From a virus, in IMG/VR virus record IMGVR_UViG_3300025174_000005: a stretch of 64,000 bases of DNA. One strand, written 5' to 3'. Below are positions 1 through 64,000 of the stretch, one piece after another. Both the position numbers and the translations under genes were made by a program. Numbering within the stretch: position 1 is the stretch's first letter; the number at the start of each line of letters is the position of its first letter. The notes below the pieces were generated by a model that made no database searches, had not been told where the DNA came from, and saw nothing but the letters and a program-made list of their open reading frames with translations.

Positions 1-1
1 C

Positions 2-3000
2 GGTGAAGTCTGGGTTATATGTTGTTACATTAACTTCTATTGGCATAATACCATAGGTGTTCTCGTATATATCCATATACCAATAAGCCCTACCATATTC
101 ATCTGTGGCCGTATCATTAACTTCATCTATTGTAATAAGTTGTCTATCTGGATCAATAGGATTACCAACCTCTGGACTATCCACGGCAGGTACATATTGC
201 CTAACAAACACCCAATCACTAATGTTCAATTTATAATTAAACTTAATAGATGATGTGTTTGCTTCAATATAATCCTTATTTAATCTTTGAAGCTGTCCGT
301 TAACATATACCATAAGCAACCCCTTACCAGGAACAAATGGAGTTACATTAACTATTTGTTGATTTGCCGCATAGATATAAGTACTGTCATATATCGTATC
401 AGAAACTATATGTGTTTCTATTGTATCATCTTCATTAAGTTCGTAATTAAACATAACAGTTGTGTTATCAACTTCTACATAGTCGGCATTTAAACGCTGC
501 AGTTGTCCGTTAACATACACCATTAATTTCCATGTATCTAATTCAAATGTATTAGATAGGAATATTTCTGTCTGTCCACCCACTACTGTGTGTTTCTCAC
601 GCTTAACATCATCAAGGCGTATTCTTGTATAGATCCAATCTCCTGCATTTAATAGATTAGTAAATTCTATAGTGTTAATATCTAATTCAGTATAATCTCT
701 ATTAATGATTTGTAGTTGGCCATTAACCCATACAAATAATGTATCAGTACCCAATTCATATGGGTGAAAGAGTTTAAGTTTCTTATTGGTTGGATCACTA
801 AGTAAATTATCTGATACTACTTTAATTGGGCTGGGTGATGTAACTGGGGTAGGTAGTCCAACTATAGTTTCTAATACTCTACTTCTCGTGCGTCTAAAGT
901 TAACTACCGCATTAGGTATTGGTGTCCCATTAACATCAAGTAGTTCTACTGTAACTATCGCAACTTGCCTTACGTTTGTTCTAAATGAATTAGGACTAAC
1001 CCTACAGGTTAATTTAGTTGGTATAGCATCTTCGTCTGTAAGATAAACAAATCCATTAGTGTGTGGATTAAACAGAGGGTTTAGTGCTAGATTAGTATTG
1101 TGTAATCCATCCGATGTTTCATGAGTAACTTCAATCCTTGAATAGGACTGACTTAAATTAACTAAGCCTGATTCATAATTTACAATATAACTATCCCTTA
1201 ATCGATAGTTAGCCGTAAAACAAGCTGATGTCGGTATACATTCATAGCTATCTAAGGTAATTATATTATCTATTGCCGATGTATTTACACCATCCAGTGT
1301 AAGAGCTTCTATATCGGTGAACGATAAATACAATTGATTATCTCTGCCATTGCCACATATCTCTTCTGTAAACCATAGTGTTGGATTATAGTTCTCATCA
1401 CAAAAATTAACTTGACGTAGAGGTGTTTTAATGGTATTGCCGCTTGTGTCTATATCTACTAATGATACCAATACTGGAAAGTTATCCTGTAAGTCCTTGG
1501 TAGAGATAGTAAAACTATCTATGTTTTCAAACGTGAGGGTATTGGGTTCTGCAAACATATAAGACTTCTGATCATTGATGTAGTACCACCCACGATTAAG
1601 CATTACCCACCATTTAGCTAGGTAGTCTGTGTAATCTACGTGATAAGCAATATCTTTAACTATGTCTGTGGGGAATTCGTCTAGATGTCTTTTTTTGAGT
1701 AGTTGATCGACACTAACTAATAAATCATCAAAGTCACCTACACCACTATGAAAATCCCTCTTACGACCTATATCTAAATACTTAAAGATATTAATAGGAC
1801 CTACTGGTGGAGACGGAGGTATTACAACACTTGTATCAGCGAGTTCTAAACCTAGTGCGCCGTCATTATCCACTACCACTTCCCAAAAAGAACCATCGGG
1901 ACTAATAAGAAAGTCGCCTATGGATTCTGGCAATACAACTATATCCTCAACGGTTGCTGTAAACAACAATGGTATAAGTAGATTATCTATTGGAAAGCTG
2001 GATAAATCAGGATCTATTGCATTTGGAGTAAAACCTATTGTTTGTACTCGCTCTTTAAGTGAACCCCAGTAGCTCTTATCCCATATAACCTGTCCCCATA
2101 TTAATGGGGAAGCCTGTGTTAGTTCATGAGCAAAGCCCCTAAGCTCACGAGTAGTAGTCCCATCTGCATTTAATAGTGTTGACTTATAGTAATCTTGATC
2201 TGAGAAATCATGTACTGTTATATCTTCACAACTAATATAGCGTATTTCTCTATCTCGTAGTTGTAGGTTATCTGTAAGGGTAATACTGGTTGGGCATGTT
2301 GGTGTAATAGAACATTCATTAGCTGAAGTAGAGGTTGTAGTAACTTCTATTGGATCCCATAGATGTACTGTTACGGCTACATTAGTAGCGTCTACTCGTC
2401 CCAGATTAAGAAGGCTTATGGTTGTTTTTGCTATATGATCTAGACGTAATTCATTTGGATTAAACGCGAGTTTATGTTCGAGATCTAATTGAGGATACGT
2501 AGTATTTACATAAATATCTGCACGAGTAGATATTATAGGCTTAGTTAATAAAGCAATATTACAATGCCGCTCATCTAAATCTACCATTAATCTATCATTG
2601 GCAGATATATATGTGCAAGATATTATTTGATCTTCATCTAAATCGTTATTTAATTCAAATGTGTTATATCCTAATTCAACAGTATTTACCTCAATACCAT
2701 CTACAAAGACACGAAGTGTTCCCTGTATGTAATTGTTATTAGTTCTAAATATGTTTTGTGTTGGTAGTATTCTAATAGGCACATCAACTGGCGTAATATA
2801 AGCTATGTTTATCATCTTATTCATAGAGATAGGTATATAGCTAGTATGAAGTGGTGTTTCTCCGCTATACTCTATATTAAAATTTAACTCCACTGGAGTG
2901 TGTGAGGCTGGCACTAATGGGACTATCCACGTTATGGAGTTGTCTGGATTTAATACTCCACCTGAAGATATATCTTGAACAGTAAGATATTTAAACACTT

Positions 3001-3991
3001 CTATTGGTGTAAAGTTAATATAGATTGGATGCTCATATGGATGATTTATAGTAATTGAGTCTTGAGTGTTAGGCCACTCCGTATGATGTATTAGGAATAG
3101 AGAGTTAGCTAATGCATGCCTTAAGCCAGCTTCCGTAGCATTACGATTAAATAAATAAGCATCGCTTAATCGCTTTTGATATTGTTCGTTAGTCTCTCCA
3201 CTAACACGAGGTTCGCTTAATAGTAATCCTATTTCATCATATTCGTTGAAGATATGATGTCTTACTGGCTTATATGATATAGAATTTATCTTAATATCAG
3301 TGTATGACTTACGAAATACTAGTTGTAAACTACTGGCTCCAAATACCTCTTGCTTGAACGCGATATCGTATGTGGTGTAATGAACTTTAAATTCCTGGTC
3401 TAACGGAATAGAGCCGTCCGTAATAACTATTCTACCACGATACTTGCCGCCAGTTAATATATTACTAATTGTGTATTGCGACGAGGAGAGATATATGTCG
3501 TTAAATGATACCCACTCTACTAGAAGATTATCTGTTAGTATATCTATGCCTATTTGTCTGTCAAGAATTAAAGTAGCTGTGCCAGGAGATGTAAAAGTTT
3601 GTATGCTTGCTTTACCGTAGATAAAATCGTGGAACCGATCTACTACATCTATATCAATTGTATCTGTATTACCAGTTAATGTAGTAATACTGAGTGTGGC
3701 TGCAATAATTACACTATATATAATGTCTAAAGATGTATTTGTGTAATTGGGAAATCTAATATATGGATTACGTACGATCTCCTTAATATCTTGTCTTAAC
3801 TCTTCTTGAGTGAGAGCTATAGCATTTACAAGTTTAATTGCATTGGACGTAATTGTTGAAGGAATAATTATATCAGTAAAGGGAAAGTTCTTACGCGCTG
3901 CCGTAAATGCAGGTAAGGCGCCAATAAGTGCCTGGAGTTCCTTAGATACAGGATATTCTGTAGATGATAATGTGCGAATGTTATGAGGCAT
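2..3991 (-). CDS. Large baseplate wedge / tail-fibre attachment protein (>1330 aa, truncated at left window edge)
   Basis: Missing from the ORF track. ATG at 3991 (MPHNIRTLSS...); the segments I spot-checked are open and the frame appears to run off the edge. Contains the wedge-type motif FNEYDEIGLLLSEPRVSGETNEQYQKRL and repeated VxVNGQLQ..N.DY.E.D modules. Confidence 0.7.
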   Translation of the reverse strand, partial: MPHNIRTLSSTEYPVSKELQALIGALPAFTAARKNFPFTDIIIPSTITSNAIKLVNAIALTQEELRQDIKEIVRNPYIRFPNYTNTSLDIIYSVIIAATLSITTLTGNTDTIDIDVVDRFHDFIYGKASIQTFTSPGTATLILDRQIGIDILTDNLLVEWVSFNDIYLSSSQYTISNILTGGKYRGRIVITDGSIPLDQEFKVHYTTYDIAFKQEVFGASSLQLVFRKSYTDIKINSISYKPVRHHIFNEYDEIGLLLSEPRVSGETNEQYQKRLSDAYLFNRNATEAGLRHALANSLFLIHHTEWPNTQDSITINHPYEHPIYINFTPIEVFKYLTVQDISSGGVLNPDNSITWIVPLVPASHTPVELNFNIEYSGETPLHTSYIPISMNKMINIAYITPVDVPIRILPTQNIFRTNNNYIQGTLRVFVDGIEVNTVELGYNTFELNNDLDEDQIISCTYISANDRLMVDLDERHCNIALLTKPIISTRADIYVNTTYPQLDLEHKLAFNPNELRLDHIAKTTISLLNLGRVDATNVAVTVHLWDPIEVTTTSTSANECSITPTCPTSITLTDNLQLRDREIRYISCEDITVHDFSDQDYYKSTLLNADGTTTRELRGFAHELTQASPLIWGQVIWDKSYWGSLKERVQTIGFTPNAIDPDLSSFPIDNLLIPLLFTATVEDIVVLPESIGDFLISPDGSFWEVVVDNDGALGLELADTSVVIPPSPPVGPINIFKYLDIGRKRDFHSGVGDFDDLLVSVDQLLKKRHLDEFPTDIVKDIAYHVDYTDYLAKWWVMLNRGWYYINDQKSYMFAEPNTLTFENIDSFTISTKDLQDNFPVLVSLVDIDTSGNTIKTPLRQVNFCDENYNPTLWFTEEICGNGRDNQLYLSFTDIEALTLDGVNTSAIDNIITLDSYECIPTSACFTANYRLRDSYIVNYESGLVNLSQSYSRIEVTHETSDGLHNTNLALNPLFNPHTNGFVYLTDEDAIPTKLTCRVSPNSFRTNVRQVAIVTVELLDVNGTPIPNAVVNFRRTRSRVLETIVGLPTPVTSPSPIKVVSDNLLSDPTNKKLKLFHPYELGTDTLFVWVNGQLQIINRDYTELDINTIEFTNLLNAGDWIYTRIRLDDVKREKHTVVGGQTEIFLSNTFELDTWKLMVYVNGQLQRLNADYVEVDNTTVMFNYELNEDDTIETHIVSDTIYDSTYIYAANQQIVNVTPFVPGKGLLMVYVNGQLQRLNKDYIEANTSSIKFNYKLNISDWVFVRQYVPAVDSPEVGNPIDPDRQLITIDEVNDTATDEYGRAYWYMDIYENTYGIMPIEVNVTTYNPDFT

Positions 3992-3999
3992 ACGTTCCC

Positions 4000-4812
4000 T
4001 TAAGTTACGTTAATAGTCCCAGGTATTAAAAGTTCATCCTCATTAGGGATGTAATCTCTAAATAAAACCAGGTCTTCGTTAATACGCATCTCTGTTATAT
4101 TAATATCTAGAATATCAGAAGAAGTATTGAGTGAAATACTAATAAGCTGATCAAAAATAATTGTATCGCCAAGAGATAGTGTATCTATGTAATTAATAAT
4201 ATTTAATTTAACAGCTTCTCTTAATGCTGGTCTACTTGCAAGATTAGTGTCTTTTCTAAACAATACTTGTAGGTTAATGTCTACTGCCATCTCTATGGGC
4301 TTAGTAGCTATGCCATATACACCAAGAGCCTTATGTTCATCTATAACCTGTTGAGTATTGGCTAGTTCCATATCAGATAATGGACCTGTTTCTGGCAGCA
4401 CAAATACCTGAAAGCTTCCAATACCAAATGTGAAATCTCTTACGATAGCATCTCTGATATTATCCAAAACAAGTATTTGTAATCTTATGGCTGTAGCATT
4501 AGTATCAGCGAGTTCAAGTACTTGGTTGGTAATTCTAAATCTGAAGTTATCATCACGCTCGTTAGGCATACGCTTGATAGCAAATAAGTCACCTAGACCA
4601 TCTAAGAATACACCCTCAGCTCTAGATATTAGACTTTGTGCTAAGCCTATATCAAAATCTGTATATAGTTGTCCAAGAGTAGTATTAATACTGCGAAGTA
4701 TCTCTCTAACAAATGTACCTCGTGTATTTATTTTCTGTAGATCAGTGTTTGCGATTATGCGAGCTATTGCATTAGCATCTAATTCTTCTACGCTTCTTCT
4801 GATTATAGCCAT
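4000..4812 (-). CDS. Baseplate wedge protein (baseplate J-like)
   Basis: AEGVFLDGLGDLFAIKR..E.DDNFRFRI motif; position in the baseplate cluster. Confidence 0.7.
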   Translation of the reverse strand: MAIIRRSVEELDANAIARIIANTDLQKINTRGTFVREILRSINTTLGQLYTDFDIGLAQSLISRAEGVFLDGLGDLFAIKRMPNERDDNFRFRITNQVLELADTNATAIRLQILVLDNIRDAIVRDFTFGIGSFQVFVLPETGPLSDMELANTQQVIDEHKALGVYGIATKPIEMAVDINLQVLFRKDTNLASRPALREAVKLNIINYIDTLSLGDTIIFDQLISISLNTSSDILDINITEMRINEDLVLFRDYIPNEDELLIPGTINVT

Positions 4813-5237
4813 TAGACTACGTCCTCTCCCACTGGCTTAAAGCTTATACCTGTATTAAGATCAACAACAGCTACTACTGTTACTGTATTTTCAAATAGAT
4901 CTGATACACTAGTTAGTAAATAAAATGCTAATGTATTGGGTGTTAGAGGTACTGGTTCGATACGTAAATCAGATGGATTAACTAGATTATCAAATGACAT
5001 TGCTTGGGTAAGGAGTTCTACTCCTTCCATACCCGTCTCAGCACTATTGTGTTTGCCCATAAGACTTTCTAAATTAGAACCTAGCGTAGGATAAAATTTA
5101 TAATCACCCTTATTAGCTAAAGCACGAAGGGTCATGTTTTGTTTGAGAGCTGCTTCAGGAGGGGCAAGAACAAAGTCACCATCCTGAACAACAAAGTCAA
5201 AGTCATCTGTTAGAAGTAGGTCTTGGACATTTATCAT
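4812..5237 (-). CDS. Baseplate gp25/W-like sheath initiator
   Basis: 141 aa; DGDFVL...ALKQ...R...GDYKFYPTLGSNL pattern typical of gp25/DUF2634-like proteins; adjacent to the J-like gene. Confidence 0.7.
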   Translation of the reverse strand: MINVQDLLLTDDFDFVVQDGDFVLAPPEAALKQNMTLRALANKGDYKFYPTLGSNLESLMGKHNSAETGMEGVELLTQAMSFDNLVNPSDLRIEPVPLTPNTLAFYLLTSVSDLFENTVTVVAVVDLNTGISFKPVGEDVV

Positions 5238-5260
5238 CGGAGTTCTCCATAAATAATAGC

Positions 5261-6097
5261 TTATTTACCGAATATTTTCAACGGATTAAAGGGTATACTT
5301 GGAAGGGGAATTCCTCCACCACCTATACCAGGGATGCCTATCTTACCTAAACTACCTAATGATTGTTGTAGAGTATTAGTAATATTAGATAGGGGGTTAG
5401 CCTTCATTAGACCACCAAAGCTACCCAGGATGTTAGTGGGTAAGACATTACTCAATGATTTCATTAAGCTACTAGAGAAGAGATTAGTTGTCCCTCCTCC
5501 TATAAAAGGAACAATACTGTTTACATTAAATCCAGGGAAAGGTAACTTAATACCAAGTATTTTTTCAAATGCTCCTGAGCCATTAAACATGGACTGCATA
5601 TTTTGTACAAACTGAGGAGCTGCGTCCAAGAACTTAAATGGTCCACCACTAGGACTCTCTGTTGCGATAGCTGGATTAACATATTTAAAGTTCCACAGGA
5701 AACCCTTGGGATCTGTAATTAAATGGAACTTATGATGCAGATGTATACCTAAATCTGCCATCTCTAGTAGAGATGTGGGTCGTTTGCTGTCAACCTTAAT
5801 ACCAGTAACTGGATCCACATATATATCAGCAATAGACTTTTTGTTTGCATGCTGATGGAGTCTAAAGACGGAGCCACTGTCTTCATCAAGTACACCAACA
5901 TCATCTCTGTTAAATTGTTCAATCTCAGATGGATCAGTACTATTGACGTACCATAGCTTTTCAAGAGCAAGTTTCTTTTCGTAATCTAATCCTTCAGATT
6001 TAGATATCTGATCTAAAACATTAGTAATGCGAGCTTTGTCTTGAGCTAACTGTTGTTGTTCTTCCTGTAGGCTTTGAGTAGCTTTAGAATCCGCCAT
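5261..6097 (-). CDS. Putative baseplate/spike-associated protein
   Basis: Position between hub and gp25-like gene; Gly-rich hydrophobic C-terminus. Confidence 0.4.
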   Translation of the reverse strand: MADSKATQSLQEEQQQLAQDKARITNVLDQISKSEGLDYEKKLALEKLWYVNSTDPSEIEQFNRDDVGVLDEDSGSVFRLHQHANKKSIADIYVDPVTGIKVDSKRPTSLLEMADLGIHLHHKFHLITDPKGFLWNFKYVNPAIATESPSGGPFKFLDAAPQFVQNMQSMFNGSGAFEKILGIKLPFPGFNVNSIVPFIGGGTTNLFSSSLMKSLSNVLPTNILGSFGGLMKANPLSNITNTLQQSLGSLGKIGIPGIGGGGIPLPSIPFNPLKIFGK

Positions 6098-6473
6098 TTA
6101 GATTACTGCCTCCAGCTATGTCTATAAGTGGTTCAGTAACTGCGCCATGAGCTTTCTGCTGGGCGTTTACTGGATTCTCTGGTAACATCTTATGTGGTAG
6201 GTTAATAGATGTAATTCTAGCTGCTGTCGCATTACCACCCTCAAATGTAATTGTAACAGGTGTACCTATAGTTGGCAACTTATGCATCATACCGCGGTCA
6301 AAGACCGTATATGGTAATGGTGATTCATGTTCTATGGCAGAACCTGGAATTCTGTATTTAACCATAAAGTAGCCGTTGGTATACTTTGATGTTATATAAC
6401 CAACAGTAGTAGGTGGTTTATTAGTAATCTGTTCTGATATTAATGAGTTTAGGGCTTGCTGTATTTTATTCAT
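6084..6473 (-). CDS. Putative baseplate spike N-terminal OB-fold (gpV/gp45-like) protein
   Basis: LPTIGTPVTITFEGGNATAARI resembles the gpV-type P..G..V.V.F..G motif; synteny. Confidence 0.45.
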   Translation of the reverse strand: MNKIQQALNSLISEQITNKPPTTVGYITSKYTNGYFMVKYRIPGSAIEHESPLPYTVFDRGMMHKLPTIGTPVTITFEGGNATAARITSINLPHKMLPENPVNAQQKAHGAVTEPLIDIAGGSNLNGGF

Positions 6474-6490
6474 AAATTAATATTAAACAA

Positions 6491-9400
6491 CTAACATATT
6501 CCAAAAGTACTACACGGATCTACGGTATCTCCACTAAGTCCACTTAATACTTTGTTTGGTCCTAATGCGGCTTCAAAATGAAGATGTGGTTGACCAGGTG
6601 CTCCTGATACCCCTGAGCGAGCTACTACTTGTCCTTTGATAATACGTACTTTTTCACCGCGTCTAATGCGAGCCATAGTGGTTGGATCAAATTCGTAGTT
6701 CTGTAAGTGAGCATATCCAGCAGCAGTGCCATCATCATGATTAATAGCTAACCAGTTTCCATATCCCCTACCACTAGAACCTATCTGAGTACCTAGGGCT
6801 TCTACATATCCATCTGAAATTGCACGTATAGCTGAGCCCTCAGGAACACCTATGTCTATGCCTTGATGAATATGATCTCCTCGGTTAACACCGAAGGAGC
6901 TAGTGGTGGGTCCATTGCCTGGACGCACATACTGACCAGACTTAACGGGTACGGGTTTAGACGTATCAGCGGGTTGTTTAGATGTAGATGGAGGCAATGA
7001 TTTAGTACCTCCTCGCGCACCCTGAGGAGCCAACTCCTCATTATTGGTATTGGGTTGTTTACCCTTATACTCATCCTCAGCTTGCTTACCAGCTTCTCTT
7101 ATTTGTTTTATTTGTTGAGTAAAGTCATCACTAGATGCATTAGGTATATCATCTCCACCAAGGGTAACTACGGTACCCTGTCTATGACCTGCTATACCTG
7201 CAGTATATTCTCTACCTCTAAAGTTAAGAGGTGCTATAATAAGTGAATATTTACTAGATTGCCAGTATTCTATTGATAAGAATATACGATCAACTACTAG
7301 CCATACTAGTATATCTAGTACTAGAGATACTGCGAATTGTACAGCTGCCACAGGAGCACCAACACCCGTAGCTGCTTCACCTACTGCCGTAGCCTTAAGA
7401 ACCACACTGCCTGCTTTAATTAGCTGTATAATGTTTTTGCCCGCACTAGTTGTTGTCTTACCAGCTTTGATCATCTTACCAAGTGTATTTAGACGCTTGG
7501 CTCTAGCAATAATGTGTATCATGCCTTTGATTTTATTTAGGGCATCGCCGCCAGATTTAGAAAATTTATTAATAAGATCTTTGCCTTTAGATAAGGTAGA
7601 TGTAGTAGGATTTTCAAAACCGTCAACAATGGCTGTTGCTTGAGCTGAGTTAGCAGTTTGGAATAGTTGTTTTGTTTTATTTAATGTATTGCCTGCCTTC
7701 AATAAGGTATTTTTGAGTTTAGCAGCACTATGTGCTAACCATGTAGTAACCGCATTTCTTACAACAACAGTAGCACCTATGGCTGCTATGCCCACTAAAT
7801 AGTTAGCCCATAACCTATCACCTTTTACAGCACAGGCTATATCAGGCGTAATATCTGTAACAAATCCCGTATCAAATCCAAAGTGGTGAGTAACTGCTTT
7901 TATATCAGCAACACCATTCATCTCTACATATGAATCGGCTAAGTAGAATTTATCACATGGGAACGCCCACGGTGTACCCATAACTAATAGGCTTCCTTGA
8001 TACATCTCTCTTGCAGAATCACGAAGTAATGATCTAGTTATCTTGATAGCTTGTCTATGTGCAGAACTGAGTGGCCAACCATTAATGGTATTGTTAATTA
8101 AATCTTTAATTCCACCCCATATACCAGCTGTAAGAAAGTTTAAAAACAAATTAGGTATACCAAATCCAGCATGATCCCAAGGGTCACTAAACTTAGTAGC
8201 TAAGAATCTAGTATCAACTACTTGGTTCTTGCGATATTGAGGGAAGATGGCGCTATCTATTACTTGAGGTTCTATTTTAGGTTCACTGTCAGATACATAC
8301 CATACAGCGTGCATATCTGTATAAACAAGATCATTATTAACTTGTATGTCATTAGCTATAATATTACCCGAGGTAAATATATGAGCTTGAGAAAAGGTTT
8401 TGATTTTATATGCTACAGGTAGCCCAAAACGAGGGTCATTGATGTAAGCAGGATTAGGGTCGGTATTAGATACAGTTGTGCTTCCTGGAGCAGTTTGAGC
8501 ATTCTGAGCTAGTGTTTGGTTAAGCTCTCTACCGCGAGCTATAAGTGATTGCTCCATTAATACTTTTTCTAGTTGTGCACGGACTTCATCTGTATTGGGA
8601 TGATCAATATTACCGTTAAATATGGGTTTATATTTTTGATTTGTTAATTGTTGTAATTCTACTTCCTTTAGGATAATATCATTAGCAAGTAATGTCATTG
8701 CAACATCTGAAATAAGTATGTTTTGAGTGGATTGAATCATACGTAGTGAATTGAGGATGGTCCGAGTTAAATCTTTAATTCTTTGAATATCTTTAACACC
8801 TACTTGACTAGTAGATGTTTGGGTTACATTTATATTGTGTTCTTTATTATTTTGTATGTCCTTAGAGCTAACTCTATGATATGCATACCTAAAGTCATAG
8901 TATCCTTCTCCAAAGAAAAGGGTTGATCTATATTCAAATGGACGTACTTGTAAGTAAAAGTTGGGGCTTGTTTGCATACACAGGGTCATAACATCCCATG
9001 GGTTCTTATTGAATATAAACATATTAAGTTTATGGCCACCTGAACGAAGGAAGTCCTCCTGTGTAGGTGTATCTTCCTTCTTAGCTAATCTGGCTACATC
9101 AGCTGGTGAATATATATTCTCGCCTATTTCACCATAAAAGGCTTTAGGATCTGTGGATGCTAAGTAGAAACCCCTTAGGGGTTCTATTAAATCCATAGTT
9201 GTCCTTCCGAAAAAAGTTAAATTATCAAAGTTAATAGCTACACTTGCTAATATTAGTTGATCTGGTAATGGTATTCCTTTAGCATTTATTCTTTCTAGTG
9301 TTTCTTGCATGGATTGCACTAAAAATCGTTTATTGCTATTTACTTGAGCTTTCATGGCATTCATTATTGGTTCTGGATATACGGGCCTACCGAAATGTAC

Positions 9401-12400
9401 AACTTTCCAGCCCTTCCCTATTAGGGACATTGATTGACCAGCTGTTGATTTGCTGAGTGCGTCTTTTAAGTGTACCCAGAAATCTCCCATAAGAGTTTCA
9501 GCCATGTCACTTTCATCTTCAGCACTAGCTGCTCCATAGGGCATCATCATATTAACCATGAGATCTCTATGTTCATATAGCTGTATGTCTTTAATTTTGG
9601 CATTAGGCTTAGCAACGGGGAATATATTCATTAATTCTCTACCATCACCTTCGGCTATAACCTCTACTACTTCTCCTACCTCTGTAGCTACTACCGTTCC
9701 ATTAAACACAACGGGCAACCGCAATCCATTGGAACCATATCCCAATCTAAAATGTATGCGTATACCTGGGCGTATTGCTGTTTGCTCCCACTGGCGCGTG
9801 CGCTGTTCATTTATGTATTCTATTATCTCTCTATTAGGAATAAGATAAGCTAGATATGAAGCGCCCAACCATGCAAAGTAATCACCTATCATAGCAGGGA
9901 ATCCACCTAATGCATTATTGTTTGCTCCAGCATTAGTGGTTTGAAGAACATGTCTACCGTAATCAGCACCTAGATCTTGCCATCCACCCTGTACCATACT
10001 GTGGTATGCATTAGCAAATGTGAATGTAGCTATATGCACTGGTTCTCGACGATCCATACGGACCGTAGCATCCATAAGAGAATTTAGGCTAGCAAAGATA
10101 GGTATGCATTTAAACCACCATATCATTGGTCCTTCATCGAGTAACTGAAGAACATATGTAGGGAATGCTAATACCAATCTTCCTGTTTGATCATAGGTTA
10201 ATAAATCATGGTAAGCAGCTCTATCTGACTTACCAGGTTTATATCTAGGAACAGGGGCTGTTGCAGCTATAACATCATTTACTGTATTGGATTCTGTATC
10301 TGTCTCTGCTAATATCTGTCTAACAGATCTGTTGGGTATTTCTATTTTCATCTGAGCGGAATTATTATCTCCATGTGTACCACTCTTTGTTTGCACACCA
10401 CCAGTTAACTGAGCATTGGCCTTAAATTTACCTGATGCACCAAGAATATTATTAATATATGCTTGAACTGTAGGTTTTTTAAATGCTGCTCCTGATAGTA
10501 CGTTACCTAGACCATCGTTATATGCAGCAAGAGCTTGCTGATAGTCTCCCTTAGTTGCTTTAAGTTGTAATCCTAAATACTTAGCCGATAGGCGTATATT
10601 GATTTCTGGATCGTAAAGCTTATTAAGTAATCGCTGGTTGTTGATTTTCCCCGTATTACTAAATGTATTAATTATATTGGGATCACAAGCAGCCTTCTCC
10701 TCAGCTCCAAGAAAACCACCTAGAGCTCTAGATGCATCACATGCAGCGGCAGGTCCTAGCTGACCCATACCCACATATCCAGTTGGGCTCTTAGCATGAG
10801 CCTGAAAATTACTCTCTGTTCTAAATAATTCTGTTAGTACAACTGGATCTATATTATTTTCTTTAGCAGCAGAAACAATAGTATCTTTTATTTTTGACAT
10901 TTGTAATTCATCTTGCACCGAATTGTTAGCATAAGTATCTATAGCTCTTGATGGTATAGATATATTATTGGTTTTAGATTCTATAGCTACTAGTGTAATA
11001 GGAGTTGGTTTAGTTGATGCTGGTAAACCTAAAGATGTTTCTATTTTACCTGTTATACTTTGAGGTACTGGTTGTGGCCCTAAAGCTGCTGAATTAAATC
11101 TTTCTATTTCATCTAGTTTAGCTTTAAGATCATCTGCCCTAGCATTAAATATATGCTGCTCAAATTTATCTATACGCTCTCGCTCTTCTTTAGTGGTTGC
11201 ATTTGCTTTTGCTTCTTCTAGTATCTTACGAGCTTCAGCATCTGTCTCTTGAACTAGCCTAGCATTCTCACTAACTCCTATTGATGTTGTATCTATAATG
11301 GAGTTAACCATTTCATTCATAGGTAAACCATCATGATGCGGATGAGTAATTATACTCCCGTATTTCTGCCTACCTATAGCTTTTGCTGTCATCCTATCGT
11401 TTGTACCATCAGGATTAACCGAGAAGTTAGAAGCATAGGTCATTTCTAAACCATCGATCTCAGCATCATTGAGAGCATCTAATATGTGTGCTTGAAGTAA
11501 TCCTACCCATGTAGTTTTATCCTGAGATAGTGGCCATGCCATATAGAAATCAGGATCAACATACAAACCATTATTTTCTTTAATATGTCTAACTAAGATA
11601 GCTCGTTGTTCTGTAAACTCAGGAACTAGTTTGATGATATCAAGTAATCCCTGACTAAATTCTTTAAAAGTAGGTAATTGAAGATCTGGATAGAGTTGCA
11701 AGGTTTGCATACTCTCTAAAGCCATCTCTATTAATTCTTTATCTATACTACGACCAGCACTTTCAACATTGGTATTGTTTTCTAAGTACTTCTTAAATTC
11801 ATCTGATGCAAAGAAGTCGCTTTGAAATACGTGTTTAACATCTTTAAATGCTCTTTCGGCGCGATTGAAAGAAGCGAAACTCATAGTAATCTGACGCCAG
11901 CCAGGGAAACCCTGTACGTCATCCATAAGGATGACTTGTGGTACTACATATCTGATACCTAATAACTTTAAGATAGGATGATCTATGGTCATAAAACCAT
12001 CGTTTATTTCAAAGCGATATTCTCTAGCATATTTCTGAGCATTCTTAAATAAGTTTACTAAGTCTGTTATGAGATTATTGTCATTATTAGCAATTAAGGT
12101 AACAACTATTCTATCTTCTTGTGAACCCATAAATTGGTGAGGGGCAATCTCTTGATCGTGCATACGCATAAGAGTAATCTGATTTTCCATTGTTACGCTC
12201 ATCTGCGTGATAATAATAGGTTCTTGTGTATTTAAGGTTAAGAGATGATCTGAGATACCATTTTCTATCCATTGAGTTCTTAATTTCTTTAGTGCATCTT
12301 CTAGATCTGCGACTTGTTCTCTAGCACGGGATAGTTCTTGTACACGAAGTAATGCACCTATGCGCTTACGTTGCTCTAATGCCTCTTCTGCAACTAGACT

Positions 12401-13603
12401 AAAGGATATCTCACTATTCCACTGTGACTTAAGCAATTCTGCTCCACTAGCTATATCGTCCCAATAAGAAGTTAATTTGGCATTATTGGGATTTGTACCT
12501 AGTGGTGTATGTTTAAATGCATTGCTTTCTGGATCTATGGTATGTTTAATTAGATTAGCTGTAATAGATTTGTGATAGTTTGTCCAGTGCCATCTAAATA
12601 CAGGCCATATAAATGCATCTGTAAAAAAATGTACGTGAGGCATATATACTTTATAGTTAAAAGCAAGCATAGATAAACGCACCTTTAATGCTTGAGGTAA
12701 TCCAGGTACGGTGCCTATTTGCATACTCATTAATGTAATGGCATCTATTTCATAATCTATGGTTAGCTTACTATTGAGCACTGGTAAGAAGGGTGTCTGT
12801 CTGAATTGAGCTACTAATGAAGCTAAACAATTAGGATCTCCGAATACTACTTCTTCACCACTATCTCTTTTAATCTTTTTAACATTACTTGCATTACCAA
12901 ATATCTCATTAAGGTTAGAAAAAGTTAATTCTATCTCTATGCGAATATCAGATCTACCAGCAAAGTGTTGTTGTGCACCAGGCGTACGAATCGTACTAAG
13001 AGCCGTTGTTTGAAATACTTTATTGACAGATATATTCTCTGGTGGTATATGAAATATACTATCTCCTAATCTAAAATAAGTAGGATCACCCAGTAGGTCC
13101 TCTCTATCAGGAAAATCAAATGCCTCAGGAAAGTCATTGTTTTCAAAGAGAGCTTCGTAATTTCCACTAAAACCACCTATATTTAATCCTAATGTTTCCT
13201 TACCTTCTTGGCGAAACTCTCGATTGGCTTCTGCAACTATTAATTTACCACCAAGTCTCTCTGCATTAGTTATTGCACTTTGAACAGTAGAAATACCATT
13301 ATCAGGCATGGCTACTAACTTACTCACAAAGCCCACAGCACCCATAGCTTCTTGTCTAAAGAGGGGTAATATAACTGGGGAGAAGAATTGATCGCGAGTA
13401 AGAGATAAGTTGCTTTCGCCATCAACTATATCAGATACATATTGTCGTGCTTTGCGAACCAGTTCTTGATTGGGATTTTGTTTTCTAAGTTCTGGAAGGA
13501 TAGTAATAAGAGCATTACCACTATCAATTATCTTAAGAAGATCCTTACGATCTTGACTGGTAAGTAATTTAGATGCTTCGTTAGGATTAGTATCTCTAGA
13601 CAT
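6491..13603 (-). CDS. Baseplate hub / tail-associated lysin, 2370 aa, with SLT lytic transglycosylase and C-terminal M23 peptidase
   Basis: SLT motifs at about 10490-10895: RTESNF (catalytic Glu), GMGQL, AYNDG. M23 motifs at about 6540-6900: HQGID (HxxxD), GYGNW, YAHL, HLHFE (HxH). Confidence 0.85.
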   Translation of the reverse strand: MSRDTNPNEASKLLTSQDRKDLLKIIDSGNALITILPELRKQNPNQELVRKARQYVSDIVDGESNLSLTRDQFFSPVILPLFRQEAMGAVGFVSKLVAMPDNGISTVQSAITNAERLGGKLIVAEANREFRQEGKETLGLNIGGFSGNYEALFENNDFPEAFDFPDREDLLGDPTYFRLGDSIFHIPPENISVNKVFQTTALSTIRTPGAQQHFAGRSDIRIEIELTFSNLNEIFGNASNVKKIKRDSGEEVVFGDPNCLASLVAQFRQTPFLPVLNSKLTIDYEIDAITLMSMQIGTVPGLPQALKVRLSMLAFNYKVYMPHVHFFTDAFIWPVFRWHWTNYHKSITANLIKHTIDPESNAFKHTPLGTNPNNAKLTSYWDDIASGAELLKSQWNSEISFSLVAEEALEQRKRIGALLRVQELSRAREQVADLEDALKKLRTQWIENGISDHLLTLNTQEPIIITQMSVTMENQITLMRMHDQEIAPHQFMGSQEDRIVVTLIANNDNNLITDLVNLFKNAQKYAREYRFEINDGFMTIDHPILKLLGIRYVVPQVILMDDVQGFPGWRQITMSFASFNRAERAFKDVKHVFQSDFFASDEFKKYLENNTNVESAGRSIDKELIEMALESMQTLQLYPDLQLPTFKEFSQGLLDIIKLVPEFTEQRAILVRHIKENNGLYVDPDFYMAWPLSQDKTTWVGLLQAHILDALNDAEIDGLEMTYASNFSVNPDGTNDRMTAKAIGRQKYGSIITHPHHDGLPMNEMVNSIIDTTSIGVSENARLVQETDAEARKILEEAKANATTKEERERIDKFEQHIFNARADDLKAKLDEIERFNSAALGPQPVPQSITGKIETSLGLPASTKPTPITLVAIESKTNNISIPSRAIDTYANNSVQDELQMSKIKDTIVSAAKENNIDPVVLTELFRTESNFQAHAKSPTGYVGMGQLGPAAACDASRALGGFLGAEEKAACDPNIINTFSNTGKINNQRLLNKLYDPEINIRLSAKYLGLQLKATKGDYQQALAAYNDGLGNVLSGAAFKKPTVQAYINNILGASGKFKANAQLTGGVQTKSGTHGDNNSAQMKIEIPNRSVRQILAETDTESNTVNDVIAATAPVPRYKPGKSDRAAYHDLLTYDQTGRLVLAFPTYVLQLLDEGPMIWWFKCIPIFASLNSLMDATVRMDRREPVHIATFTFANAYHSMVQGGWQDLGADYGRHVLQTTNAGANNNALGGFPAMIGDYFAWLGASYLAYLIPNREIIEYINEQRTRQWEQTAIRPGIRIHFRLGYGSNGLRLPVVFNGTVVATEVGEVVEVIAEGDGRELMNIFPVAKPNAKIKDIQLYEHRDLMVNMMMPYGAASAEDESDMAETLMGDFWVHLKDALSKSTAGQSMSLIGKGWKVVHFGRPVYPEPIMNAMKAQVNSNKRFLVQSMQETLERINAKGIPLPDQLILASVAINFDNLTFFGRTTMDLIEPLRGFYLASTDPKAFYGEIGENIYSPADVARLAKKEDTPTQEDFLRSGGHKLNMFIFNKNPWDVMTLCMQTSPNFYLQVRPFEYRSTLFFGEGYYDFRYAYHRVSSKDIQNNKEHNINVTQTSTSQVGVKDIQRIKDLTRTILNSLRMIQSTQNILISDVAMTLLANDIILKEVELQQLTNQKYKPIFNGNIDHPNTDEVRAQLEKVLMEQSLIARGRELNQTLAQNAQTAPGSTTVSNTDPNPAYINDPRFGLPVAYKIKTFSQAHIFTSGNIIANDIQVNNDLVYTDMHAVWYVSDSEPKIEPQVIDSAIFPQYRKNQVVDTRFLATKFSDPWDHAGFGIPNLFLNFLTAGIWGGIKDLINNTINGWPLSSAHRQAIKITRSLLRDSAREMYQGSLLVMGTPWAFPCDKFYLADSYVEMNGVADIKAVTHHFGFDTGFVTDITPDIACAVKGDRLWANYLVGIAAIGATVVVRNAVTTWLAHSAAKLKNTLLKAGNTLNKTKQLFQTANSAQATAIVDGFENPTTSTLSKGKDLINKFSKSGGDALNKIKGMIHIIARAKRLNTLGKMIKAGKTTTSAGKNIIQLIKAGSVVLKATAVGEAATGVGAPVAAVQFAVSLVLDILVWLVVDRIFLSIEYWQSSKYSLIIAPLNFRGREYTAGIAGHRQGTVVTLGGDDIPNASSDDFTQQIKQIREAGKQAEDEYKGKQPNTNNEELAPQGARGGTKSLPPSTSKQPADTSKPVPVKSGQYVRPGNGPTTSSFGVNRGDHIHQGIDIGVPEGSAIRAISDGYVEALGTQIGSSGRGYGNWLAINHDDGTAAGYAHLQNYEFDPTTMARIRRGEKVRIIKGQVVARSGVSGAPGQPHLHFEAALGPNKVLSGLSGDTVDPCSTFGIC

Positions 13604-13605
13604 AT

Positions 13606-16600
13606 TTACCTTTTATGAAGTAGATGTAGTAATTCATCTTCAACTGTTTCTTTGATTTTCTTGCGGTGATCTTGTGATGTGATATGAATATTGGTTGGCA
13701 TTTGAACTTGAGATAGTGATTGACCAACCAATTGATGTAGTTGATCGGGGTCTATATCTCCTCTGTCGCGGGCCCTAATGCGCACTTTATACGCATTACC
13801 TCCCTTACCTGGTACTGTCTCATCCATAATACGTGTTGTGCCACCTACTGATGGACTAGCTGGAGGTGTGTAAGAACCATCGGGCATAGGTGTCATGTCT
13901 GGACCAGGTGCTATCATATCTGGTTTGAGTTCACGTTGACCTAGTTGTAGTGAAGAAGAAAGTAATCCCGCACCTACGACAGCTGTAGCTAAACCACCTA
14001 ATCCCCATCGCGCGGAACGAGGTAAGCGCATAAAAGCATTCTCTATCATATCAATAGCTTTTCCTGGCTTAGGACGAATTGTTTCAGCAGCCTCAGCTAC
14101 TCCAGAGGCTGCATGAGCCCCTACACTACCAGCAACTTCTTCTGTGATATCAGCTGCAGCAGTGAAGCTACCCATAAGATCTTGTAGCTTAGCTCCAGAA
14201 CGTATCTGGCGTAATCTTTCTGACATAGGTAGATGAGCGTATTGTTCTGTTAGATTACCTATTAGAGAACTTGTTTGTTGATAGTGGCTTTCTATTACAC
14301 CTTGTTCTGCGCCATGCTGAATACCTCTATCTAATCTACGTCTCCATAAATCTGCTTCACTAATAATAGTTTTTGCTTTAACTTCTTCTATAGCTGATTC
14401 AGGAGCTATACCTTCTACAAATGCCTGGGCTTGAGCAGAACGCAGTTTCTCATTTAGCTCTTCTGCTGTACCTACCATTTTAAACTTAGCTCCGTGGGTT
14501 TCCATAGACTGTAGGATTAACTCATGCATACCTCCAGTTTCCCCAAGGGGTTTTACTTTAGCATAGTATCCTACTCCACGACTAAGAGCATATAGCTTCT
14601 CTTGATTCTGGCGCATAAGTTCTGCAGACTTCTCAGGTATGGCTGCCCATGGACCTGCTTCAAGTGAAGCACCTGCCGATAAGATCTTTCTACGACCTGG
14701 CTCACTCGTAAGAACGTCCATAATATTCTGGGCTCTAGACGGTGAAGGTATTGCAGTAGCTTGAGGACCTGTTGGTATTGCTGTTATTGGTGTTGTTGTT
14801 ATTGGTGTTGTTGGTATTATTGGTGCTGTTGATGGTGCTGTTGGTAATGCTGTTCGTAGTGCTGTTGATAATGCTGTTGGTAATGCTGTTGATGGTGCTG
14901 TTCGTCGTGCTGATGGTGCTACTGTTGGTGTTGGTATTATTGGTGTTGTGGATTTTATTGTAGATTTTAGATGTGTTGTTGTAATAAACTTTTCTCTAGC
15001 TCTTTGCTGTATACTAGTCATCTGCTTCGCAGCTATATTGTATTGCTCTATACCCACCTGTTCAAATGCTGCAGACTGAGCACTCATTATATCATGTAGT
15101 ACGGCTACGTCTCTGGCTGCATACTGGTATCGTTGTTTTGATAGCCTACCACCCCACTTAGATTTTTGTGCTTCTTTAGGCAAGGAAATGTTTAAATATT
15201 TAGACGCAAGATATCCTAGGTTAGATTTACCATACTTAGTTTGACTAAGAACCTGCTCTGCCACCATAGGATCGTATATCTGCCCACCGATTTTATATCC
15301 TTCGCCTAATAAAGCTTTGATATCAAATGGAGCATTTTGTATTATTTTAGGTCTAGAACTAGCGAGGAACTCAGTTAAAATAGATCTACCCTTTTTAGGT
15401 AGTTTAAGGAGATCTACAATACCAACAGGTCCGCCCTCAGCTGAAAGCTGAAGCAATCTAACTCTCTCTATTGCTTCAGAAAATGCTGTTGTTTCTGTAT
15501 CTAATGCAATATGACCAGATGATGGTAGACTCTTAAGGAATTCTTGTAACCCCTTAGCTGTAGTAATACGCTTGTATTGAACTGACTTAGGCTGTAATAC
15601 TTGTTGAGGCATTGGCCCAACAAAAGGTTTAGCATAGGATTCAAGAGGGTTTGTAGGTTGACTGGGTAAATTTACAATGTCTTTGGGTGATTTACCACTA
15701 GCTAATATTCTCTCATGCCCTACAAATTGCTTAGCTATATCTTCACGCTGTTCAAAAAGAGCTTGCATTTTAGGTGTGCCATATAGCTCACCAGCTTCGC
15801 GATGTTGTTGTATTAGTTGCTCTATGTTGGCTAACTCTTTAGATGCTTGCGATGCTTTAGCACCAAACTCAGATACTGTTTCTATTTCTGACATACCAGA
15901 TCTTATATAATCCTGCCATGCTGCCATTTGTTGAGCAAAATCTAATGTAGTAGATTTTGCTAGCTTGAGATATGCTTTAGATCTATATCCTGGTGCTTGC
16001 GTAGCAGCACGAGTTGCAATTTTCTGTATTACTTTACGAAATTCATCAAACTCCGCAACCTCAGCAGTATGACCCTTAACTAGTTTTAATATGTCTTCAG
16101 AGTGTCTAAATTTCTGATAGGAATATATTGCTTGTGGGTGTGTCTGACGCATGTAGGACTCGAATGCTGTTCCAAATACATCAGCTTCTGATAGTTGTGT
16201 GGGTAGGGCTGTTTCTGCAAGAGGAGATATGGACTTAGGACTAAACTGAAAAACTGTTCCCATACCAGATTGTATTTCCCTTTCTCGTTGAGAAAGGGGT
16301 CGTAAGACATCCATTGCCTCCATCTTTTCACGAGACATCACATTAGCAGAAGCCAATTCTTGTGTTAAATCTCTTTTTGCACCAGCTTCTATTATATTAC
16401 TTGTTTGAGCCAATAAGTTACGATCTACCTTAGGAGAAGATGTAAACTGAGCTAACCACGAACCCATCATCTTAAGAGGACGCTCGTGTATCTCCCAGGC
16501 CATACGCGCCTTACTAGAACCAGTCACTACTGTACGGTACCCCTTAAGAGTTTCCTGTACTTCTTCTCCAAAAGAGGGTAAGATTTTCTCAAAGATATGT

Positions 16601-17334
16601 TGTTCCATAGTATATATATCTTTGATAGTATTAGGTAAGGATATATTAGCACCAAAAGAAGCCTTAAGTAATTGCTTAGTTTTTATGACTACATCTTTGG
16701 TAGATGTCTTTTCTATTTGTTGATATGCTTGCAAGAATTCCTGAACAGATAATTCTCGGTGAAAAAGATTTGCCTGAAGTTGTTTAATTTGATCTAGTGT
16801 ATATCCTCCACTAGGCATTGCACCTGTTACGTCTTGCCATAGCTTCCATTTTTCAGTTCTAGTCATGTTTTCTAGCTGTGTTTGCCAAGAACCAGAAGGA
16901 GGTATAATAGTTGGTAGTGATGTCTTTACAGGAAGACCAGTTAATCCTTCGTGATAAGCAGAAGCGGTAAATCTAATAGTTGGTAATTGTGGACCACCTG
17001 TACCACCTATATGACCCAAACTAATCATTTTACTGATCTTAGATCTAATGCTTACATTATGTGGTGTATGGAGATACTGTCCAAAATAGGATGGTGTGCT
17101 TAATGAGGTAGATAGTGCTCGTTGGATTTCTTTGTGTGTTGTGTAGGTCTGATTAGTAAGAGGAGCAATAAGAATATTCTCTCCTGTAAATGGATCTAGT
17201 ATAAGATTACTAGATCTAGTGGTTTGGTTGTGAAGATGCTCGCTCCACGCAGGATTACTAACTGACCTAGCTATGTGAAGAGATTCTCTTGCGCTCTCTT
17301 CTCCGTGATTAATTGGAAAGGGTCCAAATGCCAT
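13606..17334 (-). CDS. Large virion-module protein with embedded PolA-type DEDDy 3'-5' exonuclease domain
   Basis: ExoI ALDTET, ExoII QNAPFD and ExoIII YAARD at about 15050-15600; Thr/Pro/Ala linker; lies between the tape-measure-like gene and the hub. Confidence 0.8.
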   Translation of the reverse strand: MAFGPFPINHGEESARESLHIARSVSNPAWSEHLHNQTTRSSNLILDPFTGENILIAPLTNQTYTTHKEIQRALSTSLSTPSYFGQYLHTPHNVSIRSKISKMISLGHIGGTGGPQLPTIRFTASAYHEGLTGLPVKTSLPTIIPPSGSWQTQLENMTRTEKWKLWQDVTGAMPSGGYTLDQIKQLQANLFHRELSVQEFLQAYQQIEKTSTKDVVIKTKQLLKASFGANISLPNTIKDIYTMEQHIFEKILPSFGEEVQETLKGYRTVVTGSSKARMAWEIHERPLKMMGSWLAQFTSSPKVDRNLLAQTSNIIEAGAKRDLTQELASANVMSREKMEAMDVLRPLSQREREIQSGMGTVFQFSPKSISPLAETALPTQLSEADVFGTAFESYMRQTHPQAIYSYQKFRHSEDILKLVKGHTAEVAEFDEFRKVIQKIATRAATQAPGYRSKAYLKLAKSTTLDFAQQMAAWQDYIRSGMSEIETVSEFGAKASQASKELANIEQLIQQHREAGELYGTPKMQALFEQREDIAKQFVGHERILASGKSPKDIVNLPSQPTNPLESYAKPFVGPMPQQVLQPKSVQYKRITTAKGLQEFLKSLPSSGHIALDTETTAFSEAIERVRLLQLSAEGGPVGIVDLLKLPKKGRSILTEFLASSRPKIIQNAPFDIKALLGEGYKIGGQIYDPMVAEQVLSQTKYGKSNLGYLASKYLNISLPKEAQKSKWGGRLSKQRYQYAARDVAVLHDIMSAQSAAFEQVGIEQYNIAAKQMTSIQQRAREKFITTTHLKSTIKSTTPIIPTPTVAPSARRTAPSTALPTALSTALRTALPTAPSTAPIIPTTPITTTPITAIPTGPQATAIPSPSRAQNIMDVLTSEPGRRKILSAGASLEAGPWAAIPEKSAELMRQNQEKLYALSRGVGYYAKVKPLGETGGMHELILQSMETHGAKFKMVGTAEELNEKLRSAQAQAFVEGIAPESAIEEVKAKTIISEADLWRRRLDRGIQHGAEQGVIESHYQQTSSLIGNLTEQYAHLPMSERLRQIRSGAKLQDLMGSFTAAADITEEVAGSVGAHAASGVAEAAETIRPKPGKAIDMIENAFMRLPRSARWGLGGLATAVVGAGLLSSSLQLGQRELKPDMIAPGPDMTPMPDGSYTPPASPSVGGTTRIMDETVPGKGGNAYKVRIRARDRGDIDPDQLHQLVGQSLSQVQMPTNIHITSQDHRKKIKETVEDELLHLLHKR
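14825..14912 (+). repeat. Copy of the 12-bp GCTGTT minisatellite inside the exonuclease virion gene, read antisense
   Basis: GCTGTTGATGGT GCTGTTGGTAAT GCTGTTCGTAGT GCTGTTGATAAT...; encodes TALP/TALS/TALR on the minus strand. Confidence 0.9.
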
Positions 17335-17350
17335 TTTATTTAACTAACTC

Positions 17351-20300
17351 CTACCTAAGTAACATATGTCCATCTTTGCGGATGAACTCACGTATTTGAT
17401 CTTCTCGTTCGTGCTTAACTCTCATATCTATTTGTATATCTGGATTTTCACTGGGTGTATCTTCTACGGTAATAAATAGATTTTCTAAACCCTGCCCTCC
17501 AAGTATGTGATGTAAGTAATCTTTTAAATGTCCGCCGTCTCTAGGAACAAAGGGTTGTATATCAAGTACGCCTTGTCGCTCTGCTGCTTCTACACGAGGA
17601 CCATAATATCCCATCTCTGCCATATCTAATCCTTCATTCTTCATAACCTTTATCTTATAGTCTTCTAGATTAGCATCAGGACTCCAACCATGCCAGTCTG
17701 GGGGAGGTAGAAAATGATTTTTGAAGTACTCTTCTAAATCTGGGCGATCCTCTATGGGCATCCTCCACTTAGCCTCAAGTACTCGTCGCATATTGTGAGG
17801 TACTAAGTTGAGTATTTCTGACCGTTCCTTGGGAGGAGCTTTCATGAATTCAACCATGAACTCTCGTTCACGAGAAGGAATAGCTCTAAATATATCCAGC
17901 ATTGCGCCATGAGGATCTACACCATATAGAGTTGTCTTAGCTAGATCTCTATACTGTATCGCTCTAGCTATCTCTTCTGTTAGAGGTATAACTTGTGTTT
18001 CTTTACTAAGATCGCCTAAGCGTTTAGTGTATTTACGTGATATGTGTTCTCTCAAGTGCTTATCTTTACTGGCTATACGCTTGCGGATTTTCCGCAACTG
18101 TTTAATATGATGTTTATCTTCTTTAGTTTTTTCTGACTTAGCTGTTAGTTGTTGAAGTTCTCGTTCTGTTTTAAGAAGCTCTAATAGATGAGAACCATGG
18201 AGTCCACGCCTAAGAAAATGTCGTTTATGAGAGGTTAGTCTACGTTGCTCATTCTTACGAGCTTCACCCTGTCCTTCTAATAAGTTAAGTAATCTATCTA
18301 CATCTATTCCTGTGGTATCTTTAATATTACTTATGGCAGCTCCATATAATCTCTGATATTTCATATATCTAAGTATATCAAAGTATTCTTCCGTATCTCT
18401 TCTATGTTGTAGTTTACCAGGTATGGCGTGAGTAGCCTTAAGATATAAGCTATACGATAACCCAGCTATACCTCCGATAGCACCTAATACACCCTTAGAC
18501 CTACCCATGCGTACATACCACCGCTCTAATGTAGAGAGCGTTCTTTGCTCCAAGTACTTGGCAGCAACGGGACCTGTACGTCCTAAGAATAAACCCAAAG
18601 TAGCTCCGCCTATTAATCCATGTATAGGACTTTCTGCTGCCCAGCCTTGTATTGCTTGACCTATAATACCTAATGGATTTGTCCAGTTATAGAAGTTAGC
18701 ACCATATACCATTCGTCTTCTATAGTATTCTAGCGCTGAATCTGTCTGTAGAAATTTTTGCTTAATTGTACCCACAATTGGTATGGGTATGGTCATATGC
18801 GAAAACCACTCAAGTGATTTACCTAGACCTATTTCCATTCCACTAAATCTGGCTTGTATGCCTGTTGGTGAGTAGTCGGTTACCTTCTCCTTAGCTACTC
18901 CTGCATCCAATAGGGCTTGCTGTAATTTTCTACCTTGCTCGTCAAATACAACAGCATGCATAGTTTGTAGTGTATCGTCTGCTACTTGAATAAGCGGATC
19001 TTTATTAAGTATTACTTTTATCTTACCGCCTATTGGAGCAAACTGTTGAGTAATCTCTAACGCCTGTAATCCTTCCTTGTCCTTACCTATAGCCGCACGT
19101 ATTCCCGCTAATCTAATGGGATTAGCTAATTCTTCTGTAAGTATTGTTTGTGAATCTATAATCGATTTAACAGTTAATGTATGTTCTTCAACATCACCAG
19201 CATACCTAAATCTATATGGTGCAAAATTATAACGCTTCTTACGTTTTGCAACTTCTTTACGTATAGCAGCTATCCTAGTTCTTGCATTCTCTATGTTTAT
19301 TCTATCTTGTCCTTGTAATCCTGTTGGTTCTAATACATGCGTAGCATAATCTAAATATGACTTAAATGTTTTAGAATATGGAGCAACATCAGCTAATATC
19401 TCTAACCTATCCATAAGAGGATATTGTTCCATTGATATATCTTGAGGCAATCCATGGATAGAAGCATATCCTGGTCCAGGTAACCTAGCCTCACCCCTTG
19501 GCAGGGCTGAATAAGGATCCGCTCGATGGAAGTTGATAAAGTAATCTGGCTCAATACTACCAGTTCCAGGTAGCCAGCTTGGTTGTGTATTTAGTAGTGG
19601 ATTAATTTCCTTGGCACGTTCTTCATATCCTCGCCTACTAAGTGCTCGTCTAAATATTTCAGAAAGCTCTCCCATTACAGGTAAATCAGGAGAGAAACCA
19701 CCTATGTTTAGATCTCGATAAAGATAACGCTCTAATGAAGTGTATTCTGGTTGAGCCAATCTATATTGCTCTAATGTCTTATTGCCAACTAAGGTCTTAC
19801 CTATGTATCCACGAAGACCAAATATATCCGCTATAGACTCCTGTTCTCTAGCAAACTGTACACCTATCCCTGCGGGATGAATTAGTTGATCTATAATATC
19901 TGGTGTTAATTGATTAATATCTGTGACTTCAGATAGGGGTCTTAGGTTCTCAAGTACTCCCTCATCTAATACCCTACCTGAACGTGTGCCTTCATTAGCT
20001 TGCGCTAGAGCATCTAAAACACGTTCTCTGGATACATATCTAGGAGTAGTTCCTTGTTGTTCGGGTATGGGTGCCACTGCTCTTGCACCAGCTTGACGTA
20101 TATTTAGATTGATGTCAGCTAATTGATCTGTGACGTGTCCGCTTGTTGTAGGTATGGGTTTTGTTGGACCTGCTCCCGTAGGTGTTGGTTGTAATTGTGT
20201 AACTTGTACCTGACCACCAGGGGTTACATACCCATATAAGTCCTCATCCCTAACCTTACGAGTAGTTTCGTTTTGTTCCGCAAGGGTATTAAAATACTCC

Positions 20301-21928
20301 TTAAGTTCATTAACATGCATAGGACGTACGGGTTTAATAAGTTGTCCTATGGTAGCATTAACTATTGGTCCATAGAAAGCTGTTGATTCTACTAATGGAG
20401 CAGTAAGAGGTGTGGGTCTAGATTCATAAAACTTCTTTTCCCAGTGATAAGGATCTAGATAATGAGGTAGTGGTATTCCTAAATTTTCTAATGTTGGTAG
20501 ACTGGCATATTTATAATATTCACTAGGAGGGAAGAAAGCCTCTCTTGGATGTTCATGAGCTCTACGTACCCATGGAGATTGATATGATTCTATTCTCCCA
20601 CCTCTGAAGAGCTCAGGCGACATAGCTGCCCACCATCTACCCTTACGTACAGGTTCCCTACCTTTCTCGTAATACTCTTCTAGTTCATCCCTGCTTAAGC
20701 CTACGGGTTGATCTACAAATGGATGTGCTACAAGAGATGTTAATTCTGGAGCAATAGAATGTAAGCGTTTAACAAAGGGGGTTATTCCTGTAATGTCCTT
20801 GAGCCATGCTAATCCTAAATTAGCATGCTTATATCCTTCTGCTAATACATCATATGGAGACGTACCAAATACATCTCTAGATTTAGTGTTTAAATAGTTT
20901 AGATAAAATGCTCCTAGAGCTAGAGGAGCAACGCGGCCAAATACTACATTAAGTACAAAGTCAGCAGGCGAAGACATTGCTCCTTCGCCTAAAGCTAGGT
21001 ACTTACCAAACGGAAGGGCTTGGCGTACTTGTTCATTTAGCTTTATGGCCGTACGCATAAAGCCTAAGGATATATCACTAACTTCCCCTGGGTATGCTCT
21101 AGCTTTCCATAGCTCTTTACCTAATCCTCTTACATCTTCCCAGATGGACTGTTGACCAGTGAAGCGTTCACGTATAGTTGACCATTGATTAATCTTAGAA
21201 CGTTCAAAATAATCCGTCCCATGTATTAGATTCTTCCAGAATCCATGTTGTTTAACTTGTTGTTGGAAAGTAAAATCAGATAATTCAGGTACAGCCTGAC
21301 TAAATAGAACACTAAATTCTTTAGAATAGGTGCCAGTAAATTGTTCCTCAGTAGATGTTGCACCTACGAAACCACCACGAGTTAGTTTAAAGCCCTTACC
21401 AAGAACCTCTTTGCTACGAGTACCATATATAGCACCCCTAATATAGATAAGTTCTTCGTCTACATTTTTACTTAAGAAGCGGAGAGAAGGATGTCTTACT
21501 GCCTTACTAAGATTAACTACAAAGGGAGTTTGTGCTTCCTGTACTGCATGACGCAAGCCAACCATACCAGATAGGATATGTCCTGGCCATGTTTCCTCTA
21601 GAACAGTTGTAGCTTTTTGAATAAATGGATGTTTGAGTGCTTGATATCTTAGAGATTCAAGAAGACTCAGTGGACGCTCAGATGCTTCTTGTATACCGCG
21701 TCTGATAGCCTCGGTAGCAGCCCTAGTTGAAGGACCATATCGTAGTTTGCCACCTTGCTCCAAGATCTCAGTAGTAAATTGCTTAGTTACTGCAGCTGAT
21801 CTTCCCCGCAACAATAAAGCAGCTCCTCCTGCTAGGAGGAGCCCACCCATACTCCATTTAAGAAGAGCGCTTCTGCGCTCTTCTGCATCTGGGTCTCGAT
21901 AGACCCCATATTCTTTAAACATGGTCAT
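17351..21928 (-). CDS. Tape measure-like protein with a degenerate SNase (thermonuclease)-like domain
   Basis: 1525 aa directly after two tail chaperones. VKSIIDSQTI...PIRLAGI...LQQALLDAGVAK at about 18890-19190 follows the SNase pattern. Confidence 0.65.
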   Translation of the reverse strand: MTMFKEYGVYRDPDAEERRSALLKWSMGGLLLAGGAALLLRGRSAAVTKQFTTEILEQGGKLRYGPSTRAATEAIRRGIQEASERPLSLLESLRYQALKHPFIQKATTVLEETWPGHILSGMVGLRHAVQEAQTPFVVNLSKAVRHPSLRFLSKNVDEELIYIRGAIYGTRSKEVLGKGFKLTRGGFVGATSTEEQFTGTYSKEFSVLFSQAVPELSDFTFQQQVKQHGFWKNLIHGTDYFERSKINQWSTIRERFTGQQSIWEDVRGLGKELWKARAYPGEVSDISLGFMRTAIKLNEQVRQALPFGKYLALGEGAMSSPADFVLNVVFGRVAPLALGAFYLNYLNTKSRDVFGTSPYDVLAEGYKHANLGLAWLKDITGITPFVKRLHSIAPELTSLVAHPFVDQPVGLSRDELEEYYEKGREPVRKGRWWAAMSPELFRGGRIESYQSPWVRRAHEHPREAFFPPSEYYKYASLPTLENLGIPLPHYLDPYHWEKKFYESRPTPLTAPLVESTAFYGPIVNATIGQLIKPVRPMHVNELKEYFNTLAEQNETTRKVRDEDLYGYVTPGGQVQVTQLQPTPTGAGPTKPIPTTSGHVTDQLADINLNIRQAGARAVAPIPEQQGTTPRYVSRERVLDALAQANEGTRSGRVLDEGVLENLRPLSEVTDINQLTPDIIDQLIHPAGIGVQFAREQESIADIFGLRGYIGKTLVGNKTLEQYRLAQPEYTSLERYLYRDLNIGGFSPDLPVMGELSEIFRRALSRRGYEERAKEINPLLNTQPSWLPGTGSIEPDYFINFHRADPYSALPRGEARLPGPGYASIHGLPQDISMEQYPLMDRLEILADVAPYSKTFKSYLDYATHVLEPTGLQGQDRINIENARTRIAAIRKEVAKRKKRYNFAPYRFRYAGDVEEHTLTVKSIIDSQTILTEELANPIRLAGIRAAIGKDKEGLQALEITQQFAPIGGKIKVILNKDPLIQVADDTLQTMHAVVFDEQGRKLQQALLDAGVAKEKVTDYSPTGIQARFSGMEIGLGKSLEWFSHMTIPIPIVGTIKQKFLQTDSALEYYRRRMVYGANFYNWTNPLGIIGQAIQGWAAESPIHGLIGGATLGLFLGRTGPVAAKYLEQRTLSTLERWYVRMGRSKGVLGAIGGIAGLSYSLYLKATHAIPGKLQHRRDTEEYFDILRYMKYQRLYGAAISNIKDTTGIDVDRLLNLLEGQGEARKNEQRRLTSHKRHFLRRGLHGSHLLELLKTERELQQLTAKSEKTKEDKHHIKQLRKIRKRIASKDKHLREHISRKYTKRLGDLSKETQVIPLTEEIARAIQYRDLAKTTLYGVDPHGAMLDIFRAIPSREREFMVEFMKAPPKERSEILNLVPHNMRRVLEAKWRMPIEDRPDLEEYFKNHFLPPPDWHGWSPDANLEDYKIKVMKNEGLDMAEMGYYGPRVEAAERQGVLDIQPFVPRDGGHLKDYLHHILGGQGLENLFITVEDTPSENPDIQIDMRVKHEREDQIREFIRKDGHMLLR

Positions 21929-22530
21929 GGCCCTATGTTGTTAGCTCCAAACATCTTTTGGATGATTGCTTCGCGTTCCTGATCTCTACTGCGAGGTGAT
22001 GGATTATTGACTTCAGATCTGATTCGTCTACGATATATATCTTCAGCTGTTGGAGGGGGTTTGAGTTGTACTGGATTGAGCACTAGGTTCTCATGCATCC
22101 ACTCTGCACGGCTATAATGATATAATAGCTCTTGCATAGACATCTTTTTTATTTCCCACAATGGCATTACAAAGTATCTAGCAACTATAGCTTCTATCTT
22201 ATCTTGAAATGAACCGTTAGCTTCTAGCTCATCTCTATAGGCACAAAGCAAACTAGTTGCTTTAGGTCCCCATCCTGATGCTGTAAGTATTGCTTCTGAT
22301 AACCCTGAAGCAACTCCCATAGGAAGCTCTAGTAAATCTATATCTTTTGGGTATAAAATACATAACTTACATAGTAACTCTTCTCGTTCACACTCATTAG
22401 TAAATCCCATAAGAGCTTGTTGCTCAAATAGCTTAAGAGATCTAAAAATAAAATTCCATTGTAGAATTTTAACTTGGTAGATCCCTCTATATTCAAGTTT
22501 CCAATTAAGGATCTGTTCGGGAGTAATCAT
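21925..22530 (-). CDS. Tail assembly chaperone (paralog 2)
   Basis: Between tube genes and TMP; shares the W....IY...FR.L...E...EE.....LYP...G....L...SG(W/F) pattern with 22553..22954. Confidence 0.65.
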   Translation of the reverse strand: MITPEQILNWKLEYRGIYQVKILQWNFIFRSLKLFEQQALMGFTNECEREELLCKLCILYPKDIDLLELPMGVASGLSEAILTASGWGPKATSLLCAYRDELEANGSFQDKIEAIVARYFVMPLWEIKKMSMQELLYHYSRAEWMHENLVLNPVQLKPPPTAEDIYRRRIRSEVNNPSPRSRDQEREAIIQKMFGANNIGP

Positions 22531-22552
22531 TACATATTATTTTAATTAAGTA

Positions 22553-22954
22553 TTAAAGTGGGATTGGGGGTGGCGCATTAAAACCTGAGACCTCTAGTAA
22601 TTGTTTAACTATCGTACCAGGTATACCTGCTTTTTTACCAATTAGATCTGTTTGAGTAATAGCTGGCCATAAAATCACTTTTGAAGTCAATATCTCTTCA
22701 AATAATAATTCATCTGTCCCAGAATTCTCACTAAACAATCTCTTATATTCAGCTCGGTTAATACCACGCCAGATTATAACCTCATCCATAAAATCCGTAG
22801 CATAGATATTAGTATGTACTTGTTTCCAATAATCTCTCTGAGCAATAGTTGGACCTCCTGGAAACAAAACCTCCTGTCCAGCTTCATTGTAATACTTCTT
22901 AGGTTCTGGAACAACTTGAGGAACCTGCTCTATTACAGTAGTATCTTCTGACAT
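22553..22954 (-). CDS. Tail assembly chaperone (paralog 1)
   Basis: 133 aa, synteny, AAGGAG RBS upstream, paralogous to the adjacent gene. Confidence 0.65.
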   Translation of the reverse strand: MSEDTTVIEQVPQVVPEPKKYYNEAGQEVLFPGGPTIAQRDYWKQVHTNIYATDFMDEVIIWRGINRAEYKRLFSENSGTDELLFEEILTSKVILWPAITQTDLIGKKAGIPGTIVKQLLEVSGFNAPPPIPL

Positions 22955-23004
22955 ATGATTCTCCTTTTAAAACAAATAAGATTCTAATAGGCTTTGCCTA
23001 TCTT

Positions 23005-23034
23005 ATTATAGCATTACTAAAGAATATTATGCAA
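23005..23034 (-). promoter_or_regulatory. Sigma70/SigA-type promoter candidate
   Basis: Minus strand reads TTGCAT-N18-TATAAT with an extended TG, upstream of the chaperone gene. Confidence 0.55.
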
Positions 23035-23042
23035 ATATATAG

Positions 23043-23837
23043 TTATGGTTCGGGGAAGGAAATATTATTCTGTCGCTTACGCTCATCAGGTATACGAGCT
23101 CGCAGATTAATATCTTTAGCAAGAAAAGTAAATTGTTCCATAATAGGTTGTCCTGTTATGTCAGTAACTTGCTGTACTGACATAGGATAGATATAGTCTA
23201 TTGATCTAACATCGGCAAATCTGTTATTGATATCATTATGTAGATTACTAGTATCTTCCCTATATCCATATGTAATAAAAATATGTAGTGGTGGAAATTG
23301 TATGGATTTGGGATCGTCTTCTTGAATATCTTGGAAGTAGGGTGTTTGTCTTGCAAATTGTTGTAAGTTAGTAGTTGAACCTTGAGATACCGACCAATAT
23401 CTTCCGCGTTGTCTATCTAAGAAGTCTTGGAAGTCTACATCTACTGGTCCATCAAAAGCACTACTAGCACTAGTGTTTAAATCATATATGTTGGTGGATT
23501 CATTTGCTATGCTGGTTAAATCATTACCTAGATCATTAATATAACTAGATGGTTCTGGGAAGCTCTTACCGTAGTTATAAAGATATTCATGTAAGTATAG
23601 TGCTCCTCTTAAATTGATGTGAAACGTACCACGCACCAATCTAGTACCGCGTATGATTCTATTCGCTATATAATCCGCATGTCCATAGATTGGTTGTAGC
23701 TGTTCTTCTAGTGAAAATTGTAAGTTAACCACATCACTTACCCATTGATCGTTAAGGAAGATAGCTACATCCGCACCTGAGAAATACTGAGCGGGATATG
23801 CTCTACTTATGGGTATGGGATTATATTCGATAGCCAT
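23043..23837 (-). CDS. Tail tube-like protein 3 (tube initiator-like)
   Basis: YFSGADVAIF...L...LQPIYG.....GTRLVRGT...FIA shared with the two upstream tube-like genes. Confidence 0.65.
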   Translation of the reverse strand: MAIEYNPIPISRAYPAQYFSGADVAIFLNDQWVSDVVNLQFSLEEQLQPIYGHADYIANRIIRGTRLVRGTFHINLRGALYLHEYLYNYGKSFPEPSSYINDLGNDLTSIANESTNIYDLNTSASSAFDGPVDVDFQDFLDRQRGRYWSVSQGSTTNLQQFARQTPYFQDIQEDDPKSIQFPPLHIFITYGYREDTSNLHNDINNRFADVRSIDYIYPMSVQQVTDITGQPIMEQFTFLAKDINLRARIPDERKRQNNISFPEP

Positions 23838-24520
23838 TAGGCTATACCACCCGTGCTAGGTATATCGACTGTTTTATCTGTAAATATAGTATTGCCTGGA
23901 TTAATATATATGGGTATAAGTGGTTTATATGCAAGTGCCTGGTAGGTCATAGTTTGCTCTGTCATTAAATCATCTATGGATATTGTCATGCCATCATCTA
24001 CTATTGTAATACCCTTAATCGTAGCCGTACACATCTGCCCGTATTCATTAGCTACTGTCATGGTAATATCAAATGGGGGTAGTGAATCTGCCATAAGATA
24101 ATTAGGTGGTGTAATTACACTTTTAGGATAATAAACCGACTTTGTATTCCACATATTAAGTAATTCTTGACGAATATCATGCAGAGCATATTTATCAAAT
24201 ACGGCAAAAATTAACGTGCCTGCGTAGGTGCGATGCCCACTAGTAAATCCCTTTGGACTTCTAAAGCCTAATGCGCGAACAGGTATCTTATCTGTATGTG
24301 TAGAAATAGATAGTGTTTGTAGATTACCTATGATATAGGTCTTTCCACTAGCCTTACCAGCAGGAATACCTTTAATTTCTAATTCCTGACTACGTAGAGG
24401 AATAGTAATAGATGCCACCATATCAACACCAGCAAAAGACGAGTAATTGCCAATAGCCTTATACATAGCATCTTTACTGTTATAGAATCTGGTTTGTTGG
24501 CTAAGAGAACCACTTGCCAT
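23837..24520 (-). CDS. Tail tube-like protein 2
   Basis: SFAGVD..ASI...LQTLSIST...PVRALG..PKGFT.G.R..AGTLIF..FD...LPPFDITMT.ANEYG; clear paralog of 24659..25447. Confidence 0.75.
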   Translation of the reverse strand: MASGSLSQQTRFYNSKDAMYKAIGNYSSFAGVDMVASITIPLRSQELEIKGIPAGKASGKTYIIGNLQTLSISTHTDKIPVRALGFRSPKGFTSGHRTYAGTLIFAVFDKYALHDIRQELLNMWNTKSVYYPKSVITPPNYLMADSLPPFDITMTVANEYGQMCTATIKGITIVDDGMTISIDDLMTEQTMTYQALAYKPLIPIYINPGNTIFTDKTVDIPSTGGIA

Positions 24521-24609
24521 ATAAGCTCCTTAGGGGAATAGTTACTTAGCTAGGCTTAGCTAATAAGTTCTTAGGTGTGCACTATACTACTTATCTAAGT
24601 AGTATAATA

Positions 24610-24638
24610 GAAGGAGCGGGATAATATCCCGCTCCTTC
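24610..24638 (-). terminator. Intrinsic terminator hairpin after the major tube gene
   Basis: GAAGGAGCGGGAT-AAT-ATCCCGCTCCTTC, 13-bp stem. Confidence 0.75.
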
Positions 24639-24658
24639 CCTGTAATTTATATTACCTA

Positions 24659-25447
24659 TTATCCGAGGCTATTATTACTGAACTGAGATGACTGAGGTGA
24701 AGTTAAGGGAAGTCTTGAATGGGTTAGGTTATTGAGCATATCAATACCGCTAGGTTGTTTAGCACCATGGACTTCGATAAGATTACCAACCCTACCCTTA
24801 CCAGCTGTTTTAAACCCAGGTCTCATTCGATCAATACCACGAGCAACATATGTGTATGCTTGATTGATTTGAAGATCGTCGATAGATATACCTGTGCCAT
24901 TATTTAAGATTTCCATCTTATATATTGTCATATAAGAAGCCGCACCATATTCATTAGCAAAAGTAATGGTAATATCAAGCGGAGGTAATTGGTCGGCGTA
25001 GTTATACTCTAGTTGAACAAATGGATTTCCAACAAAATCCTTCTGAGCATTAGCTGCTTGCTGGTTAACACGAGTATAATCATCTATACTATATATTCTA
25101 TTAAACTCAGGAACATTGTTGCGTAGTGAGGTATATGCAGCTATATTACCAGCTGCTGTAAATCCAGGTACAAGATCTTTATCTATAGCACCAAGTACCT
25201 CACTCATTAATGCATCCCTATCAAATGTAACAAATACTAATGTTCCAGCTATTCCACGCTTACCTCTTGTGAAGGAAACTGGATCTGGTGAACCCATAAC
25301 GAATACTGGTCCCTTTTCACGGTTAGTAGAAACCGTTACGCTTTGTAAATTAGCTATAACCACACCATTAAACGAAGCTACTGCATCAGCACCCGAATAT
25401 GATGTATAGGTACCAGTAGCCGCATCTTGTAACGCAATGTTTGCCAT
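24659..25447 (-). CDS. Major tail tube protein
   Basis: SYSGAD...LQSVTVS..REK.PVFVMG.PDPVSFTRGKRGIAGTLVF; directly follows the sheath gene. Confidence 0.8.
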   Translation of the reverse strand: MANIALQDAATGTYTSYSGADAVASFNGVVIANLQSVTVSTNREKGPVFVMGSPDPVSFTRGKRGIAGTLVFVTFDRDALMSEVLGAIDKDLVPGFTAAGNIAAYTSLRNNVPEFNRIYSIDDYTRVNQQAANAQKDFVGNPFVQLEYNYADQLPPLDITITFANEYGAASYMTIYKMEILNNGTGISIDDLQINQAYTYVARGIDRMRPGFKTAGKGRVGNLIEVHGAKQPSGIDMLNNLTHSRLPLTSPQSSQFSNNSLG

Positions 25448-25462
25448 TGACTACTCCTCCTC

Positions 25463-27106
25463 TTACGATTGTCTAACGATTACTGGTCTTAAGGATACTC
25501 TTGCGCGTATTTTCTTAAGTTCAAGCGCTGGTACTAAGATAAGGTCGATAAAACATTGTCCTAGAATCTTATCATTAATGGATTGTATGATTTCAAACTC
25601 GAAATCCTCTAATACACCAGCGTCTTTCAGGGAGTTTAAAACCCCTTCTATATTTGTTGCCATTGCATTCTTTTGTATATTATTAAATACTTCGCCAATA
25701 AATGGTTCGCATACACGCCTTACCATACCAACTGTAACTTGTGTAATACGTAGAGTAGAAGCATTATGGTAGTCGGAAGTAAAACCTACACCTGTAGGAT
25801 CCCACAGTCCATATGTTACGCCATCTACAACAGAAGGATTACCTGACGTACTCTGGAATGTAACTATACGAGCTGTTGCTATCTTATTGGCATTATGTGC
25901 TCCATAGTGAAAGTGTAATCCACGAGAGTTCCGAATAGGTTTTCGTGTGGAACCACTACTTAGCAACATACTAGCAAGTAATCCTGCATATGCAGCTTCT
26001 GATGTAGATAGTGTTTCTCCAAAATTACGCAGTCTGTATGATTGTCTTCCTTCAAGTAAGCTTATGTAGAACCCCATATGAAATGTATTGCCTGATTCTG
26101 GATCTAGAAGTTCAGATGGAGTTGGAGTAGCTGTTGTAGTATAATCATCCGTAGCATCCATATTAAAATCTAATGTTGATAGTAAATCTGCTCTATCTGT
26201 GATACGTTGAAGAGTAGGGTTCTCTAGCGGGTCCATAGATAGTGCACCCATTAATTCATTGTTTCGTCCACTAGCTCTGAAGCAGAAGAGAGCAAGATTC
26301 CTTGCGTTTCTAAGATCGTCACCATTAGCACTTGGACCTACATATGCACCAAGAGGCACTACGTAATCAACATCTGCAAAGTCTTCTAAGTTCTTATAGG
26401 CTTGAACTAAAGCATCTCTGTAATCTACATCTGTAACATCTAATTGGTTAGAACCACCTGATAGTACTGTTGATGCCATAATATCTAATGGGGCAGAAAT
26501 AATGGTTTCGCCAGGGTTAGTAGCGATTAAACGTGCTTTGGCTAAAAATGCTTTTCTGTCTACAGCGTCTGTAAGATCTGACCAGTAAACATAATCAGAT
26601 AAAGTAAACGTTTGTGTATTGGCAGCATCTAACACGAAGGTTAATACGCCACCAACTACTAATTTCTTAAACGGTGTAATCTTTAATTGTGTAGCAGTTA
26701 CCTCTACTTCTATTGTATTGTATCTTTCACCAGGATATACTGATTGAGCAAGTAATGGTGTTGGATTACCAATAGTAGATGAAGCAAGTGTAAGTTCAGC
26801 GAATGTTCCTGTAGCACGCATAAGCCAAATATCCGTACAACCAGCCATATAGGTTTCATTCATATGGAGTGTAAGGGCTTTTGATTTTTCGCGCTTGGTC
26901 ATTGTAGTTCTTGGTAAACCAAAAACCTGGTCTCCAAACTCTAAGCTAGTTAATCTAACTGGAGTAAGTAACGGTCCATCCTCTGATGTTCCAATTAATA
27001 CAACAGCCTGTGTTAGTGTTGAAGGCGGTGGAATTAATTTAAGACCACCGTCATTTACTTCGGCAACAAACCCTGGTAGGTTTGGAAAGATATCTGGGTT
27101 AGCCAT
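25463..27106 (-). CDS. Tail sheath protein (main)
   Basis: N-terminal PGF..EV.DG / LIGTSEDGPL..PV; C-terminal LRITQ.TV..VR..CEPFIGE...LVPALELKKI, typical of contractile sheaths. Confidence 0.85.
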   Translation of the reverse strand: MANPDIFPNLPGFVAEVNDGGLKLIPPPSTLTQAVVLIGTSEDGPLLTPVRLTSLEFGDQVFGLPRTTMTKREKSKALTLHMNETYMAGCTDIWLMRATGTFAELTLASSTIGNPTPLLAQSVYPGERYNTIEVEVTATQLKITPFKKLVVGGVLTFVLDAANTQTFTLSDYVYWSDLTDAVDRKAFLAKARLIATNPGETIISAPLDIMASTVLSGGSNQLDVTDVDYRDALVQAYKNLEDFADVDYVVPLGAYVGPSANGDDLRNARNLALFCFRASGRNNELMGALSMDPLENPTLQRITDRADLLSTLDFNMDATDDYTTTATPTPSELLDPESGNTFHMGFYISLLEGRQSYRLRNFGETLSTSEAAYAGLLASMLLSSGSTRKPIRNSRGLHFHYGAHNANKIATARIVTFQSTSGNPSVVDGVTYGLWDPTGVGFTSDYHNASTLRITQVTVGMVRRVCEPFIGEVFNNIQKNAMATNIEGVLNSLKDAGVLEDFEFEIIQSINDKILGQCFIDLILVPALELKKIRARVSLRPVIVRQS

Positions 27107-27142
27107 TTACCGACTTCCTCCTTCTTATTATTTCTTATTAAC

Positions 27143-27865
27143 TTATGGTGCAGGCACAATTGGCGATCTATCTATACCACCTATATCGGTTAAGATAGTC
27201 TCGTTCTCTGTTCCTCCCAATTTATCCGATATACCTGTTTTTATAATTACTTCACGCAATCTGGCTACAGATTGCGGAACTAGTTCATCAAACACTATCA
27301 TATATTGTACTGGACGCACATGTATTTCTGATGCTCCTTCACTGCGCCTAACTGTTTCATCAGACTCTTGTGAAAGAAATATCATTTGCTGCACGCCGTG
27401 AGCCATAATCATACCTTGATATATAATCATAAACTCTTTAAATCGCTTAACCAATAGGTTTGATTCCCTATTCGTGTCAGCATGCACCCTAAACTCTATA
27501 ATAGCTTGCTTCCATTGACCCCATACCTGAATCCAATCATCTTTGGAGTTGGGATCAGGAACAATTTCACGTATGCGTGGCTTCAAATCCTTACGTCCTG
27601 AGCCATCATGTGGTACTTCCTTAATTAGTTTCATTGTAATAATAGGTAGTGGTATATCTTTTGCGTTATTATCTTTTGGATCGCTTTCTGTAAAAGTCAC
27701 TGGCTTCTGTAGGTCTTCAAAATCTATGGCAATTATCTTAGCAAGTAGATCTAGTAGACCTGTGAAATCAGCAGCAGTACGATCTTGCGACCTCTGTAGG
27801 GGAGGACGTGTTTCTATGTGTAGTGATGATGTCTTATAAAAGTGTTGCTCTGATGCGTGTGACAT
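27143..27865 (-). CDS. Tail completion / terminator protein
   Basis: Position upstream of the sheath; motif PIITMKLIK..P...LKPRIRE...IEFRVHA.TN.E. Confidence 0.5.
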   Translation of the reverse strand: MSHASEQHFYKTSSLHIETRPPLQRSQDRTAADFTGLLDLLAKIIAIDFEDLQKPVTFTESDPKDNNAKDIPLPIITMKLIKEVPHDGSGRKDLKPRIREIVPDPNSKDDWIQVWGQWKQAIIEFRVHADTNRESNLLVKRFKEFMIIYQGMIMAHGVQQMIFLSQESDETVRRSEGASEIHVRPVQYMIVFDELVPQSVARLREVIIKTGISDKLGGTENETILTDIGGIDRSPIVPAP

Positions 27866-27877
27866 TTATAACTCCCT

Positions 27878-29140
27878 TTAAGCTACTCTCAATAATAGTT
27901 TAAGAGCTACCTGTATGGCTGTAACTTCAAATATAGGTACTATATCTAACATAATGGTTGCTTCTCCTCGTAACCTATCTATATCAATTCTAAAAGAATA
28001 GTCAATAATATATTTTAGTGATTTAATACGCTCTAAAGTATTGCGTACTTTCTCATTTAATTTAATTGTATTCAATAATTCACCTATCATTGGTTCTACA
28101 GCATACTTCATTGTGTTTATAACATACTGTGTAATACGTAGATTAACAAAACTCCTATAATCATATTCTGTACCAGTAACTCCTAAGTAAACTAGAGATT
28201 CCTTAGATGCACTCCACTTCGTTGCTGTGTATCCATAGTTGGCCAAGGTGGATAGATTAATAGCACTTAGTAGTTCTTTAGGCTTAGATAGTAACTTCTT
28301 ATTTGTGGGGCTAACTGAAGGCGTTAAAGAGGCTACTAGACCAGCATAGCTGTGTGCCATGTGATTTATGTATTGCCCAGCGGTACTCTGATTAATTACT
28401 AGATTGCCTACTGTCATAATTACATATTTAGCTGGATCAAATATGTCATCGCCTATATATATAAGGTTAGTTACTAATTGATCTGATACATTAGCAACAC
28501 TAAGATTTCTGAAAGTAAGATCCACTGGATTATTCTGTCTGGTTACTTTAGGCACTACAACAGAAGAGCGGTGGTCTCCTAGAAACGCTATATAGTCTGC
28601 TGTACCAGGATCTACTACGGGGAATGTAACTAGTGGTCCATCATCATCTACAGTTAATCCAAAAAAGAAGCCCCCAGGACTTATTAGGAAATCACCAGAT
28701 ATACCTGTGTTATCTGGGGCCTGCATAATAGTATATGTGATGTACCCTAGGTTTTCTTTTACATAACTATGGTTAGCAAATAACCTAATAATATTATCAT
28801 CGGTATTACAATGTACGGGACACAATATATCCACAGGAAAGTCTAATAATGAATTGAGTAGTGTTGGTAAGTTGGCTGAATGAAATGTGCCTTCATCTAT
28901 ACCCATAGCGTATATGCGTCCTGGACCATAGTCTATTGCTTCACAAATAGCCTTAGATAGCTCACTATCACCAAATAGGCGTACCGCTTGTTCTAAGCTG
29001 TCTATGATATATATAGAACCAATTACTGAAGGATCGGATATTGCACTAGTAGATAGTTCCCCCAAGAACATAACTGTTTGACCAATACTAACGTCTCTAA
29101 CTAAAACCTGATCTGCTATCCACTCTACTCTTACTGGCAT
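27878..29140 (-). CDS. Second tail sheath-like protein
   Basis: C-terminus LRITQYVINTMKYAVEPMIGE...DYSF...LDIVPIFEVTAI is homologous to the C-terminus of 25463..27106. Confidence 0.75.
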   Translation of the reverse strand: MPVRVEWIADQVLVRDVSIGQTVMFLGELSTSAISDPSVIGSIYIIDSLEQAVRLFGDSELSKAICEAIDYGPGRIYAMGIDEGTFHSANLPTLLNSLLDFPVDILCPVHCNTDDNIIRLFANHSYVKENLGYITYTIMQAPDNTGISGDFLISPGGFFFGLTVDDDGPLVTFPVVDPGTADYIAFLGDHRSSVVVPKVTRQNNPVDLTFRNLSVANVSDQLVTNLIYIGDDIFDPAKYVIMTVGNLVINQSTAGQYINHMAHSYAGLVASLTPSVSPTNKKLLSKPKELLSAINLSTLANYGYTATKWSASKESLVYLGVTGTEYDYRSFVNLRITQYVINTMKYAVEPMIGELLNTIKLNEKVRNTLERIKSLKYIIDYSFRIDIDRLRGEATIMLDIVPIFEVTAIQVALKLLLRVA

Positions 29141-29142
29141 AA

Positions 29143-29781
29143 CTATTTACCTTTGTTTTTAAACTCGATTGTATAATTAACTAAGTTTCTATTCTTACGT
29201 ACGTTAATCTTACGTACTGATCTATTAAGGTATTCTTCTTTGCATGCACAGGTATAATACTCTATACGCCCATTATCAGCTCGATTAGCATGAGAATAGT
29301 GTATTGAGTAAACCTCCACTATACTTTTGGGTATGCCATTATGTGGACTAGGGACCCAGGTTACTTCGTATATAATGTCTTGTATACTTGGATTAACCCA
29401 GTGTTTGAAGTAGAATACTTTATCGTGTTTAGCTATTCTACCTGGATTCTCTATGGTATCTGGGGACATAGAATCATCCCATCTACGTGTTAAAACCTTT
29501 TCTATTATAGGAACGTAACCTTCTCCATCACATATGGCACAGTCTCTAACTGCACTTTCTTGTGTGTGGAAATCAAAACAATCACAGTGGAGCTTCTTAT
29601 TATTTCTACGTATTAAAACGTAATGTCCCCACTTATCTAATATTTCATTAATCTTCTGGCGTAAATCTAAACCCAAACCTCCACGAGATGTTTCAAATGC
29701 TTGTATGAGTGATGTTTGGTTGACCATATCACCTAAGGTATGGGTTTGTCTGCCTAAGTAGGTTGTTTGCTTAAATGTCAT
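29143..29781 (-). CDS. Head closure / neck protein
   Basis: C.C....CAICDGEGY zinc-finger motif within a neck-position gene. Confidence 0.55.
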   Translation of the reverse strand: MTFKQTTYLGRQTHTLGDMVNQTSLIQAFETSRGGLGLDLRQKINEILDKWGHYVLIRRNNKKLHCDCFDFHTQESAVRDCAICDGEGYVPIIEKVLTRRWDDSMSPDTIENPGRIAKHDKVFYFKHWVNPSIQDIIYEVTWVPSPHNGIPKSIVEVYSIHYSHANRADNGRIEYYTCACKEEYLNRSVRKINVRKNRNLVNYTIEFKNKGK

Positions 29782-29799
29782 TTATAAAGTGAAGCTCCT

Positions 29800-31551
29800 T
29801 TAGTATCTAGAACGACCAGGTGATCCAAATTTAGAACGCGAAGCAAATGGAAATAACCCACCCCTAAAACCAACTACGGGTTGAGCGTAGCCACGTCTAG
29901 TGTGACCCATAATTCTGTCCCAAAGTTGCGCTAATTGTTTATCGAGGTGTTTAATAATATCTAGGAAATCCCTACCACTAAATCTTCCTTCGGTAATAGT
30001 TAAATCCCCTAGGTGTTTTTCTTCTCCTGATGTGCGCAATAAGTATAAATACACACCATTAATTGCATCTCTAGCAGACTTAAGGCGTACATATTCTTTG
30101 ATATAGTATGGAGGATTTAAGTAATCAAAAGGAGCTGGGTATGTAAATGCATATTGCGTAGGTTGGGCAAATGTCTGATATATCATGGTGTTATAGAATG
30201 GTACTGGGAAAATAAAGAATGATAATGTCTGTTGTCTATATGTTAAATAGTCTATAGCATTGAATTGTGCCCAGAATCCATTTTGTCTAATTAACATAAG
30301 CAAGTCTTCATCTGTAGCATGACTAAGTATAAGAGGAGCTACTGAACGCACCAGTCTAGGTGTGGAGTAGTATGGAAACAACACAGTTGTAAAGTGCCAC
30401 TCAAAATCTTCATCAGGGAACTTTAATGTAACCGTAATCTTATTATTAATCTTTAAGGCTGTAGTAGGAAATGTTTTTTTAATAGTAGTTTCATCTTTAA
30501 CGGCATCATAAGTAACTGTAACAACAGCGTCTGGATCGACTAATATACCTGTTTTTTCTATAGGAGATACATCATCTACATGAGTACGAGGTACTTCAAA
30601 TATATCAGGTGGAAATATAAAGTCTCTAAGGCCACCATAATATGGTGTACCTTCAGGTTCATCTGTAAAAGGAATACCATCTACTATAAAATTAGAATCA
30701 TCAAATGACATACTGGTATAGTTGCCTTTTATTTTAATCCATACCTCTCCTATGTCTGGAGCTATATCATATACATCTGGTTTTGGATAAGTATCTATAA
30801 CTTGTATAGGTGCAAATCCACCATATATTGCAGCAGAAGTGCTAACACTATCTTCTAGTGCTATACTACTTAAATCTATCTCACCTATATAGAATGTGTG
30901 GACATCGCTGTAGTGTCCTTTTTGAGTTGATGGACGTACGCCCCTAACTCGCCAGAAGTATTGCTTATCCACATCAAAAGGTCTATCAGGCATTACCGTA
31001 GTTAGAGTATTGTCGATTGTATCTGAAGGTAATGGCCAGTAAATTACATCAAATGAATTAGTTTGAGATACTTCTATATCATAGTGATCTGCCCCTGGTA
31101 TTGCATCCCATGAGAAAGTAGGTTGTACTTGTATGGCGCTTTGATTACTGGGTGAACGAAGAATTGTTTGAGGCAACATGCCTGAGGTATCTGTGGTAAA
31201 TGTTGAAAAGAAATTGCCCATCATACCATTACCAAGTATGTCTTTAATACCATCTATAGGAGATGTTGTAGGCTTGTTATGTCCAACTACAGTAATACGA
31301 TATGTAATACCTGGGTCAAAGTTGATTGTTGGTGTAAAGGTAAGGGTCTTGTTTAGAGCAGAGTAAGCTAAGCTACCAGGAACACGAATATCTGTACCTT
31401 CTTTTTCTACTATAAAAGTAGAAGCACCAAAGGTTAGTTGGTCCATTGCTCTAAAGAACTTAACTTCTATTTTACTGTCTAGAGCAACACCTACACTAAA
31501 AGACTTTGGTATTATCTTTTGTATTAGATTGCTTTCACTAAAATCAGCCAC
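29800..31551 (-). CDS. Head-tail adaptor-like protein with SbsA-type Ig (Big_5) and FN3-like domains
   Basis: GTG start. Ig-like IEVKFFRAMD...TLTFTP...YRITV..GIKDILGN; FN3-like PTFSWDAIPGADHYDIEVS...YFWRVRG; helical C-terminal domain. Confidence 0.6.
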   Translation of the reverse strand: MADFSESNLIQKIIPKSFSVGVALDSKIEVKFFRAMDQLTFGASTFIVEKEGTDIRVPGSLAYSALNKTLTFTPTINFDPGITYRITVVGHNKPTTSPIDGIKDILGNGMMGNFFSTFTTDTSGMLPQTILRSPSNQSAIQVQPTFSWDAIPGADHYDIEVSQTNSFDVIYWPLPSDTIDNTLTTVMPDRPFDVDKQYFWRVRGVRPSTQKGHYSDVHTFYIGEIDLSSIALEDSVSTSAAIYGGFAPIQVIDTYPKPDVYDIAPDIGEVWIKIKGNYTSMSFDDSNFIVDGIPFTDEPEGTPYYGGLRDFIFPPDIFEVPRTHVDDVSPIEKTGILVDPDAVVTVTYDAVKDETTIKKTFPTTALKINNKITVTLKFPDEDFEWHFTTVLFPYYSTPRLVRSVAPLILSHATDEDLLMLIRQNGFWAQFNAIDYLTYRQQTLSFFIFPVPFYNTMIYQTFAQPTQYAFTYPAPFDYLNPPYYIKEYVRLKSARDAINGVYLYLLRTSGEEKHLGDLTITEGRFSGRDFLDIIKHLDKQLAQLWDRIMGHTRRGYAQPVVGFRGGLFPFASRSKFGSPGRSRY

Positions 31552-31582
31552 TCAAACTCCTACTTAAGAAATTTATAGCTCG

Positions 31583-32023
31583 TTAAGAACATATAGTAGA
31601 TAGTTGTTTTTTTGTGTCTTTTATAGTTAATCTAACTCTACATCTAAGACATGGTTTTCCACTATATCTCTTGCTACATCCACAGATTTCATTTTCTTTG
31701 TTACGCGAAAATATAGATAGAAGAAAATCAACGAGAAACAATACAAGCAACCAATTGAAAACCAAAACGCGGGCATGGGCGATAGATGAAGCAATCTCAG
31801 GCCTATCATAAAGCATCCCATTTGAATCCAGTCGTATCCTAAAGGAAGAAAGAAGAATCCTGCTGTCCAATAAAACATTTTCTGATTCTCCAGGTTTACG
31901 AACCAAGAGGAAATTATCTGTAATTTTTCTTTTATCCTTTTTGTTGTTGACCTTAACACTAGATACACCCCTACTGTTGCCATCACTTGGCAAAGATAAA
32001 CCCTCTTCCATTCTTCCCTTCAC
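31583..32023 (-). CDS. Hypothetical protein (overlapping alternative frame 31627..31986)
   Basis: Fills the gap on the coding strand; AAGGAG close to a GTG. The true frame is uncertain. Confidence 0.35.
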   Translation of the reverse strand: MKGRMEEGLSLPSDGNSRGVSSVKVNNKKDKRKITDNFLLVRKPGESENVLLDSRILLSSFRIRLDSNGMLYDRPEIASSIAHARVLVFNWLLVLFLVDFLLSIFSRNKENEICGCSKRYSGKPCLRCRVRLTIKDTKKQLSTICS

Positions 32024-32174
32024 GTCTCCTTTATAGGACTAGCGTCCTGTTGTGCCATATGGACTCCACCAGTTATCACAGCGACCCTGTGGACGAATAA
32101 ACCCATCTACTACATGGCAACGATTAACCCCATCAAAGAACCTAAAAAGCTTTATCTAGCTTAGCTATATCAAC

Positions 32175-33008
32175 TTACTTAATAGCTAAAAGCGGCTCTA
32201 GCACAGCTTTGGCATTCTGATAACCAGCTTCTATAAATTCAGGTATACGCTTAACATCAAAGATAGTGCCACCCCTCATCTTAGGGGTAAGAAGTGTGAG
32301 CTTATCTTCTAGAAGATACTGTGCTTCAGATATGGATTTGTCAATGTGACTATCCCATAGAGATTCGTAAGCAGAAAATATAGCATCTATCTTACCACGA
32401 ACAATATCTTCATCTACACCAGAAGCAACATTCGATACCAATATTCTATCTACTTGATCGTTGTAGCAATAGTGTATGGGTAAGCAATCAGCTATACCAC
32501 CATCATAGAAGTGATCACCACCATATCCTGACATAGGAATGGGCCGTGTCCTGAATATAGCAGGTATGGCTGAACTAGCAGCTATAAGATCTGCTAGATT
32601 AATATATGCATGGGAAGTATTTCTGGTTGTAAATAGTATTGGATCTCCCGTACGAACATGAGTGGTAACTATGGATAAATCTATTTGTTTTATATTGACC
32701 ATATATTGGTCTTTTAGAAATCGATTAAGTTTATTGCGTAACTTCTTACCAGGAAACAATCCAGTGCCATTAAATAGTGACCATAGATCATATTCTATAA
32801 AGAAACCTGGATTCTTAATATCTAGAAATATCTTTTTAATTTCGGCGGGTGATAATCCTGATGCATATAACCCACCAATTACTGCACCACCAGAGGAACC
32901 TACTATGTGTTTTATATTTATATTATTATGTTCTAAGAGATAAGTAAGTAGACCGATATGTGCTGCGGCTCTAATTCCTCCTGACGAGAGAACCAGAGTG
33001 ATATCCAA
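32175..33008 (-). CDS. Patatin-like phospholipase
   Basis: Oxyanion SSGGIRAAAH, nucleophile GSSGG, catalytic YDGG; TTG start. Confidence 0.9.
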   Translation of the reverse strand: MDITLVLSSGGIRAAAHIGLLTYLLEHNNINIKHIVGSSGGAVIGGLYASGLSPAEIKKIFLDIKNPGFFIEYDLWSLFNGTGLFPGKKLRNKLNRFLKDQYMVNIKQIDLSIVTTHVRTGDPILFTTRNTSHAYINLADLIAASSAIPAIFRTRPIPMSGYGGDHFYDGGIADCLPIHYCYNDQVDRILVSNVASGVDEDIVRGKIDAIFSAYESLWDSHIDKSISEAQYLLEDKLTLLTPKMRGGTIFDVKRIPEFIEAGYQNAKAVLEPLLAIK

Positions 33009-33239
33009 TTAATTTATACTCCCTTCTATCGGTGTATTAAGCTTAATACCTATTGAATAATCTAAGGCAATCCCTACCCCATATTTAGCTAGTAAGTCAA
33101 ATACTTCTTGACGTACAGAAGCAAGGTATTCTTCTTTGTCTTTCTTGGTCATTTGAGCTATATCAGGAAGGATTCCTTCCATAGCTGCTGCAAGGAACTT
33201 ATTAGGCTTCTTTTTTCTAGGCATTTGTATTTCTCCCAT
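33009..33239 (-). CDS. Hypothetical protein
   Basis: Co-oriented short ORF abutting the patatin gene. Confidence 0.55.
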   Translation of the reverse strand: MGEIQMPRKKKPNKFLAAAMEGILPDIAQMTKKDKEEYLASVRQEVFDLLAKYGVGIALDYSIGIKLNTPIEGSIN

Positions 33240-33316
33240 AGTTATTTATTCATTTAAAAATCTATTATTATTTTTTGTGTTTTTTCCACAGCCACATAAG
33301 CATAATGACACTTTAA

Positions 33317-34342
33317 TTATAAATCCTCCGACAACATATATAAGGTTGCAGTAGCAAAATTATTTTTATTATAGGTAGGCCATGTAAAAGGTTGATTATC
33401 CATCAATCTAACAACTAATTTCATATTCAGTGAAGACTTTAGAATGGTAGTGGAGATATAGTTCCAAGGAAACACAGTGACATCACTTACTAGCTCTCCA
33501 AACTTAGGAGAAATAGAGGGGGCATTAGCCCAATTATGAATATCCTGCGCGGATTTATACCTCTGTCCTCCAACTTTATATGGCCCAACATAAACTTCAA
33601 ATAAAATAATATCATTAAATACTTGCATGTCATTGCTAAATTGTCCCTCAACTTTATCAATAACAAGCATCTTACCAGGAGAAGGAGAGATTTCCCATTC
33701 ACTCGTGGTAGCATACCAATAATTAGCAGTAATATTTGCACTAGTTGGCGTATCAAATAATACAGATCCGTTCTCATAATTAATAGTTAGATTAGAATTA
33801 GTTTGCTTATCTTGACTGTTGTATTGCATCTGGGGCACACCATCTATATATATTTGAGGTCTTTTACCTAAATTACTATCGCTAGTTACCCTATAGGTAT
33901 CTATCCAATATGGGTAAGCACTTGTAAATGTTAGATTGTCACCTGAATTAATGAGGGTTTCTCCAGTAATCTGTAAGCTCTTAAGGTGCCATGTGCATTT
34001 ATCTCCTAGATTGTGTGAAACAGCATATACTTTAGTTGAATCTGTTTTTTCAGTTACGCTTCGTATTAATCCCAACCCTGTGAAAGGTTTAAATTTTATA
34101 AACTGATCAACAATTCCATCTTGCAAATCATTATATGATATTGCTGTTGGTTTAATATTAGTCTCAAAATCAACAATGTCAGTATTGGAATCTTGAATTA
34201 ACTTAGTATAGTAGTAAACATCTTTGGGATTATCAACAAGAAATATAGTATAGATTAATCCGTCTTCTATATAACAATAACTTAAATTGCGCTGTGTCTT
34301 TATTGTTTTTAATTTACTATACGATACTACAAATGATTTCAT
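33317..34342 (-). CDS. Virion structural protein (paralog family A)
   Basis: Shares an approximately 70-aa N-terminal domain (Y..LK....NL...YIE....Y.I..VD......Y...) with 34339 and 35742. Confidence 0.55.
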   Translation of the reverse strand: MKSFVVSYSKLKTIKTQRNLSYCYIEDGLIYTIFLVDNPKDVYYYTKLIQDSNTDIVDFETNIKPTAISYNDLQDGIVDQFIKFKPFTGLGLIRSVTEKTDSTKVYAVSHNLGDKCTWHLKSLQITGETLINSGDNLTFTSAYPYWIDTYRVTSDSNLGKRPQIYIDGVPQMQYNSQDKQTNSNLTINYENGSVLFDTPTSANITANYWYATTSEWEISPSPGKMLVIDKVEGQFSNDMQVFNDIILFEVYVGPYKVGGQRYKSAQDIHNWANAPSISPKFGELVSDVTVFPWNYISTTILKSSLNMKLVVRLMDNQPFTWPTYNKNNFATATLYMLSEDL

Positions 34343-35766
34343 AATAACTCCTCACCAAACATAACCGTAACTGTTCCATTGGAGTTAGAATTATTTCCTT
34401 TTTTACCAACTACCAATAGATTTTCACCTGGATTTATATATAGGGCTAATTCAAAATTAAATACAAAAAATTCTTCATCAGAGTTGACTGATTCAATTAG
34501 TTTGGTGCCATAACTAGAAGTAGTAGGAGTACGATAAACCAACATACTAGAAGAGATAGCAAGATCTTTCAAGTTATTAATTGCAACATATGTTCCATTG
34601 GATGTAATAGTTCCGTTCTTATATATGAAAATAATATTTTCTTCATCTGTTGAAGTAATATGTATAGATTTAACCCTCATTATCTTATCTGTACTTGGAT
34701 TTTTCAATAGAAATATTGGAGCTGTTTGGCTTGGAATTACAACAGAAGTAGTTGTAATAAAAGCTTTTGATTGCGAAGACATAACTTGCCAGACATCTCC
34801 ACTAGAAACTACCGTAATATCTCCAAGCCTATCTACTATATCCTTTAGTCTTCCTAATACAGTATAATCTGTTGGATTTAATTGAACCTCACCAATTCTA
34901 TTATCAAAATCCACTTCTGATAGACGTGTTGATAAATCAACATCCAATTTATCTGTATTCAAAGCTATTTCGTCGAGATTATTGTTGGCTGCCAACAATG
35001 TTGTTTCTGTAGAAGCACCTGTAGGCAAAGACACCGTACCTGTAATGTCTGTAATATTCCAAGTACCTGCTTGATTAATACTACCTATTGTGTTATTTCC
35101 TATAGGCAATGGAAAATTGAGAAACACACCGCTGGTTTCATTGGTTACTGATGTGACAATATTAGTAGAGCCAGACCCCACACCTAATAATCTTATCCTA
35201 ACTTGGGTAAATCCCGCTACAGTACATCTAAATACAGAACCAGATGTTGGATTGATAAATGTGGTTGAAGACTGACCTGTACCAGCCACATATCCGAATA
35301 TAGGAGTCCACACCCCACTATTATCAACAGTAGCTTCAAATATTATTGTCCCCGTGAATGCGGTATGTATTAATTGAAAAACCACATTTCTTCTTTTACT
35401 TGTTCGAATCGAAACCATATCATTAATATTAGTCAGCATGCCTGTGTGAGAGTAAGACTGATAATCATAAATCGCATTTGCAATACAGTCATCAATACTT
35501 TCACATAACATAGCCGTAGGTAGTATATTATTAATAAAATCATTATAACTATCTAATTGTAACTGATCTATGACAATCCCATTGTTGGGTTTAGTAAGAT
35601 TTATTTTATATATATTATTAGATAGTACATCTACAACCATTAAACTATAGGTATCAACTAAATCTATATATCCTATCTTCAGATCTAAAAGTAGGGATAG
35701 GTATTTTAGTTGCGTATATTTTACAAATAACTCTTGCATCATTATTTGATTACTCCCCTGATCCAC
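34339..35766 (-). CDS. Virion structural / fibre-like protein (paralog family A)
   Basis: Family A N-domain followed by Thr/Gly-rich beta modules (GTIIFEATVD..W; LPTGASTE). Confidence 0.55.
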   Translation of the reverse strand: MDQGSNQIMMQELFVKYTQLKYLSLLLDLKIGYIDLVDTYSLMVVDVLSNNIYKINLTKPNNGIVIDQLQLDSYNDFINNILPTAMLCESIDDCIANAIYDYQSYSHTGMLTNINDMVSIRTSKRRNVVFQLIHTAFTGTIIFEATVDNSGVWTPIFGYVAGTGQSSTTFINPTSGSVFRCTVAGFTQVRIRLLGVGSGSTNIVTSVTNETSGVFLNFPLPIGNNTIGSINQAGTWNITDITGTVSLPTGASTETTLLAANNNLDEIALNTDKLDVDLSTRLSEVDFDNRIGEVQLNPTDYTVLGRLKDIVDRLGDITVVSSGDVWQVMSSQSKAFITTTSVVIPSQTAPIFLLKNPSTDKIMRVKSIHITSTDEENIIFIYKNGTITSNGTYVAINNLKDLAISSSMLVYRTPTTSSYGTKLIESVNSDEEFFVFNFELALYINPGENLLVVGKKGNNSNSNGTVTVMFGEELL

Positions 35767-36368
35767 GCACTTAATGTATTACTATTTTGTAATGAAGTTA
35801 GTATTACTCTAATAGGTATTACACCGTCTCCTAACATTTCATGATCTATATGTGCTTCGGTAAAACCAGCATCACTATGTGATATTTTAACAATCAATAT
35901 ATTATCACCAACGGGATCATGTATTAATTTAATATTACCCCTATACTCTGTATTCAGTTGTAGACTGTGTAAATTCCATTTAACACCATTATCAGGTATG
36001 AAATCTATTTGATGAGTTTTACCGCTTTCTAAACTAATTTCTCCTGTAGTTAATTCTATTTTTTCAAATAATTCGGAAATAGGAACAACTGTTGGAAAAT
36101 CTCTATAAAAAGGTCTATTAAGTACTAATTGAGCAGTAATAAAATCCTCTAATATATTAGAGGATGTTGCAGATGGCCTTAGATTGGTATCAAAATCTAT
36201 ATTATCAACACCCTGATCTTTAAGAGCCCTAGTTAAATAAACAATATCTTTATTACGATCTACTACACAAATATCGTAATAATTACTATACTCGACATAA
36301 CCTACTTGTAAATTAAGAGAGTTATTAATTTCCTTAAATAAACTATAGGTTATATGATTTATCTGCAT
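35742..36368 (-). CDS. Virion structural protein (paralog family A)
   Basis: Family A N-domain. Confidence 0.55.
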   Translation of the reverse strand: MQINHITYSLFKEINNSLNLQVGYVEYSNYYDICVVDRNKDIVYLTRALKDQGVDNIDFDTNLRPSATSSNILEDFITAQLVLNRPFYRDFPTVVPISELFEKIELTTGEISLESGKTHQIDFIPDNGVKWNLHSLQLNTEYRGNIKLIHDPVGDNILIVKISHSDAGFTEAHIDHEMLGDGVIPIRVILTSLQNSNTLSAWIRGVIK

Positions 36369-36377
36369 TTTATTCTA

Positions 36378-37559
36378 TTACTCCAAATCATAAGCTACAA
36401 GAATAAACAGTTTCTTATTAGCGCCCATACCGTAAGCACTAAGTGAAAGCACTTCGTTTGGAGCACCCTCAATATGCATAACGCCAGACTGATTAAAATT
36501 ATTACCACCACTATATATTCTATATACTTTTATAGCAGAAGTTAAGAAGTCTACTTCTACCGTTCCATTAGACTCTATATTTATTACTATGTTCTTAATA
36601 CTAATTTTTTTACCTGAAGTGGGAGTTATAATTGTTTGAGATGGAACAATTCCACCTGCTCCTGAAGTGAACTCACTAGAAAAAGTAAGCATCCCCTCTG
36701 TCAGAAGAGAGTTAGTGGTGTTAAGATCGGCATCATTGGATGCTCCTAGTCGTAATATCATACCACTACGAGCATATAGGTGAACATCGATAGTACTTGA
36801 ATTAAGATTCGTATTTTCAAACCTAACTAAAAACGTTAATGTTGAGGTTAATGTAGTAGTAGTAGGAGTAACTTTATGTATTAACTTTTTATCTTGAAGA
36901 AATATTATAGCACCTTGTGTATAGTATATCTCATATAAGTGATAATTAATATCTAATACAAAAGAATTACCTCCATTAAAACTACTAACAACCGTATCCG
37001 AACTACCTTTTCTTATGCCAATATTAACCGTTGTTCCATTTATCTCATAGTAGGCTGCATCGGCTAAATCGCTTGAGAATACTCCCCACCTACGCCTATT
37101 ATTGGTTGTTCCTATATCTGGTAGTCTTACCCCTGCTATATAAATATTAGCTGAACCAGAGGAAAAAATACCTATATCTTGCGAATAAATAGAGACAGAA
37201 CCATTGGCAGTAGTTCCTGTATGACAAACAAGCTCACCACCTGATACTGTTTGAGAACCTCCATTAACCAGTGAAGATAACCATATTCCAACATCAAGAG
37301 GAGTGACTGAAAAATTACCACCCGCTAGTTTTATTGTGCTAGCTGTTTTAATCTCACCAAATGTACTAACTATATTATCATAGCTAAATACATAATCAGT
37401 AATGCCAACCTTGGGATTATTACCTAAGGTAACATTTAAGTTGTTGTCCGTTACACCTACTGTATTGGTACCATCTGTAACCACAACAGGCCAGGCATTA
37501 GCCAGGGAAGTTGGACTTCCCTGGTCTGCAGCACCATCATTAAATGAATTTATTCCCAT
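36378..37559 (-). CDS. Virion fibre/decoration protein with a concanavalin-like beta domain
   Basis: AWPVVVTDG motif; RRRWGVF...YHLYEIYY...IFLQD pattern; Thr/Ser/Gly-rich. Confidence 0.45.
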   Translation of the reverse strand: MGINSFNDGAADQGSPTSLANAWPVVVTDGTNTVGVTDNNLNVTLGNNPKVGITDYVFSYDNIVSTFGEIKTASTIKLAGGNFSVTPLDVGIWLSSLVNGGSQTVSGGELVCHTGTTANGSVSIYSQDIGIFSSGSANIYIAGVRLPDIGTTNNRRRWGVFSSDLADAAYYEINGTTVNIGIRKGSSDTVVSSFNGGNSFVLDINYHLYEIYYTQGAIIFLQDKKLIHKVTPTTTTLTSTLTFLVRFENTNLNSSTIDVHLYARSGMILRLGASNDADLNTTNSLLTEGMLTFSSEFTSGAGGIVPSQTIITPTSGKKISIKNIVINIESNGTVEVDFLTSAIKVYRIYSGGNNFNQSGVMHIEGAPNEVLSLSAYGMGANKKLFILVAYDLE

Positions 37560-37579
37560 ACTATCCTATAATATTAAGT

Positions 37580-37987
37580 TTATGATATTTCCATAACTCT
37601 GACTTCATTACCAGCACTTCCTGCGATAGCATATAATACAACACTACCTATATCTATAGAGAAAGAATCTCCCTTAAGTACTTTAATACCATCGGCAGTG
37701 GTAACCGCACTACCACCAAGATATATGGTAGTATTACTGTTATTTTGTAAGAATATAGTTTTTCTATCAGTTAAAGTAGATGCAGGCAGTGCAACCGCTG
37801 ATGTTCCAACCGTAACTGCAGTAGTCTGCATACTACCACTATATCCACCAAATGTAACTGTGTTATTGGCTGGATCTATTTTAATAGTATTAGCACTAGT
37901 ATCTAGTCCAACCTCACCTATAATCTGACTACCAGCAGGTAACTCTGCTATTACCTCAACATCATGATTGGTAATAAATCCTGACAT
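37580..37987 (-). CDS. Small jelly-roll virion protein (paralog family B)
   Basis: VTVGTSAVALP....DRKTIFLQN.S...IYLGGS.VTT..G...MEIS is nearly collinear with the C-terminus of 38024..38908. Confidence 0.6.
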   Translation of the reverse strand: MSGFITNHDVEVIAELPAGSQIIGEVGLDTSANTIKIDPANNTVTFGGYSGSMQTTAVTVGTSAVALPASTLTDRKTIFLQNNSNTTIYLGGSAVTTADGIKVLKGDSFSIDIGSVVLYAIAGSAGNEVRVMEIS

Positions 37988-38023
37988 ATCACATCATCTC
38001 CCTTATAACTACATTAATTACAA

Positions 38024-38908
38024 CTAAGAAACTTCCATTATAACAGCTGGAATGCTAGCAGAAGTAGATATACCATACAGACTAGCAGATCCGATATCCA
38101 TTGACCAGCTATCCCTAGGACCTATCCTAAATCCGTTGGTTGTAGTAACACCACTTCCACCTACATAAATAGCCGTAGATGTAGATTTGTTCTGTACCAT
38201 TATTGTTTTCCTATCAATCAATACGGATGAGGGAAGAAGAGACGCAATCATACCTATGGTTATATCTGTTGTTAGGATAGTGCCGCTTAAACCTGGTGAC
38301 GCTTGCTCTATATTAACTATAAGAGGATTACTGTCTATGCCTAGTTCATTACCATCATTATCTCTGAGATTAGTGTGTATGGCACGCTTGGGCGTTATAC
38401 GGGCTGCTGCTGCTTGATCTTCAGTAGGATCACTAGCAATTGTATCGTTGAGTATGCCACCAATAGGTATGAATTCATCTACGCCTTCTGCAAATGATGT
38501 TTCGTCTATTTGACCTGTTAGTGTTCCGCCTACGATATCAACCTTTAGAGCTTTATCTGTACCTATGGTTGATATACCTACCGTATCAACTCCGTTTGTT
38601 ATCTTAACTTCTGCGGTACCATTTGTAAGAGTTAGATCTATGGTGTCTAACTTATCTTCCACCTCATCAGCATTGTTTCTGATTGTGGTTAATAAGGCAA
38701 TGATATCATCTAACTTAAGTTCTAACTCGTCTGTATTAATATTTAATTCGTCTAAATCAATATTAATAGGTAAATCTTCTAAGAGATCTATGATGGTTTG
38801 AAGCTTGGTTTTAATATCATCATCAAATACTAGTTCTTCGCGTTCGTCATTTAAAAAAGCTTGGCCAACAAGATGTTGGCCTCCCAATATTATTTCTTCA
38901 TCTGCCAT
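38024..38908 (-). CDS. Acidic coiled-coil plus jelly-roll virion protein (paralog family B)
   Basis: Asp/Leu-rich heptads, then a domain shared with 37580..37987. Confidence 0.6.
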   Translation of the reverse strand: MADEEIILGGQHLVGQAFLNDEREELVFDDDIKTKLQTIIDLLEDLPINIDLDELNINTDELELKLDDIIALLTTIRNNADEVEDKLDTIDLTLTNGTAEVKITNGVDTVGISTIGTDKALKVDIVGGTLTGQIDETSFAEGVDEFIPIGGILNDTIASDPTEDQAAAARITPKRAIHTNLRDNDGNELGIDSNPLIVNIEQASPGLSGTILTTDITIGMIASLLPSSVLIDRKTIMVQNKSTSTAIYVGGSGVTTTNGFRIGPRDSWSMDIGSASLYGISTSASIPAVIMEVS

Positions 38909-38933
38909 AGTAATAATCCTATGTTGTATATTA

Positions 38934-39566
38934 TTATTTTAAACGGTAGGCTTCCTTCATAGTAGTATTTATAGATACTACGGTATCCTTCAGTGCTTTA
39001 AGTTCTGTTATCATACTTGTAGCAGCTTTATCTTCCGACTGAGCAATAACATTAGCCACTGAATTAATTGAGGTTACTGTATTAGAGGCTAGTTGATTAG
39101 TAGCACCTATTAATTGTTTTTGTAACTCCATCATAGAATCTATCTTAGATACCATCGTTGTTAATGGTACTATTATATCCTTGTTGTCCTTACCAACGAT
39201 GGAAGTACTAAGGCTTTGAAGCGCCGTAAGACAACCCATCATAGCATTTAATTTATGAACCATCTCTTGTTCTTGAGCAAACATAGATCCTGCAATGTCT
39301 ACAAGGGAATTATGAATTTCATCTAATTTGGATACCATAGTTATATTCATAGATTGCAATGTATTCTTAACTATATCTATCATAGTACTCTTCATACTAT
39401 CTATAGAATAACTTGTTTGTTTGGTGAGAGCGTCTACAGCCTCTATAGTTTTACCGAGGAGCGCTTCCATCCTATCTAATCTAACGTACGTACCTAAGTC
39501 CTGATAAGTAGTGATGGTATTATCGGCTCCGCCTTGTTGACCACCAACTGTTATTTCTTTAGCCAT
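38934..39566 (-). CDS. Coiled-coil virion protein
   Basis: Long heptad pattern; position after the capsid genes. Confidence 0.45.
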   Translation of the reverse strand: MAKEITVGGQQGGADNTITTYQDLGTYVRLDRMEALLGKTIEAVDALTKQTSYSIDSMKSTMIDIVKNTLQSMNITMVSKLDEIHNSLVDIAGSMFAQEQEMVHKLNAMMGCLTALQSLSTSIVGKDNKDIIVPLTTMVSKIDSMMELQKQLIGATNQLASNTVTSINSVANVIAQSEDKAATSMITELKALKDTVVSINTTMKEAYRLK

Positions 39567-39582
39567 TTATTTCACGCTCCTA

Positions 39583-40107
39583 TTATATCCTTACGTGTAA
39601 TGTAACTAATGCGTGTTTTGTTGTTACATCAGCATTAGCGCATGTAATTCGTATATAAAGAGATGGCATATCAAAACCTATGATAGCCCTGTTATTGTTA
39701 ACACTTACTGTGTCATATACATACCATTCCTCGCCATCTGGCGAGAGTTCTAACTGAATAGAAAAGTTACCTGTTGTTACTACATAACCTACTACCTTGT
39801 TTACATCTCCTACACTTACCACAGCACTTTGAACTGATGAAGAACCATTTACATCTGTATCTATAATACGCTCTGTACGTACTCTAGTTTCTCCACCAAA
39901 CTCTAATGTCATCTCACCTGTAACCTTGACAATAATACCATCTAAGATAGCTTTAGCAATATTGGTAAGATCCTTACCGCGTAGATCTCCAGATATGGGG
40001 TTTAAATGACTTAGATTAGTCCCTGTAATAGGGTCCCAATAATGGGCATATCGAATATGCTTAGGTGCATCTTCATTTAATGCTACTGTTAAGGGAATAT
40101 GAGGCAT
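39583..40107 (-). CDS. Capsid-associated protein (paralog family C)
   Basis: N-terminal VAL...YWDPITGTNLS...DL..IAKAILDGII..V.G is shared with 40125..40466. Confidence 0.5.
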   Translation of the reverse strand: MPHIPLTVALNEDAPKHIRYAHYWDPITGTNLSHLNPISGDLRGKDLTNIAKAILDGIIVKVTGEMTLEFGGETRVRTERIIDTDVNGSSSVQSAVVSVGDVNKVVGYVVTTGNFSIQLELSPDGEEWYVYDTVSVNNNRAIIGFDMPSLYIRITCANADVTTKHALVTLHVRI

Positions 40108-40124
40108 ATTGCTTGCCCTCCTAG

Positions 40125-40466
40125 TTAAGCTGTTGTTGCTTCAGCCTTAGCTGAAAGCCTACTGATCGTATCATTCCACTTCTTCATAATTTTATCCATA
40201 TCATGTTTCTGTTTAGCTTCATCACTCCACCTGCAGCGTGTTGGAATTACATTGGGTGGTTTAATACCATCTATTTTACCTTCAATAACTACTAATACTC
40301 CTGTATTTATAGCTACCTTAATACCGCTTAAATCCATTTGATCGTTAAGATCGGATGATACAGGTGAACCAAGAGATAGGTTTGTTTGCGTTAATGTATC
40401 AAAATAAGAAGCTGCTGACGGATTATATGGATGTAGTGCTACCTTCATAAAAATTATATCCTCCAA
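40125..40466 (-). CDS. Capsid-associated protein (paralog family C)
   Basis: VAL...YFDTLTQTNLS...DL..IKVAINTGVL.VIEG. Confidence 0.5.
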   Translation of the reverse strand: MEDIIFMKVALHPYNPSAASYFDTLTQTNLSLGSPVSSDLNDQMDLSGIKVAINTGVLVVIEGKIDGIKPPNVIPTRCRWSDEAKQKHDMDKIMKKWNDTISRLSAKAEATTA

Positions 40467-40542
40467 GAAGTTGTAATTTACTTAGGTAGCAGCCAGCTAA
40501 CATATATCTTGTTTCCTACTAAGAAATAATAGCGATATAAAC

Positions 40543-40577
40543 AAGAAGAACAGGGCTGGAGCAGCCCTGTTCTTCTT
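40543..40577 (-). terminator. Intrinsic terminator after the major capsid gene
   Basis: AAGAAGAACAGGGCTG-GAG-CAGCCCTGTTCTTCTT, 16-bp stem. Confidence 0.8.
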
Positions 40578-40606
40578 TTGCTTCTTAATTATACTTGTTA
40601 AACTAA

Positions 40607-41737
40607 TTATATCGTTTTGACGAGAAGAGCAGGATTGTAAGAAGGTTGTAGGGATATATTCTTAGCAACAGATATTGCACGACCTTCATTGAATATACCA
40701 GGAGCTCTCCGTTCACGAATACGCATAGACTGAACATCCTTGCGAGGATCTTTGAATTCTTCAATTTCCATATCGGATTTAACTACCCAACATCCAACTG
40801 CATTGCGATCAATTAAATACATATCGAATGTTTTATTGATTAGGTCGATAGGCGCAAAAGGTGTAGGGATGACTTCTAGAGGTAATGGTAAGTTTCTAGA
40901 GATAACTTCTGCACCATCATTAGCTCTTGCAAAAGCAGTAGGTAACTGGTTAGCACCTACTGATGGTAGTTTCAGATCTCTGATGGGCTTAGCAAGATTC
41001 TGTGTAACATGAACAATTTGCTGTCCAAGAGAGCCAAGTATTTCGTTTTTGGCAAATACAGACCATGCTAATGGATGAATAAGTAGTGTGGTGGGTATAA
41101 AACCATTTGCATGCATTGCATAGTACATATCAATAAAATCAAATGGGCTCAAGGTATTATTGGGTGAACCTGTTGGACCTACACCTGTAGTATGAGCATC
41201 CGTTCCAGGTAAGCTGTTGTCAAATACAACATGACCGAATTTATTAAATTCGTGGAATAACCACTCTTCTTTAAACCGAGCCATAGCTTGACCTGCAGCT
41301 TTCATATGAAGACCCACAACATCCCACTGAGCATCTTCAATTAACTCGTCAGAGAGTTCAATCATAAGACCAAACTTACGCACTCTCACATCGAGACTTT
41401 GACGATGACGTTGAATATCAAGATAGTCTTGCCTATATTCTCCAAGTTCATCTACAAAATGTGCCCGTAATACACCAATAGAGGGGAACTCTATAGATAC
41501 ACCTTTCTCTAATGTAATCTCAGGAAGCATAGACCCGAGTACGTAAAGGGGTTCCATTGCTTCACGGATAGCACCAATAACTATATTGGGAACTATTACT
41601 GCAGCATCAGTTGAAGTTAAAACTTCGTTTATTGTATATCTGCTTGATGGATTAAGAGTATTACGAGACCGCATTTCGAGGTGAGCTTTTACGATCTCAT
41701 ACTTTTCCTCTAGTTTTAGACTATCAATCCTAGACAT
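40607..41737 (-). CDS. Major capsid protein (HK97 fold)
   Basis: V.EKG.SIEFP..G..RA..V.E.GEY; VRKFGLMIELSDELIED; G.AMAR.KE; follows protease, scaffold and decoration genes. Confidence 0.9.
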   Translation of the reverse strand: MSRIDSLKLEEKYEIVKAHLEMRSRNTLNPSSRYTINEVLTSTDAAVIVPNIVIGAIREAMEPLYVLGSMLPEITLEKGVSIEFPSIGVLRAHFVDELGEYRQDYLDIQRHRQSLDVRVRKFGLMIELSDELIEDAQWDVVGLHMKAAGQAMARFKEEWLFHEFNKFGHVVFDNSLPGTDAHTTGVGPTGSPNNTLSPFDFIDMYYAMHANGFIPTTLLIHPLAWSVFAKNEILGSLGQQIVHVTQNLAKPIRDLKLPSVGANQLPTAFARANDGAEVISRNLPLPLEVIPTPFAPIDLINKTFDMYLIDRNAVGCWVVKSDMEIEEFKDPRKDVQSMRIRERRAPGIFNEGRAISVAKNISLQPSYNPALLVKTI

Positions 41738-41784
41738 CTATTATTCTTCCTCCTTCGAGATGACGCTCTCGTATTAACTTAGAA

Positions 41785-41813
41785 GAAGAGGCGAGCGATT
41801 AACTCGCCTCTTC
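41785..41813 (-). terminator. Hairpin between the decoration and MCP genes
   Basis: GAAGAGGCGAG-N7-CTCGCCTCTTC, 11-bp stem. Confidence 0.55.
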
Positions 41814-41819
41814 CTTATC

Positions 41820-43055
41820 TTACAGAGCATTTACTATTATTCTTATTGCACCAATAGATCCTTTAAAGTCTATATTTGTAGGTATACCTGCGACTACTTG
41901 TTTGAGAGAGGTATATTTTACGTGGTAGGTTTTAATGGAACTAGCACCAGCAATTAATATTTTACCTTTATATCTTTGAACTGTATAGCGATCATTTTCT
42001 CTTAACTGTACACCGTCTTCGTATACTTGTATTTCAGACATCTTTAATATTGGATTAAGAATGTCCAGGTGACGAGCAAGACGATCATGAGTAAGTTTAA
42101 CCGTACCAAGACCACCATCTACATATAGATTATCTGCTGATGCTAAACCATCTCCAGGATATACACCAACTGATGTAGTAAGATCGACTTCATATACTTC
42201 TTTCTGAGACATTACACCGTCGGTTAATCCAGGGATACCATTTGCAGCACGAAGCTGTTCTGGGAATCCATAGAGAGGATCGAAGGGGAACGGCAACGGA
42301 TAAGTATTATATGAAGGATCTGTGTGCCCTTGCAATCCTGTTAATCCAGGTGAAGGCGGTAGTGGTTGGTTTATGTCGTAGACATTGTAAGCCCAGTTTG
42401 ATGGATCGAATGCATTCTTTTCGTTGATGGTCTGTACGCTTTCCCACATAACCCATTGCAACCAACCTTCCAATGGTTTTTGTGTATCTAAACCCGTAAC
42501 TTGACCCATTCTTTGTTCTATTGCATCTACGCCAGATACCCATTTTACGAAGTGACCGACTGTATCTGACTTTACCCAATCACCTTGTACTAAGTTGGGA
42601 TCTGCACTAGACTCACGAGTTGCGCATGCCCATGCCATTTCTGATGCTAAAGCAACATCTGGTATGTAAGGTATTTCAATGTGAGCTCTCCTTAGTATTG
42701 AAGGGAAGTTCCCACGGAACCGTCCAGGAACCACTTGAAAGTAGTTGGTTTGAGCAATACCTAATGGTTTATTGGCTCCATTAGCTAATGTAACAACCGT
42801 TCTTGGATATCCTGTGTCAGGATCGGGAGCAACAGGACCAGGATCTCTTACTGCAACTATGCGACCCTTTGTAATTACGATACGCTCAGGTCTGAAGAAA
42901 GTACCTGCGAACGGAAATTCTAATATTACTGGTAATGTTGGATCTGTTACGAATCCACTTCCTAAAGAAACACCTTCACCAATAACTAATTTGTTCTGTG
43001 TGCGGGGATTTAGAAAAGTTTCCCCTACTGGAAAATTACCACCAATTAAACCCAT
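41820..43055 (-). CDS. Capsid decoration / cementing protein
   Basis: Directly upstream of MCP; KGRIVA...PLGIAQ and GD.VKSD..GHFVKW trimeric decoration-type motifs. Confidence 0.65.
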   Translation of the reverse strand: MGLIGGNFPVGETFLNPRTQNKLVIGEGVSLGSGFVTDPTLPVILEFPFAGTFFRPERIVITKGRIVAVRDPGPVAPDPDTGYPRTVVTLANGANKPLGIAQTNYFQVVPGRFRGNFPSILRRAHIEIPYIPDVALASEMAWACATRESSADPNLVQGDWVKSDTVGHFVKWVSGVDAIEQRMGQVTGLDTQKPLEGWLQWVMWESVQTINEKNAFDPSNWAYNVYDINQPLPPSPGLTGLQGHTDPSYNTYPLPFPFDPLYGFPEQLRAANGIPGLTDGVMSQKEVYEVDLTTSVGVYPGDGLASADNLYVDGGLGTVKLTHDRLARHLDILNPILKMSEIQVYEDGVQLRENDRYTVQRYKGKILIAGASSIKTYHVKYTSLKQVVAGIPTNIDFKGSIGAIRIIVNAL

Positions 43056-43103
43056 TTATTATTCCTCCTAAAATTTTGTTCTAGGCACATTCGTTGCTGC
43101 ATA

Positions 43104-44252
43104 CTAGCTACGTTTGGAGCGGTTTTCAAATTGTCCTAAGAACCACTTTACTTGTTCTAGATCTTCCTTACAACCCTGTTTGGCTCGATCTAGTACATCT
43201 CCACTAAGTTCTGGTAACTTAGCTTCTGAAGCAGCCATTGCATTAGCTGTCAATTCGTTATCCGTATCTGCGCTTAATGTTGGATCCTTAACCTCTGGTA
43301 GCACAACTTTCTTATTAAGTTCTGCCTTCTCATTCTTTAAGTCATTAAGTGCATCTACTAATGAAGAGGCTTCGCGAGTAAGGTGTTCTTCAAGAGATTG
43401 TTCTCTCTCCTCAGGTAATAGCTTGTTGAGTTCTAGCTTTAGTTCTACAACTTGCTCGGCTATACCGTGGTGAACAGATGCCTTAAGTTCATCACGTTCT
43501 GTTTTTAACTGCTCTATTTCCTCGATGAGAGCTTGATTTTCTTTCTGTAACTCACTAAAATCTAATTCTAATTGTTTATAAAATTGTTTGGTATCTTCTA
43601 TGGTTTTATCAATATCGCTGTTCTTAGTAACCACTACTTCTTCTTTTGTTTTTTCTGTAGAAGCTATCTCAGATACAATAGCTTGTTCTTTTTTCATACT
43701 TACAATATCATCTTGAAGTGCACATATTGATTTACTAATAGAAGTTAATGCATCACTATATGCTTTCATGTCTTCTTTTGTTATGTAATCGGCTACAACT
43801 GCACTTATCTCTTTCACCTCTAAATCACTCTTTTCTATAGTTTCTTTATAAGAAGATAGAAGTGCCTTGGCATGTTTCTTAAGATGAGACAATGCTGAAC
43901 CCTTCTTATCTCCTAAATCTGTCTTTGGTTGATTAGCGCGGACAAGCGCATTACGAAGGTGCGGTAAATCCACACTGCTATTATCATCTGGACTACTTAC
44001 TTTTGCTGTGTGATGGGGTAGTTTACGTAAGCTGCGAGGAACCATTTTACCTTCCTTATCTTTCTTACCACCAGGTAATATGGCTGCAAAAGCAGCATCA
44101 GGTAAATTGTTTATATATTTACGATCCCATACGGCCTCATTGAGATTGGGGAATTGACTAACTAAAGCTTGTTTAAGACTAACCAATGTTGCTGTAGTCT
44201 CATTACTTAACCGTTCTAATAATTCTATAAGTTGCTGTTCGGTAAATAACAT
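43104..44252 (-). CDS. Capsid scaffolding protein
   Basis: Long acidic coiled coil; internal NNLPDAAFA...RKLPHH...DLPHLRNAL.R domain. Confidence 0.7.
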   Translation of the reverse strand: MLFTEQQLIELLERLSNETTATLVSLKQALVSQFPNLNEAVWDRKYINNLPDAAFAAILPGGKKDKEGKMVPRSLRKLPHHTAKVSSPDDNSSVDLPHLRNALVRANQPKTDLGDKKGSALSHLKKHAKALLSSYKETIEKSDLEVKEISAVVADYITKEDMKAYSDALTSISKSICALQDDIVSMKKEQAIVSEIASTEKTKEEVVVTKNSDIDKTIEDTKQFYKQLELDFSELQKENQALIEEIEQLKTERDELKASVHHGIAEQVVELKLELNKLLPEEREQSLEEHLTREASSLVDALNDLKNEKAELNKKVVLPEVKDPTLSADTDNELTANAMAASEAKLPELSGDVLDRAKQGCKEDLEQVKWFLGQFENRSKRS

Positions 44253-44254
44253 AA

Positions 44255-45184
44255 TTATTCTGCCTCCTCGGATTCGTCTGAGGCATCAACATAATCATCT
44301 CTATCTAACAACTCCAAGTTTACTGCACTCCACAAATAAGACGCACCTTCTTGATCGCCAAGGTATGTTACATACCTATCTAATGCTTCCATAGGATGAT
44401 CCTCCTTATAATAGGCTTCACTTAAGCGTAATGACAATAACCTATCTTCCTTGTAATATTCTTTCATTACAGCATCTAGATTAGGATGACGCACTTTAGC
44501 TGTGTCATCACTGGGTATATTAACAAATGAAACTTCTGCTATATAAAAGTCGCCTATGCGTCTATACATCATCTTACCACGAGGATCGTCAGGACCTACG
44601 GCTTCGCCTTTTGCATTGTAGAAATAACCACGCATATGATCACAAGCTTCATCGCTAGCTATATTGGCTTCACATATAGAACACCTAGCTTCGTTCGTAT
44701 CTGCACCAATAGATACTGTCAGGTATCGGCCATCTAATATTTTCTGTATTGCTCCTGGGTCTGTAATTCTGGGTACTATCATCATGGGAGCGTTCTTACC
44801 CTTTTTATCTCCATCTCCCATATATGCCTGTTCAATTCTACCAAGAGGTTCACTATCTATATCATGATTACGAAGAATAGGTTTGGGTACGGGATGTGTA
44901 GCTGAGTATAAGCCACTCTTCTTTTTCTTATCTCCCATAACCTTTTCTAATGGGTAGTATGTATAATTACGCGTAATCTTATCACTATGAATGGCTTCTA
45001 TTTCGGGGCGCAGCCCCTCACTACCTTTCATACTAGAAGTTGCTGGCATCATACCACCAAGCGAACCTTCATCTGAAGCTTCTAGTAACATAGACGATGA
45101 CTGGGTTGCCTCATATATCTTAATATAGCGTTCAGGTAATGCCACCTGAAATCTTTCATATATACGAAATAGCTTATGTTTCAT
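44255..45184 (-). CDS. Prohead maturation protease
   Basis: PILRNHD....PLGR; ILDGRYLTVSIGA...CSIC...C.H; EVSFVNIPSD. Confidence 0.8.
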   Translation of the reverse strand: MKHKLFRIYERFQVALPERYIKIYEATQSSSMLLEASDEGSLGGMMPATSSMKGSEGLRPEIEAIHSDKITRNYTYYPLEKVMGDKKKKSGLYSATHPVPKPILRNHDIDSEPLGRIEQAYMGDGDKKGKNAPMMIVPRITDPGAIQKILDGRYLTVSIGADTNEARCSICEANIASDEACDHMRGYFYNAKGEAVGPDDPRGKMMYRRIGDFYIAEVSFVNIPSDDTAKVRHPNLDAVMKEYYKEDRLLSLRLSEAYYKEDHPMEALDRYVTYLGDQEGASYLWSAVNLELLDRDDYVDASDESEEAE

Positions 45185-45196
45185 ATATGACCTCTC

Positions 45197-47335
45197 TTAG
45201 TTAATTTCTACTGCGCATTTACACGCACGATGAAACGGTGGTAAATTATTAAATAATTCACCATAGCTTACTAAAGTCAAGTCCTTATTAGCTAGGGTAC
45301 TACATACACTACACTCATTGTTTTGTAGTGTATTGATTCTCAAACCCAACTCTCGCGATCTAAGCACTATACCATAGTAGTAACTGCGTTTAACTATATC
45401 TATTAAGTACTTAGATTTAGCTTCTATACGTATATGTTTATCTATATACTTATCTAGGCTTTCAGAAGAAAGCCCTCTGTGTTTTGGAATAGCACTATCA
45501 ATCTCATCGAAGAATGCAGCAAGAACATCACGTATGTAGGAATTCATCCTCATACTCTCTTTAGTAGACATATCTCTATGAGATCCTAGATGGAATGATT
45601 CATTGGCAAAATATTTAATATGAGCTTGTAATTTCTCCTTACTTATGTGTGCTGATAGATGAGCTGTGATGGGTGCTCCCACCGTAATTGCATTGCGTAT
45701 ATTATGAGACATCTCTTGTGATATCTTTTCTATTCCACCTATGATTCTATCAAATCCATCTACCGTATCACTTTCTTTTAATTCTTTCTTTATCTTAGGA
45801 CCAAGACGAACACCGTGTTGATTTTGAGGTTGATTTTTATTATTAGTAGCTGGCGTACCAGCTTTGGCCTTACCTATTTGTTGATCACCTAAGACTACTA
45901 ATGAAGCTTCTATGTCTTCTCCGCCATATCCAGACCTAGCTAGTCCCTCTGCAACCAACTGAGGTATCTTAACTTTATATGTTCGCATCTTATGTCTTTC
46001 ATCTTCTTTGATTGGATCCATACCTATAGCTTGGCGCATTTCATCTTCGTCTATCGCATCGTGTTCGTATTTATATATTGTGTGATTTTGGAGTTTAACA
46101 AGTAGGTCTGTCTCTATTTCTTCAAATGATAATGCTACCATATTATTTACTGGATCTACATAGAAAGAATAACCGCCTTCTTCGAGAAGCTCTCTAAATA
46201 CGAAGTGGGTTATATATGTCTCTATAAGCTTCTGATATGACTTTACCTGATCATGCATTTCTGTGGTAAGGGTATCTGATGTACTACGATTAACTGTTTC
46301 TCCTAGGCCCATTTGAACGCCTGAAACACCCAATCCTGTGAAGACCCGTTCCCTAAAGTATTTTAGGTAGGGTTCAACATCTAGTGCCTCACCTTGTACT
46401 CCAACTACCTTAATATCTGTGCGCTCATTAGTTACCCATGTTGCATCCGATGGAGCTTGATCTAATCGATTCTTCATATCAAGTACTTCTTCTTCAGATG
46501 CAAATAGTGTTGGATCATTGGGTAGTCCCACTTTGATTTGCGTAAATGGATAAGTATAACGATATATCAATCTAGCAACGTTCTCTTCTATTTCACGAAG
46601 TAATTTTATATCTTCCATAACAGGTATGAGATGACTATTACCCCATGTAAATCCATCTTCTGGATCTGCTTTAATGTGTATAACATCCTTAGGATGGAAG
46701 TGAGCTACATTTTCTTTAGTTGACCCTAATACTCTACCAAATTGATATCCATGTCTACTTTGAAGATATGATATAATCTTCCCACGGTCATCTTTAATAG
46801 GAGCTACTGTTGCAGGATGAGCTATGAAATATCCTGCTATTGGAAACTTCTCATCGTTTGTTGGTGAAATAGGAATGCGCTTAGGCATGCTTGAGTATTC
46901 TGCTCGTTGTTTAACTATAAATACATTACCATACAATACCACGTCTTTAGCTATACGATGTAGGAATATATCTGTTGGTTCTTTGGTGGCATCAGCTAAC
47001 ATCATCAATCTTATACGTAAGTAGTCAACTATCTTGGTATCCTTACCCTTCAAACTCCAACCAGCCTTAAACATAAGATTAACAAATTTGGAAACCGACT
47101 GGCGGACATAGCTGTCATTATAGTATGACATCATTATCTGACGCATATCTAAGAATGGGCGATCAACTACCGTACGTGTTCCCTTACCCGTACCATGACC
47201 TCTAGCTGTTAAAAAGAAGGCTTGCTGTAATCCGCCTAAAAAAGCAGTTGGATTAGCATAAGCTTGTTCTAATTGTGATGGTGTACTGGAATTGGTTGAA
47301 AGAATGTCCTTTATGTTTTTAATTTTCGGAACCAT
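45197..47335 (-). CDS. Portal protein with C-terminal MuF-like motif
   Basis: Portal-type YGNVF.VK...P.DVIH....WG.S.L.PV..D...GLGVS...MG; ends with CSVC...PPFHRACKC. Confidence 0.85.
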   Translation of the reverse strand: MVPKIKNIKDILSTNSSTPSQLEQAYANPTAFLGGLQQAFFLTARGHGTGKGTRTVVDRPFLDMRQIMMSYYNDSYVRQSVSKFVNLMFKAGWSLKGKDTKIVDYLRIRLMMLADATKEPTDIFLHRIAKDVVLYGNVFIVKQRAEYSSMPKRIPISPTNDEKFPIAGYFIAHPATVAPIKDDRGKIISYLQSRHGYQFGRVLGSTKENVAHFHPKDVIHIKADPEDGFTWGNSHLIPVMEDIKLLREIEENVARLIYRYTYPFTQIKVGLPNDPTLFASEEEVLDMKNRLDQAPSDATWVTNERTDIKVVGVQGEALDVEPYLKYFRERVFTGLGVSGVQMGLGETVNRSTSDTLTTEMHDQVKSYQKLIETYITHFVFRELLEEGGYSFYVDPVNNMVALSFEEIETDLLVKLQNHTIYKYEHDAIDEDEMRQAIGMDPIKEDERHKMRTYKVKIPQLVAEGLARSGYGGEDIEASLVVLGDQQIGKAKAGTPATNNKNQPQNQHGVRLGPKIKKELKESDTVDGFDRIIGGIEKISQEMSHNIRNAITVGAPITAHLSAHISKEKLQAHIKYFANESFHLGSHRDMSTKESMRMNSYIRDVLAAFFDEIDSAIPKHRGLSSESLDKYIDKHIRIEAKSKYLIDIVKRSYYYGIVLRSRELGLRINTLQNNECSVCSTLANKDLTLVSYGELFNNLPPFHRACKCAVEIN

Positions 47336-47341
47336 GTAAGA

Positions 47342-48388
47342 TTATACCTCTTCTTCCCCATCATCTAATAATGGGTATGAACCTATCCGTTTTAATAGCA
47401 ATTTAGGAGAAGATCCTATGGTTGAAGGTGATAATTTTATTAATACTAGACTATCACTTTTAAGATCTCCAGCCAGAATAATATCTGACATAGGGTTAAT
47501 TATGTATCTAGTAAATACTCGATACAATTCTCTTGCATTATATTCTGGATTAAATCCTATTTTAATTAGATGTTCTATAACTTCATCACTAGGTTCTAGT
47601 TTAATCTCTAGTCGTTGAAGTTTTTTATTTAGTTCTTTAAAATACTTGCCTAATATAAGTTTGATCTCCACTTCAGTTAATGGTTTAAAATAAAGCATAG
47701 CTGTTAGTCTATTAATTAGTTCTGGTCTAAGTAATGCCTTTATTTCTTTATTAACTGATTTCTCTATATCAACTATGCGATTATTGTTTCTAAATCCAAG
47801 TGTTTGATTGTTGCTATAGTTTTTAGAGCCAATATTGGATGTCATAATTATTATTGATTTAGAGAAGTCTGCTTGGGTGCCCGAACCATCTGTAAGAACA
47901 GCTTCATCTAGTATCTGAAGAAATAAATCAAAGAAAGTAGGGTGTGCTTTTTCTACTTCATCAAAGAGAATTATAGTACCCTTATCCTTACGTTGTTGCA
48001 TCATACGTATTAATACTGAACCATTTTCGTGTCCAATATAGCCAGGAGGAGCACCTATTAATCTAGTAGCCATAAATTCTTGAGCATATTCAGAACAGTC
48101 TATTTTAATAAGTCCTTCTTTTCCAAATGCATGTTCCGCTAATACCTTTGCAGTTTGTGACTTGCCTGAACCTGTAGGACCAACAAATAAAAAAGCACCT
48201 ATGGGTTTGTTGGGTTCGTTTAATCCAACTAAATATCTTTTAAAGGTCTGTAGAACAACATCTATTGCATTGTTTTGTCCAAATATGTGATTATTGACTT
48301 GGCTTCTTAGGTCGCCATAGAATTTATTTGCATCATAAATTGTATTTAGGAATGGTAGAGAGTTAGGTGATGGCGCTGACATTGTCAT
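47342..48388 (-). CDS. Clp/Hsp100 D2-type AAA+ ATPase (single ring)
   Basis: IFGQ..AI, FLFVGPTGSGKS (Walker A), IDCSEY, LIGAPPGYIG, ILFDEVEKAH (Walker B), DG.G..ADF, MTSNIG, RPELINR, ARELYR. Start moved to the ATG at 48388, which has an AAGGAG RBS. Confidence 0.9.
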   Translation of the reverse strand: MTMSAPSPNSLPFLNTIYDANKFYGDLRSQVNNHIFGQNNAIDVVLQTFKRYLVGLNEPNKPIGAFLFVGPTGSGKSQTAKVLAEHAFGKEGLIKIDCSEYAQEFMATRLIGAPPGYIGHENGSVLIRMMQQRKDKGTIILFDEVEKAHPTFFDLFLQILDEAVLTDGSGTQADFSKSIIIMTSNIGSKNYSNNQTLGFRNNNRIVDIEKSVNKEIKALLRPELINRLTAMLYFKPLTEVEIKLILGKYFKELNKKLQRLEIKLEPSDEVIEHLIKIGFNPEYNARELYRVFTRYIINPMSDIILAGDLKSDSLVLIKLSPSTIGSSPKLLLKRIGSYPLLDDGEEEV

Positions 48389-48419
48389 AGTAACTCCTTT
48401 TAAAGTAGTTTCTAGATAG

Positions 48420-49709
48420 TTAATCCATAAGCCGTGGAAAAGGACTAGACTGAAATACTCTTTTTTGTTCACCAAATAACTTATTGCCAAATGAAGATAA
48501 TATGTCTTTAACTGTATTAGACATGTTGAAATCTTTATTTTTTAAACCCTTAAGTTTAGTATTAATAGAATCTAAAGCTCCATGCATTAATCTTTTACTA
48601 TCCTTATCATGCAGGAAATCATAGCGATTGTCAAATAATTGATTTTTAAGAGCAAATAACCTAGCCATATTTATCATTTTCTCTGTTTGGTATTGATGTA
48701 CTACTCTGGCTGATGAAGTAATTTGAGAAGCCATCATATTAAAATCTTGGTTAGGTGGAGCTAAATTCAATAAGTCTGTTAAGAAAGATGCGCCAGGTTT
48801 CTTTATCTTATCACCCAAAAAAGATATCCCGAGAGCCATCTTAGGATCTATCTCTAGATTACCTACTGTACCAACTACTCTTTGAATATTGCTGTCCCCT
48901 ATTGGTTCACTTGAGCGCTTAATATCATTAGCTAATGTGATTATACCCATAAGTTGACTAATACCTTGTATAAAACTTGAGATTGACTTAGGACTATCTT
49001 TAATTGATTGTAATATAGGAGTAGTCATATTAGCAATCTGTTGTCTTACTACCGCCTTCTTACGAAGGGCTATGTAATTAGATATTGCTATAGCTAGCTT
49101 ATCCATACCATCGCGCATTACGTTTACATAGTCGGCTATGCCTGGAGGTAATTGAGTACTATGGTATCTATCTAAATCATTTGTATTGCTTAATAGATCG
49201 CTTTGTAAAAGAGTAATGATTCCACTTACTGCATTTGCATATACATATAGTTCTATATTTCGTATGCCAAATAGATCTGCATATATCTCAGCATCTATAT
49301 TGCCTGTAATGTCAGAAGCCCCTTTTTGGAAAGTATTTACTATGGTTTGAGATAGTGGTTGTGTTCTAGTAAGATAATAATTCTTTAGGTCTTGTATGGT
49401 TAGAGAACTAATTCCTTGTAGGTAAGTTAGATCTTCGTCTGTAAGATCTAACTCAGATATATTAATTGAGAAGTGAGCAAGAGATAATTCTATATCATTC
49501 AATTGTTCATCTAAGATTCCAGCCGTGTCCTTAACAGCATCCTTTAGGTAAATAATCTCTTGAACAGTTGGAATAAATACAAGAGGTAATTCTGCTGCTT
49601 GCTCACGCTCACCTAAAGTTTCACCGTCACGTATAGCTGGTGGTGGATGATATGTAATATCAGGAGCAAAACCTAATAATTCCTCATCATTACTCTTAAA
49701 GTCATTCAT
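48420..49709 (-). CDS. Hypothetical helical protein in the packaging module
   Basis: 429-aa ORF translationally coupled to TerL. Confidence 0.6.
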   Translation of the reverse strand: MNDFKSNDEELLGFAPDITYHPPPAIRDGETLGEREQAAELPLVFIPTVQEIIYLKDAVKDTAGILDEQLNDIELSLAHFSINISELDLTDEDLTYLQGISSLTIQDLKNYYLTRTQPLSQTIVNTFQKGASDITGNIDAEIYADLFGIRNIELYVYANAVSGIITLLQSDLLSNTNDLDRYHSTQLPPGIADYVNVMRDGMDKLAIAISNYIALRKKAVVRQQIANMTTPILQSIKDSPKSISSFIQGISQLMGIITLANDIKRSSEPIGDSNIQRVVGTVGNLEIDPKMALGISFLGDKIKKPGASFLTDLLNLAPPNQDFNMMASQITSSARVVHQYQTEKMINMARLFALKNQLFDNRYDFLHDKDSKRLMHGALDSINTKLKGLKNKDFNMSNTVKDILSSFGNKLFGEQKRVFQSSPFPRLMD

Positions 49710-51424
49710 TAGCTACCTCGCGTAAAACTTCTACGTCTTATACCTGAACCACCAAATCTAGATACTGTAGGATTAAAGCTGTCGAATCCCCCTCCTCGCA
49801 ATCCATACTGATTGGATGGTATAAACCCAGGCGGAGGGGGCTCATAATCTATATTGGTGTTGCGTTTTTGTAATGGTGAGGTTTTGTTTTCAGGTACGCG
49901 CTTTAAGATATTGCTAATAGGCTGCATCTCAGCATAAGATTCTACCTTGCCCATATTTAAAAAGTGTTCGGTAATACCATATACTGCTAACATAAGAGCG
50001 TCTATGGCATGTTCGTTCTTAGAAGAGAAAATGGGTTGTCCATTTTGGCTCATACGCTTAACTCGATATTCGTTTAACTCTAGGGTCATGAAGTGATCAT
50101 GAGGACTTAGTATAAGTACTTCGTCATCAAACATCTGAGTTAATCTATTTACCATTAGTGGTTTGATTGGCGTTGATGATCTTACCCTAGTATGCGGATC
50201 TAGAATATCTACTGACTGTCCAAAATGTACACCAATTACTTTATCGTGAAGTTTGGTTTCTGGATTCTCCAAACCAACTACTTTTAAGTTTTCTATCTGA
50301 CCTTCTCCATAACCACGATCACAATAGATATAATCTGGTTGATAGAAATCATTAAGCATAACTATTTTCTTAGTAGCGTTATGTAGGGTATATTCTCCTA
50401 TTGGTATTTCATGTCTTGCTATTACGCGCATATAATAGTCTTTATCATCATATCTTTCAAACTGCACAACAACTATCTGAGTAGCAGCATGATACTTATC
50501 CCAATCTACTCCTATTACGATAGGATGTTCTTTGCTATAAAGCTTAGACATAAGATACCCATAATTAGGATGAGATTTGGGAGAATGAGTATACCATGGT
50601 GTATCGCGATTTTTAGCAGTATCTATTTTTTCTTTCTTAAATACCGCAAATGATTCAGAACCAAAATCAGCTAGTTGTTCATGTTCATACCTAACTGGCC
50701 CAATGAGCATACGTATCTGCCTATCACGTTCTTCATTCCAATCTGGTATTGCTTCCCAGCAATTATAGTGAAATGATTTGAAGCCTCTGGGTTCTGGATC
50801 AACACATGTCTCGTAGTATATACCTCTTTTACCTGATGGAGTAGATGTCATTATAAACCTAATGTCATCTGATTGACCCAAGATAGCTAAAGCTGATGTC
50901 ATGTCATCATCCGTACAATAGTCTGCTTCTTCTACCCATATTAAATCACCCCACTTACCACGAATACCCATGGCTGCCATTCCCGACTTGGTACCTGCTG
51001 TTAAGAATTGTATAACAGCACCGTTTTTAAAACGCAAAAATGCAGGTGCTTTAGCGGGCTTCTCTATACTCTCTTGAAAATCTTTAGAGGTATTTATGAG
51101 TGTTAGCATATTCTGATAAATATCATTAAGATGGGTTTCTAGTGGAGCCATCACAATAACTTTGTATCGTTGCTTGCGGGTAGGATCTATGACCTTACCA
51201 TTAGTAAAACATAACCATAAAACCATCATACATACTAATTCGGTTTTACCACCACGACGTGCTACGCGTAACGCAAAACGTTTAGCATTTGTTGCAACAA
51301 CTGTTTGTTGCCAATCACGAAGAGTTTTATCGAAAAATTCTTTTGCGAAGAGAGGAAAGGTCTTAAGAACTTCTATATACCTACTGCGTTGTTCTGGAGT
51401 AAAACGAGTTATATCTATACCCAT
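49709..51424 (-). CDS. terL: Terminase large subunit
   Basis: LRDWQ (Q motif), VARRGGKTE (Walker A), FKNGAVI, WVEEAD (Walker B), STPSG, IGVDWD (RNase H fold), HAIDAL. Confidence 0.95.
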   Translation of the reverse strand: MGIDITRFTPEQRSRYIEVLKTFPLFAKEFFDKTLRDWQQTVVATNAKRFALRVARRGGKTELVCMMVLWLCFTNGKVIDPTRKQRYKVIVMAPLETHLNDIYQNMLTLINTSKDFQESIEKPAKAPAFLRFKNGAVIQFLTAGTKSGMAAMGIRGKWGDLIWVEEADYCTDDDMTSALAILGQSDDIRFIMTSTPSGKRGIYYETCVDPEPRGFKSFHYNCWEAIPDWNEERDRQIRMLIGPVRYEHEQLADFGSESFAVFKKEKIDTAKNRDTPWYTHSPKSHPNYGYLMSKLYSKEHPIVIGVDWDKYHAATQIVVVQFERYDDKDYYMRVIARHEIPIGEYTLHNATKKIVMLNDFYQPDYIYCDRGYGEGQIENLKVVGLENPETKLHDKVIGVHFGQSVDILDPHTRVRSSTPIKPLMVNRLTQMFDDEVLILSPHDHFMTLELNEYRVKRMSQNGQPIFSSKNEHAIDALMLAVYGITEHFLNMGKVESYAEMQPISNILKRVPENKTSPLQKRNTNIDYEPPPPGFIPSNQYGLRGGGFDSFNPTVSRFGGSGIRRRSFTRGS

Positions 51425-51429
51425 ATAAA

Positions 51430-51903
51430 TTAATAAGATGCTCCATAAAAAGAATTATAACCAGCACCACCAATAGAACCTGCTCCTGAATATCTTGCTG
51501 ACATAAGGGCGGCTTCTTGGCCGATAATATTACGAGCATTTAGCTTAGATTGATTTATAGCTGTAAGAGCTCTTGCTCTATTAGTAGCCAAATAGGCATT
51601 ATCTAATACATCTCTAGGTCCAAAGGTTTGGGCACCAAACATCATAGTGCCTGCAGCTTGTCGCCTGTTGGCTTCCATAGCTGTGCCTGCAGCTGATAAG
51701 AAAGGAGCGGCGTGAATTGCTGTCATAGCGGCTGGGTAAAGATACCATAAGGCTTGGGAACCTATTGTTTTAAGAGCTGCTGTAACGGGTTTATCACGCT
51801 CTCCCAAGTGAGAGCGATACTCCATAACCCCACCAATACCAACAGCAGTTGCTGGCAACCATTTAGCTTTAAAATGCTTTGCTATACTTGAAATTAAAGA
51901 CAT
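51430..51903 (-). CDS. Gly/Ala-rich hypothetical virion or membrane protein
   Basis: Amphipathic/hydrophobic segments; operon position. Confidence 0.5.
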   Translation of the reverse strand: MSLISSIAKHFKAKWLPATAVGIGGVMEYRSHLGERDKPVTAALKTIGSQALWYLYPAAMTAIHAAPFLSAAGTAMEANRRQAAGTMMFGAQTFGPRDVLDNAYLATNRARALTAINQSKLNARNIIGQEAALMSARYSGAGSIGGAGYNSFYGASY

Positions 51904-51927
51904 AGATCGAATCCTCTAAATAACCTT

Positions 51928-52320
51928 CTAAAGAAACATATAAGCAGCCGCCATTGGAGATATATTAACATCTGGTGTTTTATTTAAACCAAAAACAAGA
52001 TCTCCTTGAGCACTTGCTTGGAAACGTTGCATAGGAGAATGTCCTCGCACCTCGGCGTACTGTTTAGGATCCACACTAGGATAGTTCATAGCACCAAAAG
52101 CAAAAGCTCCTGCTGCTATTCCAAAACCAATAGGTGCTTGATACTTATGGGCAAATTTACCTAAGCTCCAAGCTCCTTGAGCTAAACCCATACCTGTTTG
52201 TAGGGTTCCCCTGTTAAACACAGCTCCTGTTACACCCCTAGTAATACCCCATCCTGTACGAGCCCCAAACTTAGTAGTGCTCCATACACCTTTTAATAAT
52301 GAACCCAATAAACTTGGCAT
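51928..52320 (-). CDS. Gly-rich hypothetical protein with one TM-like segment
   Basis: PIGFGIAAGAFAFGAM hydrophobic stretch. Confidence 0.5.
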   Translation of the reverse strand: MPSLLGSLLKGVWSTTKFGARTGWGITRGVTGAVFNRGTLQTGMGLAQGAWSLGKFAHKYQAPIGFGIAAGAFAFGAMNYPSVDPKQYAEVRGHSPMQRFQASAQGDLVFGLNKTPDVNISPMAAAYMFL

Positions 52321-52334
52321 TTGTTATTTTAGCC

Positions 52335-52751
52335 CTATAATCCTATTGGTCCTCTTGACCTACCTCTTTGAAAGTTCTCTGCGGGACCACCAAAAGCTAC
52401 TCCACCTAAGTCTCCTAAGGTACCTACGGTAGCACCTAATCCTCGAGCAATAAGATTAGTTCCCATCCAACCTCCACCTAAGCCCATACCTACACCTGCT
52501 ACTTTGCCAGCAGTAGACATCCCACCCCATGCTTCAGCTATACCACCACCAAAACCACTCATTGAACCACCAACTCTACCTAAAAAAGATGGACTTGCAA
52601 GATTACCCATAAGACTAGGCGAACCAGCCCAACCACTTCTCATACCACCAAATCCTGCACCAAACATCCCTGCTCCTTGTTTGATAGCAGCATAAGCTGA
52701 AGGGGCATATCTCGTCATATTATTCCATATACTACCAACAAAATTAGGCAT
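52335..52751 (-). CDS. Very Gly-rich hypothetical protein
   Basis: Glycine-zipper-like GxxxG runs. Confidence 0.5.
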   Translation of the reverse strand: MPNFVGSIWNNMTRYAPSAYAAIKQGAGMFGAGFGGMRSGWAGSPSLMGNLASPSFLGRVGGSMSGFGGGIAEAWGGMSTAGKVAGVGMGLGGGWMGTNLIARGLGATVGTLGDLGGVAFGGPAENFQRGRSRGPIGL

Positions 52752-52753
52752 GC

Positions 52754-53458
52754 CTAATCATCCTTTCGAATATCAGTAACTTCAGCATCAAGGGTAAGCA
52801 ACCGATCAGCTACCTCAGCACCTGTATTACCTGATAGTTGCTTCTTATCAGCTCTCGTAGCTTGTAATAGCCTAAGGATTTCATGTCTACGGCGCATATG
52901 CTTATCGCGAATATCTAGTGATGCATTAACTTCTTTCTTAGTGTAAACCTCACTGTTCTTCGTAGCTAGAACAGGAACATCCACTACTTCATATTCAAGA
53001 GATAATCTCTTCTCGCATCGCTCGATCATAACCTCTATAGCTACTAACTCCTTCACTAACGTGAAGTCGGCAAAGTGGTCGTCCTTATTTGGATCTATAC
53101 CAAACTCACGGAGATACCTATCTGTATTGGTCATAACCAATGCTATCTCAGGCACACACCTGTCACCTATGTGTGCCTCTTGTGCCTGCCACGCACCACA
53201 TATAAGAGCAAAAGGACATTGCTCGCCATTACATAACATGGGTACATTAGCAAACATACCATGAGTACTACGTCGTTGTTGAAGTTCTACTGTTATAGCA
53301 TCAACCTTACGTTGATCTAAATTCCACTCTCGAGGAAATTTCCATCCAGGAGGAGGAGCTGGAAGCTCCCTATTATTCTTAACTAATGATTCTATATTTG
53401 GCTTACGATAATTTCTTCGCATTACAATATCTCCGTTTAATTGATGCATTAGATCCAT
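52754..53458 (-). CDS. Putative terminase small subunit
   Basis: First gene of the late block. Has a Cys cluster (CNGEQCPFALIC...C) followed by a helical hairpin region; assigned by synteny only. Confidence 0.45.
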   Translation of the reverse strand: MDLMHQLNGDIVMRRNYRKPNIESLVKNNRELPAPPPGWKFPREWNLDQRKVDAITVELQQRRSTHGMFANVPMLCNGEQCPFALICGAWQAQEAHIGDRCVPEIALVMTNTDRYLREFGIDPNKDDHFADFTLVKELVAIEVMIERCEKRLSLEYEVVDVPVLATKNSEVYTKKEVNASLDIRDKHMRRRHEILRLLQATRADKKQLSGNTGAEVADRLLTLDAEVTDIRKDD

Positions 53459-53530
53459 AGGTTATTAGGTGCTAACTAATTATATACTGTATATGGTTTT
53501 TCCGCAACCTTAATGGATTGCTTATTACTG

Positions 53531-53650
53531 ACAGAGATCTCTGTATGTAATATTACATACAGTAATATCTTATAAGAGAACTACTTTTAGTAGTTCTCTG
53601 TATTATAATATTACTGACAGTGATGTTATATATATTATATAAAAGAATTA
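53531..53650. repeat. AT-rich cluster of perfect palindromes upstream of the late operon
   Basis: ACAGAGATCTCTGT (53531-53544), CTGTATGTAATATTACATACAG (53541-53562), AGAGAACTACT-TTT-AGTAGTTCTCT (53575-53599), and the direct repeat ATTACTGACAG twice. Confidence 0.85.
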
Positions 53651-53651
53651 A

Positions 53652-53680
53652 TATATAACATATATTGATCTTTTTGTCAA
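53652..53680 (-). promoter_or_regulatory. Sigma70-type promoter candidate for the late block
   Basis: Minus strand TTGACA-N17-TATATA with an extended TG. Confidence 0.45.
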
Positions 53681-53684
53681 GTGA

Positions 53685-54081
53685 TCAGGAATGCCATAAA
53701 TCCATGGGTGAGGTATTAACTTGAGGAATATGTTCTTCCCGCTTACGCTTATTACCCTTACCAGCTTTATCCATGGCTACCGCTTGAACTTTGCTTTTAC
53801 CTGATCTAATTAACTCAGCTTAACTCAGTAATGTTATCTGCAATAGTTTGTTTGCTAGATCCTTTCTTAAGGGGTATAGATCTAATACCTCTTTCTGCTT
53901 TCCATTTTCCGATCATCGAATCGTCTAGGATGTGGTCTCCTGTATATGCCTCAGGAAACAGCTCTAATTGGTCATATAGCGCAGAAGTTACTCCAAGTTG
54001 GTCTAAGATACCTGTCACCTCTAACTCATGTGTTTTAGGCCCATCTGAGATGATAATACATACATAGGTTATACTATCCAA
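53685..54081 (-). pseudogene. Small gene with PLKKG.S..TI..NI.EL motif, frameshifted by a 10-bp tandem duplication
   Basis: TTAACTCAG repeated at 53810-53818 and 53820-53828. Removing one period restores ...DNITELIRSGKSKVQAVAMDKAGK... to the stop at 53685. Confidence 0.6.
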
Positions 54082-54329
54082 GAACTATTTGTCCATCGAT
54101 CTAGAATAGTCATCGTACCTGGTTGAAATTTCTCAGCGTAAGCTACAGCATCATTACTGGTATCAAAGATGTGCCTAATAGGATTATTTATGCTACCTAC
54201 TTCAAATCTACCTTCGGTAATAAATACCTTATCCACCGCCGTTAGGAACGGCGATACCTTATTAGGTAAATCATTATATTTATTACTTCTAATGTTTGGT
54301 ACTATCATCAGGTGTACTCCCTTGGACAT
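54069..54329 (-). CDS. Hypothetical protein
   Basis: Overlapping tandem small ORFs on the minus strand; GGAG upstream of the internal MIVPN start. Confidence 0.5.
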   Translation of the reverse strand: MSKGVHLMIVPNIRSNKYNDLPNKVSPFLTAVDKVFITEGRFEVGSINNPIRHIFDTSNDAVAYAEKFQPGTMTILDRWTNSSWIV

Positions 54330-54579
54330 CAGTTGTTATATCTCCCCACCCTAACTTGTTAGGGTAATATACCTTTTGGATCGAAGCCAGTATTTGATCA
54401 CCACTTAAGTTACGGGGGAAGGCAATACCTTCCCTGTTGTATATTGGGGGATACTCTATCTTAGCTAATCTAATGTTTCCTCTGCACATCCATATCTCTT
54501 TTGTTAATTCGGGGAAACCATCGTCAATAGATTCATTGAGAATAAGTTGTCCGTTATAACAACACCATCTTTCAAGCAA
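54289..54579 (-). CDS. Hypothetical protein
   Basis: Co-oriented, protein-like composition. Confidence 0.5.
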   Translation of the reverse strand: MLERWCCYNGQLILNESIDDGFPELTKEIWMCRGNIRLAKIEYPPIYNREGIAFPRNLSGDQILASIQKVYYPNKLGWGDITTDVQGSTPDDSTKH

Positions 54580-54909
54580 GGTTACTATTTCTTGGAATAT
54601 TCATGATATATACCTCTTGTTAGATATAAAAGCTGTTAAAGCCCTGGCGAAAGCTAAATAAGAGAAGGTTCCACTAAAAATTTTAGAAGGCTTCTTAAAG
54701 CTAGGGGTAATTACCCCTAGCTTCCAGTACCCACCCCTTCCCCTACGATGTGTTCTAGGCTCATTTATTTGCTTGTGGTGCGAGCAGGTAACCCCGTTAG
54801 GGTGAGTGTATGTGTGTGTGGGTGGTAATGCAGATAATATCACAGGGGATTTATCGTTTGGTGCCCCACCCCCCCCTGTGAACTATGTGGCTGAAAGGAG
54901 GTGAAATAT

Positions 54910-54984
54910 ATGATATTTGAACTTTGGATTTGTGTCGCCTATTGTTGGGCGATACTGAACGCTGAGTTCGCAACCATAGAGTAA
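54910..54984 (+). CDS. 24-aa hydrophobic peptide (MIFELWICVAYCWAILNAEFATIE)
   Basis: Strong RBS GAAAGGAGGTGAAATAT-ATG; its stop codon lies in the loop of a 12-bp perfect hairpin (54969-54996). Confidence 0.45.
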   Translation: MIFELWICVAYCWAILNAEFATIE

Positions 54985-55104
54985 TCTATGGTTGCGGGCT
55001 TAACCCCAACCACGGGGTGTAGGTGGGAGGTGGCTTGCGACACCGATGATGAGGTCTATGTAAGACCTGACCGTGAGGCAGGCTGTAGATGAAAGGAGTA
55101 TAAT

Positions 55105-55341
55105 ATGAGTATTTGTAAAGGTAGAGAGCTTTACGACGCCATCATGGAATGGTGTCAGAACCCGCCCGCGGGGTTCACTGGATGGGTAGGCTATGCCTAC
55201 CCGTCCAGCTGCGCAGCGTGCGCAGCTGAAAAGATTGAATGCACGAGTTTTTACATTCACAGTAACCTCGGCCAGTGCGTTAATGTTGTAATAAAGGGGA
55301 AGGAGGATCTCGGCGCATTCTACGCCGAGGTCTCTGAGTAA
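55105..55341 (+). CDS. Small Cys-rich early protein
   Basis: GAAAGGAG RBS; followed by a terminator. Confidence 0.65.
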   Translation: MSICKGRELYDAIMEWCQNPPAGFTGWVGYAYPSSCAACAAEKIECTSFYIHSNLGQCVNVVIKGKEDLGAFYAEVSE

Positions 55342-55351
55342 AGTAAGTTGG

Positions 55352-55391
55352 GGGGAAGGGAGAGCTTACAAGCTCTCCCTTCCCCTTTTTT
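55352..55391 (+). terminator. Intrinsic terminator
   Basis: GGGGAAGGGAGAGCTT-AC-AAGCTCTCCCTTCCCC followed by T6. Confidence 0.85.
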
Positions 55392-55448
55392 GCACCCACC
55401 AAGTGGGTGACATTACGCCGCTTAACAGCGGCAGAAAGTAGGTATTAT

Positions 55449-55616
55449 ATGATGAGTTTTGAAAGTTGGATCGAAAAGAGATACTCGGGTTGGGAACCCG
55501 AGTTAGTCTGGGGGCTTTTGGACAAGCTCCCAGAGTATGTCTGGGAGTTACGCTCGCGATATCATCGCGAGCAGCTTTCAGAAGCTGTTCGCCTTCGAAA
55601 GGAGGTGAGCAAATGA
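55449..55616 (+). CDS. Small hypothetical protein
   Basis: MMSFESWIEKRY...; its stop overlaps the start of the next gene. Confidence 0.5.
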   Translation: MMSFESWIEKRYSGWEPELVWGLLDKLPEYVWELRSRYHREQLSEAVRLRKEVSK

Positions 55617-55777
55617 TCAGGGACCTGATTGATGAGTTGTACCTGGAGGCAGCCCCTTGCTGGGGCTGCCTCCAGCAGGTAGACCAGGACTATGAGTCCT
55701 GGTCGGAAGACCTCGTTCTTACGGACGAGGATATCAACGCGATGTACGATGAGTACATCGCGCGAAAGGAGGGATAG
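55613..55777 (+). CDS. Very acidic 54-aa protein with CxxC
   Basis: RBS GAAAGGAGGTG; MIRDLIDELYLEAAPCWGCLQQVDQDYESWSEDLVLTDEDINAMYDEYIARKEG. Confidence 0.7.
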   Translation: MIRDLIDELYLEAAPCWGCLQQVDQDYESWSEDLVLTDEDINAMYDEYIARKEG

Positions 55778-55847
55778 TTAGGACTGAGCTTACGAGGTAG
55801 TGACCGCCTCGTTAAATAATGGTCACGAGAAAGAGAGGTGAGTAAAT

Positions 55848-56051
55848 ATGTTAAGGTTGTTAATTTGTATTTTTATAGCAGTACTAGGTTGGTTCCTTCG
55901 AAAGAAGGACAACCTAATTGGTACCACCCTCTTATGGGTGGGGTTGGTGGGAGCAGCTTGTGTGCTGCTCCCATGGTTGGGAGGAGTGCTTGTAGTACTC
56001 CTCCTATTAGGAGGAGCAGGGTTTGTTGTTGATATATGCAGCAAGCGGTAG
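55848..56051 (+). CDS. Small multi-TM membrane protein
   Basis: AAGAGAGGTG RBS; three hydrophobic segments; architecture like 58912..59154. Confidence 0.65.
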   Translation: MLRLLICIFIAVLGWFLRKKDNLIGTTLLWVGLVGAACVLLPWLGGVLVVLLLLGGAGFVVDICSKR

Positions 56052-56079
56052 CTTGCTAGATTAGAAAGGAGGGATATTA

Positions 56080-56298
56080 ATGGAATACTTGTTTAAGTTC
56101 GTGCGCTGTCAGTACAGCGCACGAATGATGTTTATCACTAACCCAGAATGGGTTAGTGATCTAGGATACAACCCTGAAGTAATAAAGGGTTGTATCCTGA
56201 AAGCAATCTGGGCACTTTATTTGCCCAGATTGTATGATGGAGCCCTAATAAGATGTGACTGGATATGGTATCTAAGTCACGTCTCAACAAACAACTAA
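56080..56298 (+). CDS. Hypothetical protein
   Basis: GAAAGGAGG RBS. Confidence 0.65.
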   Translation: MEYLFKFVRCQYSARMMFITNPEWVSDLGYNPEVIKGCILKAIWALYLPRLYDGALIRCDWIWYLSHVSTNN

Positions 56299-56314
56299 AG
56301 AAAGGAGGTGAAAT

Positions 56315-56494
56315 ATGAGAATATTATCATCAACTTCTATGGTGGAAGTTGATGATATAGACTTCTGCACTGTATGTGGAGAAGTAGGTCTCCTGACATC
56401 TTGTCAGGAGATGGGCGTATGCGTTGATTGTGCATACGATTGGGGGTGGGTAATAGCCTGCCCCCTGGAAGACGACTACGAGGATTACTCGTAG
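56315..56494 (+). CDS. 59-aa acidic zinc-finger-like protein (not in the ORF track)
   Basis: RBS AAAGGAGGTG; MRILSSTSMVEVDDIDFCTVCGEVGLLTSCQEMGVCVDCAYDWGW...EDDYEDYS; two CxxC motifs. Confidence 0.65.
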   Translation: MRILSSTSMVEVDDIDFCTVCGEVGLLTSCQEMGVCVDCAYDWGWVIACPLEDDYEDYS

Positions 56495-57164
56495 TCTTCG
56501 GAGCGGTAGAGGCTTGTTTAGCTCTACCGCTCCCCTTTTTCCTCCCAACAGGGGTGCTTCGCACCCCCCTCCCTACTTCCTCTTACCTCAAGCCTTCGGC
56601 TCCCCTTGTCTATTCCTATTCCAACCTACCCTTATCTACTACGCCTTCGGCGCCCAACGTTGATAATACAACATCCGTTTGAAAAACCACATCCAATAGC
56701 CACGCCAGTTTTTGACCACGTAGCAGAGCCATTTTTTGCCTGTCCTTTAGATGTCGTTCCCTGTAGCTGAGGTAGTCTCAAGTCAATGGTAGAGCCATTC
56801 TTAAAAACCACCTTATTGGTACTCATCTCTCAAAAACAAATGGCTTTAATCCAGGGTTTTCTTTCAAGGCTTATATAGGGAGTTATTTTATGCCTCATAT
56901 ATAACCCTTAAAGAACCTCTTAGTGCTCCCATCAGGGGCCTTCGGCCCCTCTTCCCTATCCAACTTAACCTTATAGTATAAGTTGATAGCCTATACATGA
57001 GGATACTATTCCCCCCCACTAACCTTGATGTTGTAATAATAGTGTCCCGACCAGAGGGGCTAAACCCCCTCTGCTCTCCAGCTACAACACCTAAAAGAGG
57101 GAGGGGAGGTGCCACCATCAACTCGCCTCCTCGAGCCCCCCTCTTTAGCTTCCCTCTGTCTCAT

Positions 57165-57406
57165 GCCTCTTTCTTCCCCTTACTTCTCCTCATCTCTTTA
57201 CCTCTTTCTTTTAGTCAGCAGCTGCCTGCTGCCTTAAAAAGCAAAGCACATGGGGCAGACATTGTCAAGACAAACAGCGTATCTTGACAATTCAGTTCCT
57301 TGTCTGCCCCATGTGCACCTACAATATCCAAGGCAGCAGGCATCTAGCTGCTGCCAAAAGGAGGTAAAAAAATGAGCTTTATAGAAGTTAAAGGGAAAAA
57401 AGAAGC
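57165..57406. repeat. Large imperfect inverted repeat (mirror-image RBS/start units) around a core palindrome
   Basis: Arms 57165-57235 and 57330-57406 align; inner 16-bp perfect IR at 57246-57261/57301-57316; core TTGTCAAGA-N11-TCTTGACAA at 57262-57290. Confidence 0.8.
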
Positions 57407-57737
57407 GAGCCTTATCGGGCTCGCTAAGGGTTTATTGGCTCGCCCTTTGGGCGAGCTAATAGAAAGATTTAATGCTGAGAAAGGGAGCGTAAGCTCTCCT
57501 GTAATTATTACAGGAGAGCTGGCTGAGATCTTTGATCTCAGCCCAGATGCGTGCGTCTGGACTGGGATCGGACTTGGTCCCAGGGACACGGGGAACCCGT
57601 CCCCGTGGATTACAATAAAGGACGGTGAAGAGTTCAAACTCTACACCGTCCAGTTTGGACGGTACGGAGGAGCTCGCGTGAGTGAGCTCCTCCAGGAGCC
57701 TAAAAAGGCTCCTGGAAAAATCAAGCCTAGTTTCTAG
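57372..57737 (+). CDS. Hypothetical early protein
   Basis: AAAAGGAGGT RBS; GC-richer codons; followed by two hairpins. Confidence 0.7.
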   Translation: MSFIEVKGKKEASLIGLAKGLLARPLGELIERFNAEKGSVSSPVIITGELAEIFDLSPDACVWTGIGLGPRDTGNPSPWITIKDGEEFKLYTVQFGRYGGARVSELLQEPKKAPGKIKPSF

Positions 57738-57746
57738 GCTTGATTT

Positions 57747-57774
57747 AGCCGAGGGCATTAGCCCTCGGCTTTTT
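57747..57774 (+). terminator. Intrinsic terminator
   Basis: AGCCGAGGGC-ATTA-GCCCTCGGCT followed by a T run; an A13 tract follows at 57780-57792. Confidence 0.8.
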
Positions 57775-57807
57775 AATTCAAAAAAAAAAAAAGAAAGAAG
57801 GCGTAAA

Positions 57808-57844
57808 GTTTCAATCCCTTACTGATCAGGTCTCATTTTTCTAC
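57808..57844. CRISPR. Solitary CRISPR-type repeat unit 1 (not an array)
   Basis: GTTTCAATCCCTTACTGATCAGGTCTCATTTTTCTAC, 37 bp. The reverse complement ends in GGGATTGAAAC, the canonical 8-nt crRNA handle ATTGAAAC. Confidence 0.7.
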
Positions 57845-58038
57845 TTTTTCTACGGAAGATGAGAGTGGGCGGGTAGGATATCTACCACCTGCCCTTTTCT
57901 GTTCGTGGGGAAGATAAGTCTGTGGATGACAGGGTGTTTTGCATACGGTGTGCAAGCATCCTGTTATGTATCTTGGTAAGACCACCTAAGTTTGTATTGT
58001 TTAGGTGGATATTATGGATAAAGAAAGGAAGTGTAAAT

Positions 58039-58416
58039 ATGTTTATTAATATCAGCAACCACCCATATGGGAAATGGTCAATAGAACAAAGAGAAGGGGT
58101 AAAAGGGGATATATTAGATATGCCGTTTCCGCAAGTTGACCCCTCCTTAGACAAGGAGGGGATTAGTAAGTTAGCTATGGATATGATGTATCAGATAGGA
58201 GAGATCCTTGATATTAAGGGGTTATCCCCCTCTCAAGTAATCCTCCATGTAATGGGGGAACAATCGTTATTTTATACTTTAACTCATATGTGTAAAGAGT
58301 TAGGGTATAAAGTAGTAGTATCTACCTCCCGCCGCGAGGCGGTAGAGAAAATATTGACGGATGGTACGGTCGAAAAGACCGCCATCTTTAAATTTATTCA
58401 ATTTAGGGAGGTGTAG
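58039..58416 (+). CDS. Csx20-like CRISPR-associated Rossmann/CARF-type protein, putative cyclic oligoadenylate ring nuclease
   Basis: Start set at MFINISNHP (GAAAGGAAG RBS). N-terminal S-N-H-P..W..EQ, DMPFP.VDP, HVMGE, and C-terminal STSRREAVE....DGTVEKTAIFKFIQFR match the Csx20-type ATTxR..vE..DG.V....F.(H/F)V.FR pattern as I recall it. Confidence 0.7.
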   Translation: MFINISNHPYGKWSIEQREGVKGDILDMPFPQVDPSLDKEGISKLAMDMMYQIGEILDIKGLSPSQVILHVMGEQSLFYTLTHMCKELGYKVVVSTSRREAVEKILTDGTVEKTAIFKFIQFREV

Positions 58417-58420
58417 AAGT

Positions 58421-58642
58421 ATGATAAAAAGCAAAATTAGATATTTTGAAACGGTCTCCGAAGAGGAGATCGTTCGTCACGAGCTCCATCAGAAGCTCGC
58501 TCAGGGGTATGTATTATCCCCTGAAGAACAGGGGATGTTGGAGGAAAGGTTTGATCATCTTCGGCTTCCAGCCGAAGATAAGTTTAATAAGGTGGTTGGT
58601 GCGCTCGAACAGGAGCGCACAAAAAGAAAGGATATGTGGTAA
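58421..58642 (+). CDS. Hypothetical protein (73 aa) in the repeat-flanked cassette
   Basis: GGGAGGTG RBS before MIKSKIRY. Confidence 0.65.
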   Translation: MIKSKIRYFETVSEEEIVRHELHQKLAQGYVLSPEEQGMLEERFDHLRLPAEDKFNKVVGALEQERTKRKDMW

Positions 58643-58646
58643 AACA

Positions 58647-58829
58647 ATGAATTTATATGAAGTTACAATAGTTTATCCTGTAACATTTACGGTAAAAGCA
58701 AATAATTTTTCATCTGCAGAAAGTATTGCTCTTGAATACTCTGATAGAGTATTTGAATCTTCTTCAATATCTCCAGTTCTCTCGTCTATAAACATTTCTG
58801 AAAAAGAAGGGAAGGGTATCAATGAATAA
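58647..58829 (+). CDS. Hypothetical protein (60 aa) in the repeat-flanked cassette
   Basis: MNLYEVTIVYPVTFTVKANNFSSAESIALEY, a common small phage beta-alpha pattern; AAAGGA upstream. Confidence 0.6.
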   Translation: MNLYEVTIVYPVTFTVKANNFSSAESIALEYSDRVFESSSISPVLSSINISEKEGKGINE

Positions 58830-58834
58830 ATTAA

Positions 58835-58871
58835 GTTTCAATCCCTTATTAATCAGGTCTCATTTTTCTAC
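58835..58871. CRISPR. Solitary CRISPR-type repeat unit 2
   Basis: GTTTCAATCCCTTATTAATCAGGTCTCATTTTTCTAC; 35/37 identical to unit 1, same orientation, both intergenic. Confidence 0.7.
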
Positions 58872-58911
58872 TGTTGATGGTGCTGTTAACGGAAGAATAG
58901 GAGGTTAAATC

Positions 58912-59154
58912 ATGAAATGGTTAGTACCTTTATTATTCGTAGTGATGGGTTGGTTGATATTGAAGATAGGAGGTAAAGATGATCCTCTTGGGAAAGGGAT
59001 AGGAATATTTATGTTAATAGTGGGATGTATTATGTTTGGGTGGATTATTTGCCCCCACCTAGTACTTCTAGTACTAGGTATACTGATAATAGCGGGTATG
59101 TATAAAGCGATTCAAAATATATTAGGTTCTGTTTCAAGAAAGGGTGGTGTATAA
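58912..59154 (+). CDS. Small multi-TM membrane protein
   Basis: GGAGG RBS; three hydrophobic segments. Confidence 0.7.
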   Translation: MKWLVPLLFVVMGWLILKIGGKDDPLGKGIGIFMLIVGCIMFGWIICPHLVLLVLGILIIAGMYKAIQNILGSVSRKGGV

Positions 59155-59157
59155 GAC

Positions 59158-59376
59158 ATGCTTTGTGAGATTTGCGCGATAGGTGAGGTTTTTTCTAACA
59201 ATATATGTATGGATTGTTATGAAGGATTTAAGGGAATTTGTATTATGTGTGATAATAAGTTGAAAGGAGAGTATGATATAGGTGCTTGTGAAGAATGTAG
59301 GTATGAGACCGCCAAACAACTGTCTCCCACTAGACAGACAGATATGGCAGAGAAAGCAGAGAAAAAGGAGGAATAG
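59158..59376 (+). CDS. Small protein with four CxxC motifs
   Basis: CEIC, CMDC, CIMC, CEEC. Confidence 0.65.
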   Translation: MLCEICAIGEVFSNNICMDCYEGFKGICIMCDNKLKGEYDIGACEECRYETAKQLSPTRQTDMAEKAEKKEE

Positions 59377-59379
59377 ATC

Positions 59380-59661
59380 ATGTTAACAGCTGATAAACAG
59401 GCAGAAGCAATATTACTGATGGAACATACTAAGTTGGGGCATATAGTATTAACCATAGAATGTTCCAACGGCAACCATATAGGTCTAGTATTGCTAGAAG
59501 GTAGCCAGTGGATACTTGATCGTAAGCTGGCACAGGTTCATGATTTAGAGCATAATAAAACATATGAATTATGGCGCTGCAAGTCATGTAAAATTACAGA
59601 ACATATTTATTCTATAGGCGACCCATGTTGTGAAATAAGATATAGAAAGGGAAGTGATTAA
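59380..59661 (+). CDS. Hypothetical protein
   Basis: AAGGAGG RBS; CKSC motif. Confidence 0.6.
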   Translation: MLTADKQAEAILLMEHTKLGHIVLTIECSNGNHIGLVLLEGSQWILDRKLAQVHDLEHNKTYELWRCKSCKITEHIYSIGDPCCEIRYRKGSD

Positions 59662-59944
59662 CACGGATATAAGATTACATGATGGAGAACTTCAATCCCT
59701 ACTATTTCGTTGGTTTAATATCAAAGAAGAAGACAGATATTCCACCAACTTCTATATTAGTTTTTCACCTGTCTTTGCTGGTGGTTTAAGTGCATTAAAT
59801 AGTTGTGTTAAAAATACCGAACTATGTTTTAACGCACCCAATAAGGACGAACCATCATGGGCTAATGGTGTACAATTGGAGTTTCAAATATATAAAGATT
59901 TCGAAGTGAAAGTACATAAGCTTGGGAAGGGAAAGAGTAAGTAA
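59654..59944 (+). CDS. Hypothetical protein
   Basis: Overlaps the previous gene; AAAGGGAAG RBS. Confidence 0.55.
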   Translation: MINTDIRLHDGELQSLLFRWFNIKEEDRYSTNFYISFSPVFAGGLSALNSCVKNTELCFNAPNKDEPSWANGVQLEFQIYKDFEVKVHKLGKGKSK

Positions 59945-59976
59945 GTTTCAATACGCTATGGATATGAAAGGAAAAG

Positions 59977-60264
59977 ATGGTGTTAAAAATCAATACAGCT
60001 CTTCTATTGGCACTAGGCGCTCAACAATATGATATAAATACATATAACCGCCTTATGATGCCAGCAAAAGATAAAACGAATATCTATAAGATTCTTGAGT
60101 ATGTAAAAAAAATGCCACCTATTGATGAATTTGGTAATAATATTCATCATTGGGCATGCTGGTTAGTTGTTGGACTATATCTAAAGATAGAAGATGAAAA
60201 TAAATATGAGTTTTTAAATAGAGCCAAGAATTTACTTGGCTTCCATGATTGGAAGATTAATTAA
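59977..60264 (+). CDS. Hypothetical protein
   Basis: GAAAGGA RBS. Confidence 0.6.
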   Translation: MVLKINTALLLALGAQQYDINTYNRLMMPAKDKTNIYKILEYVKKMPPIDEFGNNIHHWACWLVVGLYLKIEDENKYEFLNRAKNLLGFHDWKIN

Positions 60265-60282
60265 GAACATAGAGGTGTATAA

Positions 60283-60537
60283 ATGGCTAGTGATGATCAA
60301 TTCTTAAAATATGCTAGAGAAAGTATTGAGGAGATGCACTTTAGATTACAGTTTAAACGTTTCTGGTTTCAAGTGTGGGCACATGGAATAGAAGCCGCAA
60401 GACTAGGTATATCACCGTCAGAACATTGTATTCTAAAAATGCTACAACCTCATGAAGTTAAGAGTTATATCTTTGAACATATACATGATAGTGAGGGCAT
60501 TCTCGATGTAATTACTCGCATTAAAAGTTATAGTTAA
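60283..60537 (+). CDS. Hypothetical protein
   Basis: AGAGGTG RBS. Confidence 0.6.
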   Translation: MASDDQFLKYARESIEEMHFRLQFKRFWFQVWAHGIEAARLGISPSEHCILKMLQPHEVKSYIFEHIHDSEGILDVITRIKSYS

Positions 60538-60589
60538 ACTATTATCTTTTAGTCTTTGTTATCTTTTAATCTTAAGGAGGTGTAATGTT

Positions 60590-61459
60590 ATGCTATCTGA
60601 ACCATATAAGGGGCCTACGGGTTCAGGAACAGACGAATTAGGTATTGTGTATTATAGTGCTGTTGATGATGCTGTTAGTAGTGCTGTTGGTAGTGCTGTT
60701 GATGATGCTGTTAGTAGTGCTGTTGGGATAGCTGTTGATAATGCTGTTCGTAGAGCTGTTCGTAATGCTGTTGATAATGCTGTTGATAATGCTGTTCGTG
60801 GTGCTGTTAGTGATGTTGTTAGTGATGTTGTTGATAGTACTGTTGGTGATGCTGTTGGTGGTGCTATTGGTAATGCTGTTCGTCGTGCTGTTAGTAATGC
60901 TGTTGGTAATGCTGTTGGGATAGCTGTTGATGATGCTGTTAGTAGTACTGTTGGTGATGCTGTTGGTAATGCTGTTGGTAATGCTGTTGATAATGCTGTT
61001 AGTAGTGCTGTTGGGATAGCTGTTGATAATGCTGTTGGTAGTGCTGTTTTTAATGCTGTTGGTAATGCTGTTGGTAGGGCTGTTGGTAGTGCTGTTGATA
61101 ATGCTGTTGGTAGTGCTGTTTTTAATGCTGTTGGGATAGCTGTTGATGATGCTGTTCGTAGAGCTGTTCGTAATGCTGTTGATAATGCTGTTCGTGGTGC
61201 TGTTAGTGATGTTGTTAGTGATGTTGTTGATAGTACTGTTGGTGATGCTGTTGGTGGTGCTATTGGTAATGCTGTTCGTCGTGCTGTTAGTAATGCTGTT
61301 GGTAATGCTGTTAATAATGCTGTTAGTATTGCTGTTAGTAATGCTGTTAATGGTGCTGTTAATAGTGCTGTTGATGATGCTGTTCGTAGAGCTGTTGGTC
61401 TAGCTGTTGATAATGCTGTTGGGATAGCTGTTCGTGGTGCTGTTGATGATGCTGTTTAG
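60590..61459 (+). CDS. Protein made almost entirely of AVxx tetrapeptide repeats
   Basis: AAGGAGGTG RBS; 22-aa leader, then about 66 AV(D/G/S/R)(N/D/S/I/G/R) units. Confidence 0.6.
   Translation: MLSEPYKGPTGSGTDELGIVYYSAVDDAVSSAVGSAVDDAVSSAVGIAVDNAVRRAVRNAVDNAVDNAVRGAVSDVVSDVVDSTVGDAVGGAIGNAVRRAVSNAVGNAVGIAVDDAVSSTVGDAVGNAVGNAVDNAVSSAVGIAVDNAVGSAVFNAVGNAVGRAVGSAVDNAVGSAVFNAVGIAVDDAVRRAVRNAVDNAVRGAVSDVVSDVVDSTVGDAVGGAIGNAVRRAVSNAVGNAVNNAVSIAVSNAVNGAVNSAVDDAVRRAVGLAVDNAVGIAVRGAVDDAV
60656..61456 (+). repeat. 12-bp minisatellite GCTGTTNNNNNN with an internal ~165-bp duplication
   Basis: Tandem units; 60743-60916 repeats at 61151-61312, differing by one 12-bp unit. Confidence 0.95.
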
Positions 61460-61476
61460 ATAACACCTTCGCTAGC

Positions 61477-61513
61477 GACGTTGTCAAGACAAACAACGTA
61501 TCTTGACAACGTC
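61477..61513. promoter_or_regulatory. Second copy of the TTGTCAAGA-N11-TCTTGACAA palindromic operator-like element
   Basis: 61481-61509 matches 57262-57290 at 28/29; extended to a 13-bp IR GACGTTGTCAAGA/TCTTGACAACGTC. Confidence 0.75.
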
Positions 61514-61601
61514 TTGCTCGATGTTGTGATAGATTTAAGCGTTAAGCTAAAGCTTAACGCTCTAATTTAAGCCTCGATAGAGGCGAAAGGAGGTTGTCAA
61601 A

Positions 61602-62039
61602 ATGGCAACCAAAAAAGTAGTAGAGAAAGTAGAAAGTAAAGAAGTAACACAAACGGTGGAGAATACCACCGTAAGTTTTATCTATGATAAGGTTCTAATT
61701 GGAACCCTACTTGGTGAAGCAGTAGGGAAATGGAATGCTGGCGAAACATCAGGCAAGTTCAAAGAAAAAATAGAGGGGAAAGAGATAATTAGACCTGCAC
61801 TAGCATATTTGGATTGTATGGCTAGTGCAAATAAAACATCCAAGAAAGGTAATGCGTATAAAGTAGAGTATAAGGTTCGTATCATCGAACCTAATCTTAT
61901 GAAGAATGCTAAGAATCCACAAGTGTTCATAGAACGATTAGGTTTTATGGGTTTTGATGGTAATCGTATGCAATCAACTCCCATAGAACGAGGTATTCTG
62001 ATAAATGGTGAATATGTAGAAATCAGGCAGCATACCTAA
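61602..62039 (+). CDS. Hypothetical early protein
   Basis: GAAAGGAGGT RBS preceded by two hairpins (AGCGTTAAGC/GCTTAACGCT and GCCTC/GAGGC). Confidence 0.7.
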   Translation: MATKKVVEKVESKEVTQTVENTTVSFIYDKVLIGTLLGEAVGKWNAGETSGKFKEKIEGKEIIRPALAYLDCMASANKTSKKGNAYKVEYKVRIIEPNLMKNAKNPQVFIERLGFMGFDGNRMQSTPIERGILINGEYVEIRQHT

Positions 62040-62153
62040 TCTCATGTTTATTCTATATTTCCTAATAAGTTCTTGGCTTGTTATGTTTATATGTGATAAA
62101 ATAAGAGGAAGCTGGAGAGAATAATAGTATAAAAAGAGAGGAGGAAATATAAA

Positions 62154-63431
62154 ATGAAGTTAAGAAAAACAATAACGAAATTAACAGACAATGAAAAATC
62201 TCTTATGAAACCATTTGCTGATAAGTGGATTCAAGACACCTTAGCACCCCAAGGAGCTAATAGAGAAAGAGTAGAAAAAGGAATAGTTGACTGCTATAGA
62301 TTTGCAGGACTTGAACCACCCAAACACATAGTATGGGTTAAATCACCAACTCAGTTGGTTGTAGTTGGACCAACAATTGCTTTATTAATTGAATTAAGTA
62401 AAAAGATATCTACAAATAATGATATAAAAAATATTAGTAAGACCATTGGTAAAGCTGTTTTTAATGCTGTTCGTAATACTGTTGATAATACTGTTGATAA
62501 TGCTGTTCGTAATGCTGTTGGTAATGCTGTTGGTAATACTGTTGGTAATACTGTTGGTAATACTGTTGGTAATACTGTTGGTAATACTGTTGGTAGGGCT
62601 GTTCGTAATGCTGTTGATAATGCTGTTGATGATGCTGTTCGTAGAGCTGTTGGTAATGCTGTTGATAATGCTGTTGGTAATGCTGTTGGTAATGCTGTTG
62701 ATAATGCTGTTGGTAATGCTGTTGGTGATGCTGTTCGTAGGGCTATCTTAAATATAATAAGTAGATCTTGGAACAATGTTTTAGGTGGAAAATACTGGTC
62801 AGGATGGTGGTGGAGAGGCACTGCCTGCATTTCTTTTATAAGGGATGTATTGGGTTTGGAACTTTCGCAAGAAATAAGATTGAAAAGCCAGGCTTGGGAA
62901 GACCTGATGTCTGGTGGATGGATGTGGCTACATAGAGAGTTTGCAATATGTGCAGAACCACACAACACTATCTCACGCGATACACGAGATAGGTTACACT
63001 CAGATAATGGTCCAGCTATATCATGGTCAGATCATACTGGCTTGTGGTTCTGGCATGGCATTCAAATAGAACAATATATAATAGAAAATCCAGAAACAAT
63101 CACTGTTTCAAAAGTTATTGAGGAGACGAATGCCGAGATTCGCAGAATAATGCTAGACCGTTATATAGGAGGTCCAGGTAAATTCCTACTTGATGCTAAA
63201 GCTCAAGTATTAGATGAAGATCAAGACAGACATGGTCTTAGAACATTATTCAAATTCGACTTGGAAGGAGATGAGCCACTCGTTATGATACGGGTGCATT
63301 GTGTAAGAAAGGATGGTGTTATTGACACATATTTTCTACGTATTGATCCCAAACATACGACATGTAAGAAAGCAATAGCTTCAACATTTAAAAAGCAACA
63401 AAACAACTATCGGCCGATAGTTGAAAGTTAA
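62154..63431 (+). CDS. DUF6745-like protein with an AVxx repeat tract
   Basis: N-terminal W....P.NRERVE.GI..CY..AGL..P..IVW..SP; C-terminal LHSDNGPAISWSD...WFWHG..I...I...NAEIRRIML. Family recalled, not searched. Confidence 0.7.
   Translation: MKLRKTITKLTDNEKSLMKPFADKWIQDTLAPQGANRERVEKGIVDCYRFAGLEPPKHIVWVKSPTQLVVVGPTIALLIELSKKISTNNDIKNISKTIGKAVFNAVRNTVDNTVDNAVRNAVGNAVGNTVGNTVGNTVGNTVGNTVGRAVRNAVDNAVDDAVRRAVGNAVDNAVGNAVGNAVDNAVGNAVGDAVRRAILNIISRSWNNVLGGKYWSGWWWRGTACISFIRDVLGLELSQEIRLKSQAWEDLMSGGWMWLHREFAICAEPHNTISRDTRDRLHSDNGPAISWSDHTGLWFWHGIQIEQYIIENPETITVSKVIEETNAEIRRIMLDRYIGGPGKFLLDAKAQVLDEDQDRHGLRTLFKFDLEGDEPLVMIRVHCVRKDGVIDTYFLRIDPKHTTCKKAIASTFKKQQNNYRPIVES
62454..62741 (+). repeat. 12-bp minisatellite (G/A)CTGTTNNNNNN
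   Basis: About 24 tandem units encoding AV/TV-(G/D/R)-N. Confidence 0.95.
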
Positions 63432-63455
63432 ATTAACAGAAGGAGTGATATATAT

Positions 63456-63878
63456 ATGAAAACAACCAATAATCGCCAAGGTGATGTATTACTAGAAAGC
63501 AGCAGCATCCCTGAGGATGCTCAAAAAATAGCGCCACGGCCAATTGCATTCGGTGAAACAACAGGTCATTCACATAGGCTTGTTGATATTGAAGAGCAGG
63601 ATATGTTTTTGTTTAAAGAAAACATATCTAAAAATAACGGACAATATATCCCAAAAACGAAAGAAGAGTGGAATTTAGAAAATAAGTTATTACATGCACC
63701 ACTATCAGAAAATGTAACTATGTATCAAACAGCCGATGGGACGATGTATCTAAAAATAGATGCATCAGTGATCTTAGTGCACGAAGATCATGCCAACCAT
63801 CTAATTACGCCAGATACAATACTGTATACTCCTCAGTTTGAGTATACACCTCAAGGGCTTAGGAATGTAGCAGACTAA
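63456..63878 (+). CDS. His-rich cupin-like partner protein (RQGDV...GETTGHSH...HEDH)
   Basis: Motifs RQGDVLL, GETTGHSHRL and LVHEDHA; in my recollection this family typically neighbours DUF6745 genes. Confidence 0.65.
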   Translation: MKTTNNRQGDVLLESSSIPEDAQKIAPRPIAFGETTGHSHRLVDIEEQDMFLFKENISKNNGQYIPKTKEEWNLENKLLHAPLSENVTMYQTADGTMYLKIDASVILVHEDHANHLITPDTILYTPQFEYTPQGLRNVAD

Positions 63879-64000
63879 TAAATAGAAATGCAACGTACCA
63901 ACTGACTTCCTTACTAGCCGATCTTGTTAAACTTCCAGGGCTAGGTTTGTTTGTAGAAGAGTTGCAGAACCATCTTAGAGATGTTAAGGAGAGTATATAA

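Follow-up and report, generated by a model that had tools for sequence, protein, structure and literature searches.

A PolA-type 3'-5' exonuclease domain in a gp146-family tail protein of an uncultured myovirus, where most relatives appear to carry a DnaQ-type one

The window analysed here is the whole 64,000-nucleotide stretch taken from IMG/VR virus record IMGVR_UViG_3300025174_000005. By sequence, the phage is an uncultured myovirus of ~180 kb and a distant relative of Bacillus phage 0305phi8-36. The genes and features that bear on the argument, with the evidence for each in brackets, are as follows.

6491..13603, minus strand: P0004, 2370 aa, baseplate hub / tail lysin, homologue of 0305phi8-36 gp147 (Pfam, PHROG, BLASTP)
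13606..17334, minus strand: P0001, 1242 aa, gp146-family (tape measure / tail-lumen ejection) protein (ORF, gene order, C-terminal profile)
13651..14112, minus strand: C-terminal module of P0001, residues 1075-1228, common to the tape-measure-position proteins of relatives (HMM, pairwise)
13948..14007, minus strand: Gly/Ala/Leu-rich hydrophobic segment within that module, residues 1110-1129 (sequence, profile alignment)
14725..14979, minus strand: Pro/Thr/Ala-rich linker after the exonuclease, residues 786-870 (composition, tandem repeat)
15085..15573, minus strand: PolA-type DEDDy exonuclease domain, residues 588-750 (Pfam, PDB matches, AF2 and Foldseek)
15109..15123, minus strand: ExoIII motif YAARD, residues 738-742, with Y738 and D742 (sequence, alignment)
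15322..15336, minus strand: ExoII motif NAPFD, residues 667-671, with D671, N667 and F670 (sequence, alignment)
15490..15507, minus strand: ExoI motif ALDTET, residues 610-615, with D612 and E614 (sequence, alignment)
15580..15699, minus strand: P/Q-rich linker before the exonuclease, residues ~546-585 (sequence; low pLDDT of model residues 1-20)
17351..21928, minus strand: P0003, 1525 aa, homologue of the virion protein gp145 of 0305phi8-36 and of CDS0026 of Moorella phage MTATph1 (BLASTP)
21925..22954, minus strand: two tail-chaperone-like genes, 133 aa and 201 aa (phrog_29362 matches)

The reading frame of P0001 is uninterrupted across 13606-17334, with tight operon spacing and a GGAG 5' of the ATG. 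The hub P0004 was recognized by its SLT and M23 domains (Pfam, E 3e-15 and 8e-16), by phrog_20474 (E 4e-143), and by similarity to gp147 in both tblastn and BLASTP. For P0003, BLASTP gave E values of 2e-97 to gp145 and 2e-106 to the Moorella phage protein, and 24 relatives could be found in databases. No Pfam or PHROG match was obtained for P0003, and neither resource lent support to the proposal that it carries a degenerate SNase fold. Both chaperone-like genes match phrog_29362 over overlapping profile ranges, and the C-terminal domain of the 133-aa protein resembles the N-terminal domain of the 201-aa protein; a two-gene arrangement of this kind has been described for gp143/144 of 0305phi8-36 (PMC2147016).

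A complete DEDDy 3'-5' exonuclease domain of the PolA type sits in the middle of P0001, as seen by sequence, profile, and model. The Pfam family PF01612 (DNA_pol_A_exo1) matched residues 588-750 with a score of 78.1 bits (cut-off 23.6) and E 9.2e-22, which is far outside chance. In a 55-sequence alignment, the residue typical of the family occupies each of the conserved catalytic sites D612, E614, D671, and Y738 of P0001, the D612 and E614 columns being invariant or at least 90% conserved; D742 of the ExoIII Y-x3-D is found in the sequence itself, so that all five catalytic residues are intact, together with several second-shell family residues. Sequence matches in the PDB were to the apicoplast PolA exonuclease (E 3e-13), NrnC, and diDNase. 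An AlphaFold2 model of residues 556-800, built with 55 homologues, had a mean pLDDT of 89.4, and its top Foldseek matches were PolA exonuclease domains (for the best of them, rmsd 1.7 Å across 159 columns), NrnC, RNase D, and Rrp6 coming next, with a probability of 1.0 to PolA exonucleases, NrnC, and RNase D. No polymerase domain (PF00476) was found in P0001 by Pfam, and a profile of exonuclease-plus-polymerase proteins was matched at positions 5-187 of 583 only. The HRDC domain (PF00570), taken as the mark of an RNase D, was likewise not found by Pfam. The sequence-only reading of this DNA had described an intact DEDDy exonuclease with the motifs ALDTET, NAPFD, and YAARD, of the PolA proofreading / RNase D-type fold and with no polymerase domain, and had proposed structure prediction as a check; the motif positions, profiles, PDB matches, and model agree with it throughout. 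The domain is thus apparently an active 3'-5' exonuclease, judging by its residues and fold.

Low-complexity linkers on both sides of the domain, also noted earlier, are indeed present. The one that follows the domain has a PTSA fraction of 0.55-0.65 and is encoded by a tandem repeat with a 12-nt period (14769-14949; TRF scores up to 149), with a GC3 of 0.05 against 0.25 elsewhere. The exonuclease domain itself (GC3 0.257) equals the remaining gene and the phage in both GC and GC3; recent horizontal acquisition of the domain was rejected on this ground, and such a fully ameliorated composition points to long residence in the phage.

The family to which P0001 belongs was established from its C terminus and its neighbors. 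An HMM built from the final 200 aa of 62 relatives matched residues 1075-1228 with E 1e-14, and a pairwise comparison of this module with the relative L003 gave E 3e-10; the module, ~130-150 aa in length, is the conserved C-terminal part of the gp146 family. Within it, residues 1110-1129 align with a part of the family profile that is likewise hydrophobic and could possibly form a membrane-inserting helix, but they fall under the Kyte-Doolittle threshold used (1.6). The N-terminal profile of the family did not match P0001, and for neither the N-terminal nor the C-terminal part of the protein did the ESM Atlas return a usable result. The order gp145-like protein, middle giant, and hub is conserved across 126 related loci, a hub-like ORF following 88 of 114 complete middle proteins, and P0001 occupies the same position, with the gp145 homologue on one side and a hub of the gp147 type on the other. 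Conserved gene order and the C-terminal profile together place P0001 in the gp146 family. In 0305phi8-36, mass spectrometry places gp146 in the virion, and the protein is annotated as the tape measure (GenBank note, ABS83704.1). The earlier view of P0001 as a virion protein of the tail module thus finds support in homology, but its placement between a tape-measure-like gene and the hub has to be revised: P0001 is itself the gp146 homologue, and the gene upstream of it is the gp145 homologue.

These relationships also bear on an alternative in which P0001 serves as a proofreading subunit in replication or repair and its gene lies in the late region only by chance. Its domain is of the DNA-polymerase proofreading type, and some jumbo phages have a separate proofreading exonuclease gene (PMC7824862). 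Against this, the domain is housed in a 1242-aa protein whose C terminus has its homologue in a virion protein verified by mass spectrometry, and within the structural operon the gene has a tail gene on each side in translationally tight packing, which makes this explanation hardly credible.

The relatives of gp146 were then compared for domain content. Recurrence of the exonuclease in orthologues had been suggested as a check on its role, and the outcome was divided: the DEDDy domain is confined, among the family members compared, to the phage of the window, whereas a divergent DnaQ-like exonuclease of the DEDDh type lies in the same protein in 69 of 102 unique relatives (46 of 64 clusters), gp146 included. 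The DEDDh domains were located by motif scan and then by jackhmmer seeded with L071 and L027, and presence was defined as a match to the family DEDDh profile (alignment A4) at E < 1e-5. P0001 scored E 0.7 against this profile, and jackhmmer searches started from the exonuclease regions of L069 or P0001 did not reach the divergent DEDDh domains. When the DEDDh and DEDDy alignments were compared profile to profile, the ExoI motif alone was aligned, at a probability of 8%, and the two were therefore treated as separate subfamilies. The DEDDh profile matched PolC exonuclease, ExoI, DnaQ, and RNase T in the PDB with E values of 1e-10 to 1e-5, and an AF2 model (pLDDT 86) had the RNase T / ExoI fold. 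In gp146 (2537 aa), the D-I-E, N...D, and H-x4-D motifs lie at ~1222-1690, and Pfam did not detect this exonuclease at E <= 0.01.

The invariant or near-invariant columns of the DEDDh alignment are the D-x-E, the N..FD, a further D, the H-x4-D, and one Leu and one Gly. Such conservation of essentially the catalytic residues alone is the signature of catalysis rather than of mere binding. In a further 33 relatives, nearly all with short middle proteins (921-2104 aa), no exonuclease was detectable either in that protein or anywhere within 10 kb of it; some lineages can thus do without the activity. In a tree based on gp145, the phage of the window falls inside a clade in which 43 of 53 rows carry DEDDh, with no strongly supported near neighbors for its placement. 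A second enzymatic module, a β'-like RNA-polymerase module with an invariant DxDxD, was detected in 53 of the 102 relatives (alignment A5, E < 1e-5). This module (double-psi β-barrel, R-x-P-T, DxDxD) was absent from every ORF of the window (best E 0.43); the sole DxDxD of P0001 lies inside the C-terminal module.

The assignment of gp146 as the tape measure of 0305phi8-36 rests mainly on a length correlation (PMC2147016), which leaves room for another division of labor, in which P0003 and its gp145-like kin are the true length ruler and P0001 is separate tail-lumen or ejection cargo positioned ahead of the hub. The chaperone-like genes lie immediately ahead of P0003 rather than of P0001, two hydrophobic segments occur in P0003, and the middle proteins of relatives are so packed with exonuclease and RNA-polymerase-like modules that less of them is left to act as a ruler. 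However, middle proteins range from 921 to 3265 aa, a more than three-fold spread, and, their hub-adjacent C terminus excepted, diverge very fast, as tape measures do, while the gp145 family has long conserved blocks and invariant residues; the published assignment, moreover, is to gp146. We consider a ruler role for P0003 rather doubtful.

Orthologues of the whole of P0001 were sought widely outside its own phage. None was found with a word index of 5.8 billion proteins (at near and shorter lengths), by HMMER against 1.84 billion representatives, in IMG/VR by peptide patterns, or in INPHARED by megablast and tblastn; the searches returned only the same phage's own record and polymerase exonuclease domains. 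The closest relatives of P0003, P0154 (81% identity) and L082 (73% identity), are on contigs of 10.8 and 7.2 kb, respectively, from which the gene downstream of the gp145 homologue is absent, the L082 contig stopping inside that homologue. The nearest relatives of the P0001 domain are the exonuclease domains of family A polymerases with both exonuclease and polymerase parts, at 33-45% identity. Among the best 150 matches, no DEDDy domain was seen in another tail protein, and the long proteins that are not full polymerases were primase/helicase-exonuclease fusions, truncated polymerases, and RNase D-like proteins. We infer from these matches that the domain derives from a family A DNA polymerase gene.

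Could the domain be catalytically dead, serving as a cap that binds DNA 3' ends, as a plug, or as the neutral passenger of an old insertion? P0001 orthologues that might reveal selection were not found, and relatives of the short class manage without any exonuclease. There is also a precedent for an end-protecting ejection protein, gp44 of 80alpha (PMC7290940). On the other hand, five catalytic and several second-shell residues have been kept despite a fully ameliorated composition, and the analogous DEDDh domain of relatives keeps essentially its catalytic residues only. Loss of catalysis thus seems quite improbable.

Taken together, these data favor, with a probability of roughly 0.6, a reading in which P0001 is a tail-lumen protein of the tape-measure family with an ejected PolA-type exonuclease that replaces the DEDDh domain and likely trims the end of the phage DNA. 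Delivery of an enzyme at entry is the simplest account, and it gains strength from the second kind of DEDD exonuclease that most relatives carry in this protein. In the lineage of the window, the ancestral DEDDh would have been lost and its job taken over by the domain from a family A polymerase gene; one type of exonuclease thus appears, from the comparison of relatives, to have been replaced by another in an ejected tail protein. Like gp146, P0001 would be packaged in the tail and, upon contraction of the sheath, expelled ahead of the genome. Its C-terminal module may then hold it at the entry channel, where the exonuclease would trim the 3' ends of nucleic acids. Among possible substrates, the phage's own DNA is favored, at its leading end, where trimming might expose a single strand for annealing of terminal repeats or for initiation by a co-delivered polymerase. 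From the recurrence of the enzymes, end-trimming at entry looks like a selected function in the gp146 family. Precedents exist both for a tape measure fused to a nucleic-acid enzyme (P23-45 gp96, PMC10770324) and for an ejected protein that acts on genome ends (80alpha gp44, PMC7290940). Against the reading, a folded 25-kDa domain in three or six copies is a hard fit in a tube lumen of ~4 nm; the domain would need to be unfolded or located at an end, yet it lies in mid-protein.

A delivered exonuclease might instead be directed at host nucleic acids with 3' ends, for counter-defense or host takeover at entry; linear oligonucleotide signals, the 3' ends of crRNAs or guides, retron or primer DNA, and nicked chromosomal DNA are candidate substrates. 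The fold is common to NrnC and diDNase, which act on very short oligonucleotides, and to the RNA processors RNase D and Rrp6, and the injection of "polyvalent" multi-domain proteins that bear anti-host enzymes is well established (PMC5512222; PMC7824862). However, the nearest sequences are DNA-polymerase proofreading domains rather than NrnC or RNase D, an HRDC domain is absent, and DEDD exonucleases do not feature in the main text of the survey of polyvalent proteins (PMC5512222). A few molecules tethered at a pore would also be poorly placed against a diffusible pool. DEDD chemistry requires a free 3'-OH, which cyclic signals lack, so cyclic oligoadenylates are unlikely substrates of P0001. 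Action on host targets is in our view unlikely, and trimming of the phage's own DNA end is preferred.

No description of an exonuclease in a tape measure protein was found in the literature searched. Tape measure proteins are usually seen as rulers and channel formers, sometimes with wall-cutting motifs. A broader reading, to which we give somewhat less than an even chance, is that the tape-measure/ejection protein has a 3'-5' exonuclease among its core functions throughout a clade of large contractile-tailed phages, mostly uncultured but with the cultured Bacillus phage 0305phi8-36 among them. The enzyme would have been acquired at least twice independently and, in many members, would share its polypeptide with an RNA-polymerase-like module, the phage of the window being a minimal version. 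If so, the tail lumen would deliver a small machine for DNA-end processing and transcription to the first-entering DNA, and the phage of the window would have swapped an ancestral DnaQ-type domain for a polymerase-derived one. Were end-trimming conserved, many large phages would process nucleic-acid ends at entry, before phage gene expression, with a bearing on the survival of linear genomes against host nucleases, on their circularization or terminal-repeat recombination, and on the start of pre-early transcription. The DEDDh motifs of gp146 make 0305phi8-36, which grows on a laboratory strain of Bacillus thuringiensis, a directly testable counterpart, and residues 556-790 of P0001 contain a canonical domain whose expression and assay should pose little difficulty.

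Among known systems, NrnC, diDNase, and RNase D have the same fold and catalytic motifs as the P0001 domain but are stand-alone proteins of ~200-375 aa, RNase D with an HRDC domain that P0001 lacks, and are less similar to it in sequence than PolA exonuclease domains. The exonuclease domains of family A polymerases (PF01612; for example that of the apicoplast polymerase, PDB 5dku/7sxq) agree with it in catalytic residues and fold and in sequence (up to 45% identity, to metagenomic exonuclease-plus-polymerase proteins); in P0001, however, no polymerase domain follows, and the domain is an insert between the linkers of a tail protein. The polyvalent proteins that phages and conjugative elements inject (Iyer et al. 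2017, PMC5512222) are likewise giant and multi-domain, are delivered with DNA, and bear enzymes that target nucleic acids, but they are not described as tape measures, and DEDD/DnaQ-type exonucleases are absent from the main text of that survey. Tape measures with embedded peptidoglycan hydrolase motifs, such as that of mycobacteriophage TM4 (Piuri and Hatfull 2006, as cited in PMC13277306), also have an enzyme module with an entry role inside a ruler protein; their substrate is the cell wall, whereas here it is the hub P0004 that bears the SLT and M23 domains for wall degradation. Closer in design is gp96 of Thermus phage P23-45, a tape measure whose N-terminal part is the virion RNA polymerase and for which action at the DNA-entry pore has been proposed (Chaban et al. 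2024, PMC10770324). It too fuses a nucleic-acid enzyme to a tape measure, but P23-45 is a siphovirus, whereas P0001, known from sequence alone, belongs to a myovirus and has an exonuclease and no RNA-polymerase module. From gp146 of 0305phi8-36, P0001 differs in size (1242 against 2537 aa), in having a canonical DEDDy rather than a divergent DnaQ-like DEDDh with large insertions, and in that similarity is undetectable beyond the C terminus. Both nevertheless are fast-diverging giants in the same slot, with a homologous C-terminal module and a 3'-5' exonuclease of the DEDD superfamily aboard.

For the 1242-aa protein P0001 (13606-17334, minus strand), the sequence-only reading had proposed an intact DEDDy (PolA-type) exonuclease, and this was borne out by a Pfam match to PF01612 at residues 588-750 (E 9.2e-22), with all three exonuclease motifs present (15490-15507, 15322-15336 and 15109-15123). 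Where catalytic positions are conserved in a 55-sequence alignment, P0001 has the residue typical of the family. Structure prediction agreed: an AlphaFold2 model of residues 556-800 (mean pLDDT 89.4) superposed on PolA proofreading domains, with an rmsd of 1.7 Å for the top match, followed by NrnC, RNase D and Rrp6. A family A profile spanning exonuclease and polymerase matched P0001 only across the exonuclease part, so no polymerase domain is present, as had been anticipated, and the predicted flanking linkers were found as a P/Q-rich stretch and a Pro/Thr-rich linker. The domain has the same GC and GC3 as the remainder of its gene and as other late genes, so it did not arrive recently. The exonuclease in this tail protein of the tape-measure family is thus real and apparently functional.

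Two further observations were made on this gene. The Pro/Thr/Ala-rich linker following the exonuclease is encoded by a tandem repeat of 12-nt period (14769-14949; TRF score up to 149), with a GC3 of 0.05 compared with ~0.25 elsewhere. A public protein collection lists the gene as a 752-aa product (P0002) starting at residue 492, with M replacing a GGT (Gly) codon (window 15862-15864, P0001 residue 491); the ESM Atlas has the full 1242-aa sequence. As GGT is not a start codon, the P0002 call is probably edge-truncated or artefactual.

The window is a late structural region, encoded on the minus strand, from a contractile-tailed phage; database entries carry this phage on contigs of ~180 kb. The genes run in the following order:

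49709-51424, minus strand: terminase
45197-47335, minus strand: portal
40607-41737, minus strand: major-head-like protein
next, minus strand: two sheath paralogues and tube-like proteins
21925-22954, minus strand: two adjoining chaperone-like genes, both matching phrog_29362
then, minus strand: three giant genes (1525, 1242 and 2370 aa), followed by baseplate genes

Tail genes are duplicated at 23837-25447 and 25463-29140: there are two sheath paralogues (420 and 547 aa), and two proteins lying next to each other (227 and 262 aa) each match phrog_9206, labelled major head protein; their position makes an identity as tube proteins more likely. In the chaperone-like pair, the C-terminal domain of the first gene product is similar to the N-terminal domain of its neighbour, and the pair has the same layout, upstream of the giants, as the frameshift-free two-gene G/GT-like chaperone arrangement described for gp143/144 of Bacillus phage 0305phi8-36 (PMC2147016). 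Few ORFs of at least 100 aa occur in a GC-rich stretch at 54-58 kb; beyond it, in an early-looking region, a 425-aa plus-strand protein (62154-63431) carries a DUF6745 domain (E 9e-31). No tRNA genes were found in the window.

The giants flanking P0001 have counterparts in 0305phi8-36. Homologues of the upstream 1525-aa protein, P0003, are gp145 (E 2e-97) and Moorella CDS0026 (E 2e-106); those of the downstream 2370-aa protein, P0004, which contains SLT and M23 domains, are the baseplate hub gp147 and its equivalent in Moorella phage MTATph1. Between gp145 and gp147 lies gp146, annotated as the tape measure and identified as a virion protein by mass spectrometry. Its assignment was based mainly on a correlation with tail length, and its conservation is confined to the last ~60 residues (Hardies et al., PMC2147016). 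A difficulty for the tape-measure reading is that gp145 rather than gp146 may be the true ruler.

Using a gp145-family alignment, 159 related loci were gathered from IMG/VR and metagenomes. In 126 of those fetched, a giant ORF comes next after the gp145 homologue; 114 of these middle ORFs, occupying the gp146 slot, are complete (102 unique, 64 clusters, 921-3265 aa), and a hub-like ORF comes after 88 of them. A profile of the last 200 residues of the middle proteins matched P0001 residues 1075-1228 (E 1e-14) and gave no match to P0003 or P0004; the best pairwise match between P0001 and a middle protein had an E of 3e-10. From this C-terminal match, together with the gp145-like and hub neighbours, P0001 is a member of the gp146 family. 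The earlier placement of the exonuclease gene between a tape-measure gene and the hub must accordingly be revised, P0001 itself being the gp146 homologue.

The conserved C-terminal module contains a D-x-D-x-D motif, DIDPD in P0001 (residues ~1193-1197, window 13660-13760), with DKDPD in L071 and DRDKD in L030, two of the related loci, all three about equally far from the C-terminus. The RNA-polymerase motif that relatives carry further upstream has no relation to it. The gp145 family comprises 24 database relatives and 409 IMG/VR matches, with strongly conserved blocks, among them PVRKGRxW, GExRLPGxGY and ILADVAPYS; no Pfam or PHROG assignment was obtained for P0003 (17351-21928), and a degenerate SNase fold at 18877-19187 found no support from profile searches. 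In the cultured relative MTATph1, the gene in the tape-measure position is separated from the hub gene by a transposase gene together with small ORFs (L002:9789-11276).

When the 159 loci were searched with the PolA-type profile, no other tail protein matched. The middle protein of locus L069 matched Pfam RNase_T (E 5e-8), and a motif scan found DEDDh-like (DnaQ-like) motifs in several others, gp146 among them. Iterative searches started from two of these found homologues of the region in over 40 proteins. Examples from the relatives that carry the domain are:

L071:14083-15108: DEDDh domain
L027:14117-15154: DEDDh domain

In a 40-sequence alignment, the invariant or near-invariant columns are the ExoI D and E, the ExoII N and D, a further D, and the ExoIII H and D, the only exceptions being one Leu and one Gly. 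Against the PDB, the DEDDh profile matched PolC exonuclease, exonuclease I, DnaQ, RNase T and TREX-like chains (E 1e-10 to 1e-5); an AlphaFold2 model (pLDDT 86) gave Foldseek matches to RNase T and exonuclease I. The domain is divergent, with large insertions, and is mostly missed by Pfam; its profile finds it in 69 of the 102 unique middle proteins (46 of 64 clusters); in 63 it lies close to the N-terminus and in 6 it is central. One of these six is gp146, whose motifs are at residues 1222, 1439 and 1685 (region ~1222-1690). The 33 middle proteins lacking DEDDh are nearly all short (921-2104 aa), and in their loci the domain is absent from every other ORF within 10 kb. A DEDD exonuclease is recurrent in the gp146 family, its catalytic residues conserved, and the comparison gives unusually good support for the view that exonuclease activity has been under selection.

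No DEDDh domain was detected in P0001 (family profile E 0.7). In a FastTree phylogeny of gp145 homologues, its phage falls inside a clade with DEDDh in 43 of 53 rows; the tree omits a distant freshwater group, whose matches were too short, and the exact neighbours of this phage are poorly supported. In the simplest history, the protein would have lost an ancestral DnaQ-type domain and acquired a DEDDy domain derived from a polymerase.

A second module was seen in the relatives. A region shared by 53 of the 102 middle proteins has an invariant R-x-P, followed ~35 residues on by D-x-D-x-D, and its profile (alignment A5) matches the catalytic barrel of RNA polymerase beta' and phiKZ gp55 (E 1e-8 to 1e-5):

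L031:18056-20005 and 52 other relatives: beta'-like module, ~500-600 aa

DEDDh is also present in 51 of the 53; among the relatives combining the two modules is L057, whose protein has 3148 aa. The module was found in no ORF of the window, P0001 included, nor was it detected in gp146.

P0001, with its intact exonuclease domain, belongs to a family in which one member is a proven virion protein. It may be packaged in the tail, would be expelled before the DNA and could be anchored at the entry site by its C-terminal module and a hydrophobic segment; there the exonuclease would trim 3' ends. In model tape measures, the C-terminus is at the tail tip. If the middle proteins are oriented likewise, the mostly N-terminal DEDDh would lie on the side of the head and of the packaged DNA end; half of the relatives, moreover, have it on one polypeptide with the RNA-polymerase-like module. 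For these reasons the phage's own leading DNA end is the favoured substrate. The main functional rival is a host-directed or counter-defence exonuclease; cyclic signals are unlikely substrates for such a role, as DEDD enzymes need a free 3'-OH. Two difficulties for this mode of action are that a folded domain in the middle of the protein would have to be accommodated in the tube lumen and that the short-class relatives manage without an exonuclease.

Full-text literature searches turned up no account of an exonuclease within a tape measure protein, and the main text of a survey of injected polyvalent proteins (PMC5512222) makes no mention of DEDD or DnaQ-type exonucleases. With 0305phi8-36, whose gp146 carries DEDDh, a cultured relative is on hand that makes the exonuclease role testable. 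P0001 adds an exonuclease to the enzymes already known to be carried by tape measure and ejection proteins, and the beta'-like module of its relatives finds a parallel in Thermus phage P23-45, in which a virion RNA polymerase is fused to the tape measure (PMC10770324).

Follow-up and report, generated by a model that had tools for sequence, protein, structure and literature searches.

Why does a tailed phage carry a small gene of the Csx20 family between two copies of a CRISPR repeat, and do the gene and the repeats act together against type III CRISPR-Cas systems? Few viral ring nucleases are known, and AcrIII-1 dominates among them. Csx20 has been described as a cA4 ring nuclease, with cA4 degraded in vitro by one representative, and was seen in 4 of 28,114 phage genomes (Hoikkala et al. 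2025, PMC12409355). An initial annotation of the present locus had named this activity correctly, and had read the arrangement either as a captured host ring nuclease paired with repeat-derived RNAs or as a repeat-bounded piece of a host CRISPR locus held as one giant spacer. Our analysis upheld the Csx20 protein and the CRISPR derivation of the repeats; the comparison with a related phage (L001), the dN/dS value and the orientation of the genes argued against host capture and the giant spacer.

Organization of the csx20 locus

Genes for terminase, portal and major head proteins mark the window, that is the whole 64-kb stretch of DNA analysed here, as part of a tailed phage; the complete phage genome is roughly 170-180 kb in size. 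Neither a tRNA nor an Rfam family reaching its gathering score was found in the window. The csx20 cassette occupies 990 bp (57845-58834) and contains three plus-strand ORFs between the repeats R1 and R2 (Table 1), and both the sequence and a pattern search confirmed the two 37-bp direct repeats that had been reported around three small genes. The 2.1-kb locus region was 100% identical across at least eight independent metagenome contigs, one of them 173 kb long, which ruled out an assembly artefact. A ninth metagenome contig, which ended early, matched the locus region along its 1.3 kb, and the arrangement was the same and fixed in the nine contigs, which came from different samples. Megablast found nothing similar to the locus region among 50,697 phage records.

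The left anchor gene had no family match in domain and family profile searches and no relatives in IMG/VR or the JGI metagenomes by the pattern method. ORF2 and ORF3 gave no family, fold or language-model lead, with sub-threshold look-alikes as the only returns from the protein atlas, and the homologue search with ORF2 returned ORF2 itself and no other sequence. None of ORF1-3 had a match in PHROGs or in the local Pfam-A search. The fold of 57845-57915 had an energy of -32 kcal/mol and a z-score of -5.1, with none of 200 shuffled sequences equally stable. Its hairpin, which was missed by a simple terminator scan, looked like a second plus-strand terminator, and R1 therefore sits between two terminators. 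R2 is placed in the 82-nt gap from ORF3 to the right anchor, with no terminator ahead of it.

Table 1. Features of the csx20 locus, in window coordinates
Feature	Position	Strand	Remarks
Left anchor gene, 121 aa, conserved phage gene	57372..57737	+	53% identity to the gene at the same position in L001
Intrinsic terminator of left anchor gene	57747..57779	+	10-bp stem, 8 G-C pairs, then T run; fold z-score -3.5
A13 run	57780-57792		Directly after the intrinsic terminator 57747..57779
Solitary CRISPR repeat unit R1	57808..57844	crRNA sense -	Ending ...AAGGGATTGAAAC; CRISPR-DR8 25.5 bits, E 0.007
9-nt tandem duplication of R1 end	57845..57853		TTTTTCTAC TTTTTCTAC; read from sequence
Strong hairpin, then TTTTCTGTT; terminator-like	57867..57903	+	Fold of 57845-57915
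csx20 (ORF1), 125 aa, CARF-like member of the Csx20 family; cA4 ring nuclease by prediction	58039..58416	+	Profile, fold, conservation
ORF2, 73 aa, conserved phage gene	58421..58642	+	60% identity to L001 gene
ORF3, 60 aa	58647..58829	+	G+C 0.295 vs 0.40-0.45 in neighbours; absent from L001
Solitary CRISPR repeat unit R2	58835..58871	crRNA sense -	CRISPR-DR8 29.1 bits, E 0.00065
Right anchor, conserved small membrane protein, 80 aa	58912..59154	+	54% identity to gene after csx20 in L001

ORF1 belongs to the Csx20 family

The first gene had been suspected to be of the Csx20 type, and profile and structure searches of 58039..58416 agreed with this, returning the Csx20 profile and CARF/ring-nuclease folds. 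ORF1 matched the PADLOC Csx20 profile PDLC01397 with an E-value of 1.8e-22 and 78 bits (residues 1-124 on profile 1-113/114), and the PF27247 (MJ1673) assignment is precomputed in Pfam for ORF1 and its relatives. The NCBIfam model NF040559 (CAS_Csx20) aligned with the C-terminal half only, at 40 bits (E 4.3e-10), which is below its curated equivalog cut-off of 70 bits, so that ORF1 is filed in the wider Csx20 family and not as an NCBIfam equivalog. Among the close relatives of ORF1, 72 of 73 matched NF040559, the best with an E-value of 6.6e-17. At E<=1e-3 there were 1589 relatives, many of which were C-terminal fusions on proteins of 450-590 aa, and a CARF_HEPN_CSX20 fusion model is included in PADLOC. 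In the 73-sequence alignment, ORF1 kept the invariant residues W13, Q17, P31, R99, F117, F119, and R123 as well as N4, N7, H8, D27, F30, P35, G73, E74, G109, and K113, which are conserved in at least 90% of the sequences; these residues are graded by conservation, PMC12409355 not saying which are catalytic. DUF1874 was absent from ORF1 in the Pfam search at E<=1.

The alignment-based AlphaFold2 model of ORF1 had a pLDDT of 97.8 (67 for the single-sequence model) and represented a small stand-alone CARF/SAVED-like fold with five strands. VIA-align placed it closest to cyclic-oligonucleotide sensors and ring nucleases, namely SAVED-CHAT (Z 8.4, rmsd 2.8, 101 aligned residues), the CARF domain of Csm6 (Z 6.8), Sis0811 (Z 6.4, rmsd 2.9, 98 aligned) and Sso2081 (Z 5.6). 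Since Z values below 8 are common between unrelated folds, these matches were consistent with the Csx20 family and not decisive. In the Foldseek search of the model against the PDB every E-value was above 0.001, and the profile search of PDB sequences with ORF1 gave nothing meaningful. The homodimer model scored 0.75, with 0.00 for the best of three controls, and the runs showed at least 97% contact agreement with a partner pLDDT of at least 90; the score mark applied is reached by 20 of 30 one-chain-pair structures and by 1 of 23 single-chain structures. The models thus supported the pairing of ORF1 as a homodimer.

A tblastn search with ORF1 (E<=0.01) gave no match in 50,697 deposited phage records. 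Homologues with 42% identity were found in two IMG/VR viral contigs (L008 and L009) in a different gene context, and the nearest relatives of ORF1 were on phage or phage-like contigs. The csx20 product is probably functional, as a viral ring nuclease or as an antagonist of cOA, and by homology it would cleave cA4 and may serve as an anti-CRISPR.

R1 and R2 resemble CRISPR repeats

R1 and R2 are direct repeats with 35 of 37 nt identical, and both mismatches are transitions (positions 15 and 17) confined to the loop, with the handle and the stem spared. The similarity stretched to 43 nt (57806-57848 and 58833-58875, 93%), about 6 nt past the 37-nt unit, which points to an internal duplication more than to two array repeats of separate origin. 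A pattern search of the 64-kb window gave exactly two copies, both on the plus strand, and none of 100 shuffled sequences matched the pattern. Both copies are intergenic and lie in the phage genome, the interval from R1 to R2 being 990 bp of coding DNA with no further repeat copy nearby. No CRISPR array was detected in the window by TRF, as the initial annotation had stated, and no cas genes were present among the window ORFs scanned. The R1-R2 interval is not an array in the usual sense.

Among 4227 Rfam families searched over 1.5 kb, the top two hits were CRISPR-DR8 (RF01321) at R1 and R2, both of which scored below the RF01321 gathering score of 39 bits. Both repeats carried the invariant AGACC...GGGATTGA.AC and the U...A form of the covarying stem pair. 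Together with the cellular arrays described below, these features make it very probable that R1 and R2 are CRISPR-derived. We rejected ordinary phage regulatory motifs as an explanation of the repeats, since 64 kb contained only two copies and these matched a CRISPR family. A partial third copy at 59939-59959 (81% over 21 nt) and the GGATTGAAAC 10-mer in L008 were both judged to be chance.

The crRNA sense of R1 and R2 is the minus strand, antisense to every neighbouring gene, as shown by three lines of evidence: ATTGAAAC is located at the 3' end of the minus-strand repeat, the cellular arrays degenerate in their terminal repeats at the GTCTC... end, and the cellular cas genes are co-oriented with the reverse complement of the phage repeat. 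On the minus strand, weak sigma-70-like matches (9/12 each) were observed at 58037->58009, 58889->58862, and 59115->59086, and the repeat region contained 10 promoter-like sites compared with 5.1 +/- 2.2 in shuffled sequences, which is no more than a slight enrichment. Because the repeats are antisense to their neighbours, a role as Racr, the RNA anti-CRISPR built from a repeat unit, would depend on minus-strand promoters that lie within coding sequence or oppose it.

Cellular arrays of the same repeat family adjoin type III loci

The phage repeat agreed with real arrays over 27 of 28 nt in its core, which is the 3' 28 nt of the sense-strand repeat, and over 30-31 of 37 nt overall, these being the best values among the matches listed. 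The arrays were found with a pattern partly derived from the phage repeat, so that independent support comes from the positions outside the pattern only, of which 11 of 13 matched. The likeness includes the 37-nt length, the 8-nt ATTGAAAC tag, the AGACC...GGG stem and the U-A covariant, whereas the 5' 9 nt (GTAGAAAAA) of the phage repeat deviated from all arrays among the matches listed and its RF01321 score was sub-gathering. The array hosts were MAGs of Desulfobacterota, Campylobacterota, Gemmatales, and others, with an array form of GT[CT]TCAATCCC...GGTCT.... The family was recovered by looser patterns only; an exact or near-exact repeat was absent from one genome per species and from IMG/VR, and no exact host array was found among the matches listed. 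Nor did the spacers link the phage to a host, none of 1424 from arrays of the family matching the window beyond chance.

In cells, the arrays were located beside Cas1-Csm6-Csx20-RAMP (L060), Csx1-CARF-Csx20-Cas1 (L047), and a Card1-like gene with Csx20 (L025), and the genome with the closest arrays among the matches listed carried Cas1-Card1-Csx20-Cas10. The phage repeats belong to a CRISPR repeat family that adjoins type III loci in cells. These neighbourhoods, the top RF01321 hits and the 27/28 core bore out the earlier view of the repeats as CRISPR-related. The Csx20 proteins encoded beside the family showed 31-34% identity to the phage protein, in the C-terminal half. Every cellular locus examined has csx20 in the crRNA sense, whereas in the phage it is antisense to the repeats. 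The spacers of the family are 36-40 nt long, and gene cassettes of 0.8-2.5 kb frequently interrupt the arrays. Csx1-CARF, Csx20, and Cas1 are located in L047 between a repeat at position 58 and an array beginning at 6456; in L153 two arrays enclose a Csm6-like gene; in L079 the array is split by two ORFs, a toxin-antitoxin pair by eye only. Gaps were also found in the arrays of L123, L068, L143, L145, L148, and L154.

A related phage carries csx20 without the repeats

The corresponding locus of L001, bounded by the same two anchors, contained csx20 and ORF2 but no repeats. Its gene order is ORF2-csx20, with ORF2 upstream, and ORF3 is absent. The csx20 genes of the two phages encode proteins of 76% amino-acid identity, with a dN/dS of 0.13 and a saturated dS of 1.39, and csx20 was the best conserved among the four genes shared with L001. 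These values indicate that csx20 is under long-term purifying selection in the phage lineage. The presence of csx20 and ORF2, in another order, in the repeat-free L001 shows csx20 to be an old phage gene and not a recent giant-spacer capture.

R1 and R2 exactly delimit the stretch in which the phage departs from L001. Since synonymous sites are saturated relative to L001 and yet R1 and R2 share 35 of 37 nt, with a core of 27/28, either a very recent event or selection on the repeats is needed. The repeats are thus either recent arrivals or under constraint.

Discussion

We moderately favour the reading of the locus as an anti-type III phage locus in which a ring nuclease is accompanied by two solitary repeat units as Racr candidates. 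Its core would be a phage-resident Csx20 enzyme, a CARF-like homodimer that by homology would linearise bound cA4, and the loss of cA4 would switch off cA4-activated type III effectors (Csm6, Csx1, Card1/Can-type). The repeat units would have entered independently of csx20, once the lineage had parted from its closest sampled relative, or would have been kept by selection. If functional, they would most likely give rise to Racr-type decoy RNAs from the minus strand, which would tie up Cas6 and/or the backbone subunits of Csm/Cmr, and the locus would then represent a racr-acr pair. That the repeats act as sense-strand Racr-like RNAs is itself doubtful, though possible. Several observations were counted against the favoured reading: L001 manages without the repeats, neither an exact host array nor a spacer match (1424 spacers) was found, the NCBIfam and Rfam scores are below their cut-offs, the repeats are antisense to all neighbouring genes with weak promoter matches only, and their shared identity continues past the 37-nt unit.

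A less favoured but still substantial alternative is that the repeats are recombination footprints or handles that make no RNA of their own, with csx20 still a ring nuclease. Recombination between phage and host CRISPR, or duplication of one acquired repeat, would have bordered a variable island, and the repeats may permit the exchange of the cassette with repeat-flanked cassettes in host arrays. The location of the repeats at the exact borders of the segment variable in L001, where the gene order is swapped and ORF3 and the repeats are absent, is in line with this, as are the identity extending to 43 nt, the 9-nt tandem duplication at R1, the deviant G+C of ORF3 (0.295), the frequent splitting of cellular arrays by 0.8-2.5 kb cassettes, and the failure to find a convincing promoter for a sense-strand RNA. 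The near-identity of the repeats beside a dS of 1.39 would nevertheless demand a very recent event or selection, and the arrangement is fixed and identical across nine contigs. The capture of the 990-bp cassette from a host together with its flanking repeats, or a mini-array with transcription and processing of its giant spacer, is highly improbable. Cellular csx20 and accessory genes are indeed flanked by repeats or arrays of the family (L047, L153), but L001 has csx20 and ORF2 with no repeats and with saturated synonymous sites, the nearest relatives of ORF1 are in phage or phage-like contexts, the cellular Csx20 proteins by the repeat family are only 31-34% identical, in the C-terminal half, cellular genes run with the crRNA sense and phage genes against it, and the spacers of the family are 36-40 nt, not 990 nt. 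The captured ring nuclease and the giant spacer of the initial annotation were thus not supported, in view of the repeat-free csx20 and ORF2 of L001, the dN/dS of 0.13, the low cellular identity and the antisense placement of csx20, which differs from that in cells.

The antisense placement also raises a role for the complementary strand. An anti-repeat RNA on the plus strand could pair with host pre-crRNA and block Cas6 or invite double-strand RNases; alternatively, phage RNA next to the repeat could carry an anti-tag that labels it as 'self' and leaves Cas10 inactive. The complement of R2 is certainly on plus-strand mRNA and that of R1 on read-through transcripts; R2 is inside the csx20 operon with no terminator ahead of it, while R1 lies between two plus-strand terminators, and with the crRNA sense put on the minus strand by three lines of evidence an extra promoter is not required. 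We know of no precedent for counter-defence by such an RNA. An anti-tag would shield only about 40 nt adjoining each repeat, the match to the nearest arrays listed is imperfect (30-31/37), and the repeats are absent from L001, and we consider this mechanism very unlikely. It is also unlikely that ORF1 has a role outside CRISPR, as a cyclic-oligonucleotide sponge, an antagonist of another signalling defence (CBASS or SAVED-based) or a protein that regulates some process of the phage. In its favour, SAVED domains of CBASS effectors are among the closest structural matches (Z 6-8.4), the score of ORF1 is under the NCBIfam equivalog cut-off, and no nuclease activity was seen for the related Csx15 family, which may act as a sponge (PMC12409355). 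Against such a role, the profiles specifically name Csx20, the cellular relatives in type III loci adjoin cA4 effectors, and the border repeats come from a type III-associated family. An anti-repeat RNA in the csx20 operon, or repeats serving as recombination handles that shuttle cassettes between phages and host arrays, would if true be a mechanism of counter-defence or gene flow not described so far; taken together, these two are rather unlikely.

Compared with known systems, the phage protein is of the same family as the characterised Csx20 (PADLOC Csx20, PF27247; PMC12409355), with about 120 aa, a CARF-like fold and a predicted homodimer, whereas its branch falls below the NCBIfam equivalog cut-off and its nearest relatives are phage or phage-like. 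Unlike cellular Csx20, it is not in or beside a type III CRISPR-Cas locus and is set among phage genes; the lack of such a locus is expected of an anti-CRISPR in a viral copy. The job proposed for ORF1, the destruction of cA4 that would disarm type III effectors whatever the spacer, is that of AcrIII-1/Crn2 (DUF1874), but AcrIII-1 is unrelated to ORF1 in family and fold, so that the likeness is functional only. Solitary repeat units of viruses show an enrichment at distances of up to 1 kb from acr genes, and the Racrs named as tested include those of types I-F, I-C, I-E, and V-A (Camara-Wilpert et al. 2023, PMC10651486). R1 and R2 resemble these units in being intergenic viral repeat look-alikes with no cas genes and at most 1 kb from an acr-type gene. 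They differ in that two direct-repeat copies flank a cassette, whereas a Racr is one unit behind a promoter, and in that the phage repeats are antisense to the operon, have no clear promoter and belong to a type III-associated family. SRUFinder by its own rule excludes hits with other repeats nearby, and here a second copy lies 1 kb off. Virus-borne mini-CRISPR arrays (Medvedeva et al. 2019, PMC6858448; review PMC11656645) likewise have two host-type repeats in a virus, but R1 and R2 enclose 990 bp of coding DNA where an array would have a spacer of about 36-40 nt; no target match was found.

The purifying selection on csx20 in phages of about 170-180 kb and the copies in other viral contigs argue that Csx20 is a recurrent viral counter-defence. 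The pairing of csx20 with two repeats of a type III-associated family offers a concrete candidate, amenable to cloning, for an RNA anti-CRISPR against type III systems, and lends itself to the question of whether phages join protein and RNA inhibitors against signalling CRISPR systems. The locus is a plausible protein-plus-RNA anti-CRISPR candidate assembled from known parts. The antisense, flanking position of the repeats is unusual and could indicate an anti-repeat RNA or the exchange of cassettes with arrays. If the repeats are inert scars, the locus would still be a clear example of recombination between a phage and CRISPR.

Genomic setting of the cassette

The window is part of the genome of a tailed phage, with the genes for the large terminase, portal and major head protein on the minus strand, extending to about 54 kb, and a plus-strand block of small genes beginning at about 55 kb. 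The terminase and its counterparts in Moorella phage MTATph1 and Bacillus phage 0305phi8-36 shared only 30-36% identity. The DNA of the window recurred in many samples, on contigs as long as about 173-181 kb, and the 2.1-kb cassette region was 100% identical across eight independent assemblies; a ninth contig, which ended early, agreed with it over its 1.3 kb.

Features of the cassette and of the surrounding window
Feature	Coordinates	Strand	Remarks
12-nt coding repeat, shorter run	14769-14949		inside 1242-aa virion protein
Region without convincing ORF	56500-57370		~870 bp, many G+C-rich hairpins
GCCTTCGGC-type loops	56592, 56643, 56938
Perfect 16-nt inverted repeat	57246-57261 / 57301-57316		around TTGTCA...TTGACA
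121-aa gene (left anchor)	57372-57737	+
Terminator of upstream gene	57747-57779		followed by A13 run; 5' of R1
R1	57808-57844		37-nt repeat
Second strong hairpin	57867-57903		U-rich tail; z-score -5.1
ORF1 (csx20)	58039-58416	+
ORF2	58421-58642	+	73 aa
ORF3	58647-58829	+	60 aa; G+C 0.295
R2	58835-58871		37-nt repeat
Small membrane protein gene (right anchor)	58912-59154	+
12-nt coding repeat, long runs	60590-61459; 62446-62739		~66 and 24 copies

The region 5' of the 121-aa gene may serve in regulation, encode small RNA or act as an origin; a hairpin GGCAGCAGG...CTGCTGCC directly 5' of the RBS was common to the related phage contig L001. The long 12-nt repeat runs encode AVxx-type tetrapeptides in a 289-aa ORF and the next large gene.

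ORF1 is a member of the Csx20 family

ORF1 encodes a protein of 125 aa, and the family alignment began at its ATG rather than at the upstream GTG. The Csx20-like identity proposed in the initial annotation was borne out by the PADLOC Csx20 profile, which matched end to end (E 1.8e-22), while NCBIfam CAS_Csx20 matched the C-terminal half only and scored 40 bits, where the curated cut-off is 70; the precomputed Pfam label was PF27247. An exhaustive HMMER search returned 1589 relatives, many of them C-terminal fusions to proteins of 450-590 residues, and PADLOC includes a CARF_HEPN_CSX20 fusion model. These fusions probably join an effector to a ring nuclease, and several relatives with a length of 258-304 aa had two tandem Csx20 modules (P0005, P0017, P0064, P0065, P0071). 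All invariant and nearly invariant columns in the alignment of 73 stand-alone relatives, 72 of which matched the NCBIfam Csx20 model, were retained in ORF1. On L156, the contig carrying the 47%-identical relative P0008, an intergenic motif TTTTTAGGTATAAGTATTTGGAGGTAAT stood before two successive small genes (300-360, 725-775) and resembles a promoter/RBS module repeated within a phage early region.

The AlphaFold2 model built from the 73-relative alignment reached a pLDDT of 97.8. Its structural neighbours were CARF and SAVED cyclic-oligonucleotide sensors, with SAVED-CHAT ranked best (Z 8.4), together with two ring nucleases, Sis0811 (Z 6.4) and Sso2081 (Z 5.6). Foldseek alone returned nothing at E<=0.001, and no solved structure related to ORF1 by sequence was detectable. 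The two-copy model scored 0.75, and the highest-scoring of three controls 0.00. Among proteins solved as one-chain pairs, 20 of 30 attained the mark of the two-copy model, as did 1 of 23 among those solved as single chains. The two-copy runs had at least 97% contact agreement and pLDDT of at least 90. These predictions support a putative symmetric dimer. The initial annotation was right in naming Csx20 a cA4 ring nuclease: it degrades cA4, and cA3 too at high enzyme concentration, and is present in 4 of 28,114 phage genomes (PMC12409355).

The flanking repeats belong to a type III-associated family

The two repeats of the initial annotation were confirmed, with 35/37 identical positions and both differences being transitions in the loop; the 990-bp interval between them holds three plus-strand ORFs. 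No further copy was present elsewhere in the window, and shuffled sequences gave no match. Both copies had Rfam CRISPR-DR8 as top match; their scores, 29.1 and 25.5 bits (E 6.5e-4 and 7e-3), fall short of the model's gathering score, which is 39. A pattern search with the shared repeat positions found real arrays at more than 120 loci across many phyla, and at 20 further loci in JGI metagenomes. The closest arrays among the matches listed read GT[CT]TCAATCCCTTATTCATCAGGTCTCA followed by a lineage-specific tail, and the phage copies agreed with them at 27/28 positions of this core and 30-31/37 overall. Since the pattern was partly taken from the phage repeat, only positions outside it are independent, and 11 of these 13 matched in the best arrays among the matches listed. 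Across 76 distinct aligned repeats AGACC...GGGATTGA.AC was invariant, and a stem pair covaried between C-G and U-A, the phage copies having the U-A form.

The cellular loci of this family contained an array followed by Cas1, Csm6 (6H and HEPN domains), Csx20 and a RAMP protein (L060); a Csx1-type CARF protein, Csx20 and Cas1 between a lone repeat and the array (L047); a Card1-like CARF protein and Csx20 next to the array (L025); and, between two arrays, a 416-aa gene read by eye as Csm6-like, with a CARF N-terminus and HEPN-type C-terminus (L153). The genome of the closest listed arrays (L079) had Cas1-Card1-Csx20-Cas10 on a separate contig. The family is thus type III-associated, and its loci combine cA4-type effectors with Csx20. 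Cellular arrays were often split by, or flanked, gene cassettes of 0.8-2.5 kb, as at L079:1574-3213 (two ORFs, by eye an antitoxin and a PIN-like toxin), L153:7704-8987 (the Csm6-like CARF-HEPN gene), L123, L068, L143, L145, L148 and L154. The first repeat after the gap was degenerate at its initial 2-3 nt, CGC or TCA replacing GTC.

The crRNA sense of the phage repeats is the minus strand, as indicated by three observations: their reverse complement terminates in ATTGAAAC, the canonical tag marking repeat orientation; the degenerate terminal repeats of cellular arrays lie at the GTCTC... end; and the cas genes are co-oriented with the reverse complement of the repeat. The neighbouring phage genes are all on the opposite, plus strand. 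R1 sits between the upstream terminator and the second strong hairpin listed in the table. R2 occupies part of the 82 nt that separate ORF3 from the membrane protein gene, where no terminator was found, so the csx20 mRNA must carry the R2 complement. Weak (9/12) minus-strand promoter-like sites occur within 250 nt of each repeat, and such sites are barely enriched in the A+T-rich DNA of the locus.

History and interpretation of the locus

The related phage contigs L001/L002, from the same sample series, shared both anchors (53% identity for the 121-aa protein, 54% for the membrane protein) and had between them ORF2 (60%) followed by csx20, the reverse of the order in the window; neither ORF3 nor the repeats were present at this locus. 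Of the four genes common to the window and L001, csx20 showed the highest conservation, with 76% amino-acid identity, dN/dS of 0.13 and saturated dS (1.39). The next-nearest relatives were also in viral or phage-like contexts. The cellular Csx20 genes adjoining the repeat family showed only 31-34% identity over half the length. A recent capture of csx20 together with its flanking repeats is contradicted by the repeat-free L001 locus, the dS saturation and the phage-context relatives, and csx20 is thus a long-standing phage gene. In L001:1-1721 (and L002), precomputed Pfam labels marked a ClpB-like AAA+ protein with an intein and LAGLIDADG homing endonuclease, adjoining the terminase module.

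In blastn the 2.1-kb region had no match in L001, unconstrained DNA having lost all detectable similarity at that divergence, so the near-perfect repeats were either gained recently in the lineage or are under selection. That they are recombination footprints is somewhat unlikely. Solitary repeat units near acr genes form a known pattern (PMC10651486) that the phage repeats match, but from which they differ in having two flanking copies, in being antisense to the operon and in originating from a type III-associated family; a role as Racr-type decoys is possible but doubtful. It is very improbable that they are anti-repeat elements.

ORF2 is a real conserved gene, and the sole evidence for ORF3 is its open frame; only position makes either a candidate Acr. 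With a G+C of 0.295, compared with 0.40-0.45 in csx20 and ORF2 and 0.50 in the upstream gene, and with no counterpart in the related phage, ORF3 may have been inserted later, or may be no gene at all. ORF1 is like AcrIII-1 in its predicted mode of action, with no relationship between the two. Judged by family, the protein part of the locus is a putative viral ring nuclease, an already known kind.

Follow-up and report, generated by a model that had tools for sequence, protein, structure and literature searches.

Solitary CRISPR repeats are known from phage genomes, and some of them are proven RNA anti-CRISPRs. The locus analysed here raises the question of what such repeats do when they face against the genes around them: whether they act as RNA, from which strand that RNA would come, or whether they are remnants of recombination with CRISPR arrays. 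The window, by which we mean the whole stretch of 64,000 nucleotides that we analysed (IMG/VR virus record IMGVR_UViG_3300025174_000005), contains two of them, SRU1 and SRU2 (Table 1). They are genuine solitary type III CRISPR repeats, and together with the Csx20-like gene that they bracket they form a putative anti-type III island. They are probably anti-CRISPR tools.

Table 1. Features of the repeat-bracketed cassette and its surroundings, and solitary repeats of the same family on other viral contigs.
Feature	Position	Strand	Remarks
Upstream gene, 121 aa	57372..57737	+	strong ribosome-binding site; no family match
Intrinsic terminator	57747..57775	+	10-bp GC-rich stem, then TTTTT
SRU1, solitary 37-nt type III CRISPR repeat	57808..57844	- (crRNA-sense, ...GGGATTGAAAC)	24/26 core match to host repeat
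Structured intergenic region, leader of csx20-like gene	57845..58038	+	57865-58010 folds far better as plus RNA
Candidate sigma-70-like promoter TTTACA-17-TAATAT	58009..58037	-	predicted start ~158 nt upstream of SRU1, crRNA-sense
Csx20-like protein, 125 aa	58039..58416	+	HMM match, CARF/SAVED-like predicted fold
73-aa ORF inside the cassette	58421..58642	+	no family match
60-aa ORF, last gene of the cassette	58647..58829	+	stop codon 5 nt before SRU2
SRU2, second solitary repeat	58835..58871	- (crRNA-sense)	26/26 core match to host repeat
SRU2 right flank	58871..58904	+	minisatellite 17-mer, then GGAAGAATAGGAGG
Downstream gene, 80 aa	58912..59154	+	hydrophobic; 54% identical to L071 homologue
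Candidate promoter TTGAAT-18-TATTAT	59086..59115	-	inside gene 58912-59154; ~208 nt upstream of SRU2, crRNA-sense
Repeat on contig L078		coding strand (GTTTCAAT-type)	between 145-aa ORF and helicase gene
Repeat on contigs L080/L082		coding strand (GTTTCAAT-type)	after lysozyme gene
Repeat on contig L081		coding strand (GTTTCAAT-type)	
Repeat on contig L084		coding strand (GTTTCAAT-type)	
Repeat on contigs L079/L083		sense orientation	after transglycosylase gene
Repeat on contig L133		ambiguous	between convergent genes
Matches on contigs L098, L142			may be coding, or chance matches

The window belongs to a contractile-tailed phage (it encodes a large terminase, a portal, and a tail sheath), and both repeats lie in its early region. 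The minus strand is filled with large genes from 1 to 53458; from about 55.6 to 63.9 kb the plus strand carries small ORFs with strong AGGAGG-type ribosome-binding sites, and the minus strand offers only two weak candidates. Independent gene calls in four other assemblies of the same phage again place the flanking genes on the plus strand; these assemblies are identical over 55039-59583 and therefore provide no useful polymorphism. Contigs of 59-180 kb carry the phage, identical over this interval, in many samples of soil, sediment, and groundwater, and all 20 runs found for 57300-59200 are DNA from soil, sediment, or groundwater metagenomes, with no RNA run among them. A Megablast search of 55-64 kb against deposited phages gave no match, Rfam and tRNA scans gave nothing, and Pfam and PHROGs gave nothing usable for the ten small genes around the repeats. 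The hydrophobic product of the gene downstream of SRU2 is probably a membrane protein, and the 73-aa ORF of the cassette is kept beside the csx20-like gene in two relatives, L071 and the phage of contigs L074-L077 (hereafter L074).

Several other elements mark this early region. A 33-nt palindromic element with TTGACA halves is present in two copies (57258-57290 and 61477-61509, 94% identity), each upstream of one of two early transcription units, and is probably an operator. A non-coding element at 56653-56858 shares 85% identity with positions 4882-5042 of L074 and 73% with L071, a much stronger conservation than that of the genes beside it, and many small hairpins of the GCCTTCGGC type surround it. 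An ORF built of repeats with a 12-bp period (60590-61459) encodes 289 aa here; its length is 201, 141, and 157 aa in assemblies of other samples that are otherwise the same.

The two repeats are identical at 35/37 positions, where shuffled sequences are expected to give 0 matches. Both mismatches lie in the hairpin loop, as do the two core differences between SRU1 and the host repeat. The 11 nt at the sense 5′ end of SRU2 are those of SRU1 (the phage copies have GTAGAAAAATGAGAC at this end) and differ from the commonest host repeat; read as the last 11 nt of the plus strand, they match it at 5/11 positions, yet the variation among host repeat tails covers them. The loop and these 11 nt contain every difference from the host repeat, and what each unit conserves is precisely the Cas6 hairpin together with the 8-nt tag. 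The repeats match a cas-linked array, are borne by a phage, and are the only two copies in the 64 kb, 1027 nt apart; they also retain the structure and sequence by which a processing nuclease recognises a repeat. SRU1 begins 33 nt past the plus-strand intrinsic terminator and ends 195 nt ahead of the start at 58039. SRU2 follows the stop codon at 58827-58829 by 5 nt and ends 40 nt short of the next ATG at 58912. The preliminary description had placed the canonical handle ATTGAAAC on the minus strand and all flanking genes on the plus strand, and this is what we find for both units.

The borders of the two units differ in detail. The motif GGAAGAATAGGAGG after SRU2 (58891-58904) is common to the SRU1 flank and overlaps the ribosome-binding site of the next gene. 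The 17-mer at 58871-58887 is the phage's own 12-bp minisatellite, found exactly at 14826 and 14886 and in eight one-mismatch copies at 60.6-62.6 kb. SRU1 has instead a 9-nt tandem duplication at 57836-57853. Both features sit at the sense-5′ boundary of the repeat, which is the normal site of spacer integration, and precede a shared GGAAGA. A third candidate unit on the minus strand (59945..59981) was discarded: it consists of the ATTGAAAC 8-mer, which alone is expected 2.55 times per window, plus chance-level similarity (15/26 core and 1/11 tail positions relative to the host repeat), and is for this reason not counted. We also rejected a mini-CRISPR array, i.e. repeats separated by a spacer of about 25-60 nt, as the interval here is 990 nt and holds three ORFs.

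Which CRISPR system do the repeats imitate? Array repeats that agree with SRU2 at every one of its first 26 nt occur in two Candidatus Aerophobetes MAGs and about 50 metagenome stretches; among genomes scanned at one per species, only two Candidatus Aerophobetes MAGs had the first 23 nt. Of the 50 stretches obtained from metagenomes, most are arrays of this repeat family. In one of the Aerophobetes MAGs, an array of eight repeats adjoins cas6, at L016 2829-3782, and csm1/cas10, the latter encoding a Cas10 with HD and GGDD motifs, and the host system matched by the repeats is of type III. None of the 235 spacers of the matched arrays has a match to the window beyond 14-18 nt, and the spacers thus offer no direct sign of targeting or of a host link.

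The strand on which the phage repeats are crRNA-like depends on how these arrays are transcribed, and the direction of the host arrays had been set beforehand as the deciding check on the antisense claim. The arrays run towards ...ATTGAAAC, not in the GTTTCAAT direction, and four lines of evidence concur. About 25 arrays share a conserved sequence of at least 160 nt that abuts the repeat end reading ...CTTTCAGAC and behaves like a leader, which answers the comparison with the host leader that the preliminary description had called for. At the opposite end of the arrays the repeat is degenerate in its first five bases, as in a trailer. The 235 spacers are purine-rich when read in the GTTTCAAT direction (mean 0.562; 174 vs 51, p about 1e-16), the coding strands of the window phage scoring 0.53-0.56 for comparison, and ribosome-binding sites followed by ATG occur among them 12 times in this direction vs 4 in the other. 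Since type III crRNA must be complementary to mRNA, this purine bias implies transcription of the arrays in the opposite direction. The host cas6 and cas10 genes run as leader, trailer, and spacers imply. In addition, a variant of this host repeat ends in ATTGCGAC, the proven type III tag of Thermus thermophilus. The host crRNA thus ends in ...GGGATTGAAAC, and the crRNA-sense strand in the window is therefore the minus strand, with the genes on the plus strand. With the arrays so oriented, the earlier proposal that plus-strand mRNAs including the units would carry the complement of the repeat, anti-tag included, stands, and early mRNAs that run through the units, as is almost certain for SRU2, would carry the anti-repeat.

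The host loci have features of their own. Four of them (L027, L053, L022, and L026) consist of many short tandem arrays, each with its own conserved leader of about 160 nt or more. Two trailer-side spacers of an Aerophobetes array (L016, 4191-4300) both cover a ribosome-binding site and ATGGC(A/C)GAAGTA, so the start of the same gene family was targeted twice. Full or degenerate repeats bracket a toxin-antitoxin cassette of about 1 kb, with a PIN_2 toxin and a 73-aa partner, in one host locus (L001, 3727-4745), and a pair of HEPN and minimal nucleotidyltransferase genes, also of about 1 kb, is bracketed by repeats in another (L031, 7324-8285); the genes of both cassettes run in the crRNA direction. 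Adjoining host arrays at three places (L001 4709, L020 1366, and L050 112) there is a 23-nt repeat head followed by a conserved non-repeat stretch (...CACATCAGATTTGAGAGATGAGATAGAGA), which may be a crRNA-like regulatory RNA.

The gene bracketed by the phage repeats points to the same type of immunity. The Csx20 model NF040559 matches residues 65-124 of the 125-aa protein with 40 bits against a curated cut-off of 70 (E = 4.3e-10), and all 46 aligned homologues match it, likewise below the threshold. A precomputed table lists the protein as PF27247, with 1589 relatives, and given the score below the NF040559 cut-off we file it as Csx20-like (PF27247) and not as Csx20 proper. Its AlphaFold2 model (pLDDT 97.6) has a CARF/SAVED-like, Rossmann-type fold, and the best structural matches are SAVED/CARF cyclic-oligonucleotide sensors and the ring nucleases Sis0811 and Sso2081, with Z scores of 5-8.4 that are middling but consistent in theme. 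For Csx20 itself, cA4 ring-nuclease activity is proven, and a few phages are known to carry it (Hoikkala et al. 10.1101/2024.09.24.614671). The 125-aa protein is a candidate cA4 ring nuclease and as such a candidate type III anti-CRISPR. As the repeats bracket its gene, what lies between them is a likely type III anti-CRISPR plus two small ORFs. We found no Csx20-like ORF in the host CRISPR loci examined or in 31 Aerophobetes genomes (incomplete MAGs), and capture of the cassette from a host CRISPR locus is accordingly unsupported. The nearest non-identical homologues lie on contigs too short to reveal what surrounds the gene.

The distribution of the repeats among related phages is uneven. 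L074 has a csx20-like gene 73% identical to that of the window and two units, with GTTTCAAT on the coding strand, at positions differing from those in the window: one precedes an unrelated 103-aa gene, and the other lies beside a 5′-truncated csx20-like gene. Compared with the window, its cassette is on the other side of the conserved non-coding element. The truncated gene (3880-4249) lacks about the first 26 codons, the break falling 33 nt past the solitary repeat, and an internal ATG serves as the start of the called ORF, which encodes 82 aa. Neither the relative L071 (71% identity) nor the more distant L073 contains a solitary unit. The two copies within each of the two phages share their tails, and copies compared between the window and L074 are identical at 33-35/37 positions vs about 70% for the neighbouring coding DNA. 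A first pattern scan of IMG/VR gave no match, and later scans gave the contigs listed in Table 1, with a bias of the scan pattern towards well-preserved cores. With the window and L074 taken as a single lineage, five of seven lineages carry the repeat antisense to the local genes, one carries it in sense, and one is ambiguous, i.e. four of the six others are like the window. This antisense excess is suggestive, not significant.

We prefer, at a probability of about 0.35, the explanation that the units act through a Racr-like sense RNA transcribed from internal promoters on the minus strand (58037-58009 and 59115-59086). As the repeat faces against the operon, such an RNA needs a promoter of its own. 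Host Cas6 would bind the sense RNA and cut it 8 nt from the 3′ end of the repeat; this would titrate Cas6 and would also free tag-bearing decoy RNAs that could load into Csm complexes. The only complement of these decoys would be the phage's own plus-strand mRNA, where the full anti-tag would be read as self and would leave Cas10 off, and the putative ring nuclease would clear the cA4 still made. Placement antisense to the operon would, at the same time, spare the polycistronic early mRNA from cutting by Cas6. We count in favour of this Racr-like RNA the identity of the repeat and its type III context, its orientation, the putative ring-nuclease neighbour, the candidate promoters, and base pairing specific to the sense strand. 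The two promoters score at percentiles 0.93 and 0.97 (the top 7% and 3% of the sequence windows scored), with the caveat that the host consensus may differ from sigma-70. The four best minus-strand sigma-70-like sites of the 10.5-kb early region all fall within 58009-59115, a clustering observed post hoc in AT-rich DNA. The motif at 59086-59115 is absent from the homologous place in L071, the relative without solitary repeats. As for pairing, G·U and A-U pairs found in the sense RNA alone lengthen the repeat hairpin of the phage copies, and the T-to-C change of the second L074 unit preserves a U·G pair there but not in the antisense RNA.

Other observations count against the Racr-like RNA. Promoter-like sites are not enriched in the region (28 found vs 30.9 expected from shuffles), the sense-strand scores for the units of L074, L078, and L081 are at percentiles 0.26-0.45, with no good site, and the plus strand folds better. 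The proven in-operon RacrIC1 is also co-directional with its acr gene, and here 5/7 lineages have the opposite arrangement. We rejected a general sense-strand sigma-70-like signal across all lineages (p about 0.06 in a rough, hand-worked Fisher combination).

In an alternative, which is the idea of the preliminary description in a workable form, the anti-repeat in the plus-strand early mRNA is itself active: a perfect 26-nt complement would form duplexes with pre-crRNA or crRNA intermediates, the Cas6 site would be hidden or exposed to double-strand RNases, and fewer functional crRNPs would result. We consider this unlikely. Such masking of the Cas6 site on pre-crRNA is possible given the complementarity at 26/26 nt, and the anti-repeat is transcribed without any extra promoter, SRU2 being flanked, within one operon, by a stop codon and the ribosome-binding site of the following gene; just upstream of SRU1 no plus-strand promoter was found, and terminators upstream of SRU1 and of the second L074 unit may keep plus transcription out. 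The intergenic region folds at -57 kcal/mol as plus RNA vs -36 as minus RNA (z -4.2 vs -3.1), with GGAAGATGAGAG (57854-57865) pairing with the SRU1 tail through G·U pairs. In the plus RNA, which is the more structured of the two, this tail pairs with the downstream GGAAGAUGAGAG motif by G·U pairs available to that strand only; motifs of related sequence, GAUGAG or GGAAGA, come after SRU2 and after the first L074 unit, and SRU1 has a terminator on one side and a second hairpin, with TTTTCTG behind it, on the other, much like a small plus-strand RNA gene. The same predicted fold, however, buries most of the SRU1 anti-repeat, crRNPs that are already mature would be untouched, and a literature search gave no precedent. 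The orientation is the same in L074 (two units), L078, L080/82, L081, and L084 and is sense only in L079/83, but this bias comes from few lineages (roughly 5-6 vs 1) and is also what the purging of sense copies would leave. Equally unlikely is the idea that phages place the repeat antisense in early operons on purpose, as a tracrRNA-like anti-CRISPR that would block or misdirect pre-crRNA processing beside a ring nuclease, with the 5/7 lineages as its signature. Mimicry of self by the anti-tag would add local protection only. Tag:anti-tag pairing spares only the protospacer abutting the anti-tag, hence one register per unit, and each repeat would thus shield no more than about 37 nt (57770-57807, a non-coding stretch, and 58797-58834).

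The loss of sense copies is part of a further explanation, which we hold to be somewhat improbable but less so than an active antisense RNA: the units could be DNA-level relics of recombination between phage and host arrays, serving at most as short homology borders that move the ring-nuclease cassette between phage genomes. In-operon sense copies would then have been lost, since Cas6 would cut the mRNA, leaving the antisense ones. The erratic distribution fits such an origin, as the units are absent from the close relative L071 and at non-orthologous positions in L074, where the csx20-like gene is truncated at a unit, and synteny breaks at every unit. The minisatellite 17-mer at the SRU2 boundary resembles a spacer remnant, SRU1 has its boundary duplication, host arrays themselves hold repeat-bracketed cassettes of about 1 kb (the PIN_2 and HEPN-MNT toxin-antitoxin pairs), and array recombination has been proposed in the literature for solitary repeats. 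Against inert relics, the four copies in the two phages keep 24-26/26 core positions vs about 70% identity in the neighbouring coding DNA, a contrast that calls for selection or for very recent capture on several occasions. Every copy is a full-length unit, 26-37 nt is little homology for efficient recombination, and the lack of a Csx20-like gene in the host loci and Aerophobetes genomes mentioned above leaves capture from such a locus unsupported. That the units are something else altogether seems quite improbable.

The Racr-like sense RNA that we favour has clear counterparts among known systems, and clear differences from them. Like RacrIF1 and RacrIC1 (Camara-Wilpert et al. 2023, PMC10651486), the units are phage solitary repeats that mimic a host repeat, lie between genes, and neighbour a gene of anti-CRISPR type. 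Racr candidates cluster with acr genes, and RacrIC1 is 11 nt after acrIC5, as SRU2 is 5 nt after the last cassette ORF (PMC10651486 for the Racr data). The proven Racrs concern types I-F, I-C, I-E, or V-A and are crRNA-sense, RacrIC1 being on the acr transcript; the units described here are of type III and face against the operon. The neighbouring protein resembles AcrIII-1/Crn2 and Csx20 in being a small, phage-encoded, CARF-related protein from a cA4-degrading family, and the likely host has a cyclase-competent Cas10. AcrIII-1 is of the DUF1874 family, whereas the protein of the window belongs to the Csx20-like branch (PF27247). As far as we could find, bracketing of a ring-nuclease gene by CRISPR repeats, as seen here around the Csx20-like gene, is undescribed.

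An active anti-repeat would find its closest parallel in the tracrRNA of type II systems, as an RNA complementary to the CRISPR repeat that could pair with pre-crRNA, although the analogy is functional only: tracrRNA is a product of the host that acts together with Cas9 and RNase III in favour of maturation, whereas the anti-repeat would be phage-encoded, directed at a Cas6-processed type III array, and inhibitory. The plus-strand mRNA also carries GUUUCAAU, the exact complement of the 8-nt crRNA tag AUUGAAAC, as in type III tag:anti-tag discrimination, but in that mechanism the anti-tag must directly follow the protospacer, and a solitary unit shields one register and not the phage. Virus-borne mini-CRISPR arrays similarly have repeats on a viral genome without cas genes; here 990 nt and three protein genes separate the repeats, with no spacer-sized interval.

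All proven Racrs known to us are crRNA-sense and none is of type III, nor do we know of a type III Racr that has been experimentally tested. Our analysis adds that 1) the direction of the host array is fixed independently, and the phage copies are reversed relative to their early operon and bracket a putative ring-nuclease gene; 2) the same reversed orientation recurs in most other viral contigs with the repeat family; and 3) the units are unusual as Racr candidates in being of type III, antisense to their own operon, and paired with a putative ring nuclease. If the antisense RNA is active, these phages would have a new way of disarming CRISPR. If the units are relics, they document exchange between the genomes of phages and the CRISPR arrays of their hosts. 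A hidden sense RNA, should one be made, would to our knowledge be the first Racr of type III, and its partner would be a protein that degrades the second messenger.
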